A DNA stretch of 64,000 nucleotides from Candidatus Dormiibacterota bacterium (GTDB lineage Bacteria; Chloroflexota; Limnocylindria; Limnocylindrales; CSP1-4). Shown in pieces: positions 1-64,000 of this stretch. The stretch spans positions 63,446-127,445 of the forward strand of contig DASQIK010000027.1 in assembly GCA_035631615.1 (NCBI GenBank). The letters are read 5' to 3'. The position numbers and the translations under genes are program-made. The notes under the pieces were generated by a model, which was given only the letters and a program-made list of their open reading frames with translations, ran no database searches and had not been told where the DNA came from. Numbering within the stretch: position 1 is the first letter of the stretch; each line of letters starts with the position of its first letter.

Positions 1-857
1 TCTCGGAGCTCCTGCACGCCCGCGGCGACGAGCCGCTCGCGGCGTACGGATCATTCGTGCGGATGGACTTCGAGAACGACCAGTGGACGTTCTTCAAGCC
101 GCTCGCGGTCGACATGGAGCAGCTGTACGGCCTCGACATCCACGAGATCCAGCCCTACCGCTCGATTCCGCACCAGGTCGCAGAGCAGATCAGCCTCGGC
201 CGGACGATGACGATCGAGCTCGACGGCTGGTACCTGCCCGATACGGCCGCGACCAGCTACCGCACCGGGCACGTCAAGACGGGCGTCATCGCGGAGGCGA
301 TCGACGTCGACGGCGAGCGCTTCCGCTATTTTCACAACGCGTCGCTGTACGAGCTGGCCGCCGAGGACTTCCGCGGAGCGTTCCGCACCAGCGCGGGTTG
401 GGGCCCGGACGTCCTGCCGCCGTATACGGAGCTGATTCGGTTCGACGCGGGCCCGCGCCTCGAGGGAGGGGCGCTGCGGGCGGCCTCACGCGAGCTGCTT
501 CGGGGCCACGTGCGACGGATCGTGCCGGGGAACCCGTTCGCGCGGTTCGCAGCGCGCTTCGCCGCGGACCTGCCCGGCCTGCTCTCCGGCGACGCCCAGC
601 AATATCACGCCTACACCTTCGCGACGTTCCGGATGGCGGGCGCCGGCTTCGAGCTCCTCGCCTCCCAGGTGGACTGGCTTCTCGGTGACGCAGGCGCTCG
701 CGCGTCGGCTGCCATGATGCGGATCGTGGATGGGTGCAAGGTGCTCGGATTCAAGCTCGCGCGGCGCAAGCCGTTCGATCCATCGGAAGCCATGGATGCC
801 CTGGCGGCTGCCTGGGCGGAGGCGATCGAGTCGGTTGACGACGCAATCGCTCGGTAG
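1..857 (+). CDS. hypothetical protein (5' partial; reading frame open to window start)
   Basis: ORF 57..857 is open upstream to position 3 with no stop; codon usage is typical for this GC content; no recognisable catalytic motif. Confidence 0.45.
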   Translation, partial: SELLHARGDEPLAAYGSFVRMDFENDQWTFFKPLAVDMEQLYGLDIHEIQPYRSIPHQVAEQISLGRTMTIELDGWYLPDTAATSYRTGHVKTGVIAEAIDVDGERFRYFHNASLYELAAEDFRGAFRTSAGWGPDVLPPYTELIRFDAGPRLEGGALRAASRELLRGHVRRIVPGNPFARFAARFAADLPGLLSGDAQQYHAYTFATFRMAGAGFELLASQVDWLLGDAGARASAAMMRIVDGCKVLGFKLARRKPFDPSEAMDALAAAWAEAIESVDDAIAR

Positions 858-909
858 CCCCACTTCGGCCCCGACCGCCACGCGGGCCCGCGTTGTCGGG
901 CATGAGGTC

Positions 910-3444
910 GTGCCGATCAGCCGAGGTTGGGAGGCGGCCGCAGCCGTGGCGGGTGGGCCATCCTCGCCAGCAGGGCTCGACGGCCTGACCTGGCTGCCGG
1001 CGCGGGTACCGGGGACCGCGGCGGGCGCCCTGCGCGACGCGAACCTGGAGCCGGGCGATCTCGATTCCCAGGACTGGTGGTTCCGAACGACCTTCGAAGC
1101 CGCTCCCGCCGCGGCTGGCGAGGAGCTCGTCCTGTGCGTCGGGGGCGTCGCAACCCTGGCCGACGTGTTCGTCAACGGCGAGCTGGTGCTCCGCAGCGAG
1201 TCGATGTTCGCGTCCCACACGATTGACATCGGATCTCGGGCGGCCGGGCGCAACGAGCTCGCGATCCACGTGCGCGCACTGCGACCGGAGCTCGCGACAC
1301 CACGGCGGCCGCGGCCGCGCTGGCGGACCCGGCTCGTTCCGGATAACAGCCTCCGCTGGTTCCGCACGATGCTGCTCGGGCGCATTCCCTCCTTCTCGCG
1401 CGGTCCGGCGGCGGTGGGCCCGTGGCGACCCGTGTGGCTCGAGCGCCGCCGAGGCCTCGTCGTCGAGGCGCTGGAGGTGCGGCCTCGGCTGGACGGCGCG
1501 GACGGCGTCCTGTCGGTTCGAGCGCACCTCCGGACACTGGGCGGGCCGCTTCCGGATGGGGTGGATCTCGAGGTCGACGGGCCATCCGGCCGCCATCGCG
1601 TTTCGCTCCGGATCGCGCCGGGCGACGGTGATCTGACCGCCGATGGCGAGCTCCGTATCCCCTCCGTCGAGCGTTGGTGGCCTCACACCCACGGCGCGCC
1701 TGCGATGCACGCCGTCCGGCTCCTGGTCGGGTCGCGGACGGACGCGACGATCGACGCGGGGCGCGTCGGCTTCCGATCGCTGGCGTCCGGCCCCGCGGGC
1801 CACGACATCGACCGGGACGGCTTGTCAGTCCATGTGAACGGTGTGCCGATCTTCGCGCGAGGCGCGCTCTGGATGCCCGTGGACATCGTGGGCCTCGCCC
1901 CGTCGGTCGCGGAGCTGCGCGAGGCACTCGAGACGGTCATCGCGGCGGGCATGAACATGCTTCGGGTGCCCGGCTTCGGACCATATGAGGGCGATGCCTT
2001 CCACGACCTGTGCGACGAGCTCGGCATCCTCGTCTGGCAGGACCTGATGTTCGCGAGCATGGACTACCCATTCGAGGACGAGGCGTTCGCGCGCATCGCC
2101 GCTGACGAGGTCCGCGATGTGACGCGGCGAATCGCCAGCCGGCCGAGCACCGCAGTGCTGTGCGGCAATAGCGAGGTCGAGCAGCAGGTCGCGATGCTCG
2201 GCCTCGACGTGGGTATGGCCCGCATCCCGTTCTTCGATTCCGTCGTGCCGGAGATCGCAGCGTCGGCCGGCCTTGACGCCGTGTACGTGCCCTCCTCGCC
2301 GTTCGGCGGCGAGCTGCCGATGCGGCCCGATCGTGGGATCACGAACTATTACGGGGTCGGTGGCTACTGGGGCCCGCTCTCCGACGCGCGAACCAGCGGT
2401 GTCCGTTTCGCGGCAGAATGCCTCGCGTTCGCCAACATCCCGGATGACGAGGCCCTGGCAGCGCTCGTGCCGGAGCCCCCGGGCGAGGCGTTCGTGCACC
2501 ATCCGCGGTGGAAGGCCGGCGTCACCCGCGACGCAGGAGCAAGCTGGGACTTCGACGACATGCGCGACCACTACCTCGGGGTGGTCTTCGGGGTCGATCC
2601 GCTCCAGCTCCGACACGACGACTGGGATCGCTATCTCGAGCTGTCGCGGGCCGTGACCGGCGAGGTCATGGCGAGCGTGTTCGGCGAATGGCGCCGTTCC
2701 GGATCCACGTGCCGCGGCGGCCTCATCCTGTGGCTGCGCGATCTTGTCGCCGGCGCGGGCTTCGGCGTGGTCGACAACCGCGGCCGACCAAAGACGCCGT
2801 ATCACCATCTCCGCCGGATCCTGGCGCCCGCCGCCATCTGGCTCGTGGACGAACGGACCGGCGGCGTGATCGCTCACGTGGCCAACGATGCGCCGGCGGC
2901 GCTCCCGGTTCGGCTTCGCGTGAGCCTGTACACGGACCAGGAGATCCCGGTCGGCAGCGGCGAGGAGCGACTCGAGGTGCCGCCGCATGGCAGCGCGACA
3001 CGCGACGTGGAGACCCTGATCGGGCACTTCGTCGATGCGGCGTGGGCCTACCGATTCGGTCCGCCCGCGCAGGACACGATCGTCGCGAGCCTCTTCCGCG
3101 ACGGCGAGCAGGGCGCTGAACTGCTCTCGCAGGCCTTCCATTTCCCGGCAGGCAGGCCAATGTCCGTCGAACCCGAGCGCAGGCTGGGACTCGCGGCGGC
3201 CATCGGCCCGGCTGCCGACGGGACCATTCGCCTGACCGTCGAAAGCCGTCGACTCGCGTACGGCGTGCGAGTCCACGTGCCGGGCTTCGCGCCATCGGAC
3301 GACGCATTCTCGGTCGAGCCGGGTGGTGCCCGCTCGATCGCGCTGCGTGCGATAGGAGATCGTGCCCGCCCATCCCATGGCTGGCTCACCGCGCTGAACC
3401 TGGCCGGCCAGGTGACGATCAAAGGCGCGATGCTGAACCCGTGA
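910..3444 (+). CDS. glycoside hydrolase family 2, beta-mannosidase-like
   Basis: Motifs 'WWFRTTF...LVLCVGGVATLADVFVNGE' and 'NMLRVPGFGPYEGDAFHDLCDELGILVWQDLMFA' are typical of GH2 beta-mannosidases. The ORF-finder start at 730 overlaps the upstream gene; a GTG at 910 is the likely real start (uncertain). Confidence 0.75.
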   Translation: MPISRGWEAAAAVAGGPSSPAGLDGLTWLPARVPGTAAGALRDANLEPGDLDSQDWWFRTTFEAAPAAAGEELVLCVGGVATLADVFVNGELVLRSESMFASHTIDIGSRAAGRNELAIHVRALRPELATPRRPRPRWRTRLVPDNSLRWFRTMLLGRIPSFSRGPAAVGPWRPVWLERRRGLVVEALEVRPRLDGADGVLSVRAHLRTLGGPLPDGVDLEVDGPSGRHRVSLRIAPGDGDLTADGELRIPSVERWWPHTHGAPAMHAVRLLVGSRTDATIDAGRVGFRSLASGPAGHDIDRDGLSVHVNGVPIFARGALWMPVDIVGLAPSVAELREALETVIAAGMNMLRVPGFGPYEGDAFHDLCDELGILVWQDLMFASMDYPFEDEAFARIAADEVRDVTRRIASRPSTAVLCGNSEVEQQVAMLGLDVGMARIPFFDSVVPEIAASAGLDAVYVPSSPFGGELPMRPDRGITNYYGVGGYWGPLSDARTSGVRFAAECLAFANIPDDEALAALVPEPPGEAFVHHPRWKAGVTRDAGASWDFDDMRDHYLGVVFGVDPLQLRHDDWDRYLELSRAVTGEVMASVFGEWRRSGSTCRGGLILWLRDLVAGAGFGVVDNRGRPKTPYHHLRRILAPAAIWLVDERTGGVIAHVANDAPAALPVRLRVSLYTDQEIPVGSGEERLEVPPHGSATRDVETLIGHFVDAAWAYRFGPPAQDTIVASLFRDGEQGAELLSQAFHFPAGRPMSVEPERRLGLAAAIGPAADGTIRLTVESRRLAYGVRVHVPGFAPSDDAFSVEPGGARSIALRAIGDRARPSHGWLTALNLAGQVTIKGAMLNP

Positions 3445-5303
3445 CCCTCCAGCTGCCGCCGCCCCGACCCCTCTATCTCCCCGCCGACCCCGACGTCGTC
3501 TTCGGCATGTTCCACGCTCCCCTCGACGAACCAGCGGCGAGAACCGCCGTCCTCCTCCTGCCGCCGTGGGGCTGGGACGAGATCGCCTCGTATCGGAGTC
3601 GGCGGGCGTGGGCCGAGCACCTCGCCGAACATCGGCACCCAACGCTCCGCATCGACTTCCCAGGGTCCGGCGATAGCGCCGGCGACCCCGGCGATCCCGC
3701 TCGCGTGGAGGCCTGGACGTCGGCGGTCGTCACGGCGGCGTCGTGGCTGGCAACGGCGACGCCCGCCGGTCGGGTGGCGGTCATCGGGCTCGGCCTCGGT
3801 GGGCTCATCGCCGGCCTCGCCATGGGCGAAGGCGCTCCGATCGATGAGCTCGTGCTCTGGGCCGCGCCAACGCATGGCCGGAGCTTCCTTCGAGAGCAGC
3901 GCGCGTTCGGAAAGCTGCAGCGCGACCGGTACGGCCCGACCGAGGGCGCCGACGAGGCGCTGCCCGACGGGTGGCTCGAGATCGGCGGTTTCGTGCAATC
4001 CGCCGAAACGATCGCTGCCGTCGAGCAGATCGACCTTCGCCAGATGCCGATCGGCCCGGTGCAGCGGGTGCTCCTGCTCGGGCGCGACGGGCTGCCCGTC
4101 GATGTCGGCCTGCAGCAGCGGCTTGCGGGGGCCGGCGCGGACGTGACAGTGGCACCCGGGGACGGCTGGGGCGCGATGTGCTTTCACCCGGAGCGCTACC
4201 AACCGCCACTCGATGTCTTCCGGCGTGTCTCCGACTGGCTCGGGGCGAGCGCGCGGCCCATGCCAAAGACCCGTCCGGCCCCCACGGCAGGGACTGGCTC
4301 GCCGGTTCGGCCGGAGGCCGCCCACGGCGACCTCTCGAGCCACGGCGTCGAGATCCGCGAGACGCCGATGGCAGGCGACGGCGCGCACGCCGGATTCTTC
4401 GCGATCGTCGCCGAGCGCGTTGCGCCATCGGCGAGGACGGGACCTGACCTGTGCGTCGTCTTCCTCAACGCGGGAGCGGTCCGGCGGATCGGCCCAAATC
4501 GCATGTGGGTGGAGGCATCCCGGCGCTGGGCAGCCAGGGGCATCCCAACCGCTCGCATGGATGTCGAGGGCATCGGCGACGCCGCCGGCGACGCGGCGAT
4601 GTACTACGACGTCGGGATGTTCTACACGCCCGCTCGCGAGATGCAGGTGACCGCGATCCTCGATGCGCTCGTGAGGCGCGGCCTTGGGCCGCGGTTCGTG
4701 CTGGTCGGTCTGTGCGCCGGCGCCTACTCGGCGTTCAATACCGCCGCCTCGGATGCGCGCGTCGTCGCGGCGCTCGCCGTCAACCCCAGGATTATGATCT
4801 GGGACCCGGCGATCATGGAGCGCCGCAATGCCTTCGCTGTCCGGGAGGTCCTCGAGCTGGGCTCGTGGCAGCGGATCCTGAACGGCGAAACCGCGCCCGC
4901 AAGGGTGCTCGAGATCGGCCGAGCCGCGGTCGCCGAGGCGCCACGGGCCGCGCTCCGGTACGCGAGCCGCCTTCGCGCCGGGAAGCGGCGCGATCCGTGG
5001 ACCGAGCAGCTGGAGCAACGGCTGGACACGTTGCGCGACGCGCGAACGCCGCTGGTGCTCGCGTTCTCCGGCGACGAGCCGATGCACGACGAGCTCAAGG
5101 CCGCGGGGATCCTCGATCGACTCGATCGCTGGCCCAACGTCGTGCTGACGGACCTGCCCGGCGACGACCACACGCTGCGACCGATTGCAGCCCAGCGCGC
5201 GTTCCATCGATTCATCGACGAGGAGCTCGAACGGCTTTCCGGCACGCCGGCGGGAGCGGGACACGGCGCCTCATCGATCGAGCTGGGCCGTCAGCCAGTC
5301 TGA
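3441..5303 (+). CDS. tandem alpha/beta-hydrolase fold protein (two hydrolase-like halves)
   Basis: Both halves show an alpha/beta-hydrolase architecture ('VLLLPPWGWDE...IGLGLGG' and 'VVFLNAGAVRR...LVGLCAGAYS'). The GTG start overlaps the upstream stop (GTGA). Confidence 0.55.
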   Translation: MTLQLPPPRPLYLPADPDVVFGMFHAPLDEPAARTAVLLLPPWGWDEIASYRSRRAWAEHLAEHRHPTLRIDFPGSGDSAGDPGDPARVEAWTSAVVTAASWLATATPAGRVAVIGLGLGGLIAGLAMGEGAPIDELVLWAAPTHGRSFLREQRAFGKLQRDRYGPTEGADEALPDGWLEIGGFVQSAETIAAVEQIDLRQMPIGPVQRVLLLGRDGLPVDVGLQQRLAGAGADVTVAPGDGWGAMCFHPERYQPPLDVFRRVSDWLGASARPMPKTRPAPTAGTGSPVRPEAAHGDLSSHGVEIRETPMAGDGAHAGFFAIVAERVAPSARTGPDLCVVFLNAGAVRRIGPNRMWVEASRRWAARGIPTARMDVEGIGDAAGDAAMYYDVGMFYTPAREMQVTAILDALVRRGLGPRFVLVGLCAGAYSAFNTAASDARVVAALAVNPRIMIWDPAIMERRNAFAVREVLELGSWQRILNGETAPARVLEIGRAAVAEAPRAALRYASRLRAGKRRDPWTEQLEQRLDTLRDARTPLVLAFSGDEPMHDELKAAGILDRLDRWPNVVLTDLPGDDHTLRPIAAQRAFHRFIDEELERLSGTPAGAGHGASSIELGRQPV

Positions 5304-5951
5304 GACCCTGGCGAGGCTCGCGTCCGTCGTCGTGTGGCCCATCTCGAGCTCCTCGTAGGCAACGGTCAGTCCGAGGGATGCCAGCGTGTCGGAGGCGGTC
5401 CGGCCGTACCCGACCCCGAGCGTGTCGTCGTCGCGGCCGTGGACGACCAGCGCGTGCTTGCCCTCGAGTCGGTCCGGGGAGGCACGCCGCGGCAGCACCT
5501 CCGGCGGGAGCCGACCGCTCATGCAGACGACGCCGGCGACCACTTCCGGCGCCGTCAGCAGGCAGATCAGGGCGACGATGCCGCCCTGGCTGAAGCCGGC
5601 GATGAAGACGCGGCTGAGATCGACGGCGTACGCATCGACGGCTTCGTCCAGGAAGCGGATGATCGCCGCGGACACCCCGGAGACCTCGGCCGGGTCGACG
5701 ACCAGGCCGTGGCCGGTGTGGACCTCGTCAAGCCAGCCGAACGCGAACGGCCCGAGCGCCGTCGGCGCCCTCGCGCTGATGACGAGGAACCGCGGATCGA
5801 ACGACCCCGCGATGGATGCCATCGCAAGCTCGTTGCTCCCGACGCCGTGGAGCAGGAGCAGGAGCGGGGGGCCCGCTCCGACGCTGGCGACGACTCCCGG
5901 TCGGCGAACGCGGTGGACGAGCGAGAGCGCCGGTCGCCGGGGTTCAGCCAT
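5271..5951 (-). CDS. phospholipase/carboxylesterase family alpha/beta hydrolase
   Basis: 'LLLLLHGVGSNE...FIAGFSQGG...HGRDDD' gives the GxSxG nucleophile elbow and an esterase-like Ser/Asp/His arrangement. Confidence 0.7.
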   Translation of the reverse strand: MAEPRRPALSLVHRVRRPGVVASVGAGPPLLLLLHGVGSNELAMASIAGSFDPRFLVISARAPTALGPFAFGWLDEVHTGHGLVVDPAEVSGVSAAIIRFLDEAVDAYAVDLSRVFIAGFSQGGIVALICLLTAPEVVAGVVCMSGRLPPEVLPRRASPDRLEGKHALVVHGRDDDTLGVGYGRTASDTLASLGLTVAYEELEMGHTTTDASLARVSDWLTAQLDR

Positions 5952-5991
5952 CAGCCGCGTCGAGCACCGAAGCGGTCAGCTCGGGGGACGC

Positions 5992-7419
5992 TCAGGGCAG
6001 CTCTCGCGCGCGGCGAACGTGCCGCCGTCCGACCTCCCAGTCGAACGACCGGAACACGTGCAGGTCGGCGACATGCTGGGCCGCCGAGTAGAACATCTCG
6101 TACTGGAGCTGGCGACCGGCGAACTCGGTGCCGACGAGGTCCCACAGCAGCTTGAGGAGCGCCACCCGCTCCCTCGAGGGGAGCTTCGCGGAGCGATAGT
6201 ACCGATTGACGTCGTCTGCCGTCTCCGGGGACGCGTAGCTCTCCGCCGACGGCATGGCGATCAACCCGCCGCCGCCGAGCTCTCGCAGCGCGCGCATCAG
6301 GTCGACGACCCAGCGACGCTGCAGGCTCACGCCAGCGTGGACGATGCCGGGATCCGGAAGCATCAGGCCACCGCGCCGCTCCGGGCTGTGCTGCGCGGCC
6401 ATCGTCAGTGCCTCGAGGGCCGCGCAGAAGGCAGCGACGTCGCCTCCGAGCTGGGCTTGCACCGGTGGGATCGCGGACAGCCCGTGCGCATCAGCCAGCT
6501 CGATCGCCAGGCCGGCGGCGAACTCCATCTTCACCAGGAAGCGAACCAGTGCCTGGTAGTTGGCGAGCACGTGGGCGCCAGTCTCGTAGAACTGAGCGCT
6601 GACCAGCCCGATGTCGCGGTGGACGAACACGTGCTCCCACGGAATGAACACGTCCCGGAGCACGACCAGGTTGTCCGATTCGTCGAATCGCGACGACAAC
6701 GGGTAGTCGAACGAGCTCGTTGCCATCGTCCCGTACGGCCGCCTCGGGTAGAGCCGCAGGCCCTCCGCGTTCAGCGGCATCACCACGGAGATCGCGTAGT
6801 CCTCGTCACCGGGCTGGAGCGGCGCGATGTAGCTGAGCAGGAGGTAGTCGGAGATCGCGGCCGAGGTGGCGATCATCTGCGCGCCGCGAATGACGATTCC
6901 GTCGTCACGCTCCGCGACGACGCCCGGGTACAGGAATGGCTCTGGCTGGAGGTGCGCAGGCTTGGACCGATCCACCTGCGGCGGCGTCACCGCATACGAC
7001 ACGAACCAGTCGTTGTCGCGCGCCTTCCGATAGAACGCCTCGACATTGTCGCCGTAGCGAGTCCCCGCGCGGTCGAACACGTCGCGGCGATGCGCGAAGG
7101 CCGTGATGATTGCGGCGACGTGGTCGGGCGTCCGGCCCATCAGCCCGAAGCTGCCCTCGGCCCAGTGGCGGTGGACGAGGCGCCGCGTGTCGAGGTCCTG
7201 GGGCGAACGCGGCGGCAACCACATTGCGCTGTGGGCGATGCGGTCCACCTCGTAGCCGATGTCGAGCTTGTCGAACGCCGAGTCGTACATCGAGGCAATG
7301 ACCCGGGTCGGACCGGCGAATCCGGGATGAGCAGTGACGTCCTCGACCCTCGCGCCGTCGAGGAGGATCGTCCGTCCATCGCGCCTGATCCCCGCGATAT
7401 AGTCCGCTCCGCGCCGCAT
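5992..7419 (-). CDS. hpaB: 4-hydroxyphenylacetate 3-monooxygenase oxygenase component family (HpaB-like two-component flavin monooxygenase)
   Basis: The N-terminus 'DYIAGIRRDGRTILLDGARVEDVTAHPGFAGPTRVIASMYD' aligns with the HpaB N-terminus ([28 protein letters not shown]). Length 475 aa. Confidence 0.85.
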   Translation of the reverse strand: MRRGADYIAGIRRDGRTILLDGARVEDVTAHPGFAGPTRVIASMYDSAFDKLDIGYEVDRIAHSAMWLPPRSPQDLDTRRLVHRHWAEGSFGLMGRTPDHVAAIITAFAHRRDVFDRAGTRYGDNVEAFYRKARDNDWFVSYAVTPPQVDRSKPAHLQPEPFLYPGVVAERDDGIVIRGAQMIATSAAISDYLLLSYIAPLQPGDEDYAISVVMPLNAEGLRLYPRRPYGTMATSSFDYPLSSRFDESDNLVVLRDVFIPWEHVFVHRDIGLVSAQFYETGAHVLANYQALVRFLVKMEFAAGLAIELADAHGLSAIPPVQAQLGGDVAAFCAALEALTMAAQHSPERRGGLMLPDPGIVHAGVSLQRRWVVDLMRALRELGGGGLIAMPSAESYASPETADDVNRYYRSAKLPSRERVALLKLLWDLVGTEFAGRQLQYEMFYSAAQHVADLHVFRSFDWEVGRRHVRRARELP

Positions 7420-7486
7420 CTACCGACCTCGCTCCACGACGAAGGGTCCAGCCACGATACCGAGCGACGAGCCGCAATCGATCGAA

Positions 7487-8020
7487 CTGCTCGGCGAGGC
7501 CGAGCTGTTCCGCCAGGCGTTCCGAAGGCACGCCACGACGGTCGCCATCATCACGTACCTCGACGGGGCGGGCCGGCCATGCGGGATGACGGCAACCTCG
7601 ATGTGCTCGCTGTCGGCTTCACCGCCGTCGCTCCTGGCCTCCATCAGCCGCGCCTCGCGCGCGCACGCCGCCCTATCGGCGCGGGGGCGATTCGGGGTCA
7701 ATCTCCTGTCGATCGGGCAGCGGAGCGTAGCACTCCACTGCAGCGTTCCAGGGCAGGACAAACGCCTTCGCGACGAGTGGCTCGCCTCGGATGCGCCCGT
7801 GGACGCCTCGCCGCGGCTGCGCGGCTCCCTCGCGCATCTTGAGTGCACGGTCGACCGGTCCTTCGAGGTGTTCTCGCACTCGTTGTTCGTGGGGCTGATC
7901 AATGGCGCGTGGCTCAACCCGGTGGAAGCACCGCCACTGCTCTACCACGGCGGCGTGTACAGCCAGCTCGAGTCCGCGATCGAGCGGTCCGAGCGCTTCC
8001 ACTGGGAGTTGCAGGAGTGA
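7487..8020 (+). CDS. hpaC: flavin reductase (HpaC-like NAD(P)H-flavin oxidoreductase)
   Basis: 'FRQAFRRHATTVAIITYLDGAGRPCGMTATSMCSLSASPPSLLASI' matches E. coli HpaC '[45 protein letters not shown]'. The frame is open back to 7403 but no ATG/GTG/TTG exists before Met at 7586, so the start is undefined. Confidence 0.65.
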   Translation: MLGEAELFRQAFRRHATTVAIITYLDGAGRPCGMTATSMCSLSASPPSLLASISRASRAHAALSARGRFGVNLLSIGQRSVALHCSVPGQDKRLRDEWLASDAPVDASPRLRGSLAHLECTVDRSFEVFSHSLFVGLINGAWLNPVEAPPLLYHGGVYSQLESAIERSERFHWELQE

Positions 8021-8051
8021 CGGCCCGGATCCCGCCACGACGGCGGTGGCG

Positions 8052-8966
8052 GTGAGTCGGGCGTCCGGCCGCCATGCCTTGGTCACCGGCGGAGCCGGAT
8101 TCGTCGGGAGTCACCTCGTCGATCGCCTCCTCGCCGAGGGTTGGCGGGTGCTGGTGATCGATGACCTGTCAAATGGTCGGCCCGGGAACGTCGCCGGCGG
8201 GGTGAGGGTCGAAGCTTTCGACATCGCCATCGCGGACATGGATGCCGCGTTTCGAGCGTGGCATGCTCGCGTCGTCTTCCACCTCGCGGCACAGACGAGC
8301 GTGCCCGTCTCGATGCAGGCACCGCTCCGCGACCTCGCGGTCAACGTCACCGGTACCCATCGCGTGGCGGCCGCGGCGCGGGACGCCGGGGCGGAACGGC
8401 TCGTGTTCGTCTCGTCCGCGGGAGCCATCTACGGTGAGACCACCCGGCCGGCAACCGAGGCGACGCTCCCGGCCCCGAGCTCCTACTACGGCGTGCACAA
8501 GCTCGCGGCAGAGGGACAGGTCACGCTGTGCGGGCTGCCCTACGCGATCGCCCGACCGACCAACATCTACGGTCCCCGGCAGGCGAGCGGGCTGGAGGGT
8601 GCGGTCGTGGCGGCCTTCGTCAAGCAGGGGCTTGCCCGCCAGGCGCTCACGATCGACGGCGACGGCCGGCAGACGCGCGACTTCGTCCATGTTCGTGACG
8701 TGGTCGACGCGCTGGTCCGCCTTGGCGACACCACTGGCCCGGTCGGGACCTGGAATGTCGCCTCCGGACGACGGACTTCGATCGAAGACCTGGCCGGCGT
8801 CGTCGAGCGCGGCGTCGGCGTCGAGCTGGGACGCGTCCGCCGTCCGACACGACTCGGCGACGTGCGCCATTCCTCCGCGTCAGCCCTTCGGCTGCGGACG
8901 CTTGGTTGGCGACCCACCGTCTCGCTCGCCGGCGGGATTCGAGAGCTGCTCCACCCGCTTCGCTGA
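8052..8966 (+). CDS. NAD-dependent epimerase/dehydratase (UDP-sugar epimerase-like SDR)
   Basis: Rossmann motif 'ALVTGGAGFVGSHLVDRLL', catalytic 'YYGVHKLAAE' (YxxxK), and 'NIYGPRQ'. GTG start at 8052 follows the hpaC stop. Confidence 0.75.
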   Translation: MSRASGRHALVTGGAGFVGSHLVDRLLAEGWRVLVIDDLSNGRPGNVAGGVRVEAFDIAIADMDAAFRAWHARVVFHLAAQTSVPVSMQAPLRDLAVNVTGTHRVAAAARDAGAERLVFVSSAGAIYGETTRPATEATLPAPSSYYGVHKLAAEGQVTLCGLPYAIARPTNIYGPRQASGLEGAVVAAFVKQGLARQALTIDGDGRQTRDFVHVRDVVDALVRLGDTTGPVGTWNVASGRRTSIEDLAGVVERGVGVELGRVRRPTRLGDVRHSSASALRLRTLGWRPTVSLAGGIRELLHPLR

Positions 8967-9154
8967 GGTCGACGGACTCGGCGGGCAGCACCCGTGCGTC
9001 CCGTCGATGACGGTGGCGCCGACGCAGGACAGGCGAGTCGGAACGGCCGGACCTTCTGCCTACACGATCGGGTCCGATGGTCGGGCTGTTGCCAGAACGC
9101 CCCCGCCCATAAGGTCCAGTGAGCGTCGAGCGCACACCGGTCGGCGGCTTCAAC

Positions 9155-9232
9155 CGAAATAGCACACCCGTCGCGAGGCGGGGCCGCAAAGCCACGGGAC
9201 TCCCCGAGGAGTTAGCCGGGTTGCCGAAAGGG
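9155..9232 (+). ncRNA. candidate c-di-GMP-I (GEMM) riboswitch in the 5' leader of the GH16-like gene
   Basis: 'CCGAAAUAGCACACCCGUCGCGAGGCGGGGCCGCAAAGCCACGGGACUCCCCGAGGAGUUAGCCGGGUUGCCGAAAGGGAG' has a P1 hairpin CCCGUC-GCGA-GGCGGG (GNRA loop), then 'GCCGCAAAGCC' and a 3' 'AGCCGGGUUGCCGA'. These parallel Vibrio Vc2 'GGGCAAACC...GAAA...GGGACGCAAAGCC...AGCGGGGUUACCGA'. A near-identical copy sits at 29005..29085. Confidence 0.55.
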
Positions 9233-9240
9233 AGCATCGA

Positions 9241-10638
9241 ATGCCCTCTCTGCGCGCGCTTGCGCGGCCATTTCAAGGTCCGCGCCACGGTTCGACTCGA
9301 CACTCCCGGTTCGGCCGCGGCGCGGGGCGAATCCTCGCGGTCGCCGGCATGGCCCTGCTCGTGAGCCCGCTCACACTCCACGGCCCGCTGACCCCGACCC
9401 TGGCAATGACGCCCGGTTCGGCCGCCGCGGGAGTCCGGGTCCTGGTCACCGGGACGAACTTCGCGCAGCGAAGACTGGTCCAGCTCACCTGGGATGGATC
9501 GACCGGCGGCATGCCGACCCTGAACACCGGGCGAGATGGCCAGTTCGCCGCGACCATGATCGTCCCGTACACCGCGCCGGGGGCGCATACCCTTGGCGCG
9601 TTGATGGTCCAGACCAGGTCCGCCTTGCCAAGCACCGTGAGCCCCGCCTCCCAGATCGTCCTGGCGTCCGAGACGTTCACGATCACGACCGACGAGGCGT
9701 CTGCGGATCCAAGCGTGCTGCCCACCATCGACCCTGGCCCGACACCGGACCCGACCTTCATGCCGGATCCCACGGCGGCGCCGCTTCCCACGCCGACGCT
9801 CGAGCCGACCGTTACGCCCGCTCCAGATCCGACCGCCCGCCCGACGGCCGCGCCGACCGCCAGGCCGGCGCCCAAGCCCACCCCGCGTCCCACCCCCCGG
9901 CCCACGCCCAGGCCGACGCCTCCGCCGAGTGGCGGCGTCCCGCCGATGCCAGCGGCCGACCTCCTGCGGAAGAACTTCGCGGATGGGTCCCTGTGGCCGT
10001 TCCGCGTCGTCGACTACCCGAATGACCATCCGACCGACCCGATGTCCTGGGCGTGCGATTACAAGACCGACAGCAGCGTGGTCTCGGTCCATGATGGCTA
10101 CCTCCACCTGCGGGCATACCCGAAGGCCGGCGGCCGCTGGAACTGTGGCTTCGTCTCGACGGGCATGGACGCGAACGGACACGGCGCGTCGTTCAGCGTC
10201 AGGTACGGCTACGTGCAGTTCGCCGCCAAGATCAATGTCGGTCACGCAACGTGGCAGGCCCCGCTGTGGCTCCTCAACACGGTCACGGGCTGGAACGCGG
10301 CCGAGATCGACGTGGCCGAGGTCATCGGCGGCCGGCTGACGTACAACCTCCACGGCACGACCGAGCGCCGGGTGGGCTCGGTGGCGCCCCCGAGCAACAT
10401 GGCCTCCGCGTGGCACGTGTTCGGCGTTGCCAAGACGAGCAACCACATCACGTTCGTCATGGACGGCAGGGTCATCGGCCGCTGGTACGGCTCGATGACC
10501 GACCCGATGGCGCTGCTCGCCGACAGCAAGGTCGGCATCAAGTGGGACAACCTCTACCCGAACAGCACCACCCCGTCGCCCACGTGGGTCAAGCTCGCGT
10601 GGATCACCGTCTCCTCGCACATCCCCAGCGGCCTCTAG
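9241..10638 (+). CDS. secreted GH16-like (concanavalin-like glucanase) protein with Pro/Thr-rich linker
   Basis: RBS AAAGGGAG precedes the ATG. The N-terminal hydrophobic segment 'ILAVAGMALLVSPL' is followed by a ~70 aa PT-rich linker (PTPDPT...PRPTPRPTPRPTPPP). The C-terminal domain carries 'WQAPLWLLNTVTGWNAAEIDVAEV' (GH16 ExDxxE-like). It is paralogous to 29094..30428. Confidence 0.7.
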   Translation: MPSLRALARPFQGPRHGSTRHSRFGRGAGRILAVAGMALLVSPLTLHGPLTPTLAMTPGSAAAGVRVLVTGTNFAQRRLVQLTWDGSTGGMPTLNTGRDGQFAATMIVPYTAPGAHTLGALMVQTRSALPSTVSPASQIVLASETFTITTDEASADPSVLPTIDPGPTPDPTFMPDPTAAPLPTPTLEPTVTPAPDPTARPTAAPTARPAPKPTPRPTPRPTPRPTPPPSGGVPPMPAADLLRKNFADGSLWPFRVVDYPNDHPTDPMSWACDYKTDSSVVSVHDGYLHLRAYPKAGGRWNCGFVSTGMDANGHGASFSVRYGYVQFAAKINVGHATWQAPLWLLNTVTGWNAAEIDVAEVIGGRLTYNLHGTTERRVGSVAPPSNMASAWHVFGVAKTSNHITFVMDGRVIGRWYGSMTDPMALLADSKVGIKWDNLYPNSTTPSPTWVKLAWITVSSHIPSGL

Positions 10639-10769
10639 TCACGACGTCGTCCCGAAGGGTGCACCGCGCGTCCACGACGCGTGACGTACCCTTTGGGCGA
10701 TAGCCGTTCGGGAGACCCCGCCAGCCAGGTCGGTCCGGTGACGCCCCGAGGGGTCGAGAAGGACGCGCC

Positions 10770-12248
10770 TTGGCCATTGATCGACATTCGGGCGCCCGTC
10801 TGCTCCTCCTCGTGCTGTCGGTGGCAGGCCTCGCCGGTCTCGCCCTCGCTGCGCGACCACGCAAGGATTCCGTGCCGGTTCTCACCCCGCTCCCGTCCAT
10901 CTCGGTGCCTGCGCCTGCAGCGAGCGATCTATTCGTCTCAACGTCGGGGCACGACGGGTCGGCCGGCTCAGCCTCCGATCCCCTTGCATCCCTCCAGGCC
11001 GCGGTCGATCGCGTCGCGCCTGGAAGCACCGTGTGGGTAGAGCCCGGCAGGTACCAGGGCTTCGGGCTCCGTCGCGGCGGTCTCTCGGGCGCGCCCATCA
11101 CCATCGCGGCCACGACCCCGGGGACCGCCGTCATCACGCCCTTCGGTGTCGACTCCACGATCGACCTCGTCGGCGCTTCACACGTCGATCTGATCAACCT
11201 CGTCGTCGAGGGGCCGACATCCGGAATGCTGAGCGCCGTCTACCTCGAACGGAGCAGCGCGATCACGATCGAGGGCTGCACCCTCCGGGGGACGACCGGC
11301 GGTTTCGGCGTCCAGGTCCGCTTCTCGTCGGACGTGACCATCCGCGACAACGACATCCTCCACAACGCGATGGGAGTGCGCCTGTATGGCGAGGGTGACC
11401 CGAGTTCCGTGCATGACGTCCTGATCGAGGACAACTGGATCCACGACAGCGATTCGATGGTCGTGAACGATGCTGCTCCGAACAACGACTACGGCGCAAA
11501 TGGGATCGTCTGGCACAAGGTCACCGGGACCACTATCGCCCGCGGGAACAAGCTCTGGGCGAACCGCGCGGTGAGCCACGACTACGGATACGACGGCGGT
11601 GCCTTCGAGATCTGGGGCTCGAGCAACGCCCAGATCGTCAGCAACGTCGCCTGGGACAACGAAAACGTGATGGAGACCGGGTCGGATGGGCCGGACTGCA
11701 CGAACATCTCGTTTCTCAGAAACGTGGCGTACGCGCCCAGCTTCGGCGTCGGCCTGATCCTTCGGTGTGCCCGTGACTCGCTCATCGCAAACAACGTCCT
11801 CGACCACCTTCAGTCGTACGCGTTCGAACTCAGTGATCGCTCTGGTGGAAATCAGTTCGCGACATCGATCGACGGCCTCAGGATCGAGAACAACATCGTG
11901 GTCGGATCGCTCGCGTACGCCATTCGCAACGCCCTCCCGGCGACCGTCGTCCTCGACTACAACGTCCTACCGCCTCGACGGGCCATCGCGTCGTTCCCGA
12001 ACGGTGTGGTCAGCGTCTCGGTCGCGGCGTTCACGCGCGCCACTGGCCAGGATTCCCACTCGATCGCGGTCGATCCGGCATTCGTGGCCGCCTCCGCGCA
12101 CGACTACCGGCTTCGGCCCGGATCGCCGGCGATCGACCGCGGCACCGTGGTGATCCCGGGAGAAACGTTCCTCGGTGCCGCGCCGGACATCGGGGCCTAC
12201 GAGGGCGCCGCTGCGCTCCCCTCTCCGTCGCCCGCCGGATCCGGCTGA
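10770..12248 (+). CDS. secreted right-handed parallel beta-helix repeat protein (pectate-lyase/NosD-like fold)
   Basis: TTG start after RBS GAGAAGGA; signal peptide 'ARLLLLVLSVAGLAGLALAA'. Repeated 'VxIxDNxIxxN' beta-helix turns ('VTIRDNDILHN', 'VLIEDNWIHDS', 'LRIENNIVVGS'). Confidence 0.65.
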   Translation: MAIDRHSGARLLLLVLSVAGLAGLALAARPRKDSVPVLTPLPSISVPAPAASDLFVSTSGHDGSAGSASDPLASLQAAVDRVAPGSTVWVEPGRYQGFGLRRGGLSGAPITIAATTPGTAVITPFGVDSTIDLVGASHVDLINLVVEGPTSGMLSAVYLERSSAITIEGCTLRGTTGGFGVQVRFSSDVTIRDNDILHNAMGVRLYGEGDPSSVHDVLIEDNWIHDSDSMVVNDAAPNNDYGANGIVWHKVTGTTIARGNKLWANRAVSHDYGYDGGAFEIWGSSNAQIVSNVAWDNENVMETGSDGPDCTNISFLRNVAYAPSFGVGLILRCARDSLIANNVLDHLQSYAFELSDRSGGNQFATSIDGLRIENNIVVGSLAYAIRNALPATVVLDYNVLPPRRAIASFPNGVVSVSVAAFTRATGQDSHSIAVDPAFVAASAHDYRLRPGSPAIDRGTVVIPGETFLGAAPDIGAYEGAAALPSPSPAGSG

Positions 12249-13483
12249 CGCAGGCGTCCGACGGCGCGAGCCGCAAGGGTCCGGATCGTCTGCACGACCA
12301 TGCGGGCGGCGGGCCTTGGGTCATCGCGCGCGACCCACGCTCGCTCCTCGACGCCCCGGAGGCTCGAGAGGTAGCCGCGAAGCCCGAGCTCTCCGCGCCA
12401 AGCGAGCTTGATGGAGGTCGCGAGATCCTGGTCCTCCACCAGCCAGCGCCGGCCTTCGGGAGCGCGGCCGCCGGGCACGGACTGACCGGTCAGGTCCAGG
12501 TACAGCGCCCGCACGACATCGAGGCCGTTCCGCGCGACGAACAGCCGGAATGAGCTGCCGATGCGCGGATTGACGTCGAGCAACTTGTAGCGGCCGTCGC
12601 GCGCGTCGTACCGGAAGCCGAGGTCGACCATGCCGCGGTAGCCGAGATCACCGAGAAACCGCACCGCGAGCTCACGGACCACCTCGTTGCTCACCACCAC
12701 GCCGAGCGTCGTCGCGCCGGTGCGTGGCGGCGCCTGGCGGATCTTCTGGCCGACGATTCCGATCGGGCTCGCACCATTCCGATCGAAGTAGCCGTTGAAC
12801 ATCCAGATGGAGCGCGCATCGCCGGGGATGAACTCCTGAAGCATGAGATTCGGCTCGCCGGGGTCTTCGATGCGGTCGTACAGCTCGATCGCCTCGTTCC
12901 GGGTGTGGGCGACGGCCACGCTCACCGCCCGGGGGCGGCGCCGCAGGATTCGCGGATCCATGCTCTTCAGGACGATCGGGTAGCCGAGCTCCTCGGCGCC
13001 GGCCAGCATCTCGTCGCGTGAGGTCGGAAACCGCGCCGCCGGCGTTGGGATGCCGGCCCGCAGGCACAGGTTGTGCAGGCGGCCTTTGTCGCTGAGCTCG
13101 AGCGGCAGGCCAGCGGGCTGATCCGGGAGCAGGAACTCCCGTGGCAGCTGGGCGAAGTTGTCGGCCACGAACAGGGCGGCCACGTCGTCAGCGGCAATCA
13201 GCAGCGCTCGCGTGCCGATCCGGGCGGCGACGCGCCGGAGCAGCTCAAGGATCGCCACGTCCCCGGCCTCCGGCGGCGGCATCCCCGTCCGGCTTGCCAC
13301 GTACCGGCTGCGGGCGGGCGGAGCGTCCGGGTCTCGCGTCGCCAAGTGCACGCGAACCCCGAGCCGGCCAAGCGAGCGGGCGATCGCGAGCGTGCCGTGC
13401 TGGAAGGGGTCGCTGGTGAGCTTGAACACGGCGACCGGCGTACCGGCATCGACGAGTGGGCTGGTGAGACGAGCGTCGATCAA
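12197..13483 (-). CDS. ATP-grasp domain ligase
   Basis: Pre-ATP-grasp 'AVFKLTSDPFQHGTLAIARSLGRLGVRVHLA', then 'YPIVLKSMDPRI...LMLQEFIPG...' and 'YRGMVDLGFRYDARDGRYKLLDVNPRIGSSF' (ATP-grasp C-terminal motif). TTG start 2 nt after the comB stop. Confidence 0.7.
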   Translation of the reverse strand: MIDARLTSPLVDAGTPVAVFKLTSDPFQHGTLAIARSLGRLGVRVHLATRDPDAPPARSRYVASRTGMPPPEAGDVAILELLRRVAARIGTRALLIAADDVAALFVADNFAQLPREFLLPDQPAGLPLELSDKGRLHNLCLRAGIPTPAARFPTSRDEMLAGAEELGYPIVLKSMDPRILRRRPRAVSVAVAHTRNEAIELYDRIEDPGEPNLMLQEFIPGDARSIWMFNGYFDRNGASPIGIVGQKIRQAPPRTGATTLGVVVSNEVVRELAVRFLGDLGYRGMVDLGFRYDARDGRYKLLDVNPRIGSSFRLFVARNGLDVVRALYLDLTGQSVPGGRAPEGRRWLVEDQDLATSIKLAWRGELGLRGYLSSLRGVEERAWVARDDPRPAARMVVQTIRTLAARAVGRLRQPDPAGDGEGSAAAPS

Positions 13484-13485
13484 GT

Positions 13486-14205
13486 TCAGCTGGTGGCGCC
13501 CGTGCGCACGACCACCTCGCTGTTGCGCATCTCATAGGTGGTCGTGACGTCGGTCACGTGCTCGAGGATGAACGACAGGTCGTCGAGCTGCCCGGAGTCG
13601 CGCAGGTAGCGCGCGCTCTTGCCCTCCGTGATCGCGGCTGCCGGCGCGTCGCGCCAGGTGTCCACCACTCGGCGCGTCTCGTCATCGGCGTCATAGCCGG
13701 CGTCGATGAGCGGGCCGGCGATCCAGGCGCAGCAGAGCTGGTCCTCCTCGCGGAACTCGCCGCGTGTGCCGGCGCCGAGGAGCACGACCTCCGGGGGTCG
13801 GGCTCGCACGAGTTCCGCGGCCTGCGCCTCCCAGTTCCGCAGGCAGGCAAGGAACGTCGTCGGATGGGCCGCCGCCGCGGTCCGGAGGAGGCGCGTCCCC
13901 GAAGTCGACAGGAGAATCGCCGGGCGACTCGGGTCGCCGGCGCGAGCGATCGCCGCGGGGCTGTTGTTCAGGTCGAAGCCGTAGGGCATGTTCCCGCCGA
14001 GCTCCCCGACCAGCAGCGGGTGCTCGAGGCGAGCCTGGAGCTCTGCGACCTCGTCCAGGTTCGCGGCCACGAAGCACCGACGCCCACCCGCGACCGCGGT
14101 GATCGCCGTGGTCGTGGAGCGGATGACGTCGACGCCGACCACGACCGCGTCACGCGCGTAGCCGCGGAGCTCCGCGAGGTAGACCTCGATCCTGACGGAC
14201 GGCAT
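13486..14205 (-). CDS. comB: 2-phosphosulfolactate phosphatase (ComB family)
   Basis: 'VVVGVDVIRSTTTAITAVAGG' matches the ComB signature (VIDVLRAS/TT). Length 239 aa; sits 3 nt downstream of comA. Confidence 0.75.
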   Translation of the reverse strand: MPSVRIEVYLAELRGYARDAVVVGVDVIRSTTTAITAVAGGRRCFVAANLDEVAELQARLEHPLLVGELGGNMPYGFDLNNSPAAIARAGDPSRPAILLSTSGTRLLRTAAAAHPTTFLACLRNWEAQAAELVRARPPEVVLLGAGTRGEFREEDQLCCAWIAGPLIDAGYDADDETRRVVDTWRDAPAAAITEGKSARYLRDSGQLDDLSFILEHVTDVTTTYEMRNSEVVVRTGATS

Positions 14206-14208
14206 CCC

Positions 14209-15024
14209 TCAGGCGTCGCTCGGGCTGGGGGCAGGCGGCCGCAGGTTCGCGTGGCCGAACGCATCCGAGTGCAGCCCGCGCCGGTAGATCTCCACCCGCA
14301 GGAGCTCCTCGAGGCGCACGTTGCACAGCCGCACCTCCGGACCGAAGTGATTGAGCAGCGCGAACTGGCTGGGCTTGTTCGGGGCCTCGAACATCGTGAT
14401 CCCGAACCCGAACGCCTCGACGAAGCGCTCGGCCAGCGCCGTGTTGAGGTTGCCGTCCATGTCGAACAAGCCGACGCCCTTTGCGCTCTCGCGCGCCTCC
14501 ACGACCAGCTCCTTCGCGCCCGCATCCAACCAGCGTCTGCCCTGCTCGACCAGCTCCTCGGCGACGTCGTTTGTGAACGCGCCGCCGTGCTTCTTGCCGA
14601 GCTCGAACTGGAAGTCGAGGCCACGCGCCGCGGCCAGATGCGCCACCGTCTCGGGTGCGAGCCGCATGTCAGTGAAGCCCTCGCCACACTCGAACCTGTC
14701 GAACCCGATCTCGGCGCAGAGGTCCAGATATGCCTCGAGCTGGCCCTGTGCGACGGCCACCTCGAAGGGGCCACCACCGGTGACGGTGGGCACGCCGTGC
14801 TTCTTTGCCGCCGCGACTTTCGCCCGGGTTGCGCCCTCGTCAGCAATGATCCAGCACGCCATCGAGACCTTCAGGATCGAGATCAGGTGGTGGCTCTGCG
14901 CCAGATGGGATTCGAGGGTGACCGGGTCATAGCCCGGGTCGAACGGGCTTGTCGATGGCTCGAGGCTGCGCACGCCGATCGCGCGCAGGTAGCTGGCGAG
15001 GTAGCCATGGGCATCAGCCGTCAT
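14209..15024 (-). CDS. comA: (2R)-phospho-3-sulfolactate synthase (ComA family)
   Basis: 'AKELVVEARESAKGVGLFDMDGNLN...GITMFEAPNKPSQFALLNHFGPEVRLCNVRLEELLRVEIYRRGLHSDAFG' aligns with M. jannaschii ComA 'ADYVIIEGRESGKGIGLFDKEGKV...[48 protein letters not shown]'. Confidence 0.8.
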   Translation of the reverse strand: MTADAHGYLASYLRAIGVRSLEPSTSPFDPGYDPVTLESHLAQSHHLISILKVSMACWIIADEGATRAKVAAAKKHGVPTVTGGGPFEVAVAQGQLEAYLDLCAEIGFDRFECGEGFTDMRLAPETVAHLAAARGLDFQFELGKKHGGAFTNDVAEELVEQGRRWLDAGAKELVVEARESAKGVGLFDMDGNLNTALAERFVEAFGFGITMFEAPNKPSQFALLNHFGPEVRLCNVRLEELLRVEIYRRGLHSDAFGHANLRPPAPSPSDA

Positions 15025-16310
15025 TCCTCCCGTCCCTCCTGAACCCGCGGGCGTCGAGCCTGGATCTGTGGCCGAATGATTTCACGGTAGATGACCGGCA
15101 GCATCGGCAGCACCTCGAGGCCCATCGCGACTGCCACGCCGATCCCGAGGCCGCGGAGGCCGCCGGCGGTCGCGCCGAGGTATCCGCCGAGGATCTCGAT
15201 CAGGGCCCCAAGCGCAACGAGTCGAGTCGCGGACGAGAGGTGGCCTCGAACGCGCTGGATGGTGATGTACTGGCCCTTGAATACGCCGCCGATGACGGTC
15301 AGCGGCAGGGCGAAGAGGGCTTCCGTGCCCGCGTCCGAGTAGCCGCGTCCGAAGATTCGGAGGACGATCGGCCCGAGGATCCACAGCGCCACGGCACTGC
15401 CGACGCCGGTCACGATCGAGAGCCGGAGCGTCAGCCAGCCCCACCTGGCAAGGGATCCGGGCTCGCGCGACGCTTCCGCAAACAGGATCCACGTGAATGC
15501 CACCTGGACGAAGGCGGCGATGCCGACGAGCTGCCACGCCAGGAAGAAGCCGGCATTCGAGCTGGCCGAGAGCGCGGTGACTGCCACGATCGGCATCGCC
15601 CAGCCCGGAACCTGGATCGCGAGGTTCAGCATGTGATGCTGCAGCGACGCGAGCCACTGCTGGCCGAGAAACTCCCAGTGGAACGGGTAGGCGGCTCGCA
15701 GGTTGCCACGACGCCCCGCGATCAGGGCGAGGACGACGAGCGAGAGCCCCGTCGAGATCACCCACGGGGCGATCATGCCGAGCCCGGCCGAGGCGAGCGC
15801 GAACGACGCAAACATTGCGAGCAACAGGAGGCGCAGCAGGGCCGCGAGCACGTTCCGGAAGAGTTGCAGCCCACTGCGCAGGAGACCGATCAGCGCCTGG
15901 TCGAGGACGAGACTGGCGGCAGTCACGCTCGCGCCGAGGGTCACGAGGACGATGGTGATGAGCGACTCGCGAAGCGGCGCGAAGTCCACCGACAGCAGCG
16001 GCGCGATCAGGACGAATCCCAGGCCCAGGACCCCGCCGACGGCGGCCGAAGCGACGAGCGACGTCGTGACGATCGCGATCTCGCGCCCCGGATGTGCCGG
16101 AATCTCACGGATGAGCAGCGTGCCCAGGCCCATCGCCCCGACCGCACCGACCAGCGACATGCCCGAGGTGACGGCGGACGCGAAGCCGACATCGGACTGG
16201 CTGAAGGTCCGACTCGCGATCAACCAGAAGACGAACCCGACGCCAGCCGTGAGCAGCTGGCTGAGGACCAGCGACGTGCTCGATGCGAGAAAGTCACGGA
16301 CCCGCGGCAT
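15021..16310 (-). CDS. polysaccharide biosynthesis protein, Wzx-like flippase (MOP superfamily)
   Basis: 429 aa polytopic membrane protein from Met 'MPRVRDFLASS...'; the ORF-finder N-terminal extension was rejected. Its stop overlaps the comA ATG (ATGA). Confidence 0.7.
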   Translation of the reverse strand: MPRVRDFLASSTSLVLSQLLTAGVGFVFWLIASRTFSQSDVGFASAVTSGMSLVGAVGAMGLGTLLIREIPAHPGREIAIVTTSLVASAAVGGVLGLGFVLIAPLLSVDFAPLRESLITIVLVTLGASVTAASLVLDQALIGLLRSGLQLFRNVLAALLRLLLLAMFASFALASAGLGMIAPWVISTGLSLVVLALIAGRRGNLRAAYPFHWEFLGQQWLASLQHHMLNLAIQVPGWAMPIVAVTALSASSNAGFFLAWQLVGIAAFVQVAFTWILFAEASREPGSLARWGWLTLRLSIVTGVGSAVALWILGPIVLRIFGRGYSDAGTEALFALPLTVIGGVFKGQYITIQRVRGHLSSATRLVALGALIEILGGYLGATAGGLRGLGIGVAVAMGLEVLPMLPVIYREIIRPQIQARRPRVQEGREE

Positions 16311-17074
16311 CAGGCGCTCCCTGTGCCGGTCGAGTACGTGACCCGCCGGTACACGACGTCCGGCTGCGAGGCGACGTAGACGAGGACCTCGAGTGGCGGT
16401 CCGCCCCGGGCTGGCTGGGGCACGAGCGTGGTCCATCGCTCCCCCATCGCGACCGTGATCGCAGGGAACGACCTCTGGATGATACCGCCGACGGTCACGT
16501 CCACCCGGTACGTCGTCGTCGCGAGCTCCTGGTTGTCGAGACCGATCTTGACCATCCCCGACCCTGCCGGTACGACCCACAGGGCCGAGAACGGCTCCGA
16601 CGGCTGCTTGACACCGGCGCGTGCGATGAGCAGCGAGACCATCATCAGGACGCATGCGGCGACCATCGCAAGCGCCTGCCCGTTCGTCGGCCTGACCCAC
16701 GACTCGCGACGGAGCGGCGGCAGACCGCGACGGGCAAACACGGCGATGGCCAGCAGGAGGACGGCGACGAGCCCGAGCCAGGCGGTCCGGCTGAGGCCGC
16801 CGGGGATCAGGTTGAGGACGAGCCCACCGATCGCGATGCAACCGAGGCTCAGCGCCGAAGCGACGAGGAACAGGTCCAACCGCCGCAGGGACTCGACCGG
16901 GCGGCGGGTGATCGCAAGGACGATCCCCGGGAGAATCAGCACGACCAGCGCCACGGAGGCCAGCACGAACGCGATGATCCCGGCGATCGACGCCGCGAGG
17001 ATCACGGCGAGTGCGACCGCGCCGGTCAGCGCCAGCACCACCAGCGCGGTGCCGGGGGGCGTTCTACCGAGCAC
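16310..17074 (-). CDS. membrane protein (DUF1616-like: N-terminal TM helices plus C-terminal beta-rich domain)
   Basis: Four predicted TM helices followed by a soluble ~90 aa domain. Its stop overlaps the flippase start (TGATG). Confidence 0.5.
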   Translation of the reverse strand: MLGRTPPGTALVVLALTGAVALAVILAASIAGIIAFVLASVALVVLILPGIVLAITRRPVESLRRLDLFLVASALSLGCIAIGGLVLNLIPGGLSRTAWLGLVAVLLLAIAVFARRGLPPLRRESWVRPTNGQALAMVAACVLMMVSLLIARAGVKQPSEPFSALWVVPAGSGMVKIGLDNQELATTTYRVDVTVGGIIQRSFPAITVAMGERWTTLVPQPARGGPPLEVLVYVASQPDVVYRRVTYSTGTGSA

Positions 17075-18980
17075 CGGCGAGCCGCCTCACGTCGTACAGC
17101 TGGATGTCGCCGCTGTCATAGATGCGATCGACCCGCGGGACGCTGTCCCACTTGGCAAGCACAGTCGCGAGGATCGGCGTGGCGTGCCGTCGCTCGAAGA
17201 TCTCGCCCTCCTCGTAGTAGAACGGCACCAGGGGGAGACTCGAAGCCAATCGACGGTCGATCAGGATGTAGTCGATGCGCGCCGCCTTGATTCGGGCGAT
17301 CTCGAGCGGCCCGACGACCGGCGATAGGAAGATCTGCCAGGTTTCGACGTGGCCCGATGTGTAGAAGACCACGTCGGCCTGCCCGTACGAACCCAACAGG
17401 AGCCGATTGACCCGATCCCCGGCAACCCGCCGATTCGGGCCAAGGACGGCAAGCGTCCAGCCGGCCGCGGCGATGCTCTCGTTGTCGATCGACCGCGAAT
17501 CCGCGCCGACGAGGTATGGCCCCGGGAACCTCGTGGCCGGCGCCGTGCCGATCACCGCGCCGCCAAGGATGGCGAGGCACACGATGGCCACGAACGCGCC
17601 CGTCCACACCTGTTGCGACCGGGCCGGCGAGCCACGGATGGTCCACCGAACCGGATCGCGGGTGCCGCGGACGCGCCCCGCGATCGTCTCGGCCGTTGCG
17701 ATCACGCCGAGCGCGACGACGAACGAGAGCCCGAGGAACACGAAGCCGAGGCTTCGTCCGGCGGCCTCGCTGCCCGTAGGCGTGAGTCGCGCGACCAGGC
17801 TCAGGGGATAGGCGAGGGCAAGCAGCCCGAGCAGCAGGGCGAGGGAGTTGTCTCGATACCGCCGGATGAGCGGTGCCAGGCCGATCGGGATCGCCAGGGT
17901 CAGGAGCGCCGCGGTCCCCAGGCCGACCGCCCGCTCCCACACCGGCGCCACCTGGCCCGTCGCCGAGACGAAGGGCGTGCGGCCAACGCCCGTCGTCACC
18001 AGCCGTATGGCCTCGTTGATGGCTGCGGCAATCGGTGGCGCAAGGTAGCCCACGACGACCGGGCCCGCAAACACCAGCCAGAGGGCGGTGGCGCTGAGCA
18101 TGAGGGCGGTCGAGAAGATGATCCCCCATCGTCGGTACCGATCTCTTCGATGCACGATCCGGTTGACGACGATCCAGCCGACCAGGAGGGCAGCCGCCCC
18201 GTAGGTCGACACATGGTGGGTGATCGCCAGCGTCGCCGAGCTCGCCGCCAGCGCTGCGGCAAGGAGGACTCCGCCTCCGCGCTGAGCGCGGATGGCCGTG
18301 ATCAGGAGCACGACCGGGACGAGGGGAAGCGCGAGTGTCTCGTAGGAAAAGCCCGAGTCGAAGAACGTGAAGTTCGGGTTGAGCATGTAGATGGCGGTCG
18401 CCAGTCCGGCGACGCGCTCGGACGACGATGCTTCCCGATACAGCGCGAACAGGCCGATCGCGAACAATATTCTCGCGAACGCGAGCACGACGGCTGCGGC
18501 CGTGAACGGATCGACCCCGCTGATCTGGACCACCGCCGCCGTGACGATCTCGAGGCCCGGGAAGACCGGGCTGACGGGGAGGAGCGGGTTCGGCGTAAAG
18601 AGGTGGCCGGTGCTCAGAATGTCGGTGATCGTGCGGAGGTGGAGCAGCGCGTCGTAGTTCGTGAAGCCGGCGGGCGAGCTGACGAAGTGCACGACCTCGA
18701 GCACGAGACCGAGCACGAGCACGAGACCGACACGCTCCGCGGTTCCGGGTGCCTTCGCAGTCAGGCGCACCGTGATCGGGGCAGCGATCAAGAGGAGCCC
18801 GATCCAGAACAGCGGCTCGGCGTACTGGAACCCGGCGCCGACGAGGGCGAAGGACGAGGAGACAGCGACCACGCCGGCCGCGGCGACCAGCGACAGCGCC
18901 GGAAGCCAGCCCCAGCCGCGCGCGCGGTACGCCGCGGGATCGGGGCGCCCGAGCGGCGAATTCGAGCGCAGGTCTACCAC
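17064..18980 (-). CDS. large polytopic membrane protein, putative GT-C-type glycosyltransferase
   Basis: 638 aa with at least 12 hydrophobic segments across the N-terminal ~450 aa and a ~170 aa C-terminal soluble domain, as in GT-C/oligosaccharyltransferase-like enzymes. Overlaps the downstream gene by 11 nt. Confidence 0.5.
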   Translation of the reverse strand: MVDLRSNSPLGRPDPAAYRARGWGWLPALSLVAAAGVVAVSSSFALVGAGFQYAEPLFWIGLLLIAAPITVRLTAKAPGTAERVGLVLVLGLVLEVVHFVSSPAGFTNYDALLHLRTITDILSTGHLFTPNPLLPVSPVFPGLEIVTAAVVQISGVDPFTAAAVVLAFARILFAIGLFALYREASSSERVAGLATAIYMLNPNFTFFDSGFSYETLALPLVPVVLLITAIRAQRGGGVLLAAALAASSATLAITHHVSTYGAAALLVGWIVVNRIVHRRDRYRRWGIIFSTALMLSATALWLVFAGPVVVGYLAPPIAAAINEAIRLVTTGVGRTPFVSATGQVAPVWERAVGLGTAALLTLAIPIGLAPLIRRYRDNSLALLLGLLALAYPLSLVARLTPTGSEAAGRSLGFVFLGLSFVVALGVIATAETIAGRVRGTRDPVRWTIRGSPARSQQVWTGAFVAIVCLAILGGAVIGTAPATRFPGPYLVGADSRSIDNESIAAAGWTLAVLGPNRRVAGDRVNRLLLGSYGQADVVFYTSGHVETWQIFLSPVVGPLEIARIKAARIDYILIDRRLASSLPLVPFYYEEGEIFERRHATPILATVLAKWDSVPRVDRIYDSGDIQLYDVRRLAGAR

Positions 18981-19507
18981 AGTCGTCGTTCTCCGCGAGT
19001 GCCGGCTCGTCCGTCGACGCTGTGACCTCGGACGGAGATCAGTGGGCCTCGCGCGCGTCCAGCCCGGAGGCTCGGTTACCCGGCTCGAAAGACTCCTGCG
19101 TCGGGTTCATGCTCGCGGCGGATGATAGCAAGGGGGCAATCCGACACGCCGGGTCAGTGGTCGGGTAGGCCTATCCCGTGCGATCGCTCGCGGCCCGGGC
19201 CCCCGCGGGGGGAGTCTCGAGTCGCGCGCTGATCGACCTGGGCAGCGTCACGGGCCGACGCCGGCGTTGATCCGTCGAGTCCCCGAACATACTTCGGTAG
19301 GCCGACGGATAGCCAACGCGCCGGGCGACTCGGTAGAGCTCCGTGGCGTCCTCGATCGAACAGGCGATCTGCTTCGCCAATCGCTCGATGTTCGCGCGGT
19401 CGCCGGACAGGAACGCCGCAGGATGTCTGATGGCTTCAACGAGCGAGGACGACCGAGGAAGACGCACGCGACTCTCCCGAGGCTGACCGACCGCGACCGA
19501 TGTTCGA

Positions 19508-20722
19508 ATGAACGTACACCCGGACGGGAACGCGTCGACCTCCCGATATGACTATTGGCGTTCAGACGAAGGTGCGGGCCGGCGCGGTGAAGGGCGACTG
19601 CCGGCGCTCGCCACTCGTGCCATCCGTACACTCGACCTCGTGCTCATCTCGATACTCTCGGCCCAGCGGACCGCGATGCGCGCGCTCCGCCTGCTCGGCG
19701 ACTGGGCAGGATGGTCGAAGGAGACGTACCTCTACCAGCGGGTGAACGAGTACCGTCTGATCTGGGAGCGCGTCGCCATGGCGGAGGGAGGCACGTTCAC
19801 GGAGCTCGCGTCGGACCTCTGGCAGATCGACGTCGGGCACCATCGAGTCCGTGTCCTGAACTACCAGCTTGAATTCGACAATCCTGTGACCCTTGGCCTT
19901 GCGGGTCGCAAGCGGATCGTCCACGGTCTCCTGGGTGCAGCCGGCGTGTCCGTGCCCGAACATCTCGCGTTCACCCTGGAGACGATGGATGCCGCGCGAG
20001 ACTTCGTGGCGAACCATCCGCTTGGGTGCGTCATCAAACCATCCGGTGGATACGGTGGCAGGGGGGTCACCACACATGTCCAGCTGCCCGGCGAGGTCCG
20101 GTCTGCATCCCTGCGGGCGTCGGTCCACGATCCGGAGCTCCTCGTCGAGGCGATGATCCCCGGTGAATCGTTCCGCCTGCTCGTCCTCGAGGGCAAGGTG
20201 GTCGACGCCGTCTACCGGCGCGGGTCGCGCCTGACGGGCGACGGCGTGTCGACGATTCGGGAGCTGCTCGGCGCCGAAACCCCGGTGGACGGGCGCCGAC
20301 GCGATCCCGGGCTCGACGACGACCGGGACGTGAGCTTTACCCTGGTCGCACAGGGCCTCACCCTCGAATCCCGGCTCGACGCAGGCCGGGTCGTGCTGTA
20401 CCGGAGCACTGACCAGGCTCGGAAGCGCTACGCCGAGGTGCGGACCGTGTACACGGATTCGGCGCGGGATCTGATCTGCGAGTCGATCCGGTCCGACGCC
20501 GAGGCTGCCGCCCGTGTGATCGGGTCCGACTTCCTCGGCGTTGACGTCATCACGCTGGATCCCTCGGTCCCGCTCAGTGAGAGTGGCGGTGTGATCAACG
20601 AGGTGAACACCACGCCGGCGTTGCACCACCACTACGACATGACGCGCGAGCCGTATCCCGAGGCAGCCGTGCTCGCCATCGAGGCCCTCCTGAGGCGGCC
20701 TTCCGCCCTCGTCGATTCGTGA
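19508..20722 (+). CDS. ATP-grasp domain protein (cyanophycin-synthetase/RimK-like ligase)
   Basis: 'CVIKPSGGYGGRGVTTHV' (ATP-grasp Gly-rich loop), 'LLVEAMIPGESFRLLVLEGKVV', and 'GVDVITLDPSVPLSESGGVINEVNTTPAL'. The leader has locally lower GC. Confidence 0.6.
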   Translation: MNVHPDGNASTSRYDYWRSDEGAGRRGEGRLPALATRAIRTLDLVLISILSAQRTAMRALRLLGDWAGWSKETYLYQRVNEYRLIWERVAMAEGGTFTELASDLWQIDVGHHRVRVLNYQLEFDNPVTLGLAGRKRIVHGLLGAAGVSVPEHLAFTLETMDAARDFVANHPLGCVIKPSGGYGGRGVTTHVQLPGEVRSASLRASVHDPELLVEAMIPGESFRLLVLEGKVVDAVYRRGSRLTGDGVSTIRELLGAETPVDGRRRDPGLDDDRDVSFTLVAQGLTLESRLDAGRVVLYRSTDQARKRYAEVRTVYTDSARDLICESIRSDAEAAARVIGSDFLGVDVITLDPSVPLSESGGVINEVNTTPALHHHYDMTREPYPEAAVLAIEALLRRPSALVDS

Positions 20723-20729
20723 GATTCTG

Positions 20730-21908
20730 ATGCGCCCTGAACGAGCGGCGATTGCACCGCACCGCCTACGCGTCGCAGCTGTCGGCGACGTGATGCTGGG
20801 CCGTGAGGTGGGCGTCCATTTCGCATTGTCGCCCGGCGACTTTGCGATGCCGGATATCCGGGCGGCCTTCGCCGGAGCAGACGTCGTGCTGGCCAATCTC
20901 GAGAACCCGGTTGCGAGCACTGGCCGACCCGACCCGGCGCAGGACCCGCACGTCACGTTTCGGGCGGCACCCGAGACCCTGTCCGTGCTCAAGGGGATCG
21001 GCGTGAACGTCGTGGCGCTGGGCAACAACCACATGCTCGACTACGGCGAGGCAGCCCTCATCGAGACGCTCGAGCGGCTGGACGCCGCCGGCATCCGGCA
21101 TGTTGGGGCCGGCCGCGACTACGAAGAGGCGAACGCCCCGGTGCTCCTTGAAGTTCGCGGCCGAAGGATCGCGATCCTTTCCTATGCGTTCATCTACTCC
21201 GCGAACACACGAATGGCTTCACGGACGAGGTCGGGCATCAGCGATCATCGCCTCGACCGGATCCTGCGGCGCATCAGAGGCCTGGTTGCCGAGGGTTGCT
21301 GCGTCCTCGTCACGGCGCACTGGGGGTTCGAATACCGGTTCCATCCACTGCCGTACCAGATGCGCCAGGCACGCGCGATGATCGACGCCGGCGCACGTAT
21401 CGTGCTCGGACACGGGCCCCATATCCCGCAGGGCATCGAAGCGTACAGGGGACGGGACATCGTCTACAGCCTGGGGAACTTCATCTTCGACGAGCCGTAT
21501 ACGTACGCGAAGCGGAGCTTCATCTACCACGCGGAGATCGACGATGACGGGGCGACCATGAACCGACGGATGACGCCGGTCCTGCTCCCGCACCATGTCC
21601 CGTCCCTGATGGCGCACGACGACGCTGAGCGCATGCGGGCGCTCGTCGAAGCACTCAGTCGACGGTACGGGCGAAGGAGCAGTGCGTTCTGGCGGGACCA
21701 CAGCACGCGCTATCTCAACGAGCTCGGCGGACGTGTCGTGCGCAACCGATCGCTCAAGTACCTTCGGGTGCCGCCGATGGGGTTCTACCGGGACGTCGGG
21801 GCGACGGGCATCCTACGCATCGTGCAACGAGCGGTGACGGTTCTGCGACCTGGTGGAACACGTCGGGAATCAGGTGGCTCTCGCCGGCGACCGGAGGGAA
21901 TCTCGTGA
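20730..21908 (+). CDS. CapA/PgsA family protein (poly-gamma-glutamate synthesis-associated metallophosphoesterase fold, PGA_cap)
   Basis: 'LRVAAVGDVMLGREV...VVLANLENP...GVNVVALGNNHMLDYG...ILSYAF...VTAHWGFEY' matches the CapA family pattern. Confidence 0.75.
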   Translation: MRPERAAIAPHRLRVAAVGDVMLGREVGVHFALSPGDFAMPDIRAAFAGADVVLANLENPVASTGRPDPAQDPHVTFRAAPETLSVLKGIGVNVVALGNNHMLDYGEAALIETLERLDAAGIRHVGAGRDYEEANAPVLLEVRGRRIAILSYAFIYSANTRMASRTRSGISDHRLDRILRRIRGLVAEGCCVLVTAHWGFEYRFHPLPYQMRQARAMIDAGARIVLGHGPHIPQGIEAYRGRDIVYSLGNFIFDEPYTYAKRSFIYHAEIDDDGATMNRRMTPVLLPHHVPSLMAHDDAERMRALVEALSRRYGRRSSAFWRDHSTRYLNELGGRVVRNRSLKYLRVPPMGFYRDVGATGILRIVQRAVTVLRPGGTRRESGGSRRRPEGIS

Positions 21909-22987
21909 CCCGGCAAGGCAGCGTGCTGTCGGCCTGGCTACGGGCCACGCGGCACGTGCCCGCGACCTCGATGGCGCGGTTCGCCCGGCCGCAGCCACCC
22001 CGTTTCCCGGCGATCGACGCCCACACGCACCTGAACTCCGTGCACGCCTACGGCTGGCGGGGTCGACCCGTCGGCGACGTGATCCGGGCACTCGATCGCG
22101 CGGGCGTTCAAGGCCTCGTGAACCTCGACGGCGGTCACGGCGAGGCCCTGTCAGCGGAGATCGCCCGAGTCCAGACGCCGAATCCGGATCGGATCGTGGT
22201 CTTCGCCGGGGTCGACCCGGCCGCCTGGAAGCACGACGCACGCTTTGGCGCGATGGAGGCGGCACGTCTCGAGGACTCGGTTCGTCGCGGCGCGAGGGGG
22301 CTGAAGATCTGGAAGGACGTCGGCCTCCATGCGCGCGATCCCGACGGCCGCCTCGTCGCGCTCGATGACGAGCGTCTCGCGCCGATCTGGGAGACCGCGG
22401 GCGCCCTGGGCGTCCCGGTCCTCATTCACGTCGCCGACCCGAAGGCGTTCTTCGAGCGCCTGGACCGCAACAACGAGCGCTGGGACGAGCTGCGCCGCCA
22501 CCCGGATTGGCATTACTCCCCGATCCGGACGGCGCCGGATGGTCCCGGCTTCCCCAGCCACGACGAGCTGATCGGCCAGTTCGAGCGGATGGTGCAGCGC
22601 CACCCCGGGACGAGGTTCATCGGCGCCCACCTGGCCTCGAGCGGCGAGGATCTCGCCCGCTTGTCGGACATGCTCCGGAGGCTGCCAAACCTGTCGGTCG
22701 ACATCGCGGCGCGAATCAATGAGCTCGGGCGACAGCCCGCGGAGGCGAGGTCGTTCATCGAGACGTTCCAGGATCGCGTCCTGCTCGGCACGGACGCGGG
22801 GCCAGATCCGCGCTGGTATCCGATCTACTTCCGGTTCCTCGAAACCGCCGCGCACGACATGAACTACTCCGTCGGCTACCGCGCACCCCAGGGCAACTGG
22901 CGGATCGACGGGTTGAGCCTGTCCGACCGCGCGCTCGTGAAGGTGTATGCCGAAAACGCCTTGCGACTGATCCGATTCGGCCCGTAG
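21905..22987 (+). CDS. amidohydrolase family (TIM-barrel metal-dependent hydrolase, amidohydrolase_2-like)
   Basis: 'FPAIDAHTHL' metal-binding HxH near the N-terminus, plus 'VLIHVADP' and 'GTDAGPD'. GTG at 21905 overlaps the CapA stop; the alternative ATG at 21971 is more likely. Confidence 0.7.
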   Translation: MTRQGSVLSAWLRATRHVPATSMARFARPQPPRFPAIDAHTHLNSVHAYGWRGRPVGDVIRALDRAGVQGLVNLDGGHGEALSAEIARVQTPNPDRIVVFAGVDPAAWKHDARFGAMEAARLEDSVRRGARGLKIWKDVGLHARDPDGRLVALDDERLAPIWETAGALGVPVLIHVADPKAFFERLDRNNERWDELRRHPDWHYSPIRTAPDGPGFPSHDELIGQFERMVQRHPGTRFIGAHLASSGEDLARLSDMLRRLPNLSVDIAARINELGRQPAEARSFIETFQDRVLLGTDAGPDPRWYPIYFRFLETAAHDMNYSVGYRAPQGNWRIDGLSLSDRALVKVYAENALRLIRFGP

Positions 22988-24094
22988 GTGACGGCCACAT
23001 CGCGCCCAAGGCTGCTCTTCGTCAGCGCGCGATTCACGCCCGATGTCGGCGGCATCGAGACGCACGTCGCCGAGGTGGCGCCGCGCCTCGTCGAGATGGG
23101 CTTCGACGTCACGATCCTGACCACGGACCGGACCGGCACGCGAGCGTCAAGCGAGAAGACCAACGGGGTCGAGGTCGTCCGCGTCCCGGCATACCCGAGG
23201 TCGCGCGACTACTACCTCGCCCCGGCGCTGGTGGGCGAGATCCGACGCCACCCGTCCGACCTCATGCACCTGCAGGGCTACCACACCCTGGTGGCGCCCA
23301 TCGCGATGGCCGCCGCAGGGTCGCGCGGGCTCCCGTATGTCGTGTCGTTCCACAGCGGCGGACATCCCTCGAAGCTGCGCAACCGGGCCCGGGCGCTCCA
23401 GCGCCTCCTCCTCCGACCGGGCCTTGTCAGAGCCGACCGTCTGATCGCCGTATCCCGCTTCGAGCTGGACCTCTTTCGGCGGGATCTCCGGCTGTCTGCA
23501 TCACGGTTCAAGCTCATCAGGAACGGGAGCTCGCTGCCGGCCCCGCTGACGACGCGGCGCCCCGGCGCCGGACTGGTCGTATCGATCGGGCGGCTGGAGC
23601 GATACAAGGGCCACCGGCGCGTCGTCGAGGCATGGGGCGCCGTGCTCCGTGAGGTGCCACACGCGCGCCTGCGGATCATCGGCAGCGGGCCCGACGAGGG
23701 TCCCATCCGCGCGCTGATCAGGTCGTCAGGGATGGAGGATCGGATCACGCTGGAGTCGATTCCCGGGGATGATCGCCAGGCGATCGCGGACGCGCTGGGC
23801 GAGGCGAACCTGGTCGTGCTCTTGAGCGACTACGAGGCCCATCCGGTCGCGGTCATGGAGGCGCTCGCGGTCGCGACCCCCGTGCTCGTCGCTCGCACCA
23901 GCGGACTCACGGAGCTCGTCGAGGACGGCCTCGCGGCGGGCATCGATCCGTCGGCGTCGATGGCCCAGGTCGCAGCCGGCGTCGTCGCGGAGCTTCGCCG
24001 GCCGCGCGTGGTCGCGACACCCCTGCCGACGTGGGACGACTGTGCCGTCCAGCTGCGCGACCTCTATCACGAGATCCTCGAGGGCCGGCGGTGA
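22988..24094 (+). CDS. glycosyltransferase family 4 (GT-B fold)
   Basis: 'LLFVSARFTPDVGGIETHVAEV', with C-terminal 'VLLSDYEAHPVAVMEALAVATPVLV' (EX7E-like). Confidence 0.75.
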   Translation: MTATSRPRLLFVSARFTPDVGGIETHVAEVAPRLVEMGFDVTILTTDRTGTRASSEKTNGVEVVRVPAYPRSRDYYLAPALVGEIRRHPSDLMHLQGYHTLVAPIAMAAAGSRGLPYVVSFHSGGHPSKLRNRARALQRLLLRPGLVRADRLIAVSRFELDLFRRDLRLSASRFKLIRNGSSLPAPLTTRRPGAGLVVSIGRLERYKGHRRVVEAWGAVLREVPHARLRIIGSGPDEGPIRALIRSSGMEDRITLESIPGDDRQAIADALGEANLVVLLSDYEAHPVAVMEALAVATPVLVARTSGLTELVEDGLAAGIDPSASMAQVAAGVVAELRRPRVVATPLPTWDDCAVQLRDLYHEILEGRR

Positions 24095-25317
24095 GGATCC
24101 TGATGCTTGCCCAGTGGTATCCGCCGATCCTCGGCGGTGAGGAGCTCCACGTGGCGAACCTGTCGAAGGCACTCGTCGCTCGTGGCCACGAGGTCATCGT
24201 GGCGACGCTCGAGCAGCAGGGCCTGCCGGCCGAGGAGTTCGATGGCGACGTTCGTGTCGTCCGGGTCGCCGGTGGCCTGCAGCGCTTCGAGGCGCTCTTC
24301 GCCGACTCCGCACGCCGGTCGGCGGCACCCATCCCGGACCCGCTCTTGACCATCGCGATCAACCGGATCGTCAGCCGCTTCCACCCGGACGTGATGCACG
24401 CCCACAACTGGCTCGTGCACGCCGCACTACCGATTCGCGCCGCCCGCGGCATCCCGCTCGTGCAGACGCTGCACGACTTCAGCCTTGTCTGCGCCCAGAA
24501 GGTGCTCCTCCGAAATGGGCGGGCGTGCTCCGGTCCAGGCCCAATCAAGTGCCTGACCTGCACCGCAGACCACTACGGAGCCATCAAGGGCCCGATCACG
24601 ACCGTCGCCAACTGGGCCGATGGCCTCGCTCAGCGCCGGCTCGTGGATCGGTTCATCGCAGTGAGTCGCGCCGTCGCGGACGGGACCGGGTTGACCGGCG
24701 AGCGCTCCGAGGTGGTGCCGAACTTCGTGCCGGACGAGACGCCACCGCCGCCGGATGTCGGGATGTACCAGTCGCAGCTCCCCTCTGTGCCGTACTTCCT
24801 GTTCGTCGGGGCCCTCGGTCGCCTGAAGGGCCTCGAGGTGCTCCTGCGCGCCTACCAGACCGACGGATCGCTGCCGCCGCTGGTCCTGATCGGCTATCGA
24901 ACGCGCGAGACTGACGAGCTGCTGCGCGACCTGCCGGCGAACGTGATCGCGCTCGGACAGTGGCCACATCCTGCGGTGCAGCTCGCCTGGACCGGCGCTA
25001 TCGCGGGCCTCCTGCCCTCGATCTGCCAGGAGGCCTGCCCGACCGTCGCAATCGAGGCGATGCGCGCAGGCAGGCCGGTGATCGCCAGCCGGCTCGGCGG
25101 GTCGATCGATCTCGTCGAGGACGGTGGGACAGGCATCCTCGTCCCACCCGAGGATCGGGTGGCCCTCCTGGGCGCCGTCCGCGAGCTGGCCGATCAGCCG
25201 GGCCTCGTGGCAACGATGGGAGCCCGCGCCCGCGAGCGGTCCGCCCGTTACACCGCCTCGGCGGTCGTTCCCCGCATCGAGGCGGTCTACAGGGCGGTGA
25301 CTGCCGGGGCGCGGTAG
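24091..25317 (+). CDS. glycosyltransferase family 4 (GT-B fold)
   Basis: 'ILMLAQWYPPILGGEELHV' and 'CQEACPTVAIEAMRAGRPVIASRLGGSIDLVEDGGTG'. GTG start overlaps the upstream stop (GTGA). Confidence 0.75.
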   Translation: MRILMLAQWYPPILGGEELHVANLSKALVARGHEVIVATLEQQGLPAEEFDGDVRVVRVAGGLQRFEALFADSARRSAAPIPDPLLTIAINRIVSRFHPDVMHAHNWLVHAALPIRAARGIPLVQTLHDFSLVCAQKVLLRNGRACSGPGPIKCLTCTADHYGAIKGPITTVANWADGLAQRRLVDRFIAVSRAVADGTGLTGERSEVVPNFVPDETPPPPDVGMYQSQLPSVPYFLFVGALGRLKGLEVLLRAYQTDGSLPPLVLIGYRTRETDELLRDLPANVIALGQWPHPAVQLAWTGAIAGLLPSICQEACPTVAIEAMRAGRPVIASRLGGSIDLVEDGGTGILVPPEDRVALLGAVRELADQPGLVATMGARARERSARYTASAVVPRIEAVYRAVTAGAR

Positions 25318-25610
25318 CTGTCAGCAAGACTGCCACCGCATGGTGGTTTGCAATGTCGGTGGGATAGCTTGATGCGGTCCAGAGCCGTCTTGTGGAGGTC
25401 GGTCCGGTTAGGCTGAAAAACCTGTGTCGCCTGGACGCACCACGCCACGTTCGGAGCCTCGAATCGAGTTCCGTTGCGCCCTTAGTCCGGTGTTGACGCA
25501 GTACTTTTGGCGGTGCAGACTCGGCGTCCCTGAGGCACCTGCAGGTCCCACAGGCAGCACTTATCTCACTCGGTTTTCTCGTCGGTTCTTGGAGGAAGAC
25601 GGCACAGGGT

Positions 25611-25638
25611 GCGCAGCACGGAACGGTTCCGATCGCGG
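25611..25638. promoter_or_regulatory. tandem palindromic candidate operator GGAACGGTTCC-N6-GGAACGGTTCC
   Basis: Two identical 11-bp palindromes (5-bp arms), 17 bp centre-to-centre, in a 520-bp low-density intergenic region upstream of the GT2 gene pair. Confidence 0.35.
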
Positions 25639-25841
25639 AACGGTTCCGGGAGCATCGCACCCGGTTGCATTGATCGATTCGCCCGTCGCCGACGCACTGA
25701 ACGTGCGTCACCACGATCGCATGTGCCCGCAGTCGCAGTTCGTTTCGGCGACCCTGGAGGTGCGGGCATCTCAACCCAGCGCGGACTCTGAGGAAGCAAT
25801 CCATTGGCACTGAATCTCGAAAATAATAAGGAAGCGTCAGG

Positions 25842-26685
25842 AGTGCGATCGGCCGGCCGCCGTCACCACGCCGTGGCGCCCGAGCATCGCATCCGGGACC
25901 GCGCCCTCGTCGAGTCGACCGCATCCTCCGGGGGCGACCACGCCGACGCCGGCCGCGTCGCGGTCGGGATCAGCGTGGTGATCCCCGCCCGGAACGAGGC
26001 CGACAACATCGCATGGGTCCTGCGCCGTATCCCGAGCTATGTCGACGAGGTCGTGATCGTCGACGGGAGGTCCACCGACGCCACGATCGCCGTGGCCCGG
26101 ATGGTCCGCCCCGACGTCGTTGTCGTGACCGACAACGGCCTCGGCAAGGGCGACGCGATGCGCGTCGGCGCCAAGATGGCTCGCGGCTCGATCGTCGTGA
26201 TGATGGACGCCGACGGGAGCATGGACCCAGCCGAGATCGAGCGGTTCGTGGAGCCCCTGGCCCAGGACTTCGATTTCGTGAAAGGTTCGCGCTTCCTCGC
26301 AGGCGGCGGAACGAGCGATATGACGACCCTGCGAAAGGCCGGGCACTGGGCCCTGCTGACCCTCGCCAACGTGATGTACGGCAGCCGGTGGTCTGACCTG
26401 TGCTACGGGTTCTGCGCCTTCCGCCGGTCCGCCCTCGACGAGCTGGCGCTCGATGCGGACGGGTTCGAGATCGAGACCCAGATGGTTGTCCGCTCGGCGC
26501 GCATCCAGCTGCGAATCACCGAGGTGCCGAGCTATGAGTATCCCCGTAGGTTCGGGAACTCGCAGCTGAACACGTTTCGTGACGGCTGGCGCGTCCTGTG
26601 CACGATCTTCCAGGAGCGGGTGAAGCGTCACCCCGTGGCGGCCATCGACGAACCAGGGATGGCGGACGAGCTCATCGATGCCTGA
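25842..26685 (+). CDS. glycosyltransferase family 2 (polyprenyl-phosphate sugar synthase-like)
   Basis: 'ISVVIPARNEADNI...VVIVDGRSTDAT...VMMDADGSMDP' (GT2 DxD). An AT-rich 'AAAATAATAAGGAAG' RBS region lies upstream; exact start (GTG 25842 or downstream) is uncertain. Confidence 0.7.
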
Positions 26686-27670
26686 GGCTCACCTTGTGAG
26701 CACAGCAGCTGCGATCCCCAGCAGCGTTTCGGTCGTCGTCTGCACCCACACCGTCGCGCGACGGCAGATCCTCGGGCACCTCATCGACTCGATCGCGGCC
26801 GGGACTGTCAAGCCCGTCGAAGTGGTGGTGGTCGTCGACCGCAATCGACCGCTCTTCGAGGCCCTGACCGCAGCGACCTGGCCGCTGTCGCTCCGTGTGA
26901 TCGAGAGCCGCGGGAGCGGTCTCTCGGCCGCCCGGAACGCCGGCTGGCAGACGGTGACCTCGCCACTCGTGGCGTTCATCGATGACGACGCGGTCGCGAC
27001 GCCCGGCTGGCTCGCGGAGCTGACCAACGCCGCGGATCGCCATGGTGCTGACGTCGTCGGTGGCGCCATCGAACCGCTGTGGAACGGCGACGCGCCGGGC
27101 TGGTACAGCCGATACCTCGGCTGGGTGGTCGGGTGCAGCTACGAGGGACTGCCCCGCGAGGCAGCACGCGTACGCAACGTGATCGGCTGCAACATGCTCT
27201 TCCGGCGCGAGCTCCTCGATCGGCTCGAAGGGTTCGACACCACCCTCGGCCGAACCAACAACGGACTCGCTGGTTGCGAGGAGACCGAGCTGTGCATCCG
27301 CGCGAATCGCGCCGGAGCCGCCGTGGTGCTGATCCCCGGGGCGCAGGTCTCGCAGGTCCTGCCGGCGGACCGCCGGCGCTTCCGTTACGCGGTGCGGCGC
27401 GGCTGGGACGAAGGCCGGTCGAAGCGGATGCTCGTTGCCATGCATGGACGGGTACTCGCCACCGAATCGAGCTATGCGCGAGCGCTCCTCCGCCAGGCCC
27501 TCGTCTGGGTCGGCACGGGAATCGTCGGGCGCCATGCATCGGACATCCGGCGCGCGGCCGCCCTGATCGCAGTGCTCACCAGCACGACGGCCTCATACCT
27601 CCTTCACGGGCTGCGCCGACCGACCCCGCGCGTCGTCGCACGGCCGCCCGTCACCGCGATCAACGGGTAA
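26678..27670 (+). CDS. glycosyltransferase family 2
   Basis: 'VSVVVCTHTVARRQ...VVVVVDRNRP...AFIDDDAVATPGWL' (GT2 DDD). Overlaps the upstream GT2 by 8 nt. Confidence 0.7.
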   Translation: MPEAHLVSTAAAIPSSVSVVVCTHTVARRQILGHLIDSIAAGTVKPVEVVVVVDRNRPLFEALTAATWPLSLRVIESRGSGLSAARNAGWQTVTSPLVAFIDDDAVATPGWLAELTNAADRHGADVVGGAIEPLWNGDAPGWYSRYLGWVVGCSYEGLPREAARVRNVIGCNMLFRRELLDRLEGFDTTLGRTNNGLAGCEETELCIRANRAGAAVVLIPGAQVSQVLPADRRRFRYAVRRGWDEGRSKRMLVAMHGRVLATESSYARALLRQALVWVGTGIVGRHASDIRRAAALIAVLTSTTASYLLHGLRRPTPRVVARPPVTAING

Positions 27671-28565
27671 CGCGAACCCAGTCGACCTGCAAGGTCGCGA
27701 CGGCTGGTGTCGTCGCGTCGGTAGCGCCGCAGAACCTGCCGCCAACCGCCTGGTCGAGGACGATCGCCATCTTCATGTCTGGCACATCCCCGTTGTTCGC
27801 GACGGTGAACGTGCTGGTCGCCAGGCCGTCGAAGTAGAACGTGACGTGGTCGGGGCGCCATTCAACCGAATAGACATGCCACGCTCCGGCCAGGTTGTCC
27901 GTGCGATACCCGATTGCGTAGCTCCGTGAACCGTCGGCCCTGTGGACGTAGTGGTGCAACAGGGTGATGTCGTTGCCGTTGTACATGCCTGCGTCGTTCG
28001 CGCAGACTTCCATCGCGTCGATCTCGGCCTGCTGGTGCAGGGCGTTCTGAGGCTGGGCGAGCCAGAACGCCGGCCACAGGCCGTTCCCCGCCTGGATCTT
28101 GATGCGCGCCGAGAAGACCCCGTATCGCTGCGTGAACGTCCCGACGGTATCGATGAGGCCGCCGATGTACCTGGAACCGGACCGGCGCGCCCTGATCGTG
28201 AGCAGGCCGTTTCCCAGAGAGATCTGCGACCGCGAAAAGGTCGTGGTGCCGAACCCGTCCCAGTGACGACCCCACACGGCCCCGAGGGTCTTGCCGTTGA
28301 ACTCGTCCCGAAAGGTGTAGACGGGCGGTGTCGGGATCGGGCTCGGCGCAATGGGGAGCGACGGCGGCGGATCGAACGTCGCCGCGGGCAGGCTCGATCT
28401 CGGCGACGGCACGACGCTCGTGACTGTCGTCGGGGATGGGACATAGCTCGCGAGGCAGGACGACGCGGCGCTGCTGGTGCACGGGCCGGGCCCGGTCTCG
28501 TTCAGGAGCACGACGACGAGCAGCACGGCCACGGCGAGTCCCGCCGCGATCAATCGGGTCTTCAT
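27660..28565 (-). CDS. secreted glycoside hydrolase family 16 (beta-glucanase/laminarinase-like)
   Basis: Start at internal Met 'MKTRLIAAGLAVAVLLVVVLL' (signal/TM). 'NGLWPAFWLAQPQNALHQQAEIDAMEV' gives the canonical GH16 GxWPAxW and ExDxxE motifs. The ORF-finder N-terminal extension was rejected. Confidence 0.75.
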   Translation of the reverse strand: MKTRLIAAGLAVAVLLVVVLLNETGPGPCTSSAASSCLASYVPSPTTVTSVVPSPRSSLPAATFDPPPSLPIAPSPIPTPPVYTFRDEFNGKTLGAVWGRHWDGFGTTTFSRSQISLGNGLLTIRARRSGSRYIGGLIDTVGTFTQRYGVFSARIKIQAGNGLWPAFWLAQPQNALHQQAEIDAMEVCANDAGMYNGNDITLLHHYVHRADGSRSYAIGYRTDNLAGAWHVYSVEWRPDHVTFYFDGLATSTFTVANNGDVPDMKMAIVLDQAVGGRFCGATDATTPAVATLQVDWVRVTR

Positions 28566-29004
28566 CGGCCTTTCGTGTGCTCGCTCAGGCGTTCCCCCGG
28601 CGGCCTGCAATCCTACTGGACGTGCGCATCGCCATCGGGCGAACGCGCAACGATGTGGCGCGTCCGCGCACTCTTGGGCTTCGGCAAGCTCAGCCTCGGG
28701 TCGTCGCGCCGCGGCCGTCGATCTCTCAACCAGGGCTTCTGCAAGCGTCGTTGCCGTCTCCGGAGACCCTGCGCCGCGACCCTGTGGGTCCGCCGGCGCA
28801 TGGATGGCCACCAGGCTGCACCTGCCATGAAGACAGGACCCGTAGGGTCCCCCGGAGTCTGGTGCGGTCTGCGATAGGCCGTTCTCTCCGCGGCAGAGGA
28901 CCATCGACCGGTACGTCGCGGAGATGAAGTCTCCTAGGGTCACGAAGGGACCTGGGGGCGCCCTCCGACGATGCGCGGCCAGCCAGCCTGGGCCCCCAAC
29001 TGGA

Positions 29005-29085
29005 CCGAAACGGCAAACCCGGGGCGACCCGGGGACGCAACGCCACGGGACTCCGCCGAGCGGAGCCAGCCGGGCTGCCGAAGGA
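29005..29085 (+). ncRNA. candidate c-di-GMP-I (GEMM) riboswitch, second copy
   Basis: 'CCGAAACGGCAAACCCGGGGCGACCCGGGGACGCAACGCCACGGGACUCCGCCGAGCGGAGCCAGCCGGGCUGCCGAAGGAG' has a perfect P1 hairpin CCCGGG-GCGA-CCCGGG. 'GGCAAACC', 'GGGACGCAACGCC' and 'AGCCGGGCUGCCGA' match GEMM-I conserved blocks. The RBS AGGAG is embedded in its 3' end. Confidence 0.6.
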
Positions 29086-29093
29086 GTGTTGAC

Positions 29094-30428
29094 GTGTCCT
29101 TTTGGGATGGGACTCGGTGGATCGAAGAGTCGAAGCCGACACGCACTCAGCCTGCCCCGCAGCCCTCGCGTCGAGGAACGACCGCGCGCCTCGGCGACCT
29201 GATCGCCACGACAGGCATGGTCGTCCTGCTGGGCGCGACCTTCATGCCCTTTGCAGCGGCCCAAGCGAGCGCGGCAAGCCTCTCGATCGCTCCGGCGAGC
29301 GGCCCGGCGGGTGCCACCGTCCAGGTCGTCGGCGCGGGCTTTGTCGCAGGAGCTCGTGCACAGCTGACGTGGGATGGCACCGCATCCGGGATGCCGGCGG
29401 TCAAGATCGGTGCAGCCGGCGACTTCCGGATCACGATCACGGTTCCTGCCGCACCGAGCGGTTCACACCACGTCGGTGCGGTGGACTCCGGGCTCCTGCC
29501 AAAGGGCCGTGCGAAGACGACGCAGCAGGTGACCCTCCTCGCAGTGGCGACGTTCGTCGAGGTCGGTGTCGGTCCCGCTCCGACTCCAACCAATCCGGCC
29601 CCTGCGCCGACCCCTCGGTCGACGGCGACGCCGCAATCGACGCCCAACCCAACCCCGACGCAGGCACCGACACCGCCGCCCGCCCCCACTGCGACGGCCG
29701 CCCCGACGGCGGCGCCGGGCACGGGTATCCCCGCGATGCCCCAGGCCGACCTGCTCCAGAAGGACTTCGCGGACGGCTCCCTGTGGCCGTTCAGAGTGAT
29801 CGACTACCCCAACAGCCATCCCGCCGACGCAATGAGCTATGCCTGTGACTACGGCCGGGACAGCAGCGTCGCGTCAGTCCACGACGGCTATCTCCAGCTG
29901 ACCGCCTACCCGCGTTCCGACGGGCGCTGGAACTGTGGCTTCGTGTCGACCGGCATGGACGGCAATGGCAATGGCGCATCGTTCAGCATGACCCACGGCT
30001 ACGTGCAGTTCGCGGCCCGGCTCAATGTCGGCTACGCCACCTGGCAGGCGCCGTTGTGGCTGCTCAACACCGTCACCGGGTGGAATTCCGCCGAAGTCGA
30101 CGTGGCCGAGGTGATGGCTGGAAGGCTGACATGCAACCTGCATGGGGTGGGCGACCTCCAGATCGCCTCGGTGGCGCCCTCGGCCGATCTCGCGACGACC
30201 TGGCACGTGTTCGGTGTCGCCAAGACCAGCGACCACATCACGTTCGTCATGGACGGCAAGATCCTTGGCCGGTGGAATGGTTCGATGCCGGACCCGCTGG
30301 CGCTCCTGGCGGACAGCAAGGTTGGCTACAAGTGGAACAGCGTGTATCCCGACGGCTCGACGCCGGACCCGACCTACGTGAAGATCGCCTGGGTGACCGT
30401 CGCCTCGAGCATCCCGAACGGCCTCTAG
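29094..30428 (+). CDS. secreted GH16-like protein with Pro/Thr-rich linker (paralog of 9241..10638)
   Basis: GTG start 7 nt after AGGAG. Signal 'LIATTGMVVLLGATFMPFAAAQASAASLS', a PT/PA-rich linker, and C-terminal 'WQAPLWLLNTVTGWNSAEVDVAEV'. The C-terminal domain is ~75% identical to the 9241 paralog. Confidence 0.7.
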   Translation: MSFWDGTRWIEESKPTRTQPAPQPSRRGTTARLGDLIATTGMVVLLGATFMPFAAAQASAASLSIAPASGPAGATVQVVGAGFVAGARAQLTWDGTASGMPAVKIGAAGDFRITITVPAAPSGSHHVGAVDSGLLPKGRAKTTQQVTLLAVATFVEVGVGPAPTPTNPAPAPTPRSTATPQSTPNPTPTQAPTPPPAPTATAAPTAAPGTGIPAMPQADLLQKDFADGSLWPFRVIDYPNSHPADAMSYACDYGRDSSVASVHDGYLQLTAYPRSDGRWNCGFVSTGMDGNGNGASFSMTHGYVQFAARLNVGYATWQAPLWLLNTVTGWNSAEVDVAEVMAGRLTCNLHGVGDLQIASVAPSADLATTWHVFGVAKTSDHITFVMDGKILGRWNGSMPDPLALLADSKVGYKWNSVYPDGSTPDPTYVKIAWVTVASSIPNGL

Positions 30429-30752
30429 CTCCGTCAGCGCGCCGTGACCCATCACGGCAGCGCGTGGAGTTGCGCCCAGACCGACCGAACGCCGGGTTCC
30501 GCCCGGCACGTTGCTGCGGCTGGACGAGCCAGCAGCCAGGATGTGCAGCGTTTGCGAGCGCGCCTACCCTGATTGGAGGCCGCTGATCGGGGCCTGTTCA
30601 ACAACGACGCCATCTGCTCCGGGGCCAGAGGTTCGTGACCCGAAGTTGATGTGATCGGGCTTTCGGATTCCCCGGCGGCGGCGCCCGACCGACGGGGCGC
30701 CAGCACCTACGCACGTCGACGGTTTCGACGACTGGATGAAGTGCAGGACCAG

Positions 30753-31283
30753 ATGTCACTCCTTGGTCACGTCGCGATCGGCGTTGCGACGGCGCGGCGG
30801 ATGACGCCGGCCGACCAGCCGCCGGACGTCCTCCCGGCGCGAATGGTGATCCTGTCGACCCTGGCGCTGTTGCCGGATGTCGACTTCCTGCTCCAGGCCC
30901 TCGCGCCGTCGGTTGAATTCCTCGACCATCGCGCTGCGACCCATTCCCTGGCCTTCGCGCTGTGGATCGGGGCGTTCGCGATGATCTTCCTCGTGGCGAC
31001 GGGCCGGCCGCGGCCGCTCGAATGGGGCCTGCTGACGACGGCGGTGGTCGCCAGTCACGGCCTGCTCGACTCGTTCGGGAACACCACGCTCGGCGTCGAG
31101 CTGTTCTGGCCGTTCTCGGATGCGCGCGTCCTCGCGCCGCTGCACGTGCTGCCCAATCCCAACTTCCAGGACCTGTTGACGAGTCGCGGTCTCGCGGACA
31201 TCGGGCTCGAGCTCCTGATCTTCCTTCCGTTCTGGATCTACGCCTTCCTTCCGCGACGGCGGTCGGTACGATCGGCGATGTGA
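30753..31283 (+). CDS. membrane-bound metal-dependent hydrolase (YdjM/DUF457-like)
   Basis: Starts 'MSLLGHVAIG', then 'DVDFLLQ...HRAATHSLAFALW...SHGLLDSFGN' (His-rich motifs of the YdjM family) with multiple TM segments. Confidence 0.5.
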   Translation: MSLLGHVAIGVATARRMTPADQPPDVLPARMVILSTLALLPDVDFLLQALAPSVEFLDHRAATHSLAFALWIGAFAMIFLVATGRPRPLEWGLLTTAVVASHGLLDSFGNTTLGVELFWPFSDARVLAPLHVLPNPNFQDLLTSRGLADIGLELLIFLPFWIYAFLPRRRSVRSAM

Positions 31284-31306
31284 AGCCCGTCGATGCAACG
31301 CCGCCC

Positions 31307-32878
31307 ATGACCGGCGCGATGGACCAATTCCCCGACCAGAATCCGAATCCCGTGCTGCGGATGCATGAGGACGGCACGCTGATCTACGCGAATCGCGCCG
31401 CGGCGCCGATCCTGCGTTCCTGGTCGACGAGCGTCGGCCAGCCGCTGGCCGAGTCGCTCGCGGCCCGGCTCCGCGCCGCCGCAGCCGAGGACCCGCCAGG
31501 GCGCGTCGAGGTCACCGAGGCCCGTCGGACCTTTGACGTCCTGGCCATCGCGCTGCCGGAGCTGGCTGCCTACAACCTGTACGGCACGGACATCACCGCG
31601 GCGAAGGTCGTCGAGCGCTTCCCGGATCGCAATCCGAACCCGGTGCTGCGGATGACGCCCGGCGGCGACCTCTGGTACGCGAACGAGGCGAGCCGGCCGA
31701 TCATCCGGGCCCTCGAGGTCCGCGTCGGGGATCCCCTGCCGCCGCGCCTGCTCGAGCAGCTCCGGGCCGCACTCCGGGACCCCTCGGCGCGGCCGCCCGA
31801 GGTCGCCGGCGAAGGCGGCCTCACCTTCCGGCTGAAGCCGGTCGAGATCCCCGAGTTCGAGTTCGTGAACCTGTACGGGACGGACATCACCGCGGAGCGC
31901 GCCATCGACCGGTTCCCGAACCAGAACCCGAACCCGGTGCTCCGCCTCTCGCGCCGGGGCCGGATGACCTACGCGAATCCCGCCAGCGCGCTCGTACGGC
32001 GCGCGCTCGAGGCCGAGGTCGGCGACGAGCTCCACCCGGCCCTGTTCGCTCGCCTCCTTGCGGCCTCCGAGCACCGGGCCGACCCGACGCTCGAGCTGGA
32101 GGCGGACGGCACGATCTATCGCATCCGCGTCGTCGCCGTCGCCGAGTTCGACTCGATCAACCTGTACGGCACCGACATCACCGCGGCGCGCGAGGTCGAG
32201 GAGCTCGGCGCGGCGAACGAGGCCCTGCTCCTGAACATCCTGCCGGCCTCGATCGCGGCCCGCCTCAGGGCGGGCGAAACCGTGATCGCCGACCGATTCG
32301 ACGACATGGCCGTCCTGTTCGCGGACGTCGTCGGGTTCACGGCGCTGTCATCGCGCCTCGAGCCGACCGACGTGGTCAGCCTGCTCAACGAGGTCTTCTC
32401 GACCTGCGACGAGCTGGCGGACGAGTACGGGCTGGAGAAGATCAAGACGGTCGGTGACGCGTACATGGTGGTCGGCGGGCTCCACCACGACGCGGGCGAC
32501 GGCAACGGCGATGGGAATGGCGGCGAGCACCGGCAGGCGACCCACGCCGAGGATGTCGCCGACATGGGTTTGGCCATGCTCGGCGAGCTGGCGCGGATTC
32601 GGAGCACGTCCGGGATCGGGCTCGAGGTTCGGGTCGGGATGCACGTGGGACCCGCCGTTGCGGGCGTGATCGGCCGCAGGAAGTTCATCTACGACGTGTG
32701 GGGCGACACGGTGAACACCGCGAGCCGAATGGAGTCCTCCGGCGTGCCCGGGCGCCTCCAGGTGACCCGCGAGACCCACGACCGGCTGGTCGGGTCGTTC
32801 GTCACGGAGTCGCGCGGCGTCATCGAGGTCAAGGGCAAGGGCGCGATCGAGACCTGGTTCGTCGTGCGCCGACGGTGA
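31307..32878 (+). CDS. class III adenylate/guanylate cyclase with three tandem N-terminal PAS-like repeats
   Basis: Three ~100-aa repeats each start 'FPDxNPNPVLR' and end 'NLYGTDITA'. The C-terminal cyclase domain shows 'VLFADVVGFTALS...KIKTVGDAYMVVGG...GPAVAGVIGRRKFIYDVWGDTVNTASRMES'. An alternative GTG start at 31280 overlaps the upstream stop. Confidence 0.75.
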   Translation: MTGAMDQFPDQNPNPVLRMHEDGTLIYANRAAAPILRSWSTSVGQPLAESLAARLRAAAAEDPPGRVEVTEARRTFDVLAIALPELAAYNLYGTDITAAKVVERFPDRNPNPVLRMTPGGDLWYANEASRPIIRALEVRVGDPLPPRLLEQLRAALRDPSARPPEVAGEGGLTFRLKPVEIPEFEFVNLYGTDITAERAIDRFPNQNPNPVLRLSRRGRMTYANPASALVRRALEAEVGDELHPALFARLLAASEHRADPTLELEADGTIYRIRVVAVAEFDSINLYGTDITAAREVEELGAANEALLLNILPASIAARLRAGETVIADRFDDMAVLFADVVGFTALSSRLEPTDVVSLLNEVFSTCDELADEYGLEKIKTVGDAYMVVGGLHHDAGDGNGDGNGGEHRQATHAEDVADMGLAMLGELARIRSTSGIGLEVRVGMHVGPAVAGVIGRRKFIYDVWGDTVNTASRMESSGVPGRLQVTRETHDRLVGSFVTESRGVIEVKGKGAIETWFVVRRR

Positions 32879-32984
32879 TCCGCGCTGCAGACGATGGTGA
32901 TGCCGCATCGACCGGTGCGCCGCCCGGGCGGGACCGGATCACCGCGAGGCGTCCTCGTTCGGGCGGCTATGCCACCATCGCCCT

Positions 32985-33509
32985 ATGTGGCAGCTCACGC
33001 TCTCGCCCCTCGAGCTCGTCGCTCGAAGCGCCATCGTGTACCTGCTGTTCCTCGCCGCGCTGCGCCTCTCGGGCAAGCGGGAGCTGGGCCAGTTCACCAT
33101 CTTCGACCTGGCGCTCGTCCTGCTCGCCTCGAACGCGCTGCAGCCGGCGATCACCGGTCCGGACGCCTCGATCCCGGGCGCGCTCATCATCATCGCGACC
33201 CTCTTCGTGCTCAACCACCTGACAGCGTTCGCGCGGAGGCGCTGGGCGTTCGCCCGTCGGATCCTCGACTACTCGCCGACCGTCGTGGCACGGAACGGTC
33301 GATGGATCAAGGCCGCCATCGATCACGACGACCTGGACATGGACGACCTCGAAGCGGCCATCCGTGAATACGGGCTCGAGTCGGTCGACGAGGTCAAGGT
33401 CGCGACCCTCGAGCACGACGGATCGATCAGCGTCGTGCCTGCGAGTGGCCCGAACCTGCACATGCGCCACCGCCGTCGCTACCGACGCCGGTCGAACATC
33501 TCGAACTGA
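32985..33509 (+). CDS. DUF421 domain membrane protein (YetF-like)
   Basis: N-terminal TM segments 'AIVYLLFLAALRLSGKRELGQFTIFDLALVLLASNAL' and a C-terminal 'DLDMDDLEAAIREYGLESVDEVKVATLEHDGSISVV' domain. Confidence 0.55.
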   Translation: MWQLTLSPLELVARSAIVYLLFLAALRLSGKRELGQFTIFDLALVLLASNALQPAITGPDASIPGALIIIATLFVLNHLTAFARRRWAFARRILDYSPTVVARNGRWIKAAIDHDDLDMDDLEAAIREYGLESVDEVKVATLEHDGSISVVPASGPNLHMRHRRRYRRRSNISN

Positions 33510-33511
33510 GC

Positions 33512-34000
33512 GTGAGCCACGCCCCGCAGTCGTGCGGGATCCTGCTCTACCGGCACGTGGGCGACCAGCTCGAGGTGCTGCTCGCCCATCCGGGCGGCCC
33601 GTACTGGAAGCAGCAGGACTACGGCAGCTGGAGCGTCCCGAAGGGGATCGCCGAGGACGGCGAGGCCGTCGAGGCGGTGGCGGCGCGCGAGTTCGCCGAG
33701 GAGACGGGCTTTGACCTCGCGGCGGTGACACGCGAACCCGGCGAGCCGCACCTGGACCTCGGCGAGGTCACGCTCAAGAGCGGCAAGGTCATTCGCGCGT
33801 GGGCGGTCGAGGGCGACCTGGATCCGACCGGCTCCCGGTCGAACGAGATCGAGATCGAGTGGCCGCCGCGGACCGGCCGTCGCCTGGTCATCCCGGAGGT
33901 CGATCGGGTGGCGTGGTTCGGGGTCGAGGAGGCCCGCCGGCGCGCCCATCCGGCCCAGGCCGCGTTCGTGGCGCGCCTCGTGTCCCGGCTGGGCAAGTGA
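33512..34000 (+). CDS. NUDIX hydrolase
   Basis: Nudix box 'GIAEDGEAVEAVAAREFAEETGF' (GX5EX7REUXEEXGU). GTG start. Confidence 0.7.
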   Translation: MSHAPQSCGILLYRHVGDQLEVLLAHPGGPYWKQQDYGSWSVPKGIAEDGEAVEAVAAREFAEETGFDLAAVTREPGEPHLDLGEVTLKSGKVIRAWAVEGDLDPTGSRSNEIEIEWPPRTGRRLVIPEVDRVAWFGVEEARRRAHPAQAAFVARLVSRLGK

Positions 34001-35346
34001 GCGAGATTCGGCACGTATCCGCGGCGGCTGCCCGCCGCTTCCTGGCGCTGCGGCACCTGCTCGCGCCGCCGCGCCAGCTCCCCGCCGAGCCGGAGAGCGT
34101 GCTTCGGGTGATCGACCGGATCGGGAGCCTCCAGTTCGACCCGCTCGAGATCGCCGGTCGCAACCACGACCTCGTCCTGCTCGCCCGCATCGCCGGCTAC
34201 CGGCGGGTCTGGACCGACCGCTGGCTGTACGAGGACCGGCGCCTGTACGAGACCTACAACAAGGGGCTCTCGATCGTGCCCGTCGCCGAGCTGCCGTGGT
34301 ACCGGCACACGTGGGACAGCAGCCACGCCCAGCTGTCCGGCGAGGGCGAGGCGTTCGACGTCCACGGCCCCCTCGTCGAGGAGCTCCTCGGCCGGATCCG
34401 GGACGGCGGCCGCCTGCTGCCGCGCGAGGTCGGCCCACGCGAGGCGATCGACTGGTACTGGCGCCCGACGAACCAGGTGCGGGCCATCCTCGAGGGCCTC
34501 GCCGAGGCGGGGATCCTGGGGATCGCGCGGCGCGAGGGTAACCTCCGGGTCTACGACCTGATCGAGCGGCTCGTGCCCGCCGCCGTGCTCGGGGCGCGCG
34601 TGCCCGAGGAGGAACAGCGGCTGCACCGCCTCCTGTCCAGGTATCGCGCCGGCGGCCTCCTCGGCACCGCCGGCCAGCAGGAGCTGTGGATCGGGACGTA
34701 CCGGCACGCGTCCGAGCGCTCGGACGGGCGCCAGGCGCTCGTGGAGCGCGGCGAGCTCGTCCCGGTGGCGGTCGAGGGCGTCAAGGGCGATCGGTTCGTG
34801 GTCAAGGCGGACCTGTCGATCCTCGCCACCGCGGAGAGCGAGGTCGACGTCGGCGCCGCACCGGGCGGGTTCGCGCCCGGGGTCGCGTTCCTGGCGCCGC
34901 TCGATCCGTTCTGCTGGGACCGCGACCTGTTGCGACGCCTGTTCGGCTTCGACTACCTGTGGGAGGTGTACGTCCCTGCGGCGAAGCGGCGCTGGGGCTA
35001 CTACGTCCTGCCGATCCTGTTCGGCGATCGGCTCGTCGGCCGGATCGAGCCGCGCATCGAGCGCCGCGCCGGCACGCTCCGGATCGCGGGGCTGTGGTGG
35101 GAGCCAGGCTTCGATCCGTTGGACGAGGACGGTTTCGTGGCCGCCTTCGCCGACGCGCTCCGTGCCCATCGCGAGTTCGGCGATCTGCGGCGGATCACGT
35201 TTCCGCGCGTGACGCGTCATCGCCCGATCGTGACCGCCGTGCGAGGCGCGCTCGCAGTTCGCGACCGCGGCCCGCGCGAGGCGCGTGTGGGACGATGTAG
35301 GCCCAGGCGAACGTCCAAGGAGGCACTCGATGGCCGAGGTCCGTAA
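33997..35346 (+). CDS. winged-helix DNA-binding domain protein (YcaQ/AlkZ-like, HTH_42 family candidate)
   Basis: GTG start overlaps the NUDIX stop (GTGA). ~449 aa soluble protein; family assignment is by overall resemblance only. Confidence 0.4.
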   Translation: MSEIRHVSAAAARRFLALRHLLAPPRQLPAEPESVLRVIDRIGSLQFDPLEIAGRNHDLVLLARIAGYRRVWTDRWLYEDRRLYETYNKGLSIVPVAELPWYRHTWDSSHAQLSGEGEAFDVHGPLVEELLGRIRDGGRLLPREVGPREAIDWYWRPTNQVRAILEGLAEAGILGIARREGNLRVYDLIERLVPAAVLGARVPEEEQRLHRLLSRYRAGGLLGTAGQQELWIGTYRHASERSDGRQALVERGELVPVAVEGVKGDRFVVKADLSILATAESEVDVGAAPGGFAPGVAFLAPLDPFCWDRDLLRRLFGFDYLWEVYVPAAKRRWGYYVLPILFGDRLVGRIEPRIERRAGTLRIAGLWWEPGFDPLDEDGFVAAFADALRAHREFGDLRRITFPRVTRHRPIVTAVRGALAVRDRGPREARVGRCRPRRTSKEALDGRGP

Positions 35347-35773
35347 CGCGCAGGTCACGTGGACCGGCGACCTGCAGGCCGGCGGCGGCACGATCGACTA
35401 CGTCTCGAGCGGCGTGTTCAGCCGGATGCCGGTGTCCTGGGCGGCCCGGACCGGCCCGCACAACGGCAAGACCTCGCCGGAGGAGCTCCTGGCCGCCGCC
35501 CACGGCGCTTGCTTCTCGATGGCCTTCTCGGCCCGCCTGGCGAAGAACGGGACGCCGCCGACGAAGCTCACCGTCAAGGCTGAGGTGACCTTCGACAATG
35601 CCTCCGGTGGCTGGAAGGTCACGACCAGCCGGATCGCGGTTGTCGGCGACGTTCCCGGCATCGACCTCGAGACGTTCCGGGCGATCGCCGAGGACGCCAA
35701 GGAGAACTGCCCGATCTCGATCGCACTGAAGGGCAACGTCGAGCTGGTCGTGGACGCCAGCCTCGCCGGCTGA
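35330..35773 (+). CDS. OsmC/Ohr family peroxiredoxin-like protein
   Basis: RBS AGGAGG precedes ATG 'MAEVRNAQVTW'. 'EELLAAAHGACFSMAF' and 'ENCPIS' give the two conserved OsmC cysteines. Confidence 0.7.
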   Translation: MAEVRNAQVTWTGDLQAGGGTIDYVSSGVFSRMPVSWAARTGPHNGKTSPEELLAAAHGACFSMAFSARLAKNGTPPTKLTVKAEVTFDNASGGWKVTTSRIAVVGDVPGIDLETFRAIAEDAKENCPISIALKGNVELVVDASLAG

Positions 35774-35776
35774 CCG

Positions 35777-38113
35777 ATGTTCACTCGCTGGGGCGCCTTC
35801 GTCTACCGCCGCCGCCGCTGGCTCGTGCTGGTCGCCTTCCTGATCGCCGGCGGGCTCGGCTCGCTCGCGGGCGGCGCAGCGTCGCACCTGACGAGCGGTG
35901 GCTGGCTCGACCCCAGCTCCCAATCGGCCCAGGTCGGGGACCGGCTCCAGGCCGACTTCGGTGGCGCACGCACGTCCTTCGTGGCCCTGTTCCGGTCGAG
36001 CGACCCGAATGCCGACGCGACCTCGGCGGCCTTCCAGGCCGCGATCGCGACAACCCTCGCTCCCGTGCGGAAGCTCGCCGGCGTGACCGGCGTCACCGGC
36101 TACGCGGAAACGCACGACGCTCGATTCATCAGCGTGAAGGGCGACGCGGCCTATGTCCTGATCGGGCTCGACGTCGACGAGGACAAGTCCATCTCGCTCG
36201 TCGATCCGGTCAAGCAGGCGCTCGCGACACCGAATGGCTACTCGGTGGCACTGACCGGGTTCGGGCCGGTGCAGCAGGATTCGCAGCGCCTCTCCGAGGC
36301 GGACCTGACGCGCGCGGAGACCGTCTCGCTGCCCATCGCGGCGATCGTGCTGATCCTGGTGTTCACCTCGCTGATCGCCGCGGGGATGCCGCTGCTGGTG
36401 GCGGGCCTCGCGATCCCCTCCTCCGTCGGGCTGATCGGGGTCCTGGCCCAGCGAACCGAGATGAGCATCTACGTCCTGAACATCGCGACGATGCTCGGGC
36501 TCGCGCTCGCGATCGACTACTCGCTCTTCCTGACGAGCCGATTCCGGGAGGAGCTGGCCCGCGGCCGGACCGTCGAGCAGGCCGTCGAGCGCGCCGTGGG
36601 AACCGCCGGCAAGGCGGTGCTGTTCTCGGGCGTGGCGGTCGCGATCGGACTCTCGGGGCTGCTCTGGTTCCGCGCCAGCGCCCTCAGCTCCATCGGCCTC
36701 GGCGGCGCGATCGTCGTCCTCGCCTCGGTGTTCTACAGCCTGACCTTCCTGCCGGCGATCCTCGGGATGCTCGGACCGCGCGTCAACTCGCTGTCCGTCG
36801 GCGGCCTCCTGCTGCGGCTCGGACTGCGGCGGGGCTCGCCCGACACCGCTCGGCGGTCGCGCTGGGAACGCGTCGCGCTCGGCGTGATGCGCCGACCGTT
36901 CGCGGTCCTGATCCCGGTCCTGGCGCTGCTGCTGATCGTCGGCTCGCCGTACCTGCGCCTGGCACAGGGCGTGCCCGACGCGACGGTGTACCCGGCCGGC
37001 GTCGCGAGTCGCGACGCGTGGGTCGCGCTCCAGACCGAGTTCCGCGCCGGCGAGACGACGCCGATCGTGATCCTGCTCGACACCACGGCCGATCCGACCA
37101 GCGCGGCGTCCATCGCCGCTGTCACCGCCGTCGCCGGCCGGCTCGCGGCCGTGGACGGCATCGATCGCGTCGAAGGCCCGTTCTCGATCACCGACCCGGC
37201 CACGGGCCAGCCCATGATGCCCGCCCAGGTGGCGCAGCTGTACGCGGCGCCCGCCGGATCGCTGCCGCCCGATGTCGCGGCGGCGGTGGCGAGACTCCGC
37301 GACGCCTACATTCGCGGCAACGAGGTCCAGCTGAACGCGATCAGCCCCCTGAAGTCATCGGAGCCGGCCGGCACCGAGGTGATCGCGCGCGTGCGGGCCG
37401 TCCCGCTCGACCAGCCGATCAGCCGGATGCAGGTTGGCGGCGCAGCGGCGCTCGGCGAGGACTTCCTGCTCAGCCAGTCGGATCGGATCCCGTGGGCGGT
37501 GGGCACGACCCTCCTTGCCTCCGCGATCATCCTGTTCCTGCTGTTCGGGTCACTGGCGATCCCGATCAAGGCCGTGGTCATGACGCTGCTGTCGCTCACG
37601 GCGAGCTTCGGCGCACTGGTCTGGATCTTCCAGGAGGGCAACCTCCACCAGCTGCTCAACTTCCAGCCGCTCGGCTACACGATCGCGGGCAACCCGGTGA
37701 TCATGTTTGCGGTGCTCATCGGGCTGTCGATGGACTACGAGGTGCTGCTCCTGTCGCGGATCCAGGAGTCGTATCGGCGAACCGGCGACAACGCCGCCGC
37801 CGTCGCCGACGGGCTTGCGCGCACCGCGGGCGTGATCACGGGGGCGGCGCTCATCATGGTCACGGTCTTCGCGGCGTTTGCGCTGGCCGACACGGTCACG
37901 ATCAAGAGCATCGGCGTCGGCATGGCCATCGCCGTGGCGCTCGACGCGACGATCGTCCGCGTGCTGCTCGTGCCCGCCACGATGCGCCTGCTGGGCAGGT
38001 GGAACTGGTGGGCACCCGGACCGCTCGGGCGGCTTGCGGCGCGCTTCGGGTTCAGCCACGTGGAGGACGAGGAGGACCTGGCCGCAGCGGCTGGAGCAAC
38101 CGCGCCGGCATAG
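35777..38113 (+). CDS. MMPL family transporter (RND superfamily)
   Basis: 778 aa with two TM bundles separated by periplasmic domains; N-terminus 'MFTRWGAFVYRRRRWLVLVAFLIAGGLGSLAGG' is typical of MMPL proteins. Confidence 0.75.
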   Translation: MFTRWGAFVYRRRRWLVLVAFLIAGGLGSLAGGAASHLTSGGWLDPSSQSAQVGDRLQADFGGARTSFVALFRSSDPNADATSAAFQAAIATTLAPVRKLAGVTGVTGYAETHDARFISVKGDAAYVLIGLDVDEDKSISLVDPVKQALATPNGYSVALTGFGPVQQDSQRLSEADLTRAETVSLPIAAIVLILVFTSLIAAGMPLLVAGLAIPSSVGLIGVLAQRTEMSIYVLNIATMLGLALAIDYSLFLTSRFREELARGRTVEQAVERAVGTAGKAVLFSGVAVAIGLSGLLWFRASALSSIGLGGAIVVLASVFYSLTFLPAILGMLGPRVNSLSVGGLLLRLGLRRGSPDTARRSRWERVALGVMRRPFAVLIPVLALLLIVGSPYLRLAQGVPDATVYPAGVASRDAWVALQTEFRAGETTPIVILLDTTADPTSAASIAAVTAVAGRLAAVDGIDRVEGPFSITDPATGQPMMPAQVAQLYAAPAGSLPPDVAAAVARLRDAYIRGNEVQLNAISPLKSSEPAGTEVIARVRAVPLDQPISRMQVGGAAALGEDFLLSQSDRIPWAVGTTLLASAIILFLLFGSLAIPIKAVVMTLLSLTASFGALVWIFQEGNLHQLLNFQPLGYTIAGNPVIMFAVLIGLSMDYEVLLLSRIQESYRRTGDNAAAVADGLARTAGVITGAALIMVTVFAAFALADTVTIKSIGVGMAIAVALDATIVRVLLVPATMRLLGRWNWWAPGPLGRLAARFGFSHVEDEEDLAAAAGATAPA

Positions 38114-38143
38114 CCACCACCAGGAGGAGGAGGAGGCCCGGAC

Positions 38144-38701
38144 ATGGACACCCAGGAACAAGGTCAACCGCAGCCCGCCGCGGGGACGCCTCCGCCGGAG
38201 AGCGGCCCCGTCCGGTCGTACCGATGGGAATGGGGCCGCGAGGAGGATCGGCGGCCGCAGCTGCCGTGGATCGGCATCTTCATCCTCGTGTACGGCGTGC
38301 TGCTGCTCGTCGCCCGGCTGGCGCCGCAGTACCTCGTCGGGAGCAACCTGCTCGTCCTCGCCGCCGGCCTGGCGTTCCTGATCGCATGGCTCGTCCGGCG
38401 CGGCACCTTCGCGCTGTATGCCGGCGCGTTCCTCACCGCGTCCGCGGTGCCGGGCCTGGTCGGGAGCCTCGGCTACGACCTCGGCCAGGGATTCGGCACG
38501 CTGTGCTACGGCGTCGCCTTCCTGTTCGTCGCCCTGGTTCGGGTGTCTCGCGGCGGCGGGATCGGGTGGCAGGCGCTGATCGGCGTGCTCCTCGTGGCGC
38601 TCGGCGGCTCGCAGATGGCCCTGCCGGATGCGGCGTCCCTCGTGCTCCCCATCCTGCTCGTGGCGCTGGGCCTGGTCCTGCTCACCCGGGGACGCGGCTA
38701 G
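38144..38701 (+). CDS. hypothetical membrane protein
   Basis: RBS GGAGGAGGAGGAGG precedes the ATG. Polar N-terminus then 4-5 TM helices. Confidence 0.45.
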   Translation: MDTQEQGQPQPAAGTPPPESGPVRSYRWEWGREEDRRPQLPWIGIFILVYGVLLLVARLAPQYLVGSNLLVLAAGLAFLIAWLVRRGTFALYAGAFLTASAVPGLVGSLGYDLGQGFGTLCYGVAFLFVALVRVSRGGGIGWQALIGVLLVALGGSQMALPDAASLVLPILLVALGLVLLTRGRG

Positions 38702-38714
38702 CGCCTCCCGGCGC

Positions 38715-40049
38715 TCAGGCGACGGCGGCCGCCAGAGCGACGTCGATCGCGGTCGCGAGCCGGTCGACGATCGCCGTCAGCTCGTGGTCCGTGACAACGA
38801 ACGGCGGCCCGAGGACGATCGCGTCGCCGTTCGTGCCGTCGGCGAGGCCGGTGCTCGGGTAGAGGAGGACGCCTGCCCTGCGCCCGGCGCGGAGCACGCC
38901 CTCCGTGACCTTTTCGGCGCGCGGGAAGGGGGCGCGGGTCTCTCGATCCGCTACGAGCTCGACGCCGAGCAACAGGCCCCGTCCGCGGATGTCGCCCACG
39001 TGGGGATGGTCGCCGAGGCGCTCGCGCAGGCGTGCGAGCAGGACCTCGCCCTTGTCGGCGGCCGCCTCGACGAGGCCCTCCGACTCGAGGATGCGCAGGA
39101 CCTCGCCGGCGACGGCCGCGCCGACGGCATGGTGGGAGTACGTGAACCCATGCACGAAGCCCGGGCCGTCCATGATCGCATCGAAGACCGCGCCCGATGC
39201 CGCGACCAGCCCGAACGGGATGTAGCCGGATGCACCCCCCTTGGCGCCGACCAGGATGTCCGGGCGGATTCCCCAGTGGTCGATCCCGAACCAGCGGCCC
39301 GTCCGTCCGAAGCCCGTCATGACCTCGTCGGCGATGAGCAGGACGCCGTGGCGGCGGCAGACCTCCGCGATCGCCGCCCAATAGCCGTCCGGCGGGACCG
39401 CGGCGGCGAGCGTCGCGCCGACGATGGGCTCGGCAACGAACGCCGCGACCGTGCCCGGACCGGCGGCGGTGATCGCCTGGTCGAGCTCGGCGGCCAGCTC
39501 GTCGGCGTCCCCGAGGGCGTTCGCGCCGGGCTCGCCCGCGCGGTACGGGTAGGCGGCGGAGACATGCCGGAACCGCCCGAGCCAGGCCTCGTATGGCCTC
39601 CGGAGCGGCTTTCGCCCCGACAGGTCGAGGGCGCCGAGCGTGTTGCCGTGATAGCTCCCCCACCGGGCGATCACGATCCAGCGCTCGGTCTCGCCTCGGG
39701 CGACGTGGTAGGTCCGCGCGAGCTTGAGCGCGGACTCCATCGCCTCGGAGCCGCCGGCGACCGGATAGATCGCCGGATCGTCCATGGGCAGGTGCGGCGC
39801 GAGCGCGGCAGCGTAGCGCTCCAGCGGCTCGGTCGTGAACGCCGTGCCGTGTGCATAGGCGACGCGCGACGCCTGGTCGGCCATCACCCGCGCGATCGAT
39901 TCCCGACCGTGCCCCACCCCGACAACGACCGCCCCACCCGCGGCGTCGAGGTAGGCGTTGCCGTCGGCATCCCAGATCGTCGCGCCCTCGGCGCGGACCG
40001 CGACGGGTTGCGTGGCGTCGGTCGAGCGGCGGAAGACGCGGCCAGTCAT
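38715..40049 (-). CDS. class III (omega) aminotransferase, PLP-dependent
   Basis: 'LIADEVMTGFGRTGRWFG' (PLP-lysine region analogue), 'YHGNTLGAL', and 'FTYSHHAVGAAVA'. Start at internal Met 'MTGRVFRRSTD'; N-terminal extension rejected. Confidence 0.8.
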   Translation of the reverse strand: MTGRVFRRSTDATQPVAVRAEGATIWDADGNAYLDAAGGAVVVGVGHGRESIARVMADQASRVAYAHGTAFTTEPLERYAAALAPHLPMDDPAIYPVAGGSEAMESALKLARTYHVARGETERWIVIARWGSYHGNTLGALDLSGRKPLRRPYEAWLGRFRHVSAAYPYRAGEPGANALGDADELAAELDQAITAAGPGTVAAFVAEPIVGATLAAAVPPDGYWAAIAEVCRRHGVLLIADEVMTGFGRTGRWFGIDHWGIRPDILVGAKGGASGYIPFGLVAASGAVFDAIMDGPGFVHGFTYSHHAVGAAVAGEVLRILESEGLVEAAADKGEVLLARLRERLGDHPHVGDIRGRGLLLGVELVADRETRAPFPRAEKVTEGVLRAGRRAGVLLYPSTGLADGTNGDAIVLGPPFVVTDHELTAIVDRLATAIDVALAAAVA

Positions 40050-40064
40050 CGAGGGCGAAGCATA

Positions 40065-40117
40065 GGTCGCGGCATCGGTCGCGGCGGCGGTCGCGGCATC
40101 GGTCGCGGCGGCGGCGG
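40065..40117. repeat. short tandem repeat (GGTCGCGGCATC/GGTCGCGGCGGC)x2
   Basis: Directly visible 24-nt unit repeated twice in the divergent intergenic region between the aminotransferase and the GT39 gene. Confidence 0.5.
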
Positions 40118-40271
40118 GCCGAGTGGTGCCGGCCTCAGCCCGTGGTCGTCGGTCGATGGGGTGCTGGTCACCGGGGGGATGTACGCCCTGACATCCGATC
40201 GGCGGACAAGCCCAGTCGCAGGGGTTTCTCAGAATCGGGCGCGATCGTGGGCGGCAGCAATTCGGCCGACC

Positions 40272-42362
40272 ATGCCTCCGGGAGTTCCACGCGCAGTGAC
40301 GAGCGAGACCACCGCCCACGTCGCCGACGATCTCGGCCTGACCCTGCCCGGCGCGTGGCCGGGGCTGCGTCCGGCGCCGGAGGAGCGAACGATCGTACCG
40401 AGCCCCCATCCGCTCGGGCTGTCGGTGGCGCAGGAGGTCGTGCTTGGTCGGGCGGCCGTCGCGACACTGCTCCTGGCCACGGGCGTGCTCTACCTGTGGG
40501 ACCTGGGTGCCTCCGGCTGGGCGAATGCGTATTACTCGGCAGCCGCGCTCGCCGGCTCCCAGAGCTGGCTCGCGTTCCTGTTCGGGTCGTTCGACCCCGG
40601 CAACGCGATCACCGTCGACAAGACGCCCGCCGCCCTGTGGGTCATGTCGCTGAGCGTTCGAATCTTCGGGTTGAGCGCATGGAGCATCCTCGTGCCGCAG
40701 GCCCTGATGGGCGTCGGCGCCGTCGGCCTCCTGTACGCGACCGTCTCGCGCGTCGCCGGCAGGCTGGCCGGCCTCGTCGCCGGGGCGACGCTGGCGCTCA
40801 CGCCGGTCGCGACGCTGATGTTCCGGTTCAACAACCCGGACGCGCTGCTCGTCCTGCTCCTGGTCGCCGCCGCGTACGCGCTCACCCGCGCCATCGAGGC
40901 CGGGTCGACTCGGTGGATCGTGCTCGCCGGCACGCTCGTCGGCCTCGGGTTCCTGGCCAAGATGCTCCAGGCGTTCCTCGTGATCCCGGCGTTCACCCTC
41001 GTGTACCTGTGGGCAGCGCCGACCCCGCCGCTCAGGCGTGTCGTGCAGGTCGCGGCGGCCGGCGTCGCCGTGATCGTGTCATCGGGCTGGTTCGTCGCGC
41101 TCGCGGTGCTCTGGCCGGCCGCAAGCCGGCCCTTCATCGGCGGCTCGCAGACCAACAGCATCATCGACCTGATGCTCGGCTACAACGGCCTCGGGCGGAT
41201 CAGCGGCAACGAGGTCGGCCGCGTCGGCGGCGGCAACCCGTTCACGAATGGCGTCGGGCTGCTCCGGCTGTTCCAGGGCGAGGTCGGCACCGAGATCGCG
41301 TGGCTGTTGCCGCTGGCAACGCTGGCTGCCGTCGCGATCGTCGTTGCGCGCCGATCGGCGCCGAGGACCGATGCGATTCGCGCCCAGGCGCTCCTCTGGG
41401 GCGGCTGGCTCGGGGTGACCGGCCTCGTCTTCAGCCTGATGCAGGGCATCTTCCACGAGTACTACACCGTCGCCCTCGCCCCGGCGATCGGCGCGCTGGT
41501 GGGCATCGGTGTCGCCCTTGCGTGGCGCCATCGGGACCGCAACGAGGTCCGAATCGCCAGTGCCGCGGCGCTCGTCGTCTCGTCAGGCTGGGCCATCCAC
41601 GTCCTGTCGCTCAGCCCGACCTGGAACCCCTGGCTCGTGCCACTACTCCTCGGCAGTGCCACCGCGGCGATCGCGCTGGTGCTCCTCGCGCCACTCGTTC
41701 GACCCGCGCTCGCGCCGGTCGCACTGGCGGCGGCTGTCACCGTGCTCCTGCTCGTCCCTGGCGTCGCCTCCGTCGCCACGGCCGCCGAGCCACACAGCGG
41801 CGCGCTGCCGGTGGCGGCGCCGCGGGCGACCGTCGATGTCGGCCGCGCGCTGATTCGACTTTTCGGCAACGGCGGGTTCGGCGGGTTCGGCTCGAACGGG
41901 ACGCCGCCGGGCGGCTTCGGCCAGGGCGGCTCCGGTCCCGGTGCGTTCGGCCAGGGTGGCTTCCCCGGCGGCCCGGGCCAGGGCGGCGTCGGCGGCCTCC
42001 TCGACGCCTCGGCTGCGAGCCCGAGCCTCGTCGCGGCGCTCAAGGCGGATGCCGGCCGGTATATGTGGACCGCCGCGACGACCGGCTCGAACAACGCGGC
42101 CGGGCTCGCCCTGTCCTCGGAAACCTCGGTCATGGCAATCGGCGGTTTCAACGGCTCGGATCCGTCACCGACGCTGGAACAGTTCAAGGCGGACGTCGCC
42201 GCCGGCAGGATCCACTACTACGTCGCGACCCAGGACGCGGCAGGGTTCCGTGGCACGCAGGGCGGCTCCAGCGTGGCCCGCCAGATCGCGACGTGGATCG
42301 AGCAGACGTTTGCGCCGGAGAGGATCGGTGGCGTGACCGTCTACGACCTGTCGGCGCGGTAG
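40272..42362 (+). CDS. glycosyltransferase family 39-like (ArnT/PMT-type polyprenyl-phosphate-sugar transferase) with Gly-rich C-terminal tail
   Basis: N-terminal 'RAAVATLLLATGVLYLWDLGASGWANAYY', ~12 TM segments, and a C-terminal soluble domain. The tail contains 'GNGGFGGFGSNGTPPGGFGQGGSGPGAFGQGGFPGGPGQGGVGG'. Confidence 0.6.
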   Translation: MPPGVPRAVTSETTAHVADDLGLTLPGAWPGLRPAPEERTIVPSPHPLGLSVAQEVVLGRAAVATLLLATGVLYLWDLGASGWANAYYSAAALAGSQSWLAFLFGSFDPGNAITVDKTPAALWVMSLSVRIFGLSAWSILVPQALMGVGAVGLLYATVSRVAGRLAGLVAGATLALTPVATLMFRFNNPDALLVLLLVAAAYALTRAIEAGSTRWIVLAGTLVGLGFLAKMLQAFLVIPAFTLVYLWAAPTPPLRRVVQVAAAGVAVIVSSGWFVALAVLWPAASRPFIGGSQTNSIIDLMLGYNGLGRISGNEVGRVGGGNPFTNGVGLLRLFQGEVGTEIAWLLPLATLAAVAIVVARRSAPRTDAIRAQALLWGGWLGVTGLVFSLMQGIFHEYYTVALAPAIGALVGIGVALAWRHRDRNEVRIASAAALVVSSGWAIHVLSLSPTWNPWLVPLLLGSATAAIALVLLAPLVRPALAPVALAAAVTVLLLVPGVASVATAAEPHSGALPVAAPRATVDVGRALIRLFGNGGFGGFGSNGTPPGGFGQGGSGPGAFGQGGFPGGPGQGGVGGLLDASAASPSLVAALKADAGRYMWTAATTGSNNAAGLALSSETSVMAIGGFNGSDPSPTLEQFKADVAAGRIHYYVATQDAAGFRGTQGGSSVARQIATWIEQTFAPERIGGVTVYDLSAR

Positions 42363-42446
42363 CGTCGCTGCCAGCGCGGGCAGGGAACGGCCCACTGTGC
42401 GATGGTTGCCCGGATCGACATCGCATCGGACGGGAGATCCAGACCC

Positions 42447-42641
42447 ATGAAACGAACCATTGCCATCCTGCTCGCCGTGCTCGGCGCCGTCACCGTCGCA
42501 GGCGTCCTCGTGACGCTCACGCGGACTGGTTCCCTCCAGTCCGGCCTTCGCCGCCTCGATCCCCGGCGGACGGTCGGCCAGGAGATCGCCGACGACCTCG
42601 ACGACGCCGCCAGGTCCGCGGCGAACGAGCTCCAGGCCTGA
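42447..42641 (+). CDS. small single-TM membrane protein (paralog of 56996..57178)
   Basis: RBS GGGAG precedes ATG. 'MKRTIAILLAVLGAVTVAGVLVTLTRTG...' is similar to 'MKRTLTILFAILAAITVTGVFVQLAKSG...' at 56996. Confidence 0.4.
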   Translation: MKRTIAILLAVLGAVTVAGVLVTLTRTGSLQSGLRRLDPRRTVGQEIADDLDDAARSAANELQA

Positions 42642-42648
42642 TCCCGCC

Positions 42649-42665
42649 GCCCGGCACGGCCGGGC
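42649..42665 (+). terminator. candidate stem-loop terminator (GCCCGGC-ACG-GCCGGGC)
   Basis: A 7-bp GC stem starts 8 nt after the stop codon; there is no clear U-tract, so it is weak. Confidence 0.2.
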
Positions 42666-42861
42666 ATTGATCCGCGGCAGGTGCCGGGCGTATGCGTCCT
42701 CGATGCGTCGCCCGGCATCGCGTTTTCGGGTCCCGTGGTACCCCAGGCCGCCGGGCGCACGCCCTGCCGGTCGATCAGGCGATCCGACCGATCCGATTCA
42801 GGCCGGCTGACCCTGTCCGGGACGGCCCGCAGGGTTCAGGCTGGCGGGCGAAGGAGGCGCC

Positions 42862-43359
42862 ATGCACGCCGTAGTGGTGTTCGAATCGCACTGGGGCAAC
42901 ACCGAGGCGGTTGCGCGGGCAATCGCCGAAGGATTGGGAGAGAACGCGCTCGCACTGACGACCGACCAGGCGACGGAAACTGCCCTCGAATGCGCCGACC
43001 TCATCGTCGCGGGCTCGCCGGTGATGATGTTCGGGCTCCCGACGGACAAGGTCGTGGAAGGCCTCGAGGCCGGGTCGGACGACCCGGCGCCGGATGTCAC
43101 CCATCCAACCATTCGCACGTGGCTCTCACGGCTACCACGAGGTTCGGCACGCAGTGCCGCGTTCGAGACGAAGCTCCGCTGGTCGCCGAGCCACGGTGCG
43201 AGCTCGATCGACAAGGCGTTCGAGTCCCTTGGCTACCGCCGCCTGCTGCCGCCGATGAAGTTCCTCGTCGAAGGCAAGCGCGGCCCGCTGAAGAGCGGGG
43301 AGATCGAGCGAGCGCGAGCCTGGGGCACCTCGCTCGCGCGGGCCCTGCCCACAGCCTGA
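42862..43359 (+). CDS. flavodoxin-like fold protein
   Basis: RBS AGGAGG precedes ATG. 'MHAVVVFESHWGNTEAVARAIAEGL' is a flavodoxin-type N-terminal FMN-binding loop. Confidence 0.55.
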   Translation: MHAVVVFESHWGNTEAVARAIAEGLGENALALTTDQATETALECADLIVAGSPVMMFGLPTDKVVEGLEAGSDDPAPDVTHPTIRTWLSRLPRGSARSAAFETKLRWSPSHGASSIDKAFESLGYRRLLPPMKFLVEGKRGPLKSGEIERARAWGTSLARALPTA

Positions 43360-43465
43360 GCCCACCCAGCGCCGAGAGCCGGACCCGGGCGCCATAGCGA
43401 AGTCGAACTTGCGTCCCACAGCGGCGGGTGCGGCTCCGGCGCTCCAGCAGGTGTTTCGTGCCGGA

Positions 43466-44632
43466 TCACACGCGGCCACGTGGAACCGTGTGGAAGTACG
43501 TCTTGTTGAACACGATCTTCCCTAGGTGCCACATGGCGTTCGGCTTGGGCGGCGTCGGCGGATGCTCGTAGTCGAACCGCAGAAGCGTGCCCTTGCCGTC
43601 GCCGACCTCGAAGAAGCACATGACCCGCCCCTCGTAGAAGGCGTGTTTGCCCGTCGGCGCGCGACCCTCGATCGCGGCAGCGATGCCCTCGACCACGACA
43701 GGCGCCTCGAAGTGCGCGGTCGAGCCTGCCTTCGAGAGGGGCAGGTCGGTCGCGTCGCCGAGCGCGAAGACGTTCGGGCGGCCGCCCACCCGGAGGGTGT
43801 GGCGATCGGTTGGGAGCCATCCGCCCGGGGCAGGCGCCAGGCCTGAGTCGATGACGAGCTGCTGGCCCTTGTGCGGCGGCACGAGCACGAGGAGGTCGTA
43901 GGACAGCTCCTCGCCCTCGAGGCTGAGGATCACCTTCCGCTCGGGATCGATCGCCTCGACGTTGAAGAACGTGTGGAGCTCGATGCCCTTCTTCTCGAGG
44001 ATCGGGGTTGCCATCTCCGAGACGCTTTCGATGGTGAACGCACGCCCGATGGGCGAGCAGAAGTGGACCTCGCTCGTGTCGCGCAGGCCGCGCTCGCGCA
44101 GCTCGGACTCGATCAGGAAGGCGACCTCGAGCGGCGCCGGCGGGCACTTGTAGGGCATCGCGGCGATCCCGACGACGACCCTGCCGCCGGTGAACGCGTC
44201 GAGCGCGTGGCGGAGGTGGAGCGCGGCGGCCGCCGTATAGAAGTGCTCGGCCTCCGTGTCGAAGTGCTCGATCTCCTCCGGGACGATCCGGCAGCCGGTC
44301 GCGAGGACAAGATAGTCGTACGGGAGCTGGGTTCCGCTCGCGAGGTGGGCGCAGCGTTGGAACTCGTCGACCCGCGTCGCGGTATCGACGATCAGGTTGA
44401 CCGGCGCGTCGAGGAGCGAGCGCTCGGAGCGCGACAGGCGCTGCTCGCGCTCGCCGCCCATCGCGATGTACATGAAGCCCGGCTGGTAGATGTGCGCGCC
44501 CAGCGCGTCGACGAGCGTCAGGTCGACCTCGCCGCGCGCGATGCGCCTGCCGAGCTTGCGGGCGAGCAGGTTCGCCGTCAGCGTGCCGCCGACGCCGCCG
44601 CCGAGGATGACGATGCGGTCCACTGCGGTCAC
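43466..44632 (-). CDS. sqr: sulfide:quinone oxidoreductase / flavocytochrome-c sulfide dehydrogenase family FAD-dependent oxidoreductase
   Basis: 'RIVILGGGVGGTLTAN' FAD-binding GxGxxG; 'MPYKCPPAPLE' (Cys in the SQR/FccB active-site region); 'VFALGDATD'. GTG start 'VTAVDRIV'. Confidence 0.7.
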   Translation of the reverse strand: MTAVDRIVILGGGVGGTLTANLLARKLGRRIARGEVDLTLVDALGAHIYQPGFMYIAMGGEREQRLSRSERSLLDAPVNLIVDTATRVDEFQRCAHLASGTQLPYDYLVLATGCRIVPEEIEHFDTEAEHFYTAAAALHLRHALDAFTGGRVVVGIAAMPYKCPPAPLEVAFLIESELRERGLRDTSEVHFCSPIGRAFTIESVSEMATPILEKKGIELHTFFNVEAIDPERKVILSLEGEELSYDLLVLVPPHKGQQLVIDSGLAPAPGGWLPTDRHTLRVGGRPNVFALGDATDLPLSKAGSTAHFEAPVVVEGIAAAIEGRAPTGKHAFYEGRVMCFFEVGDGKGTLLRFDYEHPPTPPKPNAMWHLGKIVFNKTYFHTVPRGRV

Positions 44633-44883
44633 CGCGCCTTCTGGACGACGATCTCGTCGTAGCCGTCGAGCGAGTCGACCGAGATGAGCCTGTGCCCGGC
44701 CTTCTCGGCCCACTTCGGGATATCGATCTTCGAGCCCTTGTCCGACGAGCGGACGACGATCACGTCGCCGACCTGGGACTCGCGGATCGCCCGGATCAGC
44801 TCCATCAGGGGTCCGGGGCAGAAGCTGCCACGGGCATCGACGGTGCGGGTGACGACGTGGCTGCTATCGAGGATGGCGGTCAT
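44629..44883 (-). CDS. tusA: TusA-like sulfurtransferase (SirA/YedF/YeeD family)
   Basis: CPxP motif 'GSFCPGPLMEL'; 84 aa; overlaps the sqr start by 4 nt. Confidence 0.7.
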   Translation of the reverse strand: MTAILDSSHVVTRTVDARGSFCPGPLMELIRAIRESQVGDVIVVRSSDKGSKIDIPKWAEKAGHRLISVDSLDGYDEIVVQKAR

Positions 44884-44909
44884 GGCGAGACTCCCTGGTT
44901 CAAGTTCGG

Positions 44910-45503
44910 TCAGATGAAGAGAGGTGCTGCGCCGTTGGCGAGCAGCTCGATGACGGTCGCGGCCCCGACGGGCTCGCCCATGCCCTCGATCATGTCCTCG
45001 CGCTCGAGGCCGAACATGTCCATGGTCATCTGGCAGGGCATGAACTCGACGCCGAGCGCAATCGCCGCCTCGAGCAGCTCCTTGGGCTTGGCGACGCCGT
45101 ACTGCTTGGCGAGCGTGCCCATCATCCACGGGCCCATGCCCAGGAAGTTCATCTTCGAGAGCTTGCGGTGGCTGATGCCCGGGCGCTGCATCACCGAAAG
45201 CATCTTCTGCATCCAGCCCTGGCCGGTGATCCGGACGTCGTCCTTCACGAACGCCTGGAGGCCCCAGAAGGTCAGGAACATCTTGGTCGGCACGCCGCTC
45301 GCGGCGGCGGTGCTCGCGAGGATCAGCGAGGCCCACGTCTTCTCGAGATCGCCGCTGTAGCAGATGATCACGAGGTCGCGGGGCTGCTTGTCGTCGTGGC
45401 GGGCCTGAAAGGCCTCGGTGAAGGCCTCGGGCACGCCCTCGGCGTCGGCGATCGCCTCCGCGATGGGGTTGAACGGGCTGGCGGCTGGCATCACGGGCCT
45501 CAC
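44910..45503 (-). CDS. DsrE/DsrF-like family sulfur-relay protein
   Basis: 'LVIICYSGDLEKTWASLILASTAAASGVPTKMFLTFWGLQAF' shows the DsrE-like fold signature. Start overlaps the upstream tusA stop (ATGA). Confidence 0.6.
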   Translation of the reverse strand: MRPVMPAASPFNPIAEAIADAEGVPEAFTEAFQARHDDKQPRDLVIICYSGDLEKTWASLILASTAAASGVPTKMFLTFWGLQAFVKDDVRITGQGWMQKMLSVMQRPGISHRKLSKMNFLGMGPWMMGTLAKQYGVAKPKELLEAAIALGVEFMPCQMTMDMFGLEREDMIEGMGEPVGAATVIELLANGAAPLFI

Positions 45504-45736
45504 TTTCGGCGAATGACGAAGCGATGGACGGCGCCCTCGGTCGTCTGCTCGACGAGCTCGTGACCGGTCGACCGGGACCAGGCGACGAAGTCGCGCTGCG
45601 ACCCTGGGTCGGTGGCGAGCACCTCGACCAGGGCGCCGGGCGCGAGCGCCCTGACGGCCTGGGCCGTCTTCACGATGGGCATCGGGCAGGACAGGCCGCG
45701 GGCGTCGACCCTGGCGGCGATCTCGAGAACCGGCAT
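45500..45736 (-). CDS. tusA: TusA-like sulfurtransferase
   Basis: 'ARGLSCPMPIVKTAQAV' CPxP motif; 78 aa. Confidence 0.7.
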   Translation of the reverse strand: MPVLEIAARVDARGLSCPMPIVKTAQAVRALAPGALVEVLATDPGSQRDFVAWSRSTGHELVEQTTEGAVHRFVIRRK

Positions 45737-45763
45737 GTCGCGCTCCTTTCGAGCGATCTCAGA

Positions 45764-46177
45764 TCAGATGAAGACCATGTGGCCGGCGCCGGCGTTGAGG
45801 TAGAAGGCGGTCACGCCCTCCACGCCGTCGACCAGCGGGTCGAGGTCGGCCTCATCGATGTGCAGGAGGTCCATCGACAGCGAGCAGGCCTGGATGTCGA
45901 CCTCGCCGAGGTCCTTGGCCTGTCGGAGCACCTCGGCCCAGCTGACCTGGCCCGCGCGGCGGAGGTCGTCGACGTGGACGCGGCCTTCGGAGCCGGCTTC
46001 CGGGGCGAGACCGTGGTCGCGCTCGATCCGGTCGCGACGGAAGGCATCAAGCGCCCAGTACTGCAGGAACACGTGCACTGGCTTGCCGAGGGCCGCAGCG
46101 CCTGCCGTCAGGACCGCGGCGGCCTGGAGCCTGTCGTCGGTGCCGGAGAACAGCACGAGGTTGAGGGGTTCTTCCAT
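45764..46177 (-). CDS. DsrE/DsrF-like family protein
   Basis: 'LNLVLFSGTDDRLQAAAVLTAGAAALGKPVHVFLQYWALDAF'. RBS GGAAGGAA precedes the Met 'MEEPLNL'; an alternative start lies 8 codons upstream. Confidence 0.6.
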   Translation of the reverse strand: MEEPLNLVLFSGTDDRLQAAAVLTAGAAALGKPVHVFLQYWALDAFRRDRIERDHGLAPEAGSEGRVHVDDLRRAGQVSWAEVLRQAKDLGEVDIQACSLSMDLLHIDEADLDPLVDGVEGVTAFYLNAGAGHMVFI

Positions 46178-46197
46178 CGGACGTTCCTTCCCGCTGG

Positions 46198-46542
46198 TCA
46201 TGTCGCTCGGCCGAACCGGGTGACGGACTGGGTGTGGGTGGCAAGACGGGCGAGGCGCGCGAGGCGGCGCTGGAGGACGCGGCGCATGACGTCGCAGGCG
46301 ACGATCACGTCCGGATCGGACAGGGCGTAGCGAATCTCGCGCCCGCGGCGGTCGGCCTCGACAAGGCCGGCGGTGCGGAGGACCGCGAGGTGCTGCGAGG
46401 CGTGGGGCTGGGCGGACCCGAGCGCCGCCGCGATGCGGCTGACCTCGAGCGGCCCGTTCGCCAGGAGATGCAGGATCTCGAGCCGCATCGGGCTCGCGAG
46501 CACCTTCAGGACGTCTGCCTGCATCCTCGTGATCTCGTCCAT
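46198..46542 (-). CDS. ArsR/SmtB family transcriptional regulator (BigR/SqrR-like candidate)
   Basis: 'ADVLKVLASPMRLEILHLLANGPLEVSRIAAALGSAQPHASQHLAVLRTAGLV' is the ArsR winged HTH. It is the first gene of the sulfur operon. Confidence 0.65.
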   Translation of the reverse strand: MDEITRMQADVLKVLASPMRLEILHLLANGPLEVSRIAAALGSAQPHASQHLAVLRTAGLVEADRRGREIRYALSDPDVIVACDVMRRVLQRRLARLARLATHTQSVTRFGRAT

Positions 46543-46620
46543 GACCCGAGCATGCAGGCATGCATGTTTGCGCATGAGTGCCGTCGGGCCCGTTGCGACG
46601 GGCCTTCGGAACCGAAATCC

Positions 46621-47388
46621 CTAGATGGTCTGATTGGCCAGCACCAGCTCGTGCGCGGTGGCATCGCGGAGCGCACCAAGGCGCGGGGCATCGAGCCGCT
46701 CGCACGCCCAGTCCCAGTGGATCGAGACCACGTCACCCTCGGCGAGGTCCTCGACGAACCCGGTACCGTCGACCCAGCCGCGGATGCGCTCGACCCGGGG
46801 CACGCCGAGCTCGAGATGGCCGTCGACCATCTCGAGTGGCACGGCAGACACGACGATGGCATCGGCGTCGCGCTCGAGGACACGGCCCCACCGGATCCGG
46901 CACGAATCCATGACCTGCAGGGCGTTGTCGACCTGGCCTGTCCGCATGAGCCCGACCCTGGGAAACACGTCCATGACGTGGAACGCATGGTTCGGAACCG
47001 CGCCCGCCTCGGGCTTCGAGCCCAGCCAGCGCCAGCCGTCCGGCCGGAGCCGTGGCCGGAACCGGTCCTCCAGCGAGCTCCCGAGCGCCGATGGGCGAAC
47101 GCGGTCGAGCAGCGCGCCACCGAGCCAGTACGCCTCCACGACGTCGGCGGCCAGCGGATCCGGGTTGCCGCTGCTCTCGGCGATCAGGCGCAGGTACGGG
47201 TAGGCGCCCTCGAACTGGCCCGCCAGGTCGCGCAGGCGACGGAGGTCCTTGCCGACCGTGGCCTGCTCGAACAGCTCGCCCGCCTCCTCGGGGCCGCAGT
47301 AGCCCAGCCGGTTCGGCCCGAAGGCGTACCGCGCGAATCGGATCGGTCCCGGCGCCGGGGCGATCGGGCGGTCCCAGCGGGCAGGCAT
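46621..47388 (-). CDS. conserved hypothetical protein
   Basis: 255-aa ORF with coding-like composition, ending at the EamA gene start; no motif recognised. Confidence 0.45.
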   Translation of the reverse strand: MPARWDRPIAPAPGPIRFARYAFGPNRLGYCGPEEAGELFEQATVGKDLRRLRDLAGQFEGAYPYLRLIAESSGNPDPLAADVVEAYWLGGALLDRVRPSALGSSLEDRFRPRLRPDGWRWLGSKPEAGAVPNHAFHVMDVFPRVGLMRTGQVDNALQVMDSCRIRWGRVLERDADAIVVSAVPLEMVDGHLELGVPRVERIRGWVDGTGFVEDLAEGDVVSIHWDWACERLDAPRLGALRDATAHELVLANQTI

Positions 47389-48335
47389 CAGCGGATCGCT
47401 CCGGCGGGTCCGGGAGCGAGCCGCCGGCGGCGGAGCGACGGCGCGGCGAGCGCGACGGCGACGGCCAGCACGAGGAGCTCACCGAGCAGGACGGGCGGCG
47501 CCGGGATCCTGCCGGTGCCCATGGCCTGGAGTGCCGCGGTCACGGGCGCTCCGACGACCAGGACGGCCGTGACGAGGCTCGCCGGAGCGCGCCGGAGCGC
47601 GGCGAACCAGGTACCGACATAGCCGAACAGGAGCACGCCCGTGACCACGACCCAGCGCCACTGCTCAGCGGTCAGCGCAGTCACGGCGCCAAGCTTGCCC
47701 GTCACCGCGAGATACCCGACGAGGACGAGCATCCCGACCGCGAGGCGCGCGGCGCCCACCACGGCCGCCGGGACCGTTCGCAGGACCCGCCGGGCAAGGA
47801 TCGTCTCGACGGCCCACATGACGGTCGCGGCTGCGATCATCGTCTCGCCGGAGCCCCACGTGACACCCGCGGGCGTCAGGATCAGGACCTGGCCCACGAG
47901 CAGGACGGTGAGGGCGCCGAGCTGCGCGAGCCCCAGTCGCTCGCCGAGGAGCGGGACTGCCAGGAGCGCGACCCAGATGAACAGCGTCTTCTGGATGAAT
48001 GCCGCTGATGGCGCGCTGGCCTCCGCCAGGCCCGTGAAGAAGAGGACGAACGGGATGCTGCCGCCGACGATCCCGATCACGGCGAGCCAGCCCCACGAGC
48101 GGCGCGGGACGGCCCGGATCTCGAATGGGCGGACGGTCGCCGCCGCGAGCATGACGAGCAGGATCGCCGCGATCCCGTTCTTGACGGTCGTGTAGACCGC
48201 CGGGTCCGGGAGCGACTTGACGGCGAAGCCGTTGACGTAGATCGAGACGCCGCTGATGACGGCCGTCGCCAGCGCCAGGAGCACGCCCCAGCGCATCGTC
48301 GAGGGAATCCGCGAGTTCGTGCGCGGCGACATCAT
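47388..48335 (-). CDS. EamA/DMT family transporter
   Basis: Ten TM helices in two 5-TM repeats: 'GVSIYVNGFAVKSL...' and 'LLFGYVGTWFAALRRAPASLVTAV'. Confidence 0.7.
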   Translation of the reverse strand: MMSPRTNSRIPSTMRWGVLLALATAVISGVSIYVNGFAVKSLPDPAVYTTVKNGIAAILLVMLAAATVRPFEIRAVPRRSWGWLAVIGIVGGSIPFVLFFTGLAEASAPSAAFIQKTLFIWVALLAVPLLGERLGLAQLGALTVLLVGQVLILTPAGVTWGSGETMIAAATVMWAVETILARRVLRTVPAAVVGAARLAVGMLVLVGYLAVTGKLGAVTALTAEQWRWVVVTGVLLFGYVGTWFAALRRAPASLVTAVLVVGAPVTAALQAMGTGRIPAPPVLLGELLVLAVAVALAAPSLRRRRLAPGPAGAIR

Positions 48336-48589
48336 CGGGGGCCTCCTGGGCTCGGCAGTGCGTCCCGGGCGTCGGTCGACGCCCGAGCGGTGGTCAGCGT
48401 TCGGATGAGCTCGCCGGCCTCGTCGGCGTCGAGCCGCCGGAGCACGTTGCCCGCACCGACGAGCACCCAGTCACCGACGCCGGTCGATGGCTCGAGCAAC
48501 GTCGACGCGCGGCGACGATTCCCGTCGGCCTCGACGACGGCGCCCGCCTCGTCCACGGCGACCACGCGACCGGGGAACGAGATGCACAT
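48332..48589 (-). CDS. hypC: HypC/HybG/HupF family [NiFe]-hydrogenase maturation chaperone
   Basis: N-terminal 'MCISFPGRVVAV' matches the HypC signature MC(L/I)(A/G/S)(I/V/F)P. 85 aa; overlaps the EamA start by 4 nt. Confidence 0.7.
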   Translation of the reverse strand: MCISFPGRVVAVDEAGAVVEADGNRRRASTLLEPSTGVGDWVLVGAGNVLRRLDADEAGELIRTLTTARASTDARDALPSPGGPR

Positions 48590-48753
48590 CGATCAGGTGC
48601 CTCGGGCTGCGTGCGGATTGCACAAGTGCCGGCTCACGCTCCCACTCTCGCGCTACCGGCACTGCCACGGGAGAGCCGACGGTCACTCGGGACGGGCCAC
48701 TGGGCTCGCCCGCGAGGGCCAACCGGCACGTGGCCCGATCAGCCGGGCGCGGC

Positions 48754-51270
48754 TCAGGCGATCCACGCGCGACGGGTCACCGCCCGGGCGACCTGAGCGA
48801 CGACCGCGGGGGCCAGTGCGACGACTGCGACGAGCGCCCAATCGAGTGCCCCGAGCGGCTGCGCGCGGAAGGCGTCGGCCAGTGCCGGGGCGAACGGCAT
48901 CGCCGCCTGGATGGCCACCACCGCGAGGCATGCCGCGAGGAGGAACCCGTTTCGGGAGAGCCGCGTGATCGGCTCGGTGAGGCTCCGGTTGGCGTACGCA
49001 CGCACGGCCTGCGCACACACGAGCGCGGTGTAGGCCAGCCACTGGCCGTGCGCCGGGCCCTGGGGGTCGGAGACAAGCAGCAGCAGCGCCGCGATCGCGC
49101 TGAACGATCCCGCCAGGCTGATGCGCGCCAGTAGCCCCGACGTCAGCAGCGGCGTGGCGACCGATCGCGGCTTGCGCGTCATCACGTCCGGTTCCGCCGG
49201 CTCACGCTCGAATGCGACGGAGGCGGAGAGGTCGATGAACAGCTCGAGCCACAGGATCTGTATGGGCAGGAGGGGGCGCCCGAACCCCGCGAGCGTGGCG
49301 ATGAGGAGGAAACCCAGCAGTGCCACGTGGGTCGACACGAGGAAGACCAGGCCCTTCTGGACGTTGTCGACGATGCGTCGGCCCTCGCGCATGCCGTAGA
49401 CCAACGTGCTGAACGAGTCGTCGCCGAGGACCAGGTCCGACGCCTCGCGTGCCACCGCCGTGCCGCTGCCCATCGCGACCGCGACGTCGGCGGCCTGCAG
49501 CGCCGGAGCGTCGTTGACGCCGTCGCCGGTCACCGCGACGAGGCGCCCGGAGGCGCGCGCCACCTGGACGAGGCGGCGCTTCTGGTCCGGCGTGCTTCGC
49601 GCGATGACCCGCATGCCCGGCAGATGCCCGGCGAGCTCGGCGTCGGACCACCCTTCGAGGTCGGCGCCGAGCACGACGCCGCCATCCCCGAGGCCGGCCT
49701 CGCGAGCGATTGCCAGCGCGGTCGACGGGTGATCGCCGGTGATCATCACGACCTGGATGCCCGCTGCATGCGCGGCGGCAGTCGCGTCGCGAATGCCGGG
49801 GCGAAGCGCGTCCGCGAAGCCGATGAGGCCGCGCAGCGTCCAGGACCCGCCATCGGGACGACGGGCGACGCCGACCACGCGCTCCCCACGGGCCGCGGCA
49901 GCGACGATGGCCTCGTGCCACGTGCCAAGCGCCGCTCCCGTCGTGCCGGCGAGCCGGGCGACGACCTCGGGCGCGCCGATCACCAGCGTCTCCGACGCAC
50001 CCCCCCGTCGGGCGGTCGTCGAGGTGTACGGCCGGCCGTCGGCAAACGGCTCGGTCGAGATGAGATCCGCGACCTCGAGCTCGAGGCTCCCTCCGCCGGC
50101 AGCGACGGCGGCGGCAAGCGCGCCGGTGAACGACGTTGTTCCGGTCCCTTGCTCGTGCGACCACGCGTCGTCCTCCGCGCGGAGCGCGTCGATCAGCAGT
50201 CCGAGGCGCGCATCGTCGACGGCGAGCGGTCCTTCGGGGGTGATGACCGAGGCCACCTCGAGGCGGTTCGCGGTGAGCGTGCCCGTCTTATCGGTCACGA
50301 CCAGATCGACTGCGCCCAGGATCTCCTCGGCGTTGAGGCGCCGGACGAGGACGCCGCGGCGCAGGAGTCGGAACGCCCCGAGGCCGAGGATCACCGCGAG
50401 GAGCACCGGCGGTTCCTCCGGAATCGCGGCGATCGCGGCCGAGATGCCCGCGAGGAGGTTGTCGCCGAGCGGGCTGCCGCGCAGGAAGCCGAGGCCGCTC
50501 GTGATGCTGATCAGCGCGACCGCGACCACGAGGAGGATCCGGACCAACCGGTCGAGCTCGCGCTGCAGGGGCGACCGCCGACGCTCGCGCGTCGCGAGCC
50601 CACCGGCGATCCGCCCGACCTCGGTTCCAGCCCCGATGGCGACGACGATCCCCTCGCCACGGCCGGCGACGACGCTGGTACCGGCGTAGGCCATCGAACG
50701 CCGATCGGCCAGCACGGCATCGGCAGGGTCCGGCGTGATCGCAACCGGCTCGGGCACTGACTCGCCGGTCAACACGCTCCGGTCGATCGTCAGGCGGTCG
50801 GCCCTGACCACGCGCAGATCGGCGGGGACCACATCGCCGACGCGGACGACCGCGATGTCACCTGGGACGATGTCGGCCGCCGCGATCTCGAACACCTGGC
50901 CGGCGCGGCGGACACGCGCCACCGGCGCCGAAGCGGCGCGCAGCGCCTCGAGCGCGCGTTCGCCACGGAACTCGGTGACGACATCCGCGCCGACGATGGG
51001 CACGAGGCCGGCCAGGATCAGGAGCCCATCGCGGATCTCGCCGAGGGCGATCGCACCGAGGCCTGCAATGAGGAGGAGGACGACGAACGGCTCCGTTGCC
51101 GCATCGAGCACCATGCGCCAGACGGACGGCGTCGTGCTGCGCTCGATCGCATTCGGGCCCGATGCGGCGGCGCGCCGCGCGACCTCCTCCCGATCGAGAC
51201 CCACCGCAGGGTCAACCATCAGGCGCTCAGCCACAGCGCCGGCGCTCGAGCTGTGTGGGGAAAGCTGCAT
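48754..51270 (-). CDS. cation-translocating P-type ATPase (P2/P3-type)
   Basis: 'DKTGTLT' phosphorylation motif, 'MITGDHPSTA' (TGD), 'VAVTGDGVNDAPAL' (GDGxND hinge), and 10 TM helices. Start at internal Met 'MQLSPHSS'; N-terminal extension rejected. Confidence 0.8.
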   Translation of the reverse strand: MQLSPHSSSAGAVAERLMVDPAVGLDREEVARRAAASGPNAIERSTTPSVWRMVLDAATEPFVVLLLIAGLGAIALGEIRDGLLILAGLVPIVGADVVTEFRGERALEALRAASAPVARVRRAGQVFEIAAADIVPGDIAVVRVGDVVPADLRVVRADRLTIDRSVLTGESVPEPVAITPDPADAVLADRRSMAYAGTSVVAGRGEGIVVAIGAGTEVGRIAGGLATRERRRSPLQRELDRLVRILLVVAVALISITSGLGFLRGSPLGDNLLAGISAAIAAIPEEPPVLLAVILGLGAFRLLRRGVLVRRLNAEEILGAVDLVVTDKTGTLTANRLEVASVITPEGPLAVDDARLGLLIDALRAEDDAWSHEQGTGTTSFTGALAAAVAAGGGSLELEVADLISTEPFADGRPYTSTTARRGGASETLVIGAPEVVARLAGTTGAALGTWHEAIVAAAARGERVVGVARRPDGGSWTLRGLIGFADALRPGIRDATAAAHAAGIQVVMITGDHPSTALAIAREAGLGDGGVVLGADLEGWSDAELAGHLPGMRVIARSTPDQKRRLVQVARASGRLVAVTGDGVNDAPALQAADVAVAMGSGTAVAREASDLVLGDDSFSTLVYGMREGRRIVDNVQKGLVFLVSTHVALLGFLLIATLAGFGRPLLPIQILWLELFIDLSASVAFEREPAEPDVMTRKPRSVATPLLTSGLLARISLAGSFSAIAALLLLVSDPQGPAHGQWLAYTALVCAQAVRAYANRSLTEPITRLSRNGFLLAACLAVVAIQAAMPFAPALADAFRAQPLGALDWALVAVVALAPAVVAQVARAVTRRAWIA

Positions 51271-51350
51271 CCGTGCAGTCTGGACGACTGACGCCAAGCG
51301 GCCCGCCGGCTTGCGACCGGCGGGCCGTCGGCAGGGAACAGGGATCGCCG

Positions 51351-51665
51351 TCAGATGGCCATGGGTCGAGTCGTGTACCTGCCACCTGTCAGGTACCGGG
51401 TGATCAACTCGACGACGAGTCCGAGGACCAGGCCGCCGACGAGGGCCGGCACGATGGCGAGACCATCCCACACCGGCTCGAAGGTCCGGGCCGAGATGAT
51501 GAACTCGCTGGCGATCACCGCCCCAAGCGCCGCTGCGACACCATCGACGAGCCACTCGTAGCCCGTCCGGGTCTCACCGATGAACTGGGCGAGGACGCCG
51601 AAGAGCAATGCGCCGGCCAGCAGGACCAACCAGCCGCCGACTCCGAGGGTGATGGCAAACTCCAT
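51351..51665 (-). CDS. GlsB/YeaQ/YmgE family stress-response membrane protein
   Basis: 104 aa with three TM helices; 'GWLVLLAGALLFGVLAQFI' is typical of the transglycosylase-associated family. Confidence 0.55.
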   Translation of the reverse strand: MEFAITLGVGGWLVLLAGALLFGVLAQFIGETRTGYEWLVDGVAAALGAVIASEFIISARTFEPVWDGLAIVPALVGGLVLGLVVELITRYLTGGRYTTRPMAI

Positions 51666-51758
51666 GGTTGCCTCCTCCTTTCGACCAGATCCTCGCGAGT
51701 CGCAACGCCCTCCGCCAGAGCCGTGCGGCTCCTGCGGAGAGGAGCTCTGACCCGACGA

Positions 51759-52160
51759 TCAACGGGCGACGATGACCGTGGCGTGGGAGTGCGTCGCGAT
51801 GTGCGCGCTGACGCTCCCCTGCAGGAAACGGGACATCGCGCCGAGGCCGCGCGAGCCGACCACGACCGTGTCGAAGCCACCATCGTTCGCGATGCGCTCG
51901 ATCGTCGCTGCCGGATCGCCGATCGGCTCCAGCAGGTCAGCGACCATGTTGTTCTCGGCGAGGATCTGCTTCGCCTCGGCCAGGGCCTCGGCGTGGACCG
52001 CGGAGTCGTCCCATGGGTCCATCGGAGCGCGTCCGGGGTGGATTGGGACAACGCTCACGACGCTGATCTGCGCCTCGTAGTGTCGGGCGAGGTCGATCGC
52101 CGTCTCGAGAGCGTGATGGGCGGGCTCGCCGCCGTCGTAGGCCACGAGAATTCGCTTCAT
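51759..52160 (-). CDS. universal stress protein (UspA family)
   Basis: Strong RBS GAAAGGAG precedes the ATG. 'MKRILVAYDGGEPAHHALETAIDLA...VVVGSRGLGAMSRFLQGSVSAHIATHSHATVIV' (Usp ATP-binding motif G-x2-G-x9-G-S). Confidence 0.7.
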   Translation of the reverse strand: MKRILVAYDGGEPAHHALETAIDLARHYEAQISVVSVVPIHPGRAPMDPWDDSAVHAEALAEAKQILAENNMVADLLEPIGDPAATIERIANDGGFDTVVVGSRGLGAMSRFLQGSVSAHIATHSHATVIVAR

Positions 52161-52348
52161 GGGTGAGCTCCTTTCAACTTGGCTCACCCTGATCCTCCGG
52201 CGACGCGCGCCAGCGCGGTAGGGCCGGCTCGGCGAGCTATTCGGGACGAGGGTCCTGCCAAACACGGGTCGCACGGCCCTGTGCCTGTCGGCGAGCTGGC
52301 CCCAGCGTCGCCGCGTGGGCGTCCTCGCCGGGCACCCGACATGGAGAT

Positions 52349-54079
52349 GTGCCGACCATGCACCAGCCCGAGCCCGTGGGATCAAGCACGCAAGGCGACG
52401 AACCGATCCCAGTGGGCGAGCGCGGGCGCGCACTGATCGGCCAGCCCCTGCTGAACAAGGGCACCGCCTTCTCCGAGCGCGAGCGTGACGCGTTCGGCCT
52501 GCACGGCCTGCTGCCGCCGCGGGTGAGCACGATCGAGGAGCAGGTGTCGCTCGAGCTGGAGCACGTCCGGCGCAAGGCCGACGACCTCGAGCGGTACATC
52601 GGCCTGGCGGCGCTCCAGGACCGCAACGAGACCCTGTTCCACCGCGTGCTCGCGGAGAACCTCGAGGAGTTCCTGCCGATCGTGTACACGCCGACGGTCG
52701 GCCGCGCCTGCACGGACTACAGCCACATCTTCCGGCGGCCGCGCGGCGTCTGGATCACGCCCGACGACGTCGGCCGCATCGACGACATCCTGGGCGTCGC
52801 CAGCGACCGCCCGATCCGGCTCATCGTCGTCACCGACAACGAGCGGATCCTCGGGCTCGGCGACCAGGGCGCCGGTGGCATGGCGATCCCGGTCGGCAAG
52901 CTCGCCCTGTACAGCGCGGCGGCCGGAATCTACCCGGCATTGACGCTGCCGGTCTCGCTCGACGTCGGAACGGATCGCCGCGAGCTGCTCGACGACCCGC
53001 TCTACCTCGGATACCGCGCGCCGCGGTTGCGCGGCGAGGCCTACGACCACGTGGTCGAGGCATTCGTCGATGCGGTTCGCCGCGTGTTCCCGCGCGCAGT
53101 CGTGCAGTGGGAGGACTTCAAGCAGCACAACGCACTGCGCATCCTCGACCGCTATCGCCACCGCCTACCGAGCTTCAACGATGACATCCAGGGGACCGGC
53201 GCGGTTGTCCTCGCCGGACTGCTGGCGGCGCGGGGCGGCGTCGAGGGCCTTCGGCAGGACCGATTCTTGTTCCTCGGCGCCGGCGCAGCCGGGATCGGCA
53301 TCGCCCGGCTCCTCGCGCGCCAGCTCGACCTCGAGCCCGCCGCACCCGGGCAGCGGCCGGTCATCGCCATGCTCGACAGCCACGGCCTCGTGCATGCAGA
53401 TCGGCACGGTCTCGGCGCGGATCAGCGGCCATTCGCGGCGGATCCGGCCTGGTTCGCCCTTGCCGGCCTGGGCGGAGCAGACCTTGCCGACCCCGTGGCC
53501 GTCGCCCGCGTCTTCCGGCCAACCGTCATGTTCGGCACGACCGGCACACCGGGCGCGTTCTCGGAGGCGCTCATCCACCAGCTCGCGGACCAACCGGCGG
53601 TCCCGATCGTGCTCCCCCTGTCGAACCCGAGCGACCGGTCCGAGGCCAGCCCGGCGCAGCTGCTCGATTGGACGGGCGGCCGTGCGCTGGTCGCGACAGG
53701 GAGCCCGTTTGCCCCTGTCGGGTCCCGGGTGATCGGCCAGGCGAACAACGTGTTCATCTTTCCGGGCGTCGGGCTCGGGGCGCTCGTCGCGGAGGCGCGC
53801 GAGGTCACGGACGAAGCCTTCCTGACCGCAGCGCAGGAGCTCGCGGCTTCGGTGTCCCCCGAGCGACTGGCGACCGGCAGCATCTACCCGCCGATCAGCG
53901 AGCTCCGTTCGATCGCGCGCCGGATCGCGATCGCCGTCGTGCGGCGCCTCCGCGACACCGGCTACGGCCGCCAGTTCCGCGATGAGGAGATCGAGCCGGC
54001 GGTTGGTGCCGCCATGTGGATCCCCGCGTACCGGCCCTACGCGCCCGCGACCGCAGCCGGGCCGACGGAGTCGCGCTAG
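52349..54079 (+). CDS. maeA: NAD(P)-dependent malic enzyme
   Basis: 'LLNKGTAFSERER...LHGLLPP', 'IVYTPTVG', 'FNDDIQGTGAV', and 'FLGAGAAGIGIA' are malic-enzyme signatures and the NAD-binding fold. Confidence 0.85.
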   Translation: MPTMHQPEPVGSSTQGDEPIPVGERGRALIGQPLLNKGTAFSERERDAFGLHGLLPPRVSTIEEQVSLELEHVRRKADDLERYIGLAALQDRNETLFHRVLAENLEEFLPIVYTPTVGRACTDYSHIFRRPRGVWITPDDVGRIDDILGVASDRPIRLIVVTDNERILGLGDQGAGGMAIPVGKLALYSAAAGIYPALTLPVSLDVGTDRRELLDDPLYLGYRAPRLRGEAYDHVVEAFVDAVRRVFPRAVVQWEDFKQHNALRILDRYRHRLPSFNDDIQGTGAVVLAGLLAARGGVEGLRQDRFLFLGAGAAGIGIARLLARQLDLEPAAPGQRPVIAMLDSHGLVHADRHGLGADQRPFAADPAWFALAGLGGADLADPVAVARVFRPTVMFGTTGTPGAFSEALIHQLADQPAVPIVLPLSNPSDRSEASPAQLLDWTGGRALVATGSPFAPVGSRVIGQANNVFIFPGVGLGALVAEAREVTDEAFLTAAQELAASVSPERLATGSIYPPISELRSIARRIAIAVVRRLRDTGYGRQFRDEEIEPAVGAAMWIPAYRPYAPATAAGPTESR

Positions 54080-54624
54080 GCCTCGATCGGCGCCCCGCGC
54101 TCGAAGCCGAGTGCGAATGCCCGAAGGTTCATTGCCACAACCTCCTGGCCACCCTTGGCCGCCAGCTCCAGGAGTGCCGCTCGCATCGATTCCGGGCTGA
54201 CGATGCGACGGCGCGCGAGGGCGCCACCGAGGGCGATGACGCTGATCACCCGCTCGTCACCGACCTCGCGGGCGAGCGCGGAGCACGGCAGCCGGAGGAC
54301 CTCCATGACGGTCCGTCGAGGCTCCGCTTCGATCAGCGAGTCGTTCAGGACGAGCAGGCCGCCGGGCGCGAGCAGGCCTTCGAACCTGGCGAGCGACGGT
54401 GGATTGAGCGCGATCACGATGTCGGCACGGTCGACGACCGGCGACCCGATCGGGGCATCGCTGACGATCACCGTGCAGGAGGCGGTCCCGCCGCGCATCT
54501 CCGGCCCGTACGAGGGCAGCCACGAGACGTGCCGGTCCTCGGCCATCCCGGCATGGGCGAGCACCTGGCCGGCGAACAGGATGCCCTGGCCACCGAAGCC
54601 GCTCAGGATCGTTGCCTGCTCCAC
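54076..54624 (-). CDS. 2-oxoacid:ferredoxin oxidoreductase gamma subunit
   Basis: GTG start 'VEQATILSGFGGQGILFAGQVL' shows the gamma-subunit GFGGQG motif. It follows the beta subunit's stop. Confidence 0.7.
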   Translation of the reverse strand: MEQATILSGFGGQGILFAGQVLAHAGMAEDRHVSWLPSYGPEMRGGTASCTVIVSDAPIGSPVVDRADIVIALNPPSLARFEGLLAPGGLLVLNDSLIEAEPRRTVMEVLRLPCSALAREVGDERVISVIALGGALARRRIVSPESMRAALLELAAKGGQEVVAMNLRAFALGFERGAPIEA

Positions 54625-54626
54625 CT

Positions 54627-55412
54627 TCAGACCTCGCCCATCGCCATCCGCCGTCGATCGACGAGGACTCCAAGCGGGTAGACGCCGGTCACGTCGTTCG
54701 CGACGTGGGCCATCGATTCGGTCGGCGTCATCCCCCACCCGACTGGGCACGTCGACAGGACCTCGACGATCGAGAGGCCCGGCCCGGCGAGCTGGCTCTC
54801 GAATGCCCGCCGGATCATCGCCTTGGTCCTGCCGATCTGGCCGGGGTCCGTGATCGATCCTCGGGCGGCGTACACCACGCCGGGCAGGATGGCAAGCATC
54901 TCGGTGATCGGGATCGGGAAGCCCGTCACGGCCGATTCCCGTCCCCGCGGACTCGAGGTCGTGTGCTGGCCCAGCAGCGTCGTCGGCGCCATCTGGCCAC
55001 CGGTCATGCCGTAGATCCCGTTGTTCACGAATACGACGGTGATCCGCTCGCCGCGCGCGGCGGCATGCACGATCTCCGCGGTGCCGATGGCGGCGAGATC
55101 GCCGTCGCCCTGGTAGGTGAACACGAAGGCGTCGGGCCGGGCGCGCCGGACGCCGGTCGCGACGGCGGGCGCCCGCCCGTGGGGCGACTCGACGAAGTCG
55201 ATCCCGAGGTAGTCGTAAGCGAACACGCTGCACCCGACGGACGCGACCCCGATCGTCTTCGGACCGAGGTGCAGCTCGTCGAGGAGCTCCGCGATCAGGC
55301 GATGGATGATCCCGTGGCCGCAGCCGGGGCAGTAATGCGTCGACCGGTCCGTGAGCAGCGCGGGGCGCCCGTACACGACTCGGCGGTCATCGGTGCGCAG
55401 CCCGGCGGTCAT
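54627..55412 (-). CDS. 2-oxoacid:ferredoxin oxidoreductase beta subunit (TPP-binding)
   Basis: 'HYCPGCGHGII' and 'FTYQGDGDLAAIG...VVFVNNGIYGMTGGQ' form the TPP-binding GDG...NN motif. Its ATG overlaps the alpha stop (ATGA). Coordinates were derived from ORF-table arithmetic. Confidence 0.8.
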   Translation of the reverse strand: MTAGLRTDDRRVVYGRPALLTDRSTHYCPGCGHGIIHRLIAELLDELHLGPKTIGVASVGCSVFAYDYLGIDFVESPHGRAPAVATGVRRARPDAFVFTYQGDGDLAAIGTAEIVHAAARGERITVVFVNNGIYGMTGGQMAPTTLLGQHTTSSPRGRESAVTGFPIPITEMLAILPGVVYAARGSITDPGQIGRTKAMIRRAFESQLAGPGLSIVEVLSTCPVGWGMTPTESMAHVANDVTGVYPLGVLVDRRRMAMGEV

Positions 55413-56455
55413 GGCGTCGGTGCCGTCAGGGCCCACGCGATGCTCAGCCGATCGACGACCTCCCCCGGCGTGGGCACCATGCCGCCGGTGCGGCCGTGGA
55501 AGAACACCGGGGCCGTGTCCACGGCCAGGCGCACGTCCTCGACCATCTGCCCGGCGGACAGCTCGAGCGCGACGATTGCGCGGGCTCGCCGTGCGGCGAT
55601 TGCAAGGGCTGCCGTCGGGAACGGCCACAGGCTGATCGGCCGGAACAACCCGGCTCGGAGGCCGGCGGCGCGCGCTCGCTCGATCGCGGTCCGGGCGACC
55701 CGGGCCGCCGTGCCGTAGGCGACGACCACGATCTCTGCGTCGTCGAGCTGCTCGCCCGCCCACCGAGTCTCGCGCTCCGTGATCGCCGCGAACTTGGCCT
55801 GCAGGTGGCGGTTGTGGGCCTCGAGGTCCTCGGGCAGCAGGTGGAGCGAGCGCACCACCCTCGGGGAGCGGCCGTCCGCTCCCGTGAGCTCCCACGCCGA
55901 GGCATCCCAGGCGGGTGTTCGGAACGCCGGCACGACCGGCTCCATCGCCTGGCCCATGATCCCGTCCGCGAGGAGGATGACCGGGGTCCGGTAGCGTGCG
56001 GCGATCTCGAACCCGTCGGCAACGAGTGCGACCGCCTCGGCGATGGAAGCCGGCGCCAGCACCGGCACCCGGTAGTCCCCGTGGCCGTGGCCCTTGGTCG
56101 CCTGGAAGTAATCGGACTGCGATGGGCCGATGCTGCCGAGGCCGGGACCACCACGCATCACGTTGATGAGGAGCATCGGCAGCTCCGAGCCGGACATGTA
56201 GCTCATCGCCTCGGCCATGAGGCTCATGCCGGGACTCGAGGTGGACACGAGGACGCGCGCTCCGGTGGCCGCCGCGCCCAGGGCCATGTTGATCGCCCCG
56301 ATCTCGCTCTCGGCCTGGATGAAGACCCGGCCGAGCTCGGGCATCCGCCGGGCGAGGCGCTCGAGCAGCTCGGCCTGGGGGGTGATCGGATAGCCGAAGT
56401 AGGCGTCACAGCCGGCCTCGATGGCGGCGTCGGCCATCGCCTCGTTGCCCTTCAT
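55409..56455 (-). CDS. 2-oxoacid:ferredoxin oxidoreductase alpha subunit
   Basis: 'MKGNEAMADAAIEAGCDAYFGYPITPQAEL' is the canonical KorA/PorA N-terminus. The internal Met was chosen over the ORF-finder extension. Confidence 0.8.
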   Translation of the reverse strand: MKGNEAMADAAIEAGCDAYFGYPITPQAELLERLARRMPELGRVFIQAESEIGAINMALGAAATGARVLVSTSSPGMSLMAEAMSYMSGSELPMLLINVMRGGPGLGSIGPSQSDYFQATKGHGHGDYRVPVLAPASIAEAVALVADGFEIAARYRTPVILLADGIMGQAMEPVVPAFRTPAWDASAWELTGADGRSPRVVRSLHLLPEDLEAHNRHLQAKFAAITERETRWAGEQLDDAEIVVVAYGTAARVARTAIERARAAGLRAGLFRPISLWPFPTAALAIAARRARAIVALELSAGQMVEDVRLAVDTAPVFFHGRTGGMVPTPGEVVDRLSIAWALTAPTP

Positions 56456-56508
56456 CAGCTGCGGCCTGGGCGCGGCCGCGGGGCGCTCGACAGTCACCCT
56501 CGGGACGC

Positions 56509-56784
56509 TCATCCGACGATCCTCGCTCGCGCGTAGACCGTGAAGACGGCGTCGGGACAGACCCGCGCGCAGAGCGCGCAGCTCGTGCACGCCGCGGCGT
56601 CGGTGAGGCGGATCGGATGATGGCCAAGGGCGTTCACGGCACCGGTGGAGAGCTCGAGCACGTGCTTCGGGCAGGCGGCGACGCAGAGCTCGCAGCCCTT
56701 GCAACGGTCGCGCGCGATGTCGAGTGGTTGAAATGACGGTGCCGCTCTGGCGCCGGTGCGACTCGGCTGGACGCCGATGGTCAT
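56509..56784 (-). CDS. 4Fe-4S dicluster ferredoxin (oxidoreductase delta subunit)
   Basis: Two CxxCxxCxxxCP motifs: 'CKGCELCVAACP' and 'CTSCALCARVCP'. Confidence 0.7.
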   Translation of the reverse strand: MTIGVQPSRTGARAAPSFQPLDIARDRCKGCELCVAACPKHVLELSTGAVNALGHHPIRLTDAAACTSCALCARVCPDAVFTVYARARIVG

Positions 56785-56995
56785 CGACCACCTCCGACAC
56801 CCACGCTATGTCCCGATCGACACGGTCACGAGTGCCGAACGGCGCTCCCGGGCAGGCCGTTCGGCTGCCACGAGGCGGCTGCGCCGGTTCGGGACCGGAG
56901 GCCTGCGCGCCGGGTGCCGATGGCACTTCCGGGATCCGCGCGCCTGCGGTTGCATGAGGTCGTCGATTCGTGCACACGTCCTGGAGGTCCCTCTC

Positions 56996-57178
56996 ATGAA
57001 GCGAACCCTCACGATCCTGTTTGCCATCCTTGCCGCGATCACCGTCACCGGCGTCTTCGTCCAGCTCGCGAAGTCGGGGCCGATCCCGGCGAACGTCCGC
57101 GATCTCGACTGGCGCCGAATCGTCAAGTCCCGGATCGCCGATCCCGTCGGTGCGATCGCGGAGGAGCTGCCGGCGTGA
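56996..57178 (+). CDS. small single-TM membrane protein (paralog of 42447..42641)
   Basis: RBS GGAGG sits 8 nt upstream of the ATG. 60 aa: 'MKRTLTILFAILAAITVTGVFVQLAKSG...'. Confidence 0.4.
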   Translation: MKRTLTILFAILAAITVTGVFVQLAKSGPIPANVRDLDWRRIVKSRIADPVGAIAEELPA

Positions 57179-57582
57179 TCGCGCGACTGCTCGTCGTGGG
57201 TTTGCTGCTCGGCCATGGGCTCATCCACGCCGCGTACCTCGCGCCGCACCCGCCGGTCACTGCGGGCGGCCCAGCGTGGCCGTTCCAGCTCGGCCACTCG
57301 TGGCTCCTCGGCTCGCTCGGCATGCCGGCCGAGACCAACCGGGTCATCGGGCTGGGCCTGGTGACCCTGACGATCGCGGGCTTCGGGCTCGCCGCGGTTG
57401 CCGCGCTCGGCATTGCGCCGGCGGCACTGTGGGCTCCGGCCATCGCCGTCGGCGCCGCTGCGTCGCTCGGGTTGCTGGTGGTCTTCTTCCACCCCTGGCT
57501 CGCGCTCGGTGTCGCCATCGATATCGCGCTGCTCTGGGTCGCGCTCATCATCGGGTGGACGCCAGGGCAGCTCCCGCGATAG
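57175..57582 (+). CDS. hypothetical membrane protein (4 TM)
   Basis: GTG start overlaps the upstream stop (GTGA); 135 aa and strongly hydrophobic. Confidence 0.4.
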   Translation: MIARLLVVGLLLGHGLIHAAYLAPHPPVTAGGPAWPFQLGHSWLLGSLGMPAETNRVIGLGLVTLTIAGFGLAAVAALGIAPAALWAPAIAVGAAASLGLLVVFFHPWLALGVAIDIALLWVALIIGWTPGQLPR

Positions 57583-57658
57583 GCCGCACGCGCACCCGGA
57601 ATCCTCGGGCGCCGCCTCTTCGGCGGCGCCCAAGGGGCAGCCAGCGAGGCCGGCCCGC

Positions 57659-58261
57659 TCAGGCAGGCGGGCCCCCTGGTCCTGCCGGGCGGTGCGCGGT
57701 GGGGCGCGGTGGAGCGAGGATCGCGCGCGCCATCACGAGCGCGCCGATGACGATCAGCACGGCAGGCCACCAGCTGCCGAGATCCGTGGGCCGTGGCTCG
57801 CCTGCAAACACGCCCTCGAAGAACCAGAGGCCGGCTGCGAACAGGCTGGCCGCGGCGGCGCCCAACCAGAGGCCGCTCCGGACGAGGCCCGCGGCGTGCG
57901 CAAGGCGGCCGTAGACCACCAGCGCAAGGCCGGCGGCCAGCGGAAGCAGCGCCCAGGCGTACGCCCAGCTCTCCCAGTGGGCCGTCTGCGACTGGTACAG
58001 CAGCAGGCCGCCGACGGTCGTGACAACCGCGCCGGCGATCGCGAAGCCGATCCCGCGCGGCGGCGCAGGCACGAGCGACGCGCCGAGCAGGACGACGCCG
58101 GGCACGATCACGAGGAACGGCCACCAGCCGGACCCCATGGCCTCGAACACGCTGGAGCCGGCGATCTCGCGCAGGACGAGCGCGATGGCGCCGACGGCGA
58201 TCAGGAGCACGCCGATCACGGCGCCCGCCGTCGACGGGCGCCCTCCGATGGATTGCTGCAT
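57659..58261 (-). CDS. hypothetical membrane protein
   Basis: 200 aa with six predicted TM helices; Trp-rich 'WWPFLVIVPGV' and 'WWPAVLIVIGALV'. Confidence 0.45.
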   Translation of the reverse strand: MQQSIGGRPSTAGAVIGVLLIAVGAIALVLREIAGSSVFEAMGSGWWPFLVIVPGVVLLGASLVPAPPRGIGFAIAGAVVTTVGGLLLYQSQTAHWESWAYAWALLPLAAGLALVVYGRLAHAAGLVRSGLWLGAAAASLFAAGLWFFEGVFAGEPRPTDLGSWWPAVLIVIGALVMARAILAPPRPTAHRPAGPGGPPA

Positions 58262-58374
58262 GGGCGGATCCTCCGTGCGTGGGCATCAGTGCCCGGCCCA
58301 ATGACACGCCCATCAGCCGGCTCGGAGAAGTGCCATGCGCCCCGATCCCCTCGGGCCGGGCGTCGCCACCGGTG

Positions 58375-60081
58375 CTAGCGGATGCCGGCGAGCTCCTGGA
58401 GACCGCGCCAGTTCGCGAGCCGATCCTCGCGAGTCGCGAGGATCTCCGGTGACGGAGGCCCGTCGGCCGGGAAGTGGCCGCCGAAGCGACCTTCGGAGCG
58501 GGCGAAGTCGAGGAAGTCGATCGCCAGCCCGTCCGGTGTCGCCGCCCAGTCCTCCCGGAGCGCGGGATTGCCCTGGAGTGACAGCCGCTCGGCGTACGAC
58601 TCCCCACGGCGTGGGTCATAGGTGAACAACGGGTATGCCCTCGACTCGACCGCGAGCTTCGCCTGCCGGCTGGCGGCGTCATCGGCGATGCCGTGCTCAG
58701 GCATGCACGCGGCGTACACGATCACGACGGCCGGCCCGGGATAGCTGTTGGCCTCGAGGATCGCTCGGTAGAAGTGGTTCAGGTGGGCGGGTGTCGTCTG
58801 TGCCACGTAGACCTCGCCGTGGGCGAGCAGGATCCGGCCCAGCTCCTTGCGCCGCTCCGGGCGGCCGTGGACCACCTTGCCGAACGCCGACATCTTCGTG
58901 ACCTGGCCACCGAACGTTGCCGTCGACGCCTGCCCACCGGTGTTCGAGTAGACCTGTGTGTCCAGCACGAGCACCTTGACGTCGGCGCCCGAGGCGACCA
59001 TCCGGGACAGCGACTGGAAGCCGATGTCGTACATCGCGCCGTCACCGCCGACGACCCACAGCCGCCGGTCCTGGTGGCCGGCAGCGTCCCATCGCGCCCG
59101 GACGCCCAGCGCGACCGCCGGGGCGTTCTCGAACAGGGAGTTCGTCCACGGCACGCGGTATGGGTTGAACGGGTAGGTGCTGCCGAAGACGGTGTTGCAG
59201 CCGGTGGCGGCCACGATGCCCATCGATTCCGGGCCATGGACCTGGCGGGTCGCCGCGACGAGCATCCGGATCGCCGTCGCCTCGCCGCAGCCCGCGCAGG
59301 AGCCGGCACCGCCGACGTAGCCGATGGCGTCCTCGCCCAGCATCAGGTCCGCGAGCGCCTTCTCGTTGCGGTACTCGGGCGGGGTGACGGGCAGGGACCG
59401 GAAGAACGCGATGTCGCGCCGGAACCGCTCGAGCGTTGCCTCACCGGCGATCGGGGCGGCTCCCGCGGCCGTGGCGGGGACGGCCGGGTTGCCCTCCACG
59501 GCGACCTTCTCGCGCATGAACAGCGCGTCGTGCCCGAGCGCCGTGCAGACCTCGACGCACTCGCCGCAGCCCTTGCAGTGGGCAGGATCGACGAAGATGC
59601 CGAACATCCCGCGATCCAGGCCGCGCCGGGCGGGCACCTCGCCGTACTTCTGCGTGTCGACGAAGTGCGATCGCGCCGTCACCGCCGCGAGCGCCGGCTG
59701 GTCGGCGGCGGCCGCGAATGCCTCGATGCGCTCGTCGAGCTGCGGCGCCGGCACGACCGTACCGAGGATCGCCGTGTCGGGACAGGCGTTGACGCAGGCC
59801 ATGCACCCGACGCAGCGCTCCGCGAGCAGCTCGGGGATGCGCGGCGCGAGGTGGCTGAAGTCGCGCGCGGCCGCCGTCGCCGGCGGGATCACGCTCCGCG
59901 CCAGCCCGATGTCGGCGGGCAGCTCCCGGTCGGCGATTCCCCGCCGGTACGCCGGAACCACGGATCGCCCGAACTCCTCGACGTAGAGGTCCATGTCGAG
60001 CAGTGGCGGGGCGACGGTCATGAGGCCGACCTCGTGGCCCTCCTTGAGCTCACCCGGGACCTTGTTCAGCAGGTCGGTCAT
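58375..60081 (-). CDS. pyruvate/2-oxoacid:ferredoxin oxidoreductase, C-terminal half (ferredoxin domain plus TPP-binding domain VI)
   Basis: 2x[4Fe-4S] 'CVGCMACVNACP' and 'CKGCGECVEVC', then 'GCNTVFGSTYPFNPYRVPW' and 'WVVGGDGAMYDIGFQSLSRMVASGADVKVLVLDTQVYSNTGGQ' (PFOR domain VI TPP motif). Start at internal Met 'MTDLLNKV'. Confidence 0.8.
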   Translation of the reverse strand: MTDLLNKVPGELKEGHEVGLMTVAPPLLDMDLYVEEFGRSVVPAYRRGIADRELPADIGLARSVIPPATAAARDFSHLAPRIPELLAERCVGCMACVNACPDTAILGTVVPAPQLDERIEAFAAAADQPALAAVTARSHFVDTQKYGEVPARRGLDRGMFGIFVDPAHCKGCGECVEVCTALGHDALFMREKVAVEGNPAVPATAAGAAPIAGEATLERFRRDIAFFRSLPVTPPEYRNEKALADLMLGEDAIGYVGGAGSCAGCGEATAIRMLVAATRQVHGPESMGIVAATGCNTVFGSTYPFNPYRVPWTNSLFENAPAVALGVRARWDAAGHQDRRLWVVGGDGAMYDIGFQSLSRMVASGADVKVLVLDTQVYSNTGGQASTATFGGQVTKMSAFGKVVHGRPERRKELGRILLAHGEVYVAQTTPAHLNHFYRAILEANSYPGPAVVIVYAACMPEHGIADDAASRQAKLAVESRAYPLFTYDPRRGESYAERLSLQGNPALREDWAATPDGLAIDFLDFARSEGRFGGHFPADGPPSPEILATREDRLANWRGLQELAGIR

Positions 60082-60533
60082 GCGCGTGGCTCCCGGAGCC
60101 GCTCGGCGGTCTCCTCGGCGAGGGCGTGGACCAGGTCGGTCGTCGACAGGACGCCGATCGGGGTCGCCTCGTCGCCGTCCTCGACGACGATCAGGCGGTG
60201 GATCTGGAGGCGCGCCATCTTGCGTGCGGCGATGATCAGCGGCGTCGATCGGTGGACGGTCTGCGCCGGGCTCGTCATCAGGTGCCGAACGGCCAGGCCC
60301 GGCCAGTTCGACCACAGGTACTCGGTGCTCCGGGCCCGGTTGAGGTCGGTCTGGGACAGGACGCCGACGAGGGCGCCGCTCGCGTCGACGACCGGCAGTC
60401 CATGGACGCGGTGGCGGTCCATCAGCGCCGCCGCGTCGCTCAGCGAAGCATCCGCGCGGATGAGGACGGGGTCTCCGTGCATGCGGTCGGCGACGACCGC
60501 GCCGGTGATCGCATCGTGGTTGGCCAGGTTCAT
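60078..60533 (-). CDS. CBS domain pair protein
   Basis: Two CBS repeats: 'VLIRADASLSDAAALMDRHRVHGLPVVDASGALVGVLSQTDL' and 'HRSTPLIIAARKMARLQIHRLIVVEDGDEATPIGVLSTTDL'. Its stop overlaps the PFOR C-half ATG (ATGA), and the upstream PFOR N-half stop overlaps its own start region. Confidence 0.65.
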   Translation of the reverse strand: MNLANHDAITGAVVADRMHGDPVLIRADASLSDAAALMDRHRVHGLPVVDASGALVGVLSQTDLNRARSTEYLWSNWPGLAVRHLMTSPAQTVHRSTPLIIAARKMARLQIHRLIVVEDGDEATPIGVLSTTDLVHALAEETAERLREPRA

Positions 60534-62473
60534 GCGAGGACTCCCTCGGCCGCGGGCGCAGGAGCCGGAACGGGGCTCCCGATGGCGGCGGTGACGTCGA
60601 TCAGGCCGTCCCACGCCTCGGCGATGACGGCGAGGTTCGCGGCGATCACGCTCGAGCCACGCTTGCCGAAGAATCGGCCGAGGCGGTCACCGACGGCCTC
60701 GAGGACCTGGCCGCGGTCCATGCCTGCGCGCGCGGCGAATGGCGCGACCCGCAGGAACACGCCGACGAGCGCGACGCCCTGCATCCGCAGCTGGAGATCG
60801 GGCCTCGGCGCGTGACGGAGCGCGACCGCGGCCGTATCCAGCGCCGTGACGCGGATCCGTCGGGCGTCCACCTCGGCGCGCGCAGCGGCCGGCATCGATG
60901 CCCAGATCCCCTCGGCCGTCGGCAGCGGCGACTGGATGAACAGGTCGCCGCCGTCCACGAGGCCCGCGAGGGGGTCGCCAAGGTCGAACGCGGACACATC
61001 GTGCAGCGGCACGAAGTCGACCCGGTCGAGCTCGGCGTGGACGCGGATCGGGGCGTCGGCGATGGTCAGGTAGTAGGTCGTCGGCAGGCCCTTCTTCTCG
61101 GAGCCATAGCGCGGATACGCCTGCACCTGCTTGTGGAAGACCTCGCCGACGAGGGTCGCGACGAGCTTGTTCGTGGTGACGCTGCCGAAGCCGCCGATCG
61201 AATGGCCGCGCAGCGAGTAGGCGCCCGGCGGCCGCACGTCGAGCGGCGTCGCGGACAGCGCCAGCGGGTGGCGGATCCCGAGCACGCGCACCGGCCCGGT
61301 CGGCTCGGCACGATCGGCGAGCTCGTCGAACACCGCGACGAGGTCGCCCGCGCCGACGTCGCGCGAGCCCAGGCCCGCGACGAAGGATCTGACCCTGGGC
61401 ACCATCTCACCCTCGGCCGCGGCGTCGTACAGGGCCGCGCGGATCTCGCGGGTGAGCGGGTTGGCGCTCGCGAGCGGCTCGTCGGTCCGCTCGACGACGC
61501 CGACCGCCCGCGCATTTCGCAGTGCATCGAGCACAGCGCGGGAGGGGAACGGTCGGAAGGCCGTGAGACCCACGCAGCCCACCGGCCGACCCAGGGCTCG
61601 GAGATGATCGACGACCGCGATCGCCGTGTCGGCGATCGTGCCCATCGCGACGAGGATCTCGCGGGCGTCCTCGGTGCGATAGGTCGCGACCGGGGTGATC
61701 GGGCGGCCCGTCAGCGAGGTCCACTCCTCCATGGCCTCGCCGAGGGCGCCCGGGATCCGATCGCTGTAGGCCCGCTGGCCGATGCGACCCTTCATGTAGC
61801 TGTCCTGGTTCTGGACGACGCCGGTCATCAGCGCCTCGGCCGGGTCGAACAGGTCGCGGACATGCGCGCGGGGGTCGCCCACGAACTCGCGGAGCAGCTC
61901 GTCCTCCGGGAGGAGCACGTTCTCGAGCGTGTGCGTCGTGAGGAATCCGTCCTGGGCGACCATGAACGGCGTCTCCGTCGCCTCCGCAACCCGGCGGGCG
62001 ATGGCGGCGAGATCGGCGGCCTCCTGGGCGTTGCGTGCGAACAGGATTCCCCAGCCGCAGTCGGCGACGGCCATCACGTCGTCGTGGCCGGCGTGGATGT
62101 TGAGCGCCTGGCTGGTGAGCGCCCGGGCGCCGACGTGAAACACCGCCGGCAGGCGCTTGCCGCTGATGACGTACAGGACTTCCTTCATCAGTACGAGGCC
62201 CTGGCCCGCGGTGAAGTTCGTGACCCGCGCGCCCGCGAGTGCCGCGCCCTCGGCCGCCGAGGCGGACGAATGCTCGGACTCAGGCTCGATGAACCGGAGG
62301 GGCGTTCCCCACAGGTCCGTCCGGCCGTCGGCGACTGCCGCCTGGTAGATCGCGGCCATCGTCGTGGACGGCGTGATCGGGTAGACACAGGCGACCTCGG
62401 CGAGCCGCGATTCCACGTGGGCGACGGCCTCCGAGCCATCGACGATCGCGGGGATGCCGGGGAACCGGGTCAT
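60530..62473 (-). CDS. pyruvate/2-oxoacid:ferredoxin oxidoreductase, N-terminal half (domains I-III)
   Basis: 'IVDGSEAVAHVESRLAEVACVYPITPSTTMA' (domain I), through to 'RGHSIGGFGSVTTNKLVATLVGEVF...' (domain III gamma-like). Start at internal Met 'MTRFPGIP'. Confidence 0.8.
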   Translation of the reverse strand: MTRFPGIPAIVDGSEAVAHVESRLAEVACVYPITPSTTMAAIYQAAVADGRTDLWGTPLRFIEPESEHSSASAAEGAALAGARVTNFTAGQGLVLMKEVLYVISGKRLPAVFHVGARALTSQALNIHAGHDDVMAVADCGWGILFARNAQEAADLAAIARRVAEATETPFMVAQDGFLTTHTLENVLLPEDELLREFVGDPRAHVRDLFDPAEALMTGVVQNQDSYMKGRIGQRAYSDRIPGALGEAMEEWTSLTGRPITPVATYRTEDAREILVAMGTIADTAIAVVDHLRALGRPVGCVGLTAFRPFPSRAVLDALRNARAVGVVERTDEPLASANPLTREIRAALYDAAAEGEMVPRVRSFVAGLGSRDVGAGDLVAVFDELADRAEPTGPVRVLGIRHPLALSATPLDVRPPGAYSLRGHSIGGFGSVTTNKLVATLVGEVFHKQVQAYPRYGSEKKGLPTTYYLTIADAPIRVHAELDRVDFVPLHDVSAFDLGDPLAGLVDGGDLFIQSPLPTAEGIWASMPAAARAEVDARRIRVTALDTAAVALRHAPRPDLQLRMQGVALVGVFLRVAPFAARAGMDRGQVLEAVGDRLGRFFGKRGSSVIAANLAVIAEAWDGLIDVTAAIGSPVPAPAPAAEGVLA

Positions 62474-62976
62474 GATCGTGCTCCCATCGAGGCCGGCTGG
62501 GCGAGGTCGCGGATCGCGCCCTCGATCGTCTGCTCGAATGCAGCCATCCCGGCGCGCAGCGCCCGCGACCGCATCGAGCCATAGCCGAACCACTTGCCGC
62601 CGATCCCGACCAGGCGGCCCCGCGGCACCTGGCCGCGAATCGCCTCGGTGATCCCGAGGACCTGGGCGATCGGCAGCGCATGGGACGAGCGCGGAGCTGC
62701 CGCCTCCATGCGGGTCAGCTCGTCCAGCGAGATCTCGACGATCGAACCGGGCTCGACCCCGATGACCGTGTCGAGCACGAGGCACGCCTCGCCGTCGGCC
62801 ACGTCGATGAGGTCTGATGCATCGAGCTGGACGCAGCGTCGGACCTCGACGCGCTGGCGCAGGTCCGGCTCGAGGCGCGGCAGGACGTGGGCCACCGCAT
62901 TCAGCGCCGCACCATCGTCGCCGCGCTCGGCGCTGCCGCAGACGAGCACCCGAACCGTCGGCGCGGCGAGGGTCAT
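62470..62976 (-). CDS. hydrogenase maturation protease (HybD/HycI/HoxW-like) candidate
   Basis: 'VRVLVCGSAERGDDGAALNAVAHVL' resembles the endopeptidase N-terminus 'ILVLGxGNxLxxDDGxG'. It lies immediately after the large-subunit gene and overlaps the PFOR N-half start. Confidence 0.55.
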   Translation of the reverse strand: MTLAAPTVRVLVCGSAERGDDGAALNAVAHVLPRLEPDLRQRVEVRRCVQLDASDLIDVADGEACLVLDTVIGVEPGSIVEISLDELTRMEAAAPRSSHALPIAQVLGITEAIRGQVPRGRLVGIGGKWFGYGSMRSRALRAGMAAFEQTIEGAIRDLAQPASMGARS

Positions 62977-64000
62977 GACGGCGCCTGCTGGATGGACAGG
63001 TCGAGGAAGTGGGTCGCGCACGAGATGCACGGGTCGTAGGCGCGGATCAATTGCTCGAGCTGGTGCGTGGCCGCGTCCATCGGGAGGTCGAGGACGCGCG
63101 GCGCGAACGCTGCGACGTCGGCCTCGATCGCCGCCTGGTTCTGGGAGGTCGGCGGCACGATCACCGCGGCCGCCACCTTGCCGTCGTCGCCGAGCTGGTA
63201 GCGGTGGAACAGCAGCCCTCGCGGCGCCTCGGTGGCCCACGCGGCGGTGCCGGGCCGCGCCTCCCACTCGACGGCCGGCCGATCCGGCGGCTCGTACGCG
63301 TCCACGATGTCGATCGCGTCGGCCGTCGCGTGCACGAGCTCGATGGCCCGCGCGACGATGCTCCGGTACGGATTGCGCCGGATCGATTCGAGTGCCCCGC
63401 TCGCCTGCAGCGCCTCCCGCGCCAGCGGGTGCAGCTGCTCCGCGTCAAGCACGATCCGCGCCGCCGGGCCGAGGAGATAGGGCAGGTCGTCGGCGCCGCG
63501 CGCCTGGAGGGCGTTGGACCACGGCACCTGGACCTCGTGGAACGCCTCGCCCCACGCCTGGGGCGCAAGATTGAGGCCGTCGTTCGAGACGATCCGGCCG
63601 TCGTTCATCGGGTACTCGCGAGGGTTGTGGAGCGCGACGAGCCGCGGCTCGCGCTCGAACGCAGGTGGGGTCAGCCCGAGGGCAATGTCGACGGTCGCCC
63701 GAGCGAGCCGGAGCGCCTCGTGGAGTGCCGGCTGGAGGGCGCTCAGCTGCGCCTTTCGAGGCGCCCGCGACCAGCCGCCGACCCGCACGCTCACGGGGTG
63801 GATCGCGCGGCCGCCGAGGGTCGCGAGCAGGTGGTTGCCGATCTGCTTGAGCCGCAGTCCGTCGGCCACGAGCTGGCGATGGTCCTTCGCCATCTCGACC
63901 GCGCTCGGGTAGCCGAGGAAGTCCGGCGCGTGCAGCAGGTAGATGTGCAAAGCGTGGCTCTCGATCCACTCGGCGCAGTACATGAGTCGTCGCAGCGCGC
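62973..64000 (-). CDS. [NiFe]-hydrogenase large subunit, C-terminal portion (5' end beyond window)
   Basis: The C-terminal 'DPCISCATHFLDL' (DPCxxCxxH Ni-Fe ligand motif) and 'HALHIYLLHAPDFLGY' are present. The frame is open to the window edge. Confidence 0.8.
   Translation of the reverse strand, partial: ALRRLMYCAEWIESHALHIYLLHAPDFLGYPSAVEMAKDHRQLVADGLRLKQIGNHLLATLGGRAIHPVSVRVGGWSRAPRKAQLSALQPALHEALRLARATVDIALGLTPPAFEREPRLVALHNPREYPMNDGRIVSNDGLNLAPQAWGEAFHEVQVPWSNALQARGADDLPYLLGPAARIVLDAEQLHPLAREALQASGALESIRRNPYRSIVARAIELVHATADAIDIVDAYEPPDRPAVEWEARPGTAAWATEAPRGLLFHRYQLGDDGKVAAAVIVPPTSQNQAAIEADVAAFAPRVLDLPMDAATHQLEQLIRAYDPCISCATHFLDLSIQQAPS

Follow-up and report, generated by a model that had tools for sequence, protein, structure and literature searches.

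What is assembled by an ATP-grasp ligase whose gene stands directly in front of a gene for a CapA-like protein of the PGA_cap family? This question is raised by a stretch of 64,000 nucleotides from a Candidatus Dormiibacterota genome (hereafter the window), for which an original prediction had proposed that the two genes, together with a following amidohydrolase and two GT4 glycosyltransferases, might form a non-canonical amino-acid-polymer or aminoacylated-glycan pathway. The explanation that we favour, with confidence a little better than even, is a ligase–epimerase pair serving to attach a sulfolactate-containing group to a cell-surface glycan, by a chemistry that we infer. The genes concerned are the following.

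12197..13483, minus strand: AG1, a second ATP-grasp ligase (428-aa ORF) of the carbamoyl-phosphate-synthase-like/PylC-like type
13486..14205, minus strand: ComB-like 2-phosphosulfolactate phosphatase (Pfam 2-ph_phosp 1.4e-33)
14209..15024, minus strand: ComA-like phosphosulfolactate synthase, PEP + sulfite (Pfam ComA 3.8e-45)
15021..16310 (start approximate), minus strand: Polysacc_synt (Wzx-type) flippase (Pfam Polysacc_synt 1.1e-06 on the trimmed ORF)
16310-17074 and 17064-18980, minus strand: two DUF6541 membrane-protein ORFs (DUF6541 6e-06 and 2e-05)
18981..19639, no strand: divergent intergenic region, putative site of the promoters of both operons
19640..20722, plus strand: AG2, ATP-grasp ligase, probable GTG start, 360 aa (longest ORF from 19508)
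20730..21908, plus strand: CapA-like PGA_cap protein, 392 aa, soluble, calcineurin-fold
21905..22987, plus strand: Amidohydro_2 protein (Pfam 8.5e-18), translationally coupled to the CapA-like gene
22988-24094 and about 24103-25317, plus strand: two GT4 glycosyltransferases (Pfam Glyco_transf_4/Glycos_transf_1)
25804..27670, plus strand: two GT2 glycosyltransferases (Pfam Glycos_transf_2)

The raw open reading frames 19508-20722, 20730-21908, 21905-22987, 22988-24094 and 24031-25317 were confirmed, all on the plus strand, and their GC3 values of 0.79-0.88 are of the coding type, at a background GC content of 67-70%. The AG2 gene most likely starts with the GTG at 19640, because a deposited 360-aa NCBI protein from a Candidatus Dormibacteraeota MAG is 100% identical to AG2 and the homologues begin at the same place. 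A start with the ATG at 19508 was rejected, since neither the deposited protein nor any homologue contains the extra 44 residues. For the second GT4 gene, the ATG at 24103 is the probable start, as read from the sequence. The gene junctions were read likewise: the GTGA overlap predicted between the CapA-like and the amidohydrolase gene is present at 21905-21908, and the ligase TGA ends at 20722 with the CapA-like ATG at 20730, which corresponds to a spacer of 7 nt instead of the predicted 8 nt.

In the minus-strand operon, the ComB gene ends 3 nt before the ComA gene, and the end of the flippase gene overlaps the ComA start by 4 nt. This operon is headed by the DUF6541 ORF pair, with both scores under the Pfam cut-off; the same split pair is found in the nearest relative, locus L085, where the flippase orthologue is a PF01943 protein of 429 aa. 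In the intergenic region, the small reverse ORF 19171-19467 has no family match, and no conserved gene was called for 18981..19639 in the orthologous locus L085. The GT2 pair comprises one protein of the AglJ-like polyprenyl-phosphate hexosyltransferase type (NCBIfam AglJ 1.5e-41) and one of the AglG-like glucuronosyltransferase type (NCBIfam AglG 3.9e-51), both below the equivalog cut-off. A role of the locus in anti-phage defence was considered as well and discarded, as PADLOC gave no matches.

The pairing of the ligase with the CapA-like protein recurs across genomes. In addition to the window, the CapA-like gene lies directly 3′ of the AG2 gene in 14 independent genome loci, and a close CapA-like homologue is present on the same contig for at least 18 of 36 ligase homologues when contigs of at least 10 kb are counted. 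This adjacency is far beyond chance, in line with the pairing noted originally. The amidohydrolase and the two GT4 genes, which had been predicted to belong to the same unit, have no homologues beside AG2 in 79 genome loci and recur in L085 only; they were therefore dismissed as members of a conserved unit and are lineage-specific extras. Comparison of the amidohydrolase sequence with the PDB yielded nothing meaningful: the only matches were two designed proteins, aligned across about 15 residues.

The genes conserved most strongly alongside the ligase gene are those for ComA, ComB and AG1; they are found about 5 kb upstream on the other strand and had been missed by the original prediction. 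In loci of Chloroflexota, Acidobacteriota, Nitrospira, Delta- and Gammaproteobacteria, Zixibacteria and others, all three are no more than 10 kb away from AG2. AG2 is linked to ComA in 28 of 31 cassette loci, ComB always adjoins ComA within the cassette, and AG1 homologues (35-45% identity) adjoin AG2 or ComB in nearly all of these loci. The conserved unit is a cassette consisting of ComA–ComB, AG1, AG2 and an optional epimerase slot (CapA-like or LarA-like), which is found in many phyla, almost only in MAGs, and which in the window is distributed between two divergent operons (12197–15024, minus; 19640–21908, plus). About half of the cassettes are devoid of a CapA-like gene, and some (L018, L028, L029, L031, L047, L059 and L061) contain neither a CapA-like nor a LarA-like gene. 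Conversely, L007 and L086 encode AG2 with the CapA-like protein, or AG1–AG2–CapA-like, with no ComA/ComB within 10 kb. Clustering at 50% identity (E<=1e-30) yielded 223 clusters, a figure that also takes in a sister cassette with the order RraA-like aldolase – AG2′ – AG1′ – Ldh_2. Ldh_2 is the family that includes sulfolactate dehydrogenase, and the sister cassette likewise ties the ligase pair to plausible suppliers of a 2-hydroxyacid. In the searchable literature, we found no description of the cassette, nor any paper in which sulfolactate or phosphosulfolactate synthase is brought together with ATP-grasp ligases, or sulfolactate with LarA, in the context of biosynthesis; the matches for phosphosulfolactate synthase together with glycosyltransferase were irrelevant.

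The ComA-like protein aligns with M. jannaschii ComA (1qwg) over the full length (6e-29; residues 27-258 vs. 18-250) and keeps the GKK, ERES and FEAP motifs. Its score on the phosphosulfolactate synthase model TIGR03849 (146 bits) is under the equivalog cut-off of 280, and therefore a nucleophile other than sulfite is possible. The ComB-like protein matches NCBIfam ComB-family models (best 1.3e-21), and AG1 gave weak ATP-grasp Pfam matches and hits to PRK12767-type models (4.6e-08). The adjacent genes and full-length matches are reminiscent of the sulfolactate branch of coenzyme M synthesis (ComA, ComB; YitD/YitC in B. subtilis). Unlike in that branch, ATP-grasp ligases encoded in a glycan locus are the predicted consumers of the ComA/ComB products, and none of ComC/ComDE or the later CoM genes is present. 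A gene for a sulfite source was not seen near the cassette.

Both halves of the cassette in the window sit within a flippase/glycosyltransferase locus. Flippase, GT2/GT4 and Wzy genes occur in the window and in most cassette loci; in most loci of several phyla the cassette is flanked by a flippase and GT2/GT4 genes, often together with Wzy, O-acyltransferases and a conserved 466-aa GT4-like gene (cluster c7), of which the window contains no orthologue at E<1e-6. This setting bears on the question whether the cassette might instead make a small soluble metabolite, a sulfonated dipeptide-like compatible solute or cofactor (cf. N-acetylglutaminylglutamine amide, bacillithiol), its position in glycan loci being incidental or only regulatory. 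Such a product would be consistent with a four-gene core without a glycosyltransferase of its own, with the AsnB-type amidotransferase that adjoins the ligases in L086, and with the next-best family of AG2, N-acetylglutaminylglutamine synthetase (5e-25), followed by GshAB. Moreover, only a flippase was noted near the ligase pair of the sister cassette (four loci), and no glycosyltransferase is found in the one locus annotated. However, we consider this reading quite unlikely in view of the glycan genes that border the cassette in most loci and several phyla, and of the arrangement in the window, where the flippase gene adjoins ComA in the same orientation and AG2 is the head of the glycosyltransferase operon. 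A related principle is known from ATP-grasp amidoligases such as Campylobacter jejuni Cj1438, which are encoded in polysaccharide loci and modify capsular sugars with a small charged group via an amide bond; their substrates, glucuronate plus serinol or ethanolamine phosphate, differ from those proposed here.

The ATP-grasp assignment of AG2 could be narrowed down to a subfamily. AG2 gave only weak Pfam ATP-grasp matches, and it aligned with positions 183-453 of the 871 positions of the NCBIfam cyanophycin synthetase model (1.5e-36), on which it scores 126 bits vs. a cut-off of 877. In the PDB, CphA1 was matched by sequence at 2e-20, and TeCphA1 was the best Foldseek match of the AF2 model (pLDDT 83; 3.6e-21), the best match in both sequence and structure being the G domain of CphA1/CphA2 (PDB 7lg5, 7wae, 7ta5). 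AG2 is a stand-alone relative of this G domain. Residues were mapped by a HMMER alignment to 7txv, with the roles taken from PMC9427784. The ATP/Mg ligands and the two substrate arginines of CphA1 are kept in AG2 (K220, K261, R309, R323, D431, E450, N452); in CphA1, Arg309 holds the activated carboxylate and Arg323 the β-carboxylate of the incoming aspartate. The chemistry predicted for AG2 is CphA-like, in that a carboxylate would be converted to an acyl-phosphate and attacked by an aspartate-like nucleophile. In contrast to CphA, which comprises about 870-900 aa and three domains (N, G and the Mur-ligase-like M), AG2 is made up of 360 aa and contains neither the primer-anchoring N domain nor the M domain. 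Glu215 and His267 of CphA1 are both replaced by Gly, Asn394/Ser396 by Gln/Arg plus a 5-residue insertion, and Arg458 by His inside an invariant NTTP(A/G)LHHH motif; the G-omega loop is remodelled and displays an invariant EVRTVY. Unlike CphA, which serves in nitrogen storage, AG2 occurs together with ComA/ComB and glycan genes.

Among characterised proteins, AG2 is closest to enzymes that form peptide bonds in polymer or peptide synthesis (CphA1/CphA2 G domain, GshF), and it is conceivable that AG2 acts as an iterative polymerase of a cyanophycin- or poly-glutamate-like poly-amino-acid, and that the CapA-like protein plays a PgsA/CapA role in elongation or export. PGA_cap is the family of PgsA/CapA, and a flippase and membrane proteins are encoded close by. 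However, the size of AG2, its missing N and M domains and the loss of the CphA1 residues named above argue against a polymerase, and the constant partners ComA/ComB yield a hydroxyacid, not an amino acid. The PgsBCA/CapBCA systems have the PGA_cap protein in common with the window, and PgsA influences the D/L content of their product. In contrast to these systems, the amide ligase here is of the ATP-grasp and not of the Mur-ligase type, and its partners make a hydroxy-sulfonate, not glutamate. No PgsB (Mur-ligase type) or PgsC is encoded in the annotated section of the window between 7.9 and 32.9 kb, and none was seen in the related loci annotated. Bacillus PgsA/CapA proteins bear an N-terminal membrane anchor. 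The CapA-like protein begins MRPERAAIAPHRLRVAAVGD, with the first β-strand at residue 13, and neither its sequence nor its AF2 model displays an N-terminal hydrophobic anchor, which holds likewise for the orthologues. Considering furthermore that half of the cassettes lack the CapA-like protein and that it is exchangeable for a cytoplasmic hydroxyacid racemase, as detailed below, a poly-amino-acid product appears highly improbable. Thus, the pair is non-canonical as predicted and probably part of a sulfolactate cassette rather than of a poly-glutamate-type capsule system; the glycan setting of the original prediction holds, and its amino-acid polymer gives way to the sulfolactate chemistry indicated by ComA/ComB.

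The CapA-like protein matches Pfam PGA_cap (PF09587) at 1.1e-67, in agreement with its first assignment. Its only solved relative is MslH (PDB 8gq9), the epimerase of a lasso peptide's C-terminal Trp, which was matched in the PDB at 1e-18 by sequence and 6e-27 by profile (23% identity). The AF2 model (pLDDT 87.7) likewise retrieved MslH in Foldseek (E 4e-23, TM 0.68), followed at 1e-9 by 5′-nucleotidases and acid phosphatases. Both proteins are soluble and adopt the calcineurin fold, and the dyads His88/Asp91 and His295/Asp11 as well as the ligands Glu44 and Asn87 of MslH are common to both: D11, E44, N87, H88, D91 and H295 correspond to D20, E58, N100, H101, D104 and H231 of the CapA-like protein, all six of which are invariant in 15 subfamily members. 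As these residues are conserved throughout the PGA_cap family, they are no guide to whether the protein is an epimerase or has another activity. The central insertion of MslH with the Ca ligands His259/His261 does not align with the CapA-like protein by sequence or profile. The subfamily harbours an invariant HWGxE motif (H197, E201), for which equivalence to the His259/His261 region is only possible, and a conserved helical extension at the C-terminus is peculiar to the CapA-like protein. The CapA-like protein scores 82.6 bits on the MslH model NF038314 vs. a cut-off of 700, and, unlike for MslH, there are no lasso-peptide genes in the window. MslH, a single-metal enzyme that epimerises the C-terminal residue of a peptide, is the only PGA_cap member with a solved structure and a defined activity (PMC10406935), and by analogy we regard the CapA-like protein as a candidate MslH-type epimerase.

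A LarA-like gene (Lar_N 4.5e-42) takes the place of the CapA-like gene in 9 cassette loci; its best solved relative is the malate racemase Mar2 (PDB 6d6z; 1.6e-37). The LarA family comprises nickel-pincer 2-hydroxyacid racemases such as lactate racemase and Mar2, and is unrelated to the CapA-like protein in fold and cofactor; malate, the substrate of Mar2, is a carboxylate isostere of sulfolactate. A LarA-like gene is absent from the window, and the family provides a comparative clue only. CapA-like and LarA-like genes never occur together in any cassette locus, and part of this exclusivity tracks phylogeny, as six of the nine loci with LarA fall into a single clade. Two Nitrospira loci, L010 and L069, show the exchange directly: their flanking DNA is 85-92.5% identical, and their ComA, ComB and AG1 are 95-99% identical, but a 3.5-kb block with the order AG2 – Acyl_transf_3 – CapA-like is replaced by Acyl_transf_3 – LarA-like – AG2. 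There is no DNA similarity between the two swapped blocks, and the two AG2 proteins share just 51% identity.

Correspondingly, AG2 differs with its partner. All 16 CapA-linked AG2 proteins have H95, a P-loop that is one residue shorter (‘G(Y/F)-GG’) and ‘NTTPALHHH’, and all nine LarA-linked ones have Y95, ‘GT(S/G)(S/A)G’ and ‘NTTPGLHHH’. Among the other AG2 proteins, from methyltransferase-only loci and the sister cassette, none has the CapA-type signature and nearly all have ‘NTTPGLHHH’. The AG2 of the window bears the CapA-linked signature H95/GY-GG/NTTPALHHH. Two of the three discriminating positions fall in CphA1 active-site motifs. AG2 and its CapA-like neighbour are a genuine pair that co-evolves. 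Since the CapA-like protein is dispensable and exchangeable for a LarA-type racemase, these data favour an epimerase role and disfavour a role in a capsule polymer. A further candidate for a third epimerase fold, an MR_MLE gene beside AG2 in L003, was rejected as a sugar-acid-dehydratase-like enolase member (2poz, 2e-104); it lies on the opposite strand and is probably unrelated to the cassette.

Alternatively, the CapA-like protein could be a metallophosphoesterase or hydrolase, which for example removes phosphate or pyrophosphate from an intermediate, or a non-catalytic partner of AG2. The calcineurin/metallophosphatase fold, the 5′-nucleotidases and acid phosphatases that follow MslH among the structural matches, and the metal-binding motifs, which are generic for the superfamily, are compatible with such a function, and the co-variation with the phosphate-binding P-loop of AG2 fits a role on a phosphorylated intermediate, too. 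However, the catalytic dyads of the one PGA_cap member with a defined activity, an epimerase, are retained, the cassette already has a dedicated phosphatase in ComB, and the replacement in otherwise identical loci is a racemase homologue and not a phosphatase. Moreover, PgsA influences polymer stereochemistry, moving the D/L ratio of poly-γ-glutamate from 5/95 to 75/25 (PMC6029982). Hence, we regard a phosphoesterase or a non-catalytic partner as unlikely.

In the mechanism that we propose for the ligase–epimerase pair, AG2 and the CapA-like protein would represent the downstream half of the cassette ComA, ComB, AG1 and AG2, followed by the CapA-like or LarA-like protein. ComA would combine sulfite with phosphoenolpyruvate, and ComB would then strip the phosphate, yielding (R)-sulfolactate, an acidic 2-hydroxyacid and isostere of malate and aspartate. 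With sulfolactate as their presumed substrate, AG1 and AG2 may join it via acyl-phosphate intermediates to one or two partners, for which amino acids, an amino or uronic sugar, or the acid's own 2-OH (cf. D-Ala-D-Lac ligases) are candidates. The carbon beside the free carboxylate could be inverted by two routes, either by a LarA-type racemase on the free hydroxyacid or by the CapA-like protein on the ligated intermediate in the manner of MslH; the exchange for LarA-like genes indirectly backs a putative epimerase function of the CapA-like protein on a residue whose carboxylate is free. In the end, a lipid-linked glycan would carry the product as a negatively charged, sulfonated substituent and would be flipped and polymerised outside the cell; we infer this attachment from the gene neighbourhood only. 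As a very unlikely variant, AG2 might take sulfolactate as an aspartate mimic that attacks via its 2-hydroxyl, which would render it an ester-forming (depsi) ligase, perhaps acting with AG1 as an iterative polymerase that builds a sulfonated polyester/polyamide on the lipid-linked glycan, with the CapA-like protein epimerising the chain-terminal unit. If so, the product would be the sulfonate counterpart of cyanophycin or polymalate, and the long-debated catalytic role of the PgsA/CapA family would be revealed.

The cassette is widespread, with Nitrospira, Acidobacteriota, Chloroflexota and Dormibacteraeota among the phyla, yet it is found almost only in uncultured organisms. The annotations ‘CapA family/poly-gamma-glutamate synthesis protein’ and ‘cyanophycin synthetase’ are misleading for the CapA-like and AG2 genes, respectively. 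If the proposed function holds true, these bacteria would carry a carbon-bonded sulfonate on their surface glycans, which would be a novel type of anionic modification of the cell surface. In soils, sediments and nitrifying biofilms, sulfite-derived organosulfur would then have a sink that has so far gone unrecognised. Moreover, the natural swap between CapA-like and LarA genes, together with the private AG2 subtype, provides a testable handle on the function of the PGA_cap (CapA/PgsA) family, poly-gamma-glutamate synthesis included.

All five plus-strand open reading frames named in the original prediction are present, and their GC content of 0.79-0.88 at third codon positions, as compared with ~0.5 at second positions, is the bias of real genes.

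Genes of the locus and its flanks
9241-10638, 10770-12248 and 28971-30428, plus strand; 27660-29264, minus strand: GH16-like / right-handed beta-helix (NosD-like) proteins
12197-13483, minus strand: second ATP-grasp ligase (AG1)
13486-14205, minus strand: ComB-like phosphosulfolactate phosphatase (1.4e-33)
14209-15024, minus strand: ComA-like phosphosulfolactate synthase (3.8e-45 in Pfam; aligns with ComA of M. jannaschii over the full length, 6e-29; score under the NCBI equivalog threshold)
15021-16310, minus strand: Polysacc_synt flippase
16310-17074 and 17064-18980, minus strand: DUF6541-type membrane protein in two overlapping frames
19640-20722, plus strand: ATP-grasp ligase (AG2)
20730-21908, plus strand: soluble PGA_cap protein, CapA-like (Pfam 1.1e-67)
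21905-22987, plus strand: Amidohydro_2 protein (Pfam 8.5e-18)
the two following frames, plus strand: GT4 glycosyltransferases (Pfam)

The AG2/CapA-like pair heads a plus-strand operon that continues with the amidohydrolase, two GT4 and two GT2 genes, and the divergent minus-strand operon encodes the two DUF6541 membrane proteins, the flippase, the ComA-like and ComB-like proteins and AG1. The predicted junctions likewise exist: the GTGA overlap between the CapA-like and amidohydrolase genes is correct, and the ligase and CapA-like genes are separated by a short spacer, although it measures 7 nt and not 8. A Candidatus Dormibacteraeota MAG encodes a 360-aa protein that matches AG2 at 100% identity, and all AG2 homologues begin at the same point as this protein; the true start of AG2 is therefore most likely the GTG at 19640. 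For the second GT4 gene, the ATG at 24103 is the probable start. Since the related contig L085 shows the same two-frame split of the DUF6541 protein, the split is probably genuine and does not reflect a sequencing frameshift.

The locus is flanked by GH16-like and beta-helix proteins and by a sugar epimerase/dehydratase, and the region as a whole is a surface-glycan locus. The GH16-like and beta-helix genes lie on both sides and may encode enzymes cutting or remodelling the polymer; opposite-strand frames overlap at 27.7-30.4 kb, where the gene calls are provisional. Just 3′ of the locus, a PAS-domain adenylate/guanylate cyclase (30962-32878, plus strand; Guanylate_cyc, 5e-59) looks ordinary.

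All Pfam ATP-grasp matches of AG2 were sub-threshold. In NCBIfam, cyanophycin synthetase (1.5e-36), N-acetylglutaminylglutamine synthetase (5e-25) and GshAB align with AG2 through their ATP-grasp regions, and a sequence search of the PDB returned CphA1 (2e-20). The AlphaFold model (pLDDT 83) is structurally closest to CphA1, CphA2 and GshF (E 1e-21 to 1e-18), followed by D-Ala-D-Ala ligases, RimK and PsnB (~1e-10). To compare active sites, the published TeCphA1 residues were placed on a HMMER alignment (PMC9427784). The nucleotide/Mg ligands K220, K261, D431, E450 and N452 (CphA1 numbering) are all present in AG2, as are Arg309, which in CphA1 holds the activated carboxylate, and Arg323, the contact for the beta-carboxylate when aspartate comes in (PMC9427784). 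In contrast, glycine stands in place of both Glu215 and His267, the G-omega loop (Asn394/Ser396) is rebuilt, with a 5-residue insertion and an invariant EVRTVY, and Arg458 is a histidine within the invariant family motif NTTP(A/G)LHHH. Moreover, AG2 is a single domain, without the N and M domains of CphA. Since these domains and the recognition residues are lost, AG2 is ruled out as a cyanophycin synthetase; judged from its sequence, it is a predicted ligase with CphA-type catalytic machinery acting on different substrates.

The CapA-like protein lacks an N-terminal hydrophobic anchor. Its sole solved relative is MslH, the lasso-peptide C-terminal epimerase (sequence 1e-18; profile 6e-27; Foldseek 4e-23, TM 0.68), and the next structural matches are 5′-nucleotidases at 1e-9. 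The catalytic dyads and two metal ligands of MslH, as defined in PMC10406935, align to D20, E58, N100, H101, D104 and H231, which are invariant across the subfamily; the part of MslH that contains His259/His261 does not align. With a score of 83 bits (cut-off 700) and no lasso-peptide genes, the setting of MslH, in the window, the protein falls outside the MslH equivalog. An MslH-like mode of action is plausible for it. The precedent within PGA_cap gains weight from a report on B. subtilis, whose poly-gamma-glutamate has a D/L ratio of 75/25 with pgsA and 5/95 without it (PMC6029982). A PgsBCA system is ruled out: no PgsB or PgsC occurs among the genes annotated at 7.9-32.9 kb, the CapA-like protein has no membrane anchor, and the ligase is an ATP-grasp enzyme. 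In other genomes we observed ~650-aa fusions of PGA_cap with a SAM-methyltransferase (L011:11095-13047 and L033, from 11059; proteins P0180, P0202, P0213, P0217, P0218, P0225 and P0236). Elsewhere a separate 281-aa methyltransferase gene lies 3′ of the CapA-like gene, and in cassettes without an epimerase the same methyltransferase adjoins the ligase genes.

Metagenomes contain AG2 relatives by the hundred: a word-indexed search gave 304 matches at E<=1e-5, and an exhaustive search at E<=1e-30 gave 223 clusters (50% identity). We compared the neighbourhoods of three distant homologues and of 79 loci from species-representative genomes, which revealed a recurrent ComA – ComB – AG1 – AG2 cassette in Chloroflexota, Acidobacteriota, Nitrospira, Delta- and Gammaproteobacteria, Zixibacteria and others, nearly all represented by MAGs. 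Of the 31 loci that were examined closely, 28 have a homologue of ComA or ComB. Besides the window, 14 independent loci have the CapA-like gene immediately after AG2. Where an AG2 homologue lies on a contig of 10 kb or longer, that contig also has a close CapA-like homologue in at least 18 of 36 cases. Loci extend 10 kb to either side, so that genes scored as absent may lie beyond; on this scale ComA/ComB are absent from L086 (4241-11134, AG1 – AG2 – CapA-like – methyltransferase) and from the vicinity of AG2 and the CapA-like gene in L007. No amidohydrolase homologue was found in the 79 loci. L085, the nearest relative, is the one place where the amidohydrolase and GT4/GT2 genes recur, and there they stand in the same order; they are lineage-specific accessories.

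Several further genes accompany the cassette in particular lineages. In L086 the ligase genes adjoin an AsnB-type amidotransferase and a Wzy polymerase. A B12-binding radical-SAM gene between ComA and ComB, or nearby (L001:4463-5848, the same locus as L011; L033; L031), suggests a further modification, perhaps C-methylation, of the sulfolactate-derived unit. A recurrent neighbour module (L005:11046-17092, L086:12063-21134, L008, L009, L018, L028, L031) encodes a 466-aa GT4-like protein, a MaoC-dehydratase+SDR protein and an Antibiotic_NAT-type N-acyltransferase, as well as an acyl carrier protein, KAS III, an acyltransferase and an FkbH-like protein, and may serve to attach an N-acyl group to one of the amino sugars in this glycan. 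Nitrospira loci (L014:12453-17455 and orthologous parts of L010, L015, L017 and L069) carry an extra FemAB-like transferase, a third, PylC-like ATP-grasp protein, a weak AMP-binding-like protein and a squalene-cyclase / GH127-fold protein, which hints at a longer peptide-like side chain.

Cassettes without the CapA-like gene frequently contain a LarA-family protein (Lar_N 4.5e-42); among solved structures it comes closest to the malate racemase Mar2 (1.6e-37). The two are mutually exclusive: the LarA-like gene occurs in 9 loci, the CapA-like gene in 14 and the window, and both together in none; about 7 cassette loci have neither, and these contain the methyltransferase. Most informative are the Nitrospira MAG loci L010 and L069: on both sides they share flanking DNA (85-92.5% identical) and nearly identical ComA, ComB, AG1, FemAB-like and third ATP-grasp proteins (92-99%), whereas a 3.5-kb block reads AG2 – Acyl_transf_3 – CapA-like in L010 and Acyl_transf_3 – LarA-like – AG2 in L069, with undetectable DNA similarity and AG2 proteins 51% identical. 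This swap indicates that the ligase and its putative epimerase are exchanged as a single unit. Moreover, three alignment positions set CapA-linked AG2 apart: H95, a one-residue-shorter P-loop 'G(Y/F)-GG' and NTTPALHHH in 16/16, as compared with Y95, 'GT(S/G)(S/A)G' and NTTPGLHHH in 9/9 LarA-linked proteins. The CapA-type signature occurs in none of the methyltransferase-only or sister-cassette AG2 (the latter described below), nearly all of which have NTTPGLHHH. In CphA1, the elements equivalent to the P-loop and to NTTPxLHHH make contact with the activated carboxylate and with the incoming substrate's alpha-carboxylate (PMC9427784). A simple neighbour-joining distance tree scatters the LarA-linked loci over at least three positions; since 6/9 form one clade, however, the pattern is in part phylogenetic.

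At 30-35% identity, more distant homologues of AG2 (~45 loci) belong to a sister cassette of RraA-like aldolase – AG2′ – AG1′ – Ldh_2 (L049:7973-13207; also L043, L052, L058, L062, L070, L083 and ~40 more), which in some loci also has a TauD-like dioxygenase and a Polysacc_synt flippase. Its hosts are mostly Gamma-/Alphaproteobacteria and Bacteroidota, including the cultured Afifella pfennigii DSM 17143, and it appears uncharacterised. Ldh_2 is the malate/L-lactate dehydrogenase family, of which sulfolactate dehydrogenase is a member. Here the ligase pair again adjoins enzymes that are plausible suppliers of an acidic 2-hydroxyacid, which supports such an acid as its substrate. In hybrid loci of Thioalkalispiraceae / Thiohalomonadales MAGs (L047, L059, L061), a type-B-like AG2 lies 1.5-4 kb upstream of ComA – ComB – AG1 – methyltransferase, and CapA-like and LarA-like genes are absent.

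As established for these families, ComA and ComB convert PEP and sulfite to (R)-sulfolactate, and ATP-grasp enzymes activate a carboxylate as acyl-phosphate, which then reacts with an amine or hydroxyl. LarA enzymes are racemases of free 2-hydroxyacids, and MslH epimerises the alpha-carbon of a residue with a free carboxylate. In the model that we propose, with substrates and products taken from homology and gene neighbourhood, ComA and ComB would make (R)-sulfolactate, an isostere of malate and aspartate, and AG1 and AG2 would join it to one or two partners. The bond formed by AG2 could be an amide, with sulfolactate as acyl donor, or an ester, with its 2-OH as nucleophile, as in D-Ala-D-Lac ligases. 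The LarA-like protein would invert the stereocentre beside the free carboxylate on the free acid before ligation, and the CapA-like protein on the ligated intermediate, just before or just after AG2 acts. This difference in timing would account for the pairing of either epimerase with a particular AG2 allele. The model further predicts that CapA-type AG2 (window, L010) and LarA-type AG2 (L069) differ in preference, either for opposite stereoisomers or for distinct carboxylate partners. The final product would be a decoration on a lipid-linked glycan exported by the flippase.

Taken together, the original observation is confirmed and its interpretation holds in part: the pair is real, non-canonical and conserved. 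A poly-amino-acid pathway is less well supported than a glycan-modification cassette that incorporates sulfolactate and has an exchangeable epimerase. Full-text literature searches for sulfolactate or phosphosulfolactate synthase together with ATP-grasp, LarA or glycosyltransferase returned nothing relevant; all parts come from known families, and the combination and its predicted product are undescribed. The cassette matters for its broad distribution and its implication for organosulfonate biology, and it offers a handle on the function of CapA/PgsA proteins.

Follow-up and report, generated by a model that had tools for sequence, protein, structure and literature searches.

Vc2, the archetype of the class I cyclic-di-GMP (c-di-GMP) riboswitches (GEMM-I, RF01051), lies upstream of tfoY in Vibrio cholerae. 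Its three-helix junction bears a GNRA-capped P2 and a P3 hairpin. Nucleotides G20 and C92 each recognize one guanine of c-di-GMP, and a G20A substitution lets Vc2 accept cGAMP (PMC6140456). Class I switches operate in both directions: Vc1 is an ON switch, while Vc2 is a translational OFF switch in which sequestration of the ribosome-binding site (RBS) is coupled to P1 (bioRxiv 10.1101/617340). Riboswitches that naturally carry A20 (GEMM-Ib) are either cGAMP-selective or bispecific, and an A20G change converts one of them to c-di-GMP selectivity (PMC6456294). Two of these, the 3′3′-cGAMP riboswitches Gs1761 and Gm0970 of Geobacter, have the same fold and belong to the same Rfam family as the leaders described below.

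These leaders come from a Dormibacterota/Chloroflexota MAG of an uncultured soil lineage; in the literature, no paper connecting Dormibacter with riboswitches was found. The window, that is, the whole 64,000-nt stretch of DNA analysed, contains two of them, referred to here as copy 1 and copy 2, each upstream of a gene for a GH16-like hydrolase. This report centers on copy 2 and uses copy 1 and more distant relatives for comparison.

Identity and anatomy of the copy 2 aptamer

When all 4227 Rfam families were run at their gathering scores over the complete 64-kb window, exactly two matches resulted, both to RF01051. Copy 2 matches at 29002-29082 on the forward strand with 49.8 bits against a gathering score of 35 (E=9.9e-07), and its alignment spans the full model, positions 1-87 (cmscan). 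Copy 1, the paralogous riboswitch, matches at 9151-9228 on the same strand (62.4 bits, E=8e-10). With a purpose-built covariance model, R1, the scores are 65.6 bits for copy 2 and 86.2 for copy 1. A preliminary description of this DNA, which quoted the forward-strand RNA string at 29012-29086, had proposed a GEMM-type leader here, and the RF01051 run bears this out. Copy 2 is a class I c-di-GMP riboswitch in the 5′-UTR of a GH16-like gene. It is an ordinary, Rfam-detectable member of its family; what is new is the host lineage and the gene context.

Two variant models of the same clan were also considered. Copy 2 shares with the UAU and GGC variants a compact GC-rich architecture and a short P3, and when matches are ranked by E-value the best clan model is one or the other of these, at 48.6-63.2 bits, below their own gathering scores (65.9 and 59). 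Membership in c-di-GMP-I-UAU (RF03168) was rejected at 48.6 bits against 65.9, with G and C at the defining positions. Membership in c-di-GMP-I-GGC (RF03167) was likewise rejected, the score being below 59 and the model absent from the gathering-mode scan. RF01051 is the correct family for copy 2 because the variant models stay below their own gathering scores and the UAU-defining U20 and U92 are absent.

The 5′ strand of P1 falls within 28997-29007 (+). Its core, P1a, consists of C29006-G29007 paired with C29079-G29080, a CG/CG arrangement that is invariant in 19 of 19 seed sequences; C29005, GGAC at 29002-29005 and CAAC at 28997-29000 are candidate extensions on the same strand. J1/2 ends at G29012 (+), model position 11 of the RF01051 alignment and the equivalent of Vc2 G20. 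P2 (29013-29038, +) begins with the outer pairs G29013-C29038 and C29014-G29037, continues through a 3x3 internal loop and ends in a perfect 6-bp inner stem, CCCGGG 29018-29023 with CCCGGG 29028-29033, capped by GCGA at 29024-29027. The preliminary description had already recognized this GCGA-capped helix at 29018-29033, which is now termed P2 following the nomenclature of the crystal structure; the same helix is reportedly the P1 of the original GEMM paper.

A29039 (+) follows P2 and aligns with Vc2 A47, which intercalates between the ligand bases in the crystal structure. The P3 hairpin (29041-29076, +) is short and without the 11-nt tetraloop receptor. According to the cmscan alignment it contains two non-standard pairs, C29041.U29076 and A29050.C29066, and its consensus receptor positions are deleted, although the GCGA tetraloop is present; a helical minor-groove receptor for this tetraloop is possible. 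On the 3′ side of the junction (29078-29080, +), C29078 aligns with Vc2 C92, the Watson-Crick partner of the second ligand guanine (PMC6140456), and C29079-G29080 closes P1a. The ligand contacts of copy 2 are thus canonical (G20, A47 and C92 at g29012, a29039 and c29078), and every ligand-contact and junction nucleotide is intact in the RF01051 alignment. The Shine-Dalgarno (SD) sequence GGAG at 29083-29086 (+) lies 3 nt past P1a and 7 nt ahead of the GTG at 29094, with 11 nt between the end of the aptamer and the GTG. The embedded AGGAG of the preliminary description is located at 29082-29086.

The likeness to Vc2 therefore extends over the three-helix junction, the GNRA-capped P2, the P3 hairpin and the identical G20, A47 and C92. 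Vc2 also has the 5′-UTR site and the likely P1-coupled translational control predicted for copy 2. The two differ in their tetraloop, which is GCGA rather than GAAA in copy 2, and in P3, which is short in copy 2 and has no 11-nt receptor positions. They differ as well in the placement of the RBS, about 100 nt downstream in Vc2 and 3 nt past P1a for the copy 2 SD, and in the host, here an uncultured Dormibacterota/Chloroflexota lineage.

Comparative support for the helices

Pairwise alignment puts the aptamers of copies 1 and 2 at 80% identity, so that the term near-identical, used in the preliminary description, was an overstatement. The pattern of a conserved core and tail between diverged flanks does hold: 'CCACGGGACUCC' and 'AGCCGGG(U/C)UGCCGAA' are common to both copies. 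The P2 differences between them are fully compensatory, with two double changes (U-G to G-C and C-G to G-C) that keep the perfect 6-bp stem. These compensatory changes, together with the presence of the leader before homologous genes (see below), support the earlier suggestion of purifying selection on an RNA. The two copies also differ at several positions that are near-invariant elsewhere in the subfamily.

In all, 112 leaders, comprising 106 distinct sequences, were aligned with a covariance model in which P1 is represented. Across the distinct set, 93.8% of helix cells are paired, compared with 81.3% in shuffles and 30-46% with slid partners, in an alignment that is itself fitted to the model, whose collecting pattern fixes much of P2 and whose sequences are interrelated. 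Two-sided changes occur at 17 of the 27 pairs and in 345 cells of these 106 leaders. P2 cells are 99% paired, and P3 is 95-96% paired with double changes at 7 pairs. Pairing reaches 77% in the outer part of P1, where a position can show as many as six pair types. Covariation thus supports every helix, including P1, whose 3′ strand carries the SD. As for the P3 irregularities of copy 2, one of its non-standard pairs sits at a position unpaired in just 2 of the 106 leaders, 11 of 104 leaders share the C.U variant at the foot of P3, and additional G-C pairs around the A.C mismatch make the hairpin longer.

Covariation also links model positions 15 and 34 (Vc2 A24 and A43), formally unpaired nucleotides on opposite sides of the P2 internal loop. 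The combinations are A/A (71 leaders), A/G (13) and C/C (32), and a C at 34 never occurs unless 15 is also C. The corresponding residues in the window are a29016 and a29035 in copy 2 and c9165 and c9184 in copy 1. This pattern suggests a non-canonical pair or a tertiary contact between the two.

The regulated genes and their neighborhood

The gene downstream of copy 2 (29094-30428, +) starts with GTG and encodes 444 amino acids. It matches PF00722 with 24.4 bits against a gathering score of 22. Its product is laid out as an N-terminal VSFWDGTRWIEE peptide, short and predicted to be cytoplasmic, followed by a transmembrane (TM) or signal anchor, an Ig-like domain, a Pro/Thr linker and the GH16-like domain, in which the catalytic E-x-D-x-x-E motif reads E-V-D-V-A-E (AEVDVAEV). 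The product is a predicted membrane-anchored or secreted GH16-like glycan hydrolase. Like the GH16 endo-beta-glucanases (laminarinases and lichenases), it has the PF00722 domain and the E-x-D-x-x-E motif, but it is very divergent, at 24 bits, and among PDB sequences its catalytic domain finds laminarinases as best matches with a marginal E of about 0.04. It further differs from these enzymes in adding the FWDG peptide, TM anchor, Ig-like domain and Pro/Thr linker. An identical protein (100%) at NCBI, from a Candidatus Dormibacteraeota MAG, is annotated as a 'glycoside hydrolase family 16 protein' and starts 41 codons downstream of GTG 29094, which omits the FWDG peptide. The start at GTG 29094 is supported by the conservation of this peptide with synonymous codon variation.

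The paralogous GH16-like gene downstream of copy 1 (9241-10638, +) starts with ATG and encodes a protein of 465 amino acids. Identity between the two products is 53% overall and 72.6% within the catalytic domain, in agreement with the paralogy first proposed for them. Their genes stand on either side of a polysaccharide-biosynthesis cluster (about 8-28 kb of the window) with an epimerase, a beta-helix protein, an ATP-grasp enzyme, ComA/ComB, PGA_cap, an amidohydrolase, two GT4, two GT2 and a canonical GH16. This GH16, of 301 amino acids (27660-28565 on the reverse strand, 74 bits), is divergently oriented to copy 2 across a 436-nt intergenic region, within which no promoter-like site was detected.

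Other features of the neighborhood are of separate interest. ComA (phosphosulfolactate synthase) and ComB (2-phosphosulfolactate phosphatase), at 13486-15081 (-), lie among the glycosyltransferases, a hint that some uncommon sulfonated building block is involved. Two genes downstream of the copy 2 gene, a class III adenylate/guanylate cyclase (31307-32878, +) contains three repeated PAS-like units, each with 'FPDxNPNPVLR ... NLYGTDIT'. No GGDEF, EAL or CD-NTase gene was found among the approximately 30 window ORFs scanned.

The leader and the FWDG module across relatives

The N-terminal peptide of the copy 2 gene product belongs to a conserved module: x(1-2)FWDGTRWI(D/E)E, then a TM anchor, an Ig-like domain and a Pro/Thr linker. 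The peptide is encoded at 29094-29130 of the window and at about 2995-3040 in loci L003-L008, and it occurs in proteins P0006-P0070. It is shared by proteins with differing C-terminal domains (GH16, GH5, GH26, beta-helix and alginate lyase), and neither Pfam nor NCBIfam holds a curated model of it.

This FWDG module travels with the riboswitch. Full-length homologues from a protein search have a GEMM-I-clan match directly upstream in seven of seven loci. A protein-based genome scan with the N-terminal peptide added seven MAG loci (Chloroflexota, Limnocylindrales or Dormibacteria-type), six of which have an RF01051 match (54-60 bits) whose end is 15-20 nt upstream of the homologous start. A leader is therefore present before the 7/7 fetched homologues and in 6/7 of the other related loci. 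The SD-adjacent 5′-UTR arrangement of copy 2 recurs in 13 related loci. The leader is not universal in the FWDG family. L002, a Chloroflexia MAG locus with a 30%-identical FWDG-type GH16-like homologue, has lost it: no riboswitch was found at about 2880-3000, even at E<=0.01.

Leaders of the subtype with the GCGA tetraloop are present on at least 120 soil and sediment metagenome contigs collected by a degenerate core pattern. Downstream of the G20 leaders nearest to copy 2 lie genes for small membrane proteins that match nothing in Pfam. Elsewhere, an independent G20 leader from this subtype (L011, 3946-4030) precedes a canonical GH16 (4080-4997, 61 bits), so that the association with GH16 recurs outside the FWDG family. 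A 2.3-kb metagenome contig, L047, contains four riboswitch matches (369-466, 483-567, 1180-1264 and 2252-2336), including one directly tandem pair.

The specificity nucleotide and the origin of the copy 2 leader

Copy 1 has an A (a9161) at the Vc2-G20 position of the RF01051 alignment. The same A20 is found in all seven homologue leaders and throughout the leaders of L003-L008 and L129-L135; of this group only copy 2 has G20. Among 122 distinct leaders, which are not independent sequences, 16 of 20 A20 leaders precede FWDG-type ORFs as against 9 of 102 others (Fisher p=1.7e-10). The diagnostic A20 of GEMM-Ib is thus shared by copy 1 and all homologue leaders and is absent from copy 2 (G29012). 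A further difference lies in the regulated step and genes: the Geobacter GEMM-Ib riboswitches control transcription of cytochrome and pilus genes (PMC6456294), whereas the present leaders are SD-adjacent and stand before glycanases. Because G20 occupies the ligand-reading position, c-di-GMP should be the ligand of copy 2.

The preliminary description held that the element had duplicated together with its gene. Both paralogues and the wider family do carry the leader, and inheritance through duplication is the simplest account, since all examined family members except L002 have it. Simple co-duplication is less certain, as the copy 2 leader lies closer to a different G20 subclass than to copy 1. 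This leader is 88% identical to G20 leaders with the same P2 (L071 and L083) and 80% identical to copy 1, which for its part is 89-90% identical to the leaders of the homologues; the A20 type is otherwise very uniform, and copy 2 departs from it. The catalytic domain of the copy 2 gene product groups with the MPSLR-type, copy-1-like clade, at 73-78% identity versus 61-66% to other FWDG-type proteins. The copy 2 leader has undergone either unusually fast divergence with compensatory changes or conversion from another leader.

A bolder reading of these data, for which we have low confidence, is that the paralogous leaders are wired to different cyclic dinucleotides. Copy 1 and the whole FWDG regulon of secreted glycanases in Dormibacterota and Limnocylindria, with A20, might respond to 3′3′-cGAMP or to both cGAMP and c-di-GMP, and copy 2, with G20, to c-di-GMP only. 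It would follow, just as tentatively, that copy 2 acquired G20 after the duplication, either through point mutation or through conversion from a different class of leader.

Mode and direction of control

Scans of 28400-30700 found no intrinsic terminator and no sigma-70-type promoter. The missing terminator makes termination control unlikely, and as P1 runs straight into the SD, control should act on translation initiation. Translational control, already suspected in the preliminary description, is accordingly probable, with the SD 7 nt from the GTG and the terminator scan empty. Copy 2 is most likely a translational c-di-GMP switch, and we put the probability of the overall explanation, a c-di-GMP-I riboswitch with translational control of the GH16-like gene, at roughly 0.8.

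The arrangement of P1 in the subfamily suggests how such a switch would work. In FWDG-type leaders P1 is composed of CG/CG, a 2-nt AA bulge and CCA/UGG, often extended to CUCCA/UGGAG, and its 3′ strand in this class, CG-AA-(U)GGAG, is the SD itself. More generally, the 5′ flank is complementary to the SD-bearing tail: in 54 leaders with an SD directly after the aptamer, the longest helix averages 4.72 bp, compared with 4.26 when flanks are swapped and 4.18 when they are shuffled, a mean that 0 of 1000 controls attain. The effect, though genuine, is small. For copy 1, a candidate anti-SD, GCUUC at 9147-9151, pairs with the SD GGAGC at 9231-9235 (+), and a G-to-A change in homologues turns a U.G of this helix into a U-A pair. 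In nearest-neighbor modeling, enforcing the aptamer takes the unpaired probability of the copy 1 SD from 0.26 down to 0.07. As modeled, and by analogy with the Vc2 precedent, the copy 1 pairing is the geometry of a ligand-stabilized, SD-sequestering OFF switch.

Copy 2 is less clear-cut. It is without the CUCCA/UGGAG anti-SD of its relatives, and past P1a only C29005-G29083 pairs; the other SD bases lie opposite a purine-rich 4x4 loop, in which tandem G.A pairs are possible, and L010 is arranged alike. RNAfold predicts a P1 extension between GGAC 29002-29005 and GUCC 29096-29099 that overlaps the start codon. In the same nearest-neighbor modeling the copy 2 SD is about 0.76 unpaired either way (0.76 to 0.77 upon enforcing the aptamer). 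For both leaders, single-sequence minimum free energy (MFE) folds recover P2 and P3 and miss the native junction, and the folding energies are no better than those of dinucleotide shuffles (z = +1.0 and +0.8), leaving no thermodynamic signal in what is a 70% GC setting.

In the mechanism we propose, c-di-GMP would bind the copy 2 aptamer through G20, A47 and C92. Binding would lock P1 and its extension, which in the subfamily is an anti-SD:SD helix. The locked P1 would hide the ribosome-binding region and lower translation initiation, making the leader an OFF switch through which c-di-GMP would tune the production of glycanases that flank a polysaccharide-biosynthesis cluster. We lean slightly towards this OFF direction, which is least secure for copy 2 itself, as its anti-SD is eroded.

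Alternative readings

The strongest competitor keeps the same c-di-GMP-I riboswitch and reverses its sign. As an ON switch, it would hold the start region in an alternative fold when no ligand is bound, its ligand-driven folding would free the SD, and the hydrolase would be made together with the polysaccharide at high c-di-GMP. The unconstrained copy 2 MFE is in keeping with this, as it pairs CGGCA 29011-29015 with UGUUG 29087-29091 and C29006-G29007 with C29093-G29094, pairings that disrupt the binding pocket and occlude the start codon, whereas the SD is open in the aptamer-enforced fold. Vc1 provides the precedent of a class I ON switch (bioRxiv 10.1101/617340), and the two genes flank a polysaccharide-synthesis cluster. 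The biology of such clusters points the same way: hydrolases that process exopolysaccharides (EPS) are often co-expressed with their synthesis (PslG, BcsZ and AlgL-type enzymes), which favors the ON direction. These alternative pairings are, however, single-sequence predictions without comparative support, and both copy 1 and the wider family have their SD as the 3′ strand of a ligand-stabilized P1, the classic OFF geometry. We regard the ON direction as possible but on balance doubtful. The eroded anti-SD can also be taken as decay, copy 2 then being a non-functional or decaying relic whose P1 and expression platform are decoupled from the ligand. Copy 2 is indeed the lower-scoring of the two (49.8 versus 62.4 bits with RF01051, 65.6 versus 86.2 with R1), the modeled accessibility of its SD does not respond to aptamer folding, two P3 pairs are non-standard, one of them at the position unpaired in only 2 of 106 leaders, and L002 shows that a related FWDG-type GH16-like gene can lose its leader altogether. 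Against this, the ligand-contact and junction nucleotides are all intact, the P2 differences from copy 1 are fully compensatory with a perfect 6-bp helix, P3 is extended by G-C pairs around its A.C mismatch, the C.U variant at its base is present in 11 of 104 other leaders and the SD/start geometry is preserved. Decay is an improbable account of this combination.

Two further readings concern the ligand and the coding status of the segment. Copy 2 could sense 3′3′-cGAMP or another cyclic dinucleotide instead of c-di-GMP, given that its paralogue and every homologue leader carry the GEMM-Ib signature A20 and that the subfamily scores near the variant models RF03167 and RF03168. Copy 2 itself, however, has G20 and C92; G20 discriminates against cGAMP in Vc2, and A20G brings c-di-GMP selectivity (PMC6140456, PMC6456294). 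With U20 and U92 absent as well, and neither variant model reaching its own gathering score, this reading is very improbable. The possibility that the conserved segment is protein-coding, as an N-terminal extension of the downstream ORF, arises from an in-frame ATG at 28971 that gives an uninterrupted ORF of 485 amino acids. It was rejected on the spacing, the in-frame stops and the compensatory changes: aptamer-to-start distances in relatives are 74-93 nt and not multiples of three, 11 of 24 leaders have in-frame stops just upstream, and the changes compensate each other within RNA helices instead of being synonymous. Both the SD and the conserved start codon, moreover, lie past the aptamer, and we give this possibility next to no weight. 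The reading that we prefer remains the translational c-di-GMP switch.

Implications

Taken alone, copy 2 is a correct and routine annotation within reach of Rfam-based pipelines, and its value is contextual. What may prove of most interest around it is the A20/G20 contrast between the paralogues and the putative riboswitch-linked FWDG glycanase module. The context is an uncultured soil lineage with cyclic-dinucleotide riboswitches on the ribosome-binding sites of a secreted glycan-degrading enzyme family, two members of which flank an exopolysaccharide cluster. The paralogue pair offers a compact, testable case for the question of whether riboswitch-based cGAMP signaling occurs outside Geobacter. 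If the two leaders do read different ligands, such signaling would extend beyond Geobacter to Chloroflexota-related soil bacteria, and the pair would represent a natural regulatory subfunctionalization through a single specificity nucleotide.

Follow-up and report, generated by a model that had tools for sequence, protein, structure and literature searches.

The window, a 64,000-nt stretch of DNA from a Candidatus Dormiibacterota bacterium, carries towards one end an operon in which a pyruvate:ferredoxin oxidoreductase (PFOR) is divided between two genes, with a gene for a stand-alone CBS pair inserted between them (Table 1). All three open reading frames lie on the minus strand exactly where the original prediction had placed them. 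Both junctions are ATGA stop/start overlaps, because the raw letters read so at each; this includes the predicted overlap of the CBS stop codon with the start codon of the C-half. A GGGAG-like Shine-Dalgarno sequence precedes each junction by 7–8 nt. The proposed translational coupling of the three genes is thus borne out by the two ATGA junctions. Among related loci, 66 of 71 share the 4-nt overlap of N-half and CBS, and 51 of 72 have a CBS/C-half overlap of 4, 8 or 11 nt. The chosen start codons agree with the homologues, in which the 4-nt N-half/CBS overlap recurs and C-half lengths are similar (549–596 aa in all of the best 120 among more than 6000 matches at E ≤ 1e-10).

Table 1 Features of the PFOR operon in the window
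Feature	Coordinates	Strand	Remarks
Group 3b-type (sulfhydrogenase-like) [NiFe]-hydrogenase large subunit, C-terminal two thirds	62973..64000	-	ShyA/HydA best NCBIfam matches
Hydrogenase maturation protease	62470..62976	-	NCBIfam TIGR00072, 50.7 bits (cut-off 47.45)
PFOR N-half (alpha-gamma type subunit), 647 aa	60530..62473	-	Domains I (TPP pyrimidine-binding), II and III (CoA-binding)
ATGA overlap, N-half stop/CBS start	60530..60533	-	Read directly; GCATGAAC
Stand-alone CBS pair (Bateman module), 151 aa	60078..60533	-	Proposed PFOR regulatory subunit; Pfam CBS twice
ATGA overlap, CBS stop/C-half start	60078..60081	-	Read directly; GCATGACC
PFOR C-half (delta-beta type subunit), 568 aa	58375..60081	-	Domain IV-like N-terminal segment, domain V, domain VI

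The operon continues upstream into hydrogenase genes. The protease gene is tied by ATGA overlaps to the hydrogenase large subunit on its upstream side and to the N-half on its downstream side, where the N-half ATG at 62473 overlaps its stop codon. The 5′ end of the large-subunit gene is cut by the end of the window, its reading frame running on past base 64000, and its ShyA and HydA scores stay under the cut-off, as only part of the sequence is present; its C-terminus carries a DPCISCATH motif. In a related locus with the full operon (L003), the order of upstream domains is Fer4_22, NAD_binding_1 with DHODB_Fe-S_bind, Oxidored_q6 and NiFeSe_Hases.

Pfam matches divide the PFOR domains between the two halves. 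The N-half matches POR_N (6.9e-60), PFOR_II (3.4e-17) and POR (1.2e-21), and the C-half matches Fer4 families twice and TPP_enzyme_C (2.3e-14); the POR_N, PFOR_II, POR and TPP_enzyme_C matches are all well over their gathering scores. In alignments against 7PLM, 1B0P and 6CIN, the N-half aligns to residues 7–607 of Desulfovibrio africanus PFOR and the C-half to residues 648–1109 of the Moorella thermoacetica enzyme. Domain V of the C-half contains two [4Fe-4S] motifs of the CxxCxxCxxxCP type (C90/93/96/100 and C169/172/175/179), and its domain VI, which includes the TPP diphosphate-binding region, supplies the proximal-cluster cysteines 262, 265, 295 and 459. All of these cysteines are invariant in 14 diverse homologues, as is the GDG...YSNTGGQ motif with the GDG...N residues for TPP binding. 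The N-half retains YPITPS (Thr31), HVxARA (Arg114; HVGARA in the window) and the G-x-G-x-V-x-x-N-K loop of domain III (GGFGSVTTNK), and LNIHAGH, GGDGAMYDIG and YSNTGGQ are likewise found across the halves. Equivalents are present for D. africanus Thr31, Arg114, Ile123 and Asn996 and for the domain III loop; we take the pyruvate and CoA roles of these residues from the D. africanus structure. Together, the two halves thus keep intact every cofactor and substrate motif that a functional PFOR needs. Neither half reaches the NCBIfam PFOR equivalog TIGR02176 (N-half 353.8 bits, C-half 194 bits, cut-off 911). As each half spans half of that model, the clade is divergent and the scores lie below cut-off, we assign the proteins to a PFOR-like subfamily and not to the NifJ equivalog, and pyruvate as the probable substrate is therefore deduced from the conserved residues only.

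The middle gene encodes, as predicted, a tandem CBS protein: two stretches of it match Pfam PF00571, with a score of 93 bits (cut-off 24). The AF2 model (pLDDT 81.9, pTM 0.74) has the beta-alpha-beta-beta-alpha fold twice, and Foldseek relates it to many CBS-pair structures with probability 1.0 and TM values of 0.6–0.8. Its nearest folds are CBS proteins bound to adenosyl ligands, namely MJ0100 (SAM/MTA), AcuB (AMP/ADP/ATP/Ap4A), CBSX2 (AMP) and AMPK-gamma; AcuB and CBSX2 are also among its best sequence matches, and AMPK-gamma is matched at E of about 1e-9. The canonical ribose-binding motif in the cleft of CBS proteins is G-h-h-S/T-x-x-D/N, and phosphate-binding His-Arg sites occur in AMPK-gamma. 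The window protein has GVLSQTD (57–63) and GVLSTTD (127–133), conserved as G57-V-L-S60-x-T62-D63 and G127-x-x-S130-x-x-D133, and an AMPK-gamma-like pair H112-R113 in IHRLVVV; the G, S and D positions and the His-Arg pair are each at least 95% conserved in 72 CBS sequences. Its conserved basic residues are R66, R83, H84, H112 and R113. From these motifs and the predicted fold, an adenosyl ligand (AMP, ADP, ATP or a relative) is most likely. SAM, NAD(H), Ap4A, c-di-AMP, a CoA derivative or no ligand at all would also be compatible with the motifs.

The split and the inserted gene are both widely conserved. The order N-half, CBS, C-half is kept in 72 of 76 informative species-representative genomes (approximately 95%), well past chance expectation, and these orthologous loci answer the question of synteny that the original prediction had raised. 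A third clade is represented by a Binatia-labelled MAG (N-half 646 aa, CBS 135 aa, C-half 563 aa). The prediction had also named a frameshift artefact as a possible source of the split; across both junctions, however, contigs from SRR6788486 and SRR6788489, which are separate single-run assemblies, agree with the window letter for letter (100%) over 2633 and 1228 nt. Isolated frameshifted or indel-affected copies occur in other assemblies (P0381, P0343, L009, L081). Extra CBS paralogues lie close by at several loci, and a Usp gene follows the operon in one clade.

In a neighbour-joining tree the single-chain relatives without CBS form the outgroup, and all three split clades have the CBS module; it was found neither in the single-chain outgroup nor in the other relatives of single-chain length that were scanned. 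At four loci (L016, L026, L044 and L045) CBS is absent and the halves are directly coupled. Three of these could be placed in the tree, where L016 and the pair L044 and L045 are nested among CBS-bearing loci. The CBS gene has thus been lost at least twice inside the split clade, the halves remaining split and directly coupled. Pairwise distances of CBS correlate with those of the N-half at r = 0.88, compared with r = 0.82 for N-half and C-half, and dN/dS is 0.39 for CBS and 0.23 for each half; all three genes are under purifying selection.

Caldilineales and Anaerolineales relatives have the same CBS pair as the C-terminal part of the N-half chain itself. The fused chains, of 789–796 aa, have the architecture POR_N-PFOR_II-POR-CBS-CBS and come from Caldilineaceae GCA_041391085.1, Anaerolineales GCA_016713335.1 and two single-run assemblies (L083, L084, L085 and L088). 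The fused module starts approximately 15 residues past the end of domain III and is 36% identical to residues 10–134 of the window protein; R83-H84 of the stand-alone form is not retained. Because a whole sister clade carries the same CBS pair covalently on its N-half, the proposal that the CBS protein is an enzyme subunit gains strong support, and the fusion is strong genomic evidence that the module belongs to PFOR. The conserved coupling and the co-divergence with the N-half lend further, indirect support to a stable association of the CBS protein with the enzyme.

We consider it probable that the three genes encode one heteromeric PFOR with an accessory CBS module, most likely a ligand-sensing regulatory subunit; here we infer the physical complex in the host organism, the ligand, and the direction and mechanism of its effect. 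The catalytic protomer would consist of two chains that divide it between domains III and IV, one of alpha-gamma type (I-II-III) and one of delta-beta type (IV-V-VI), with the Bateman module associated with the C-terminal end of the CoA-binding domain III. The module would be a separate, stoichiometrically co-translated subunit in the window genome and a covalent C-terminal domain of the N-half in the sister clade. As an allosteric sensor it would bind a phosphorylated adenosyl ligand (AMP, ADP, ATP or a relative) and tune PFOR activity to the energy or redox state of the cell, possibly by restricting or freeing domain III and the access of CoA. Physiologically, the operon probably serves pyruvate oxidation under oxygen limitation, tied to the co-transcribed group 3b [NiFe]-hydrogenase. 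Energy-charge regulation in particular is suggested by the sequence motifs and the nearest structural relatives. The CBS protein is best regarded as accessory and not catalytic because of the four loci without it and the active two-subunit PFOR of Magnetococcus marinus, which likewise has no CBS; since the latter works, the module is dispensable for catalysis and could be only loosely associated.

That the CBS module senses something other than AMP, ADP or ATP is unlikely in our estimate, and the candidates are not separable by sequence alone. CoA or acetyl-CoA would provide substrate or product feedback, and the fused CBS is attached to the CoA-binding domain; NAD(P)H would report redox state, and a group 3b NAD(P)-type hydrogenase is encoded in the same operon; and SAM, Ap4A and c-di-AMP are further candidates, CBS proteins bound to SAM/MTA and to Ap4A being among the closest structural neighbours. 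The five conserved basic residues and the AMPK-gamma-like HRLVVV, however, would suit a phosphate-bearing adenine nucleotide.

We give a smaller chance to the CBS protein being a structural or assembly element instead of a ligand-controlled switch. As CBS pairs dimerise, it could clamp two protomers, or it could make up for the broken III–IV linkage. Such a role would fit its confinement to split clades among the relatives scanned, its place exactly at the split point or, when fused, at the end of domain III, and the tight 4-nt coupling, which suggests stoichiometric production. Yet the module has been lost at least twice from loci whose halves stayed split and coupled, M. marinus has an active split PFOR that lacks it, and the conservation of its ribose-binding motifs and His-Arg pair would be unexpected for a pure scaffold.

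It is very improbable that the CBS protein, merely co-transcribed with PFOR, works independently as a stress or hypoxia regulator in the manner of Mycobacterium tuberculosis Hrp1 or plant CBSX, with a target such as the hydrogenase or a thioredoxin. Stand-alone CBS pairs are known to act on other targets, CBSX2 and AcuB rank among the best matches, and the nearby paralogues and the Usp gene would suit such a regulator; against it stand the covalent form in the sister clade, the co-divergence with the N-half, and a position strictly between the halves in three clades, including the 20 of 52 loci that have no hydrogenase. That the split is an error of assembly or sequencing, or marks a nifJ pseudogene in decay, with a spurious CBS frame, has a negligible probability; nothing was found in favour of this reading, and it is refuted by the identical independent assemblies, the thousands of C-half homologues, the conserved overlaps, the purifying selection, and the real CBS fold and Pfam score.

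Within the preferred reading, of a ligand-sensing regulatory subunit, we tentatively put forward a more specific version, possible though short of likely: the Bateman module, on or fused to domain III, would read adenine-nucleotide status and gate pyruvate oxidation, with the fermentative PFOR and the group 3b hydrogenase on only at low energy charge under oxygen limitation. If true, a dedicated allosteric sensor would here be described for the first time on a 2-oxoacid:ferredoxin oxidoreductase, in soil bacteria that are abundant and nominally aerobic (Limnocylindria and other Chloroflexota, together with MAGs that carry the label Dormibacterota or Binatia).

The original prediction did not recognise the arrangement from described operons, which holds for one of its two components. 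Our literature search turned up no account of PFOR/OFOR operons with a CBS component, and the results point to a previously undescribed CBS regulatory subunit on PFOR, a central metabolic enzyme. The split alone is not new, because a two-polypeptide PFOR from M. marinus has already been purified and is active. The disulfide switch in domain VII of D. africanus PFOR is a different kind of regulation from a CBS module. Single-chain homodimeric PFORs of the NifJ type (D. africanus 1B0P, M. thermoacetica 6CIN) share the domain order I-II-III-IV-V-VI and the cofactor and substrate motifs with the window halves, but are one polypeptide without CBS, whereas the window has two halves and a CBS protein; the closest single-chain relatives, P0251 and P0254, are 44–46% identical and take the outgroup position. 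The M. marinus enzyme, an (alpha-beta)2 PFOR with three clusters encoded by the adjacent genes Mmc1_1741 and Mmc1_1742, has been electrochemically characterised and is active in both pyruvate oxidation and synthesis (PMC12337175). Its consecutive locus tags leave no space for a CBS gene between the halves, and no sensor domain is reported for it.

For the CBS protein, the nearest functional parallel is AcuB of Bacillus and Geobacillus, a CBS pair with an ACT domain that senses energy charge by binding AMP, ADP, ATP or Ap4A and, through contact with its partner enzyme, the deacetylase AcuC, controls acetyl-CoA synthesis (PMC13121692; PDB 9S4V-9S52). Both are small Bateman-module proteins inside a metabolic operon, and AcuB is among the best matches in sequence and fold. 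However, identity is approximately 25%, the AcuB target is not an oxidoreductase, and Pfam finds no C-terminal ACT domain in the window protein, only the two CBS matches in its 151 aa. The window protein is thus not an AcuB family member, and the resemblance would be functional, one of working principle. AMPK-gamma and CBSX1/2 likewise use a CBS module as a dedicated nucleotide-sensing regulatory subunit or enzyme partner, and HRLVVV...G-h-h-S-x-x-D in the second CBS of the window protein resembles the phosphate-binding His-Arg sites of AMPK-gamma. By contrast, the partner of AMPK-gamma, which carries four CBS repeats on a single chain, is a kinase, the CBSX proteins regulate thioredoxins, and neither is known to be tied to a 2-oxoacid oxidoreductase.

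A pyruvate:ferredoxin oxidoreductase (PFOR)-like enzyme is encoded here in two pieces, an N-half and a C-half, with a gene for a CBS-pair (Bateman) protein between them. Ahead of domain V, the N-terminal stretch of the C-half can be aligned to the last part of domain IV in the Moorella thermoacetica enzyme. Both junctions, N-half/CBS and CBS/C-half, read ATGA, the stop codon of the upstream gene overlapping the start of the downstream one, and a GGGAG-like Shine–Dalgarno sequence lies 7–8 nt 5′ of the CBS start and of the C-half start. G+C content is 70–73% in this part of the window, and a scan of this 72% G+C region for promoters and terminators found none. Re-reading the ORFs, Pfam domains and junctions returned exactly the coordinates and description in the original prediction.

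Genes of the CBS-containing PFOR unit and its neighbours in the window
Feature	Position	Strand	Evidence and remarks
Group 3b-type [NiFe]-hydrogenase large subunit (sulfhydrogenase ShyA/HydA-like)	to 64000	minus	cut by window end
Hydrogenase maturation protease	62470..62976	minus	TIGR00072 above cut-off; stop overlaps (ATGA) N-half start
PFOR N-half, 647 aa	60530..62473	minus	Pfam POR_N, PFOR_II, POR (domains I–III)
CBS protein, 151 aa	60078..60533	minus	two CBS motifs (Pfam), 93 bits vs gathering score 24
PFOR C-half, 568 aa	58375..60081	minus	two ferredoxin-type cluster motifs and TPP_enzyme_C (Pfam; domains V, VI)
LiaF-TM-like membrane protein	57659..58261	minus	113 nt 3′ of C-half
Second OFOR, four subunits (delta ferredoxin, alpha above VorB cut-off, beta, gamma)	54076..56784	minus	downstream of PFOR; no CBS gene
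NAD(P)-malic enzyme	52349..54079	plus	NF010052, 662 bits; convergent with OFOR gamma gene, 3′ ends overlap 4 nt

That the split or the CBS ORF is an artefact, such as a frameshift in a single gene, is refuted. Separate assemblies of SRR6788486 and SRR6788489 each yielded a contig with this CBS protein and these flanks, matching the window at 100% identity for 2633 and 1228 nt, both junctions included. More than 6000 homologues of the C-half reach E ≤ 1e-10; the top 120 range from 549 to 596 aa, the length of the split form. Median dN/dS is 0.23, 0.39 and 0.23 for the N-half, CBS and C-half genes, respectively, indicating purifying selection on all three.

The arrangement is also conserved. Our species-level scan (one genome per species) yielded 80 loci at 71–87% identity, most of them bearing the label Chloroflexota or Limnocylindria and a few another label, and the CBS gene lies between the halves in 72 of the 76 with enough upstream sequence. 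The overlap of N-half stop and CBS start is exactly 4 nt in 66/71 loci, and that of CBS stop and C-half start is 4, 8 or 11 nt in 51/72. Four loci (L016, L026, L044 and L045) are without CBS, and in three of them the two halves overlap by 4 nt. In a neighbour-joining tree of the C-half, which leaves out L026, L016 and the pair L044 and L045 are nested inside CBS-bearing groups, and we therefore regard these cases as secondary losses. One MAG, MFD09964.bin.2.86, holds two paralogous N–CBS–C loci (L027 and L036; C-halves 77% and 75% identical to that of the window), the whole unit having been duplicated or acquired twice. Locus L009, from a Patescibacteria-labelled and probably mis-binned MAG, has an in-frame stop within the N-half at about 6990..7000, at the conserved GSEKKGLPTTYY motif; this stop is a sequencing error or marks a pseudogene. 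Seven loci (L030, L035, L047, L048, L050, L061 and L064) have a second CBS-pair paralogue, 40–50% identical to the window protein, 2–8 kb 3′ of the C-half; its gene context is uninformative (in L047, an EamA transporter, a DUF6390 protein and a multicopper oxidase).

The two halves together align with the D. africanus and M. thermoacetica PFORs across domains I–III and IV–VI. In D. africanus numbering, the N-half retains YPITPS (Thr31), HVxARA (Arg114) and Ile123, and the C-half GDG...YSNTGGQ (Asn996). Also retained is the CoA-binding loop of domain III (for the role of this domain, PMC8091585), and all 12 cluster cysteines of the C-half are invariant in an alignment with 14 diverse homologues. 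Each half scores under the cut-off of the NCBIfam PFOR equivalog TIGR02176 (911 bits). These features point to a divergent PFOR-like subfamily, for which pyruvate is the presumed substrate. Public databases give these proteins generic names (‘CBS domain-containing protein’, ‘thiamine pyrophosphate-dependent enzyme’, ‘4Fe-4S binding protein’), and no record matched the exact sequence of the window C-half.

More distant relatives, reached through a library of representatives at 50% identity and by tracing its distant split form P0242 further, connect the CBS module to the enzyme covalently. Caldilineales and Anaerolineales relatives, whose C-half is 53–58% identical to that of the window, have an N-half of 789–796 aa whose domain order is POR_N-PFOR_II-POR-CBS-CBS; examples are Caldilineaceae GCA_041391085.1, Anaerolineales GCA_016713335.1 and, besides these, two single-run assemblies. 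The fused module starts about 15 residues past the end of domain III and is 36% identical to residues 10–134 of the window CBS protein, the inter-motif W-x-x-x-P stretch included. Being encoded on its own in one lineage but fused to the neighbouring protein in another gives the CBS protein the classical signature of physical and functional partnership. In a third clade, represented by a Binatia-labelled MAG and a JGI contig, N-half (646–654 aa), CBS (135 aa) and C-half (563 aa) are again separate genes, followed by one for a universal stress protein (Usp). The library also contained more distant split forms and CBS-less single-chain forms of 1167–1184 aa (44–46% identity); on the tree, the CBS module occurs in all three split clades and is absent from the single-chain outgroup. 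Pairwise distances of CBS and N-half correlate at r=0.88, those of N-half and C-half at r=0.82. The unit consists of three co-translated, co-inherited parts. Its CBS part is fused to domain III in relatives; the catalytic architecture can do without this part, which we nevertheless hold to be probably a genuine component of the enzyme.

Several other leads were set aside. A 705-aa in-frame ORF in a long-read MAG (L081, 7533..9650) still contains the usual 8-nt overlap signature GTGgCTAG; it is likely an in-frame read-through caused by a 1-nt indel, not a true CBS/C-half fusion, and was left out of the count. The ‘CBS+Fer4’ library proteins P0381 and P0343, which resembled CBS/C-half fusions, are full of out-of-frame stretches; the extra N-terminal segment of P0250 is no CBS module but the domain III end of a truncated single-chain form; and the 127-aa C-terminal extension of P0439 has nothing to do with the junction. 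No single-chain PFOR with an internal CBS, a possible intermediate, was found among 16 representative proteins scanned. Two side observations concern gene content: the Usp gene lies directly 3′ of the C-half in L087 (5258..5686), followed there on the opposite strand by a Pat-like acetyltransferase/ADP-forming acyl-CoA synthetase fusion, and on the JGI contig of P0480 (Binatia-like clade); and the 962-aa library protein P0241 joins a C-half (Fer4 and TPP_enzyme_C, 64% identical to that of the window) to a C-terminal GltD/NfnB-like module (Fer4_20 and Pyr_redox_2), and could represent a pyruvate:NAD(P)+ oxidoreductase with a construction unlike that of the Euglena type.

AF2 models the CBS protein as a standard Bateman module (pLDDT 82). 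Its closest solved structures are TTHA0829, MJ0100 with SAM/MTA, AcuB with AMP/ADP/ATP/Ap4A, CBSX2 with AMP, CcpN and AMPK-gamma, and sequence-level matches give a similar picture. Across 72 sequences, both ribose-binding motifs, G57-V-L-S60-x-T62-D63 and G127-x-x-S130-x-x-D133, are at least 95% conserved, and R66, W77, R83-H84 and H112-R113 are also conserved. The last pair, within ‘IHRLVVV’, is similar to the His-Arg pairs that bind phosphate in AMPK-gamma. The motifs and predicted fold fit a phosphorylated adenosyl ligand, short of proof. A thiol switch is made less likely by the absence of cysteine from the protein.

We propose that the CBS pair binds domain III or nearby and probably dimerises, and that a bound ligand would alter its conformation and so the activity of PFOR, plausibly by way of domain III and the access of CoA. 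A ligand-responsive regulator is, on balance, the reading we favour; that it senses energy charge through an adenine nucleotide as its ligand, as the original prediction envisaged, is a tentative suggestion. Rival ligands are CoA/acetyl-CoA, NAD(P)H, SAM or Ap4A, the last two being bound by MJ0100 and AcuB, respectively. Alternatively, the CBS module could be purely an assembly or dimerisation element, although the conservation of its ribose-binding motifs speaks against such a role. Action on an unrelated target is unlikely because of the fusion to the N-half.

The hydrogenase large subunit, protease, N-half, CBS and C-half genes form a chain of five with 4-nt ATGA overlaps, so that an NAD(P)-linked hydrogenase shares an operon with a ferredoxin-reducing enzyme. 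The full operon is seen in locus L003, where genes for a cNMP-binding protein, Fer4_22, NAD_binding_1+DHODB_Fe-S, small subunit, large subunit and protease precede N–CBS–C. Among the 52 loci with sufficient flanking sequence, 32 have a hydrogenase or protease gene upstream in the same orientation. In 12 loci, hydrogenase and PFOR are separated by an insert of about 2 kb, a gene of the alpha-amylase family on the opposite strand. Downstream, the LiaF-TM-like gene is kept at its position only in L009, is found elsewhere in L051 and is probably outside the unit; the malic enzyme and the two OFORs form a pyruvate-node enzyme cluster. This context is suggestive of a module that oxidises pyruvate, linked to H2, when oxygen is limited; hypoxic H2 production by the group 3b hydrogenase of mycobacteria may be analogous. 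The system is common in uncultured soil and groundwater Chloroflexota, often in one operon with group 3b hydrogenase, and may therefore help to explain how these dominant aerobes survive hypoxia.

PFOR stands at the pyruvate/acetyl-CoA node and supplies hydrogenases, nitrogenase and CO2 fixation with low-potential electrons. To our knowledge, the described control of OFORs is transcriptional, through oxygen damage or by the D. africanus disulfide switch. If true, a conserved sensor subunit would add direct metabolite control and an engineering handle for PFOR-driven H2 or CO2-fixation pathways. Our search of the literature on CBS with PFOR or OFOR found no link of a CBS/Bateman module to PFOR or any OFOR (co-mentions checked were incidental), nor was a CBS–PFOR description found in that on OFOR architecture and group 3b hydrogenases; a published architecture overview covers catalytic domains only, and the word ‘allosteric’ is absent from it. 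The split by itself is not new: the M. marinus PFOR (Mmc1_1741/1742), encoded by adjacent genes, is an active (alpha-beta)2 enzyme with three clusters and likewise consists of two polypeptides (PMC12337175). The catalytic core and the split are thus already known and, as far as can be told, the integral CBS module is new. A recent precedent for a CBS protein acting on acetyl-CoA synthesis through a partner enzyme is the Bateman-domain protein AcuB, which reads energy charge (PMC13121692).
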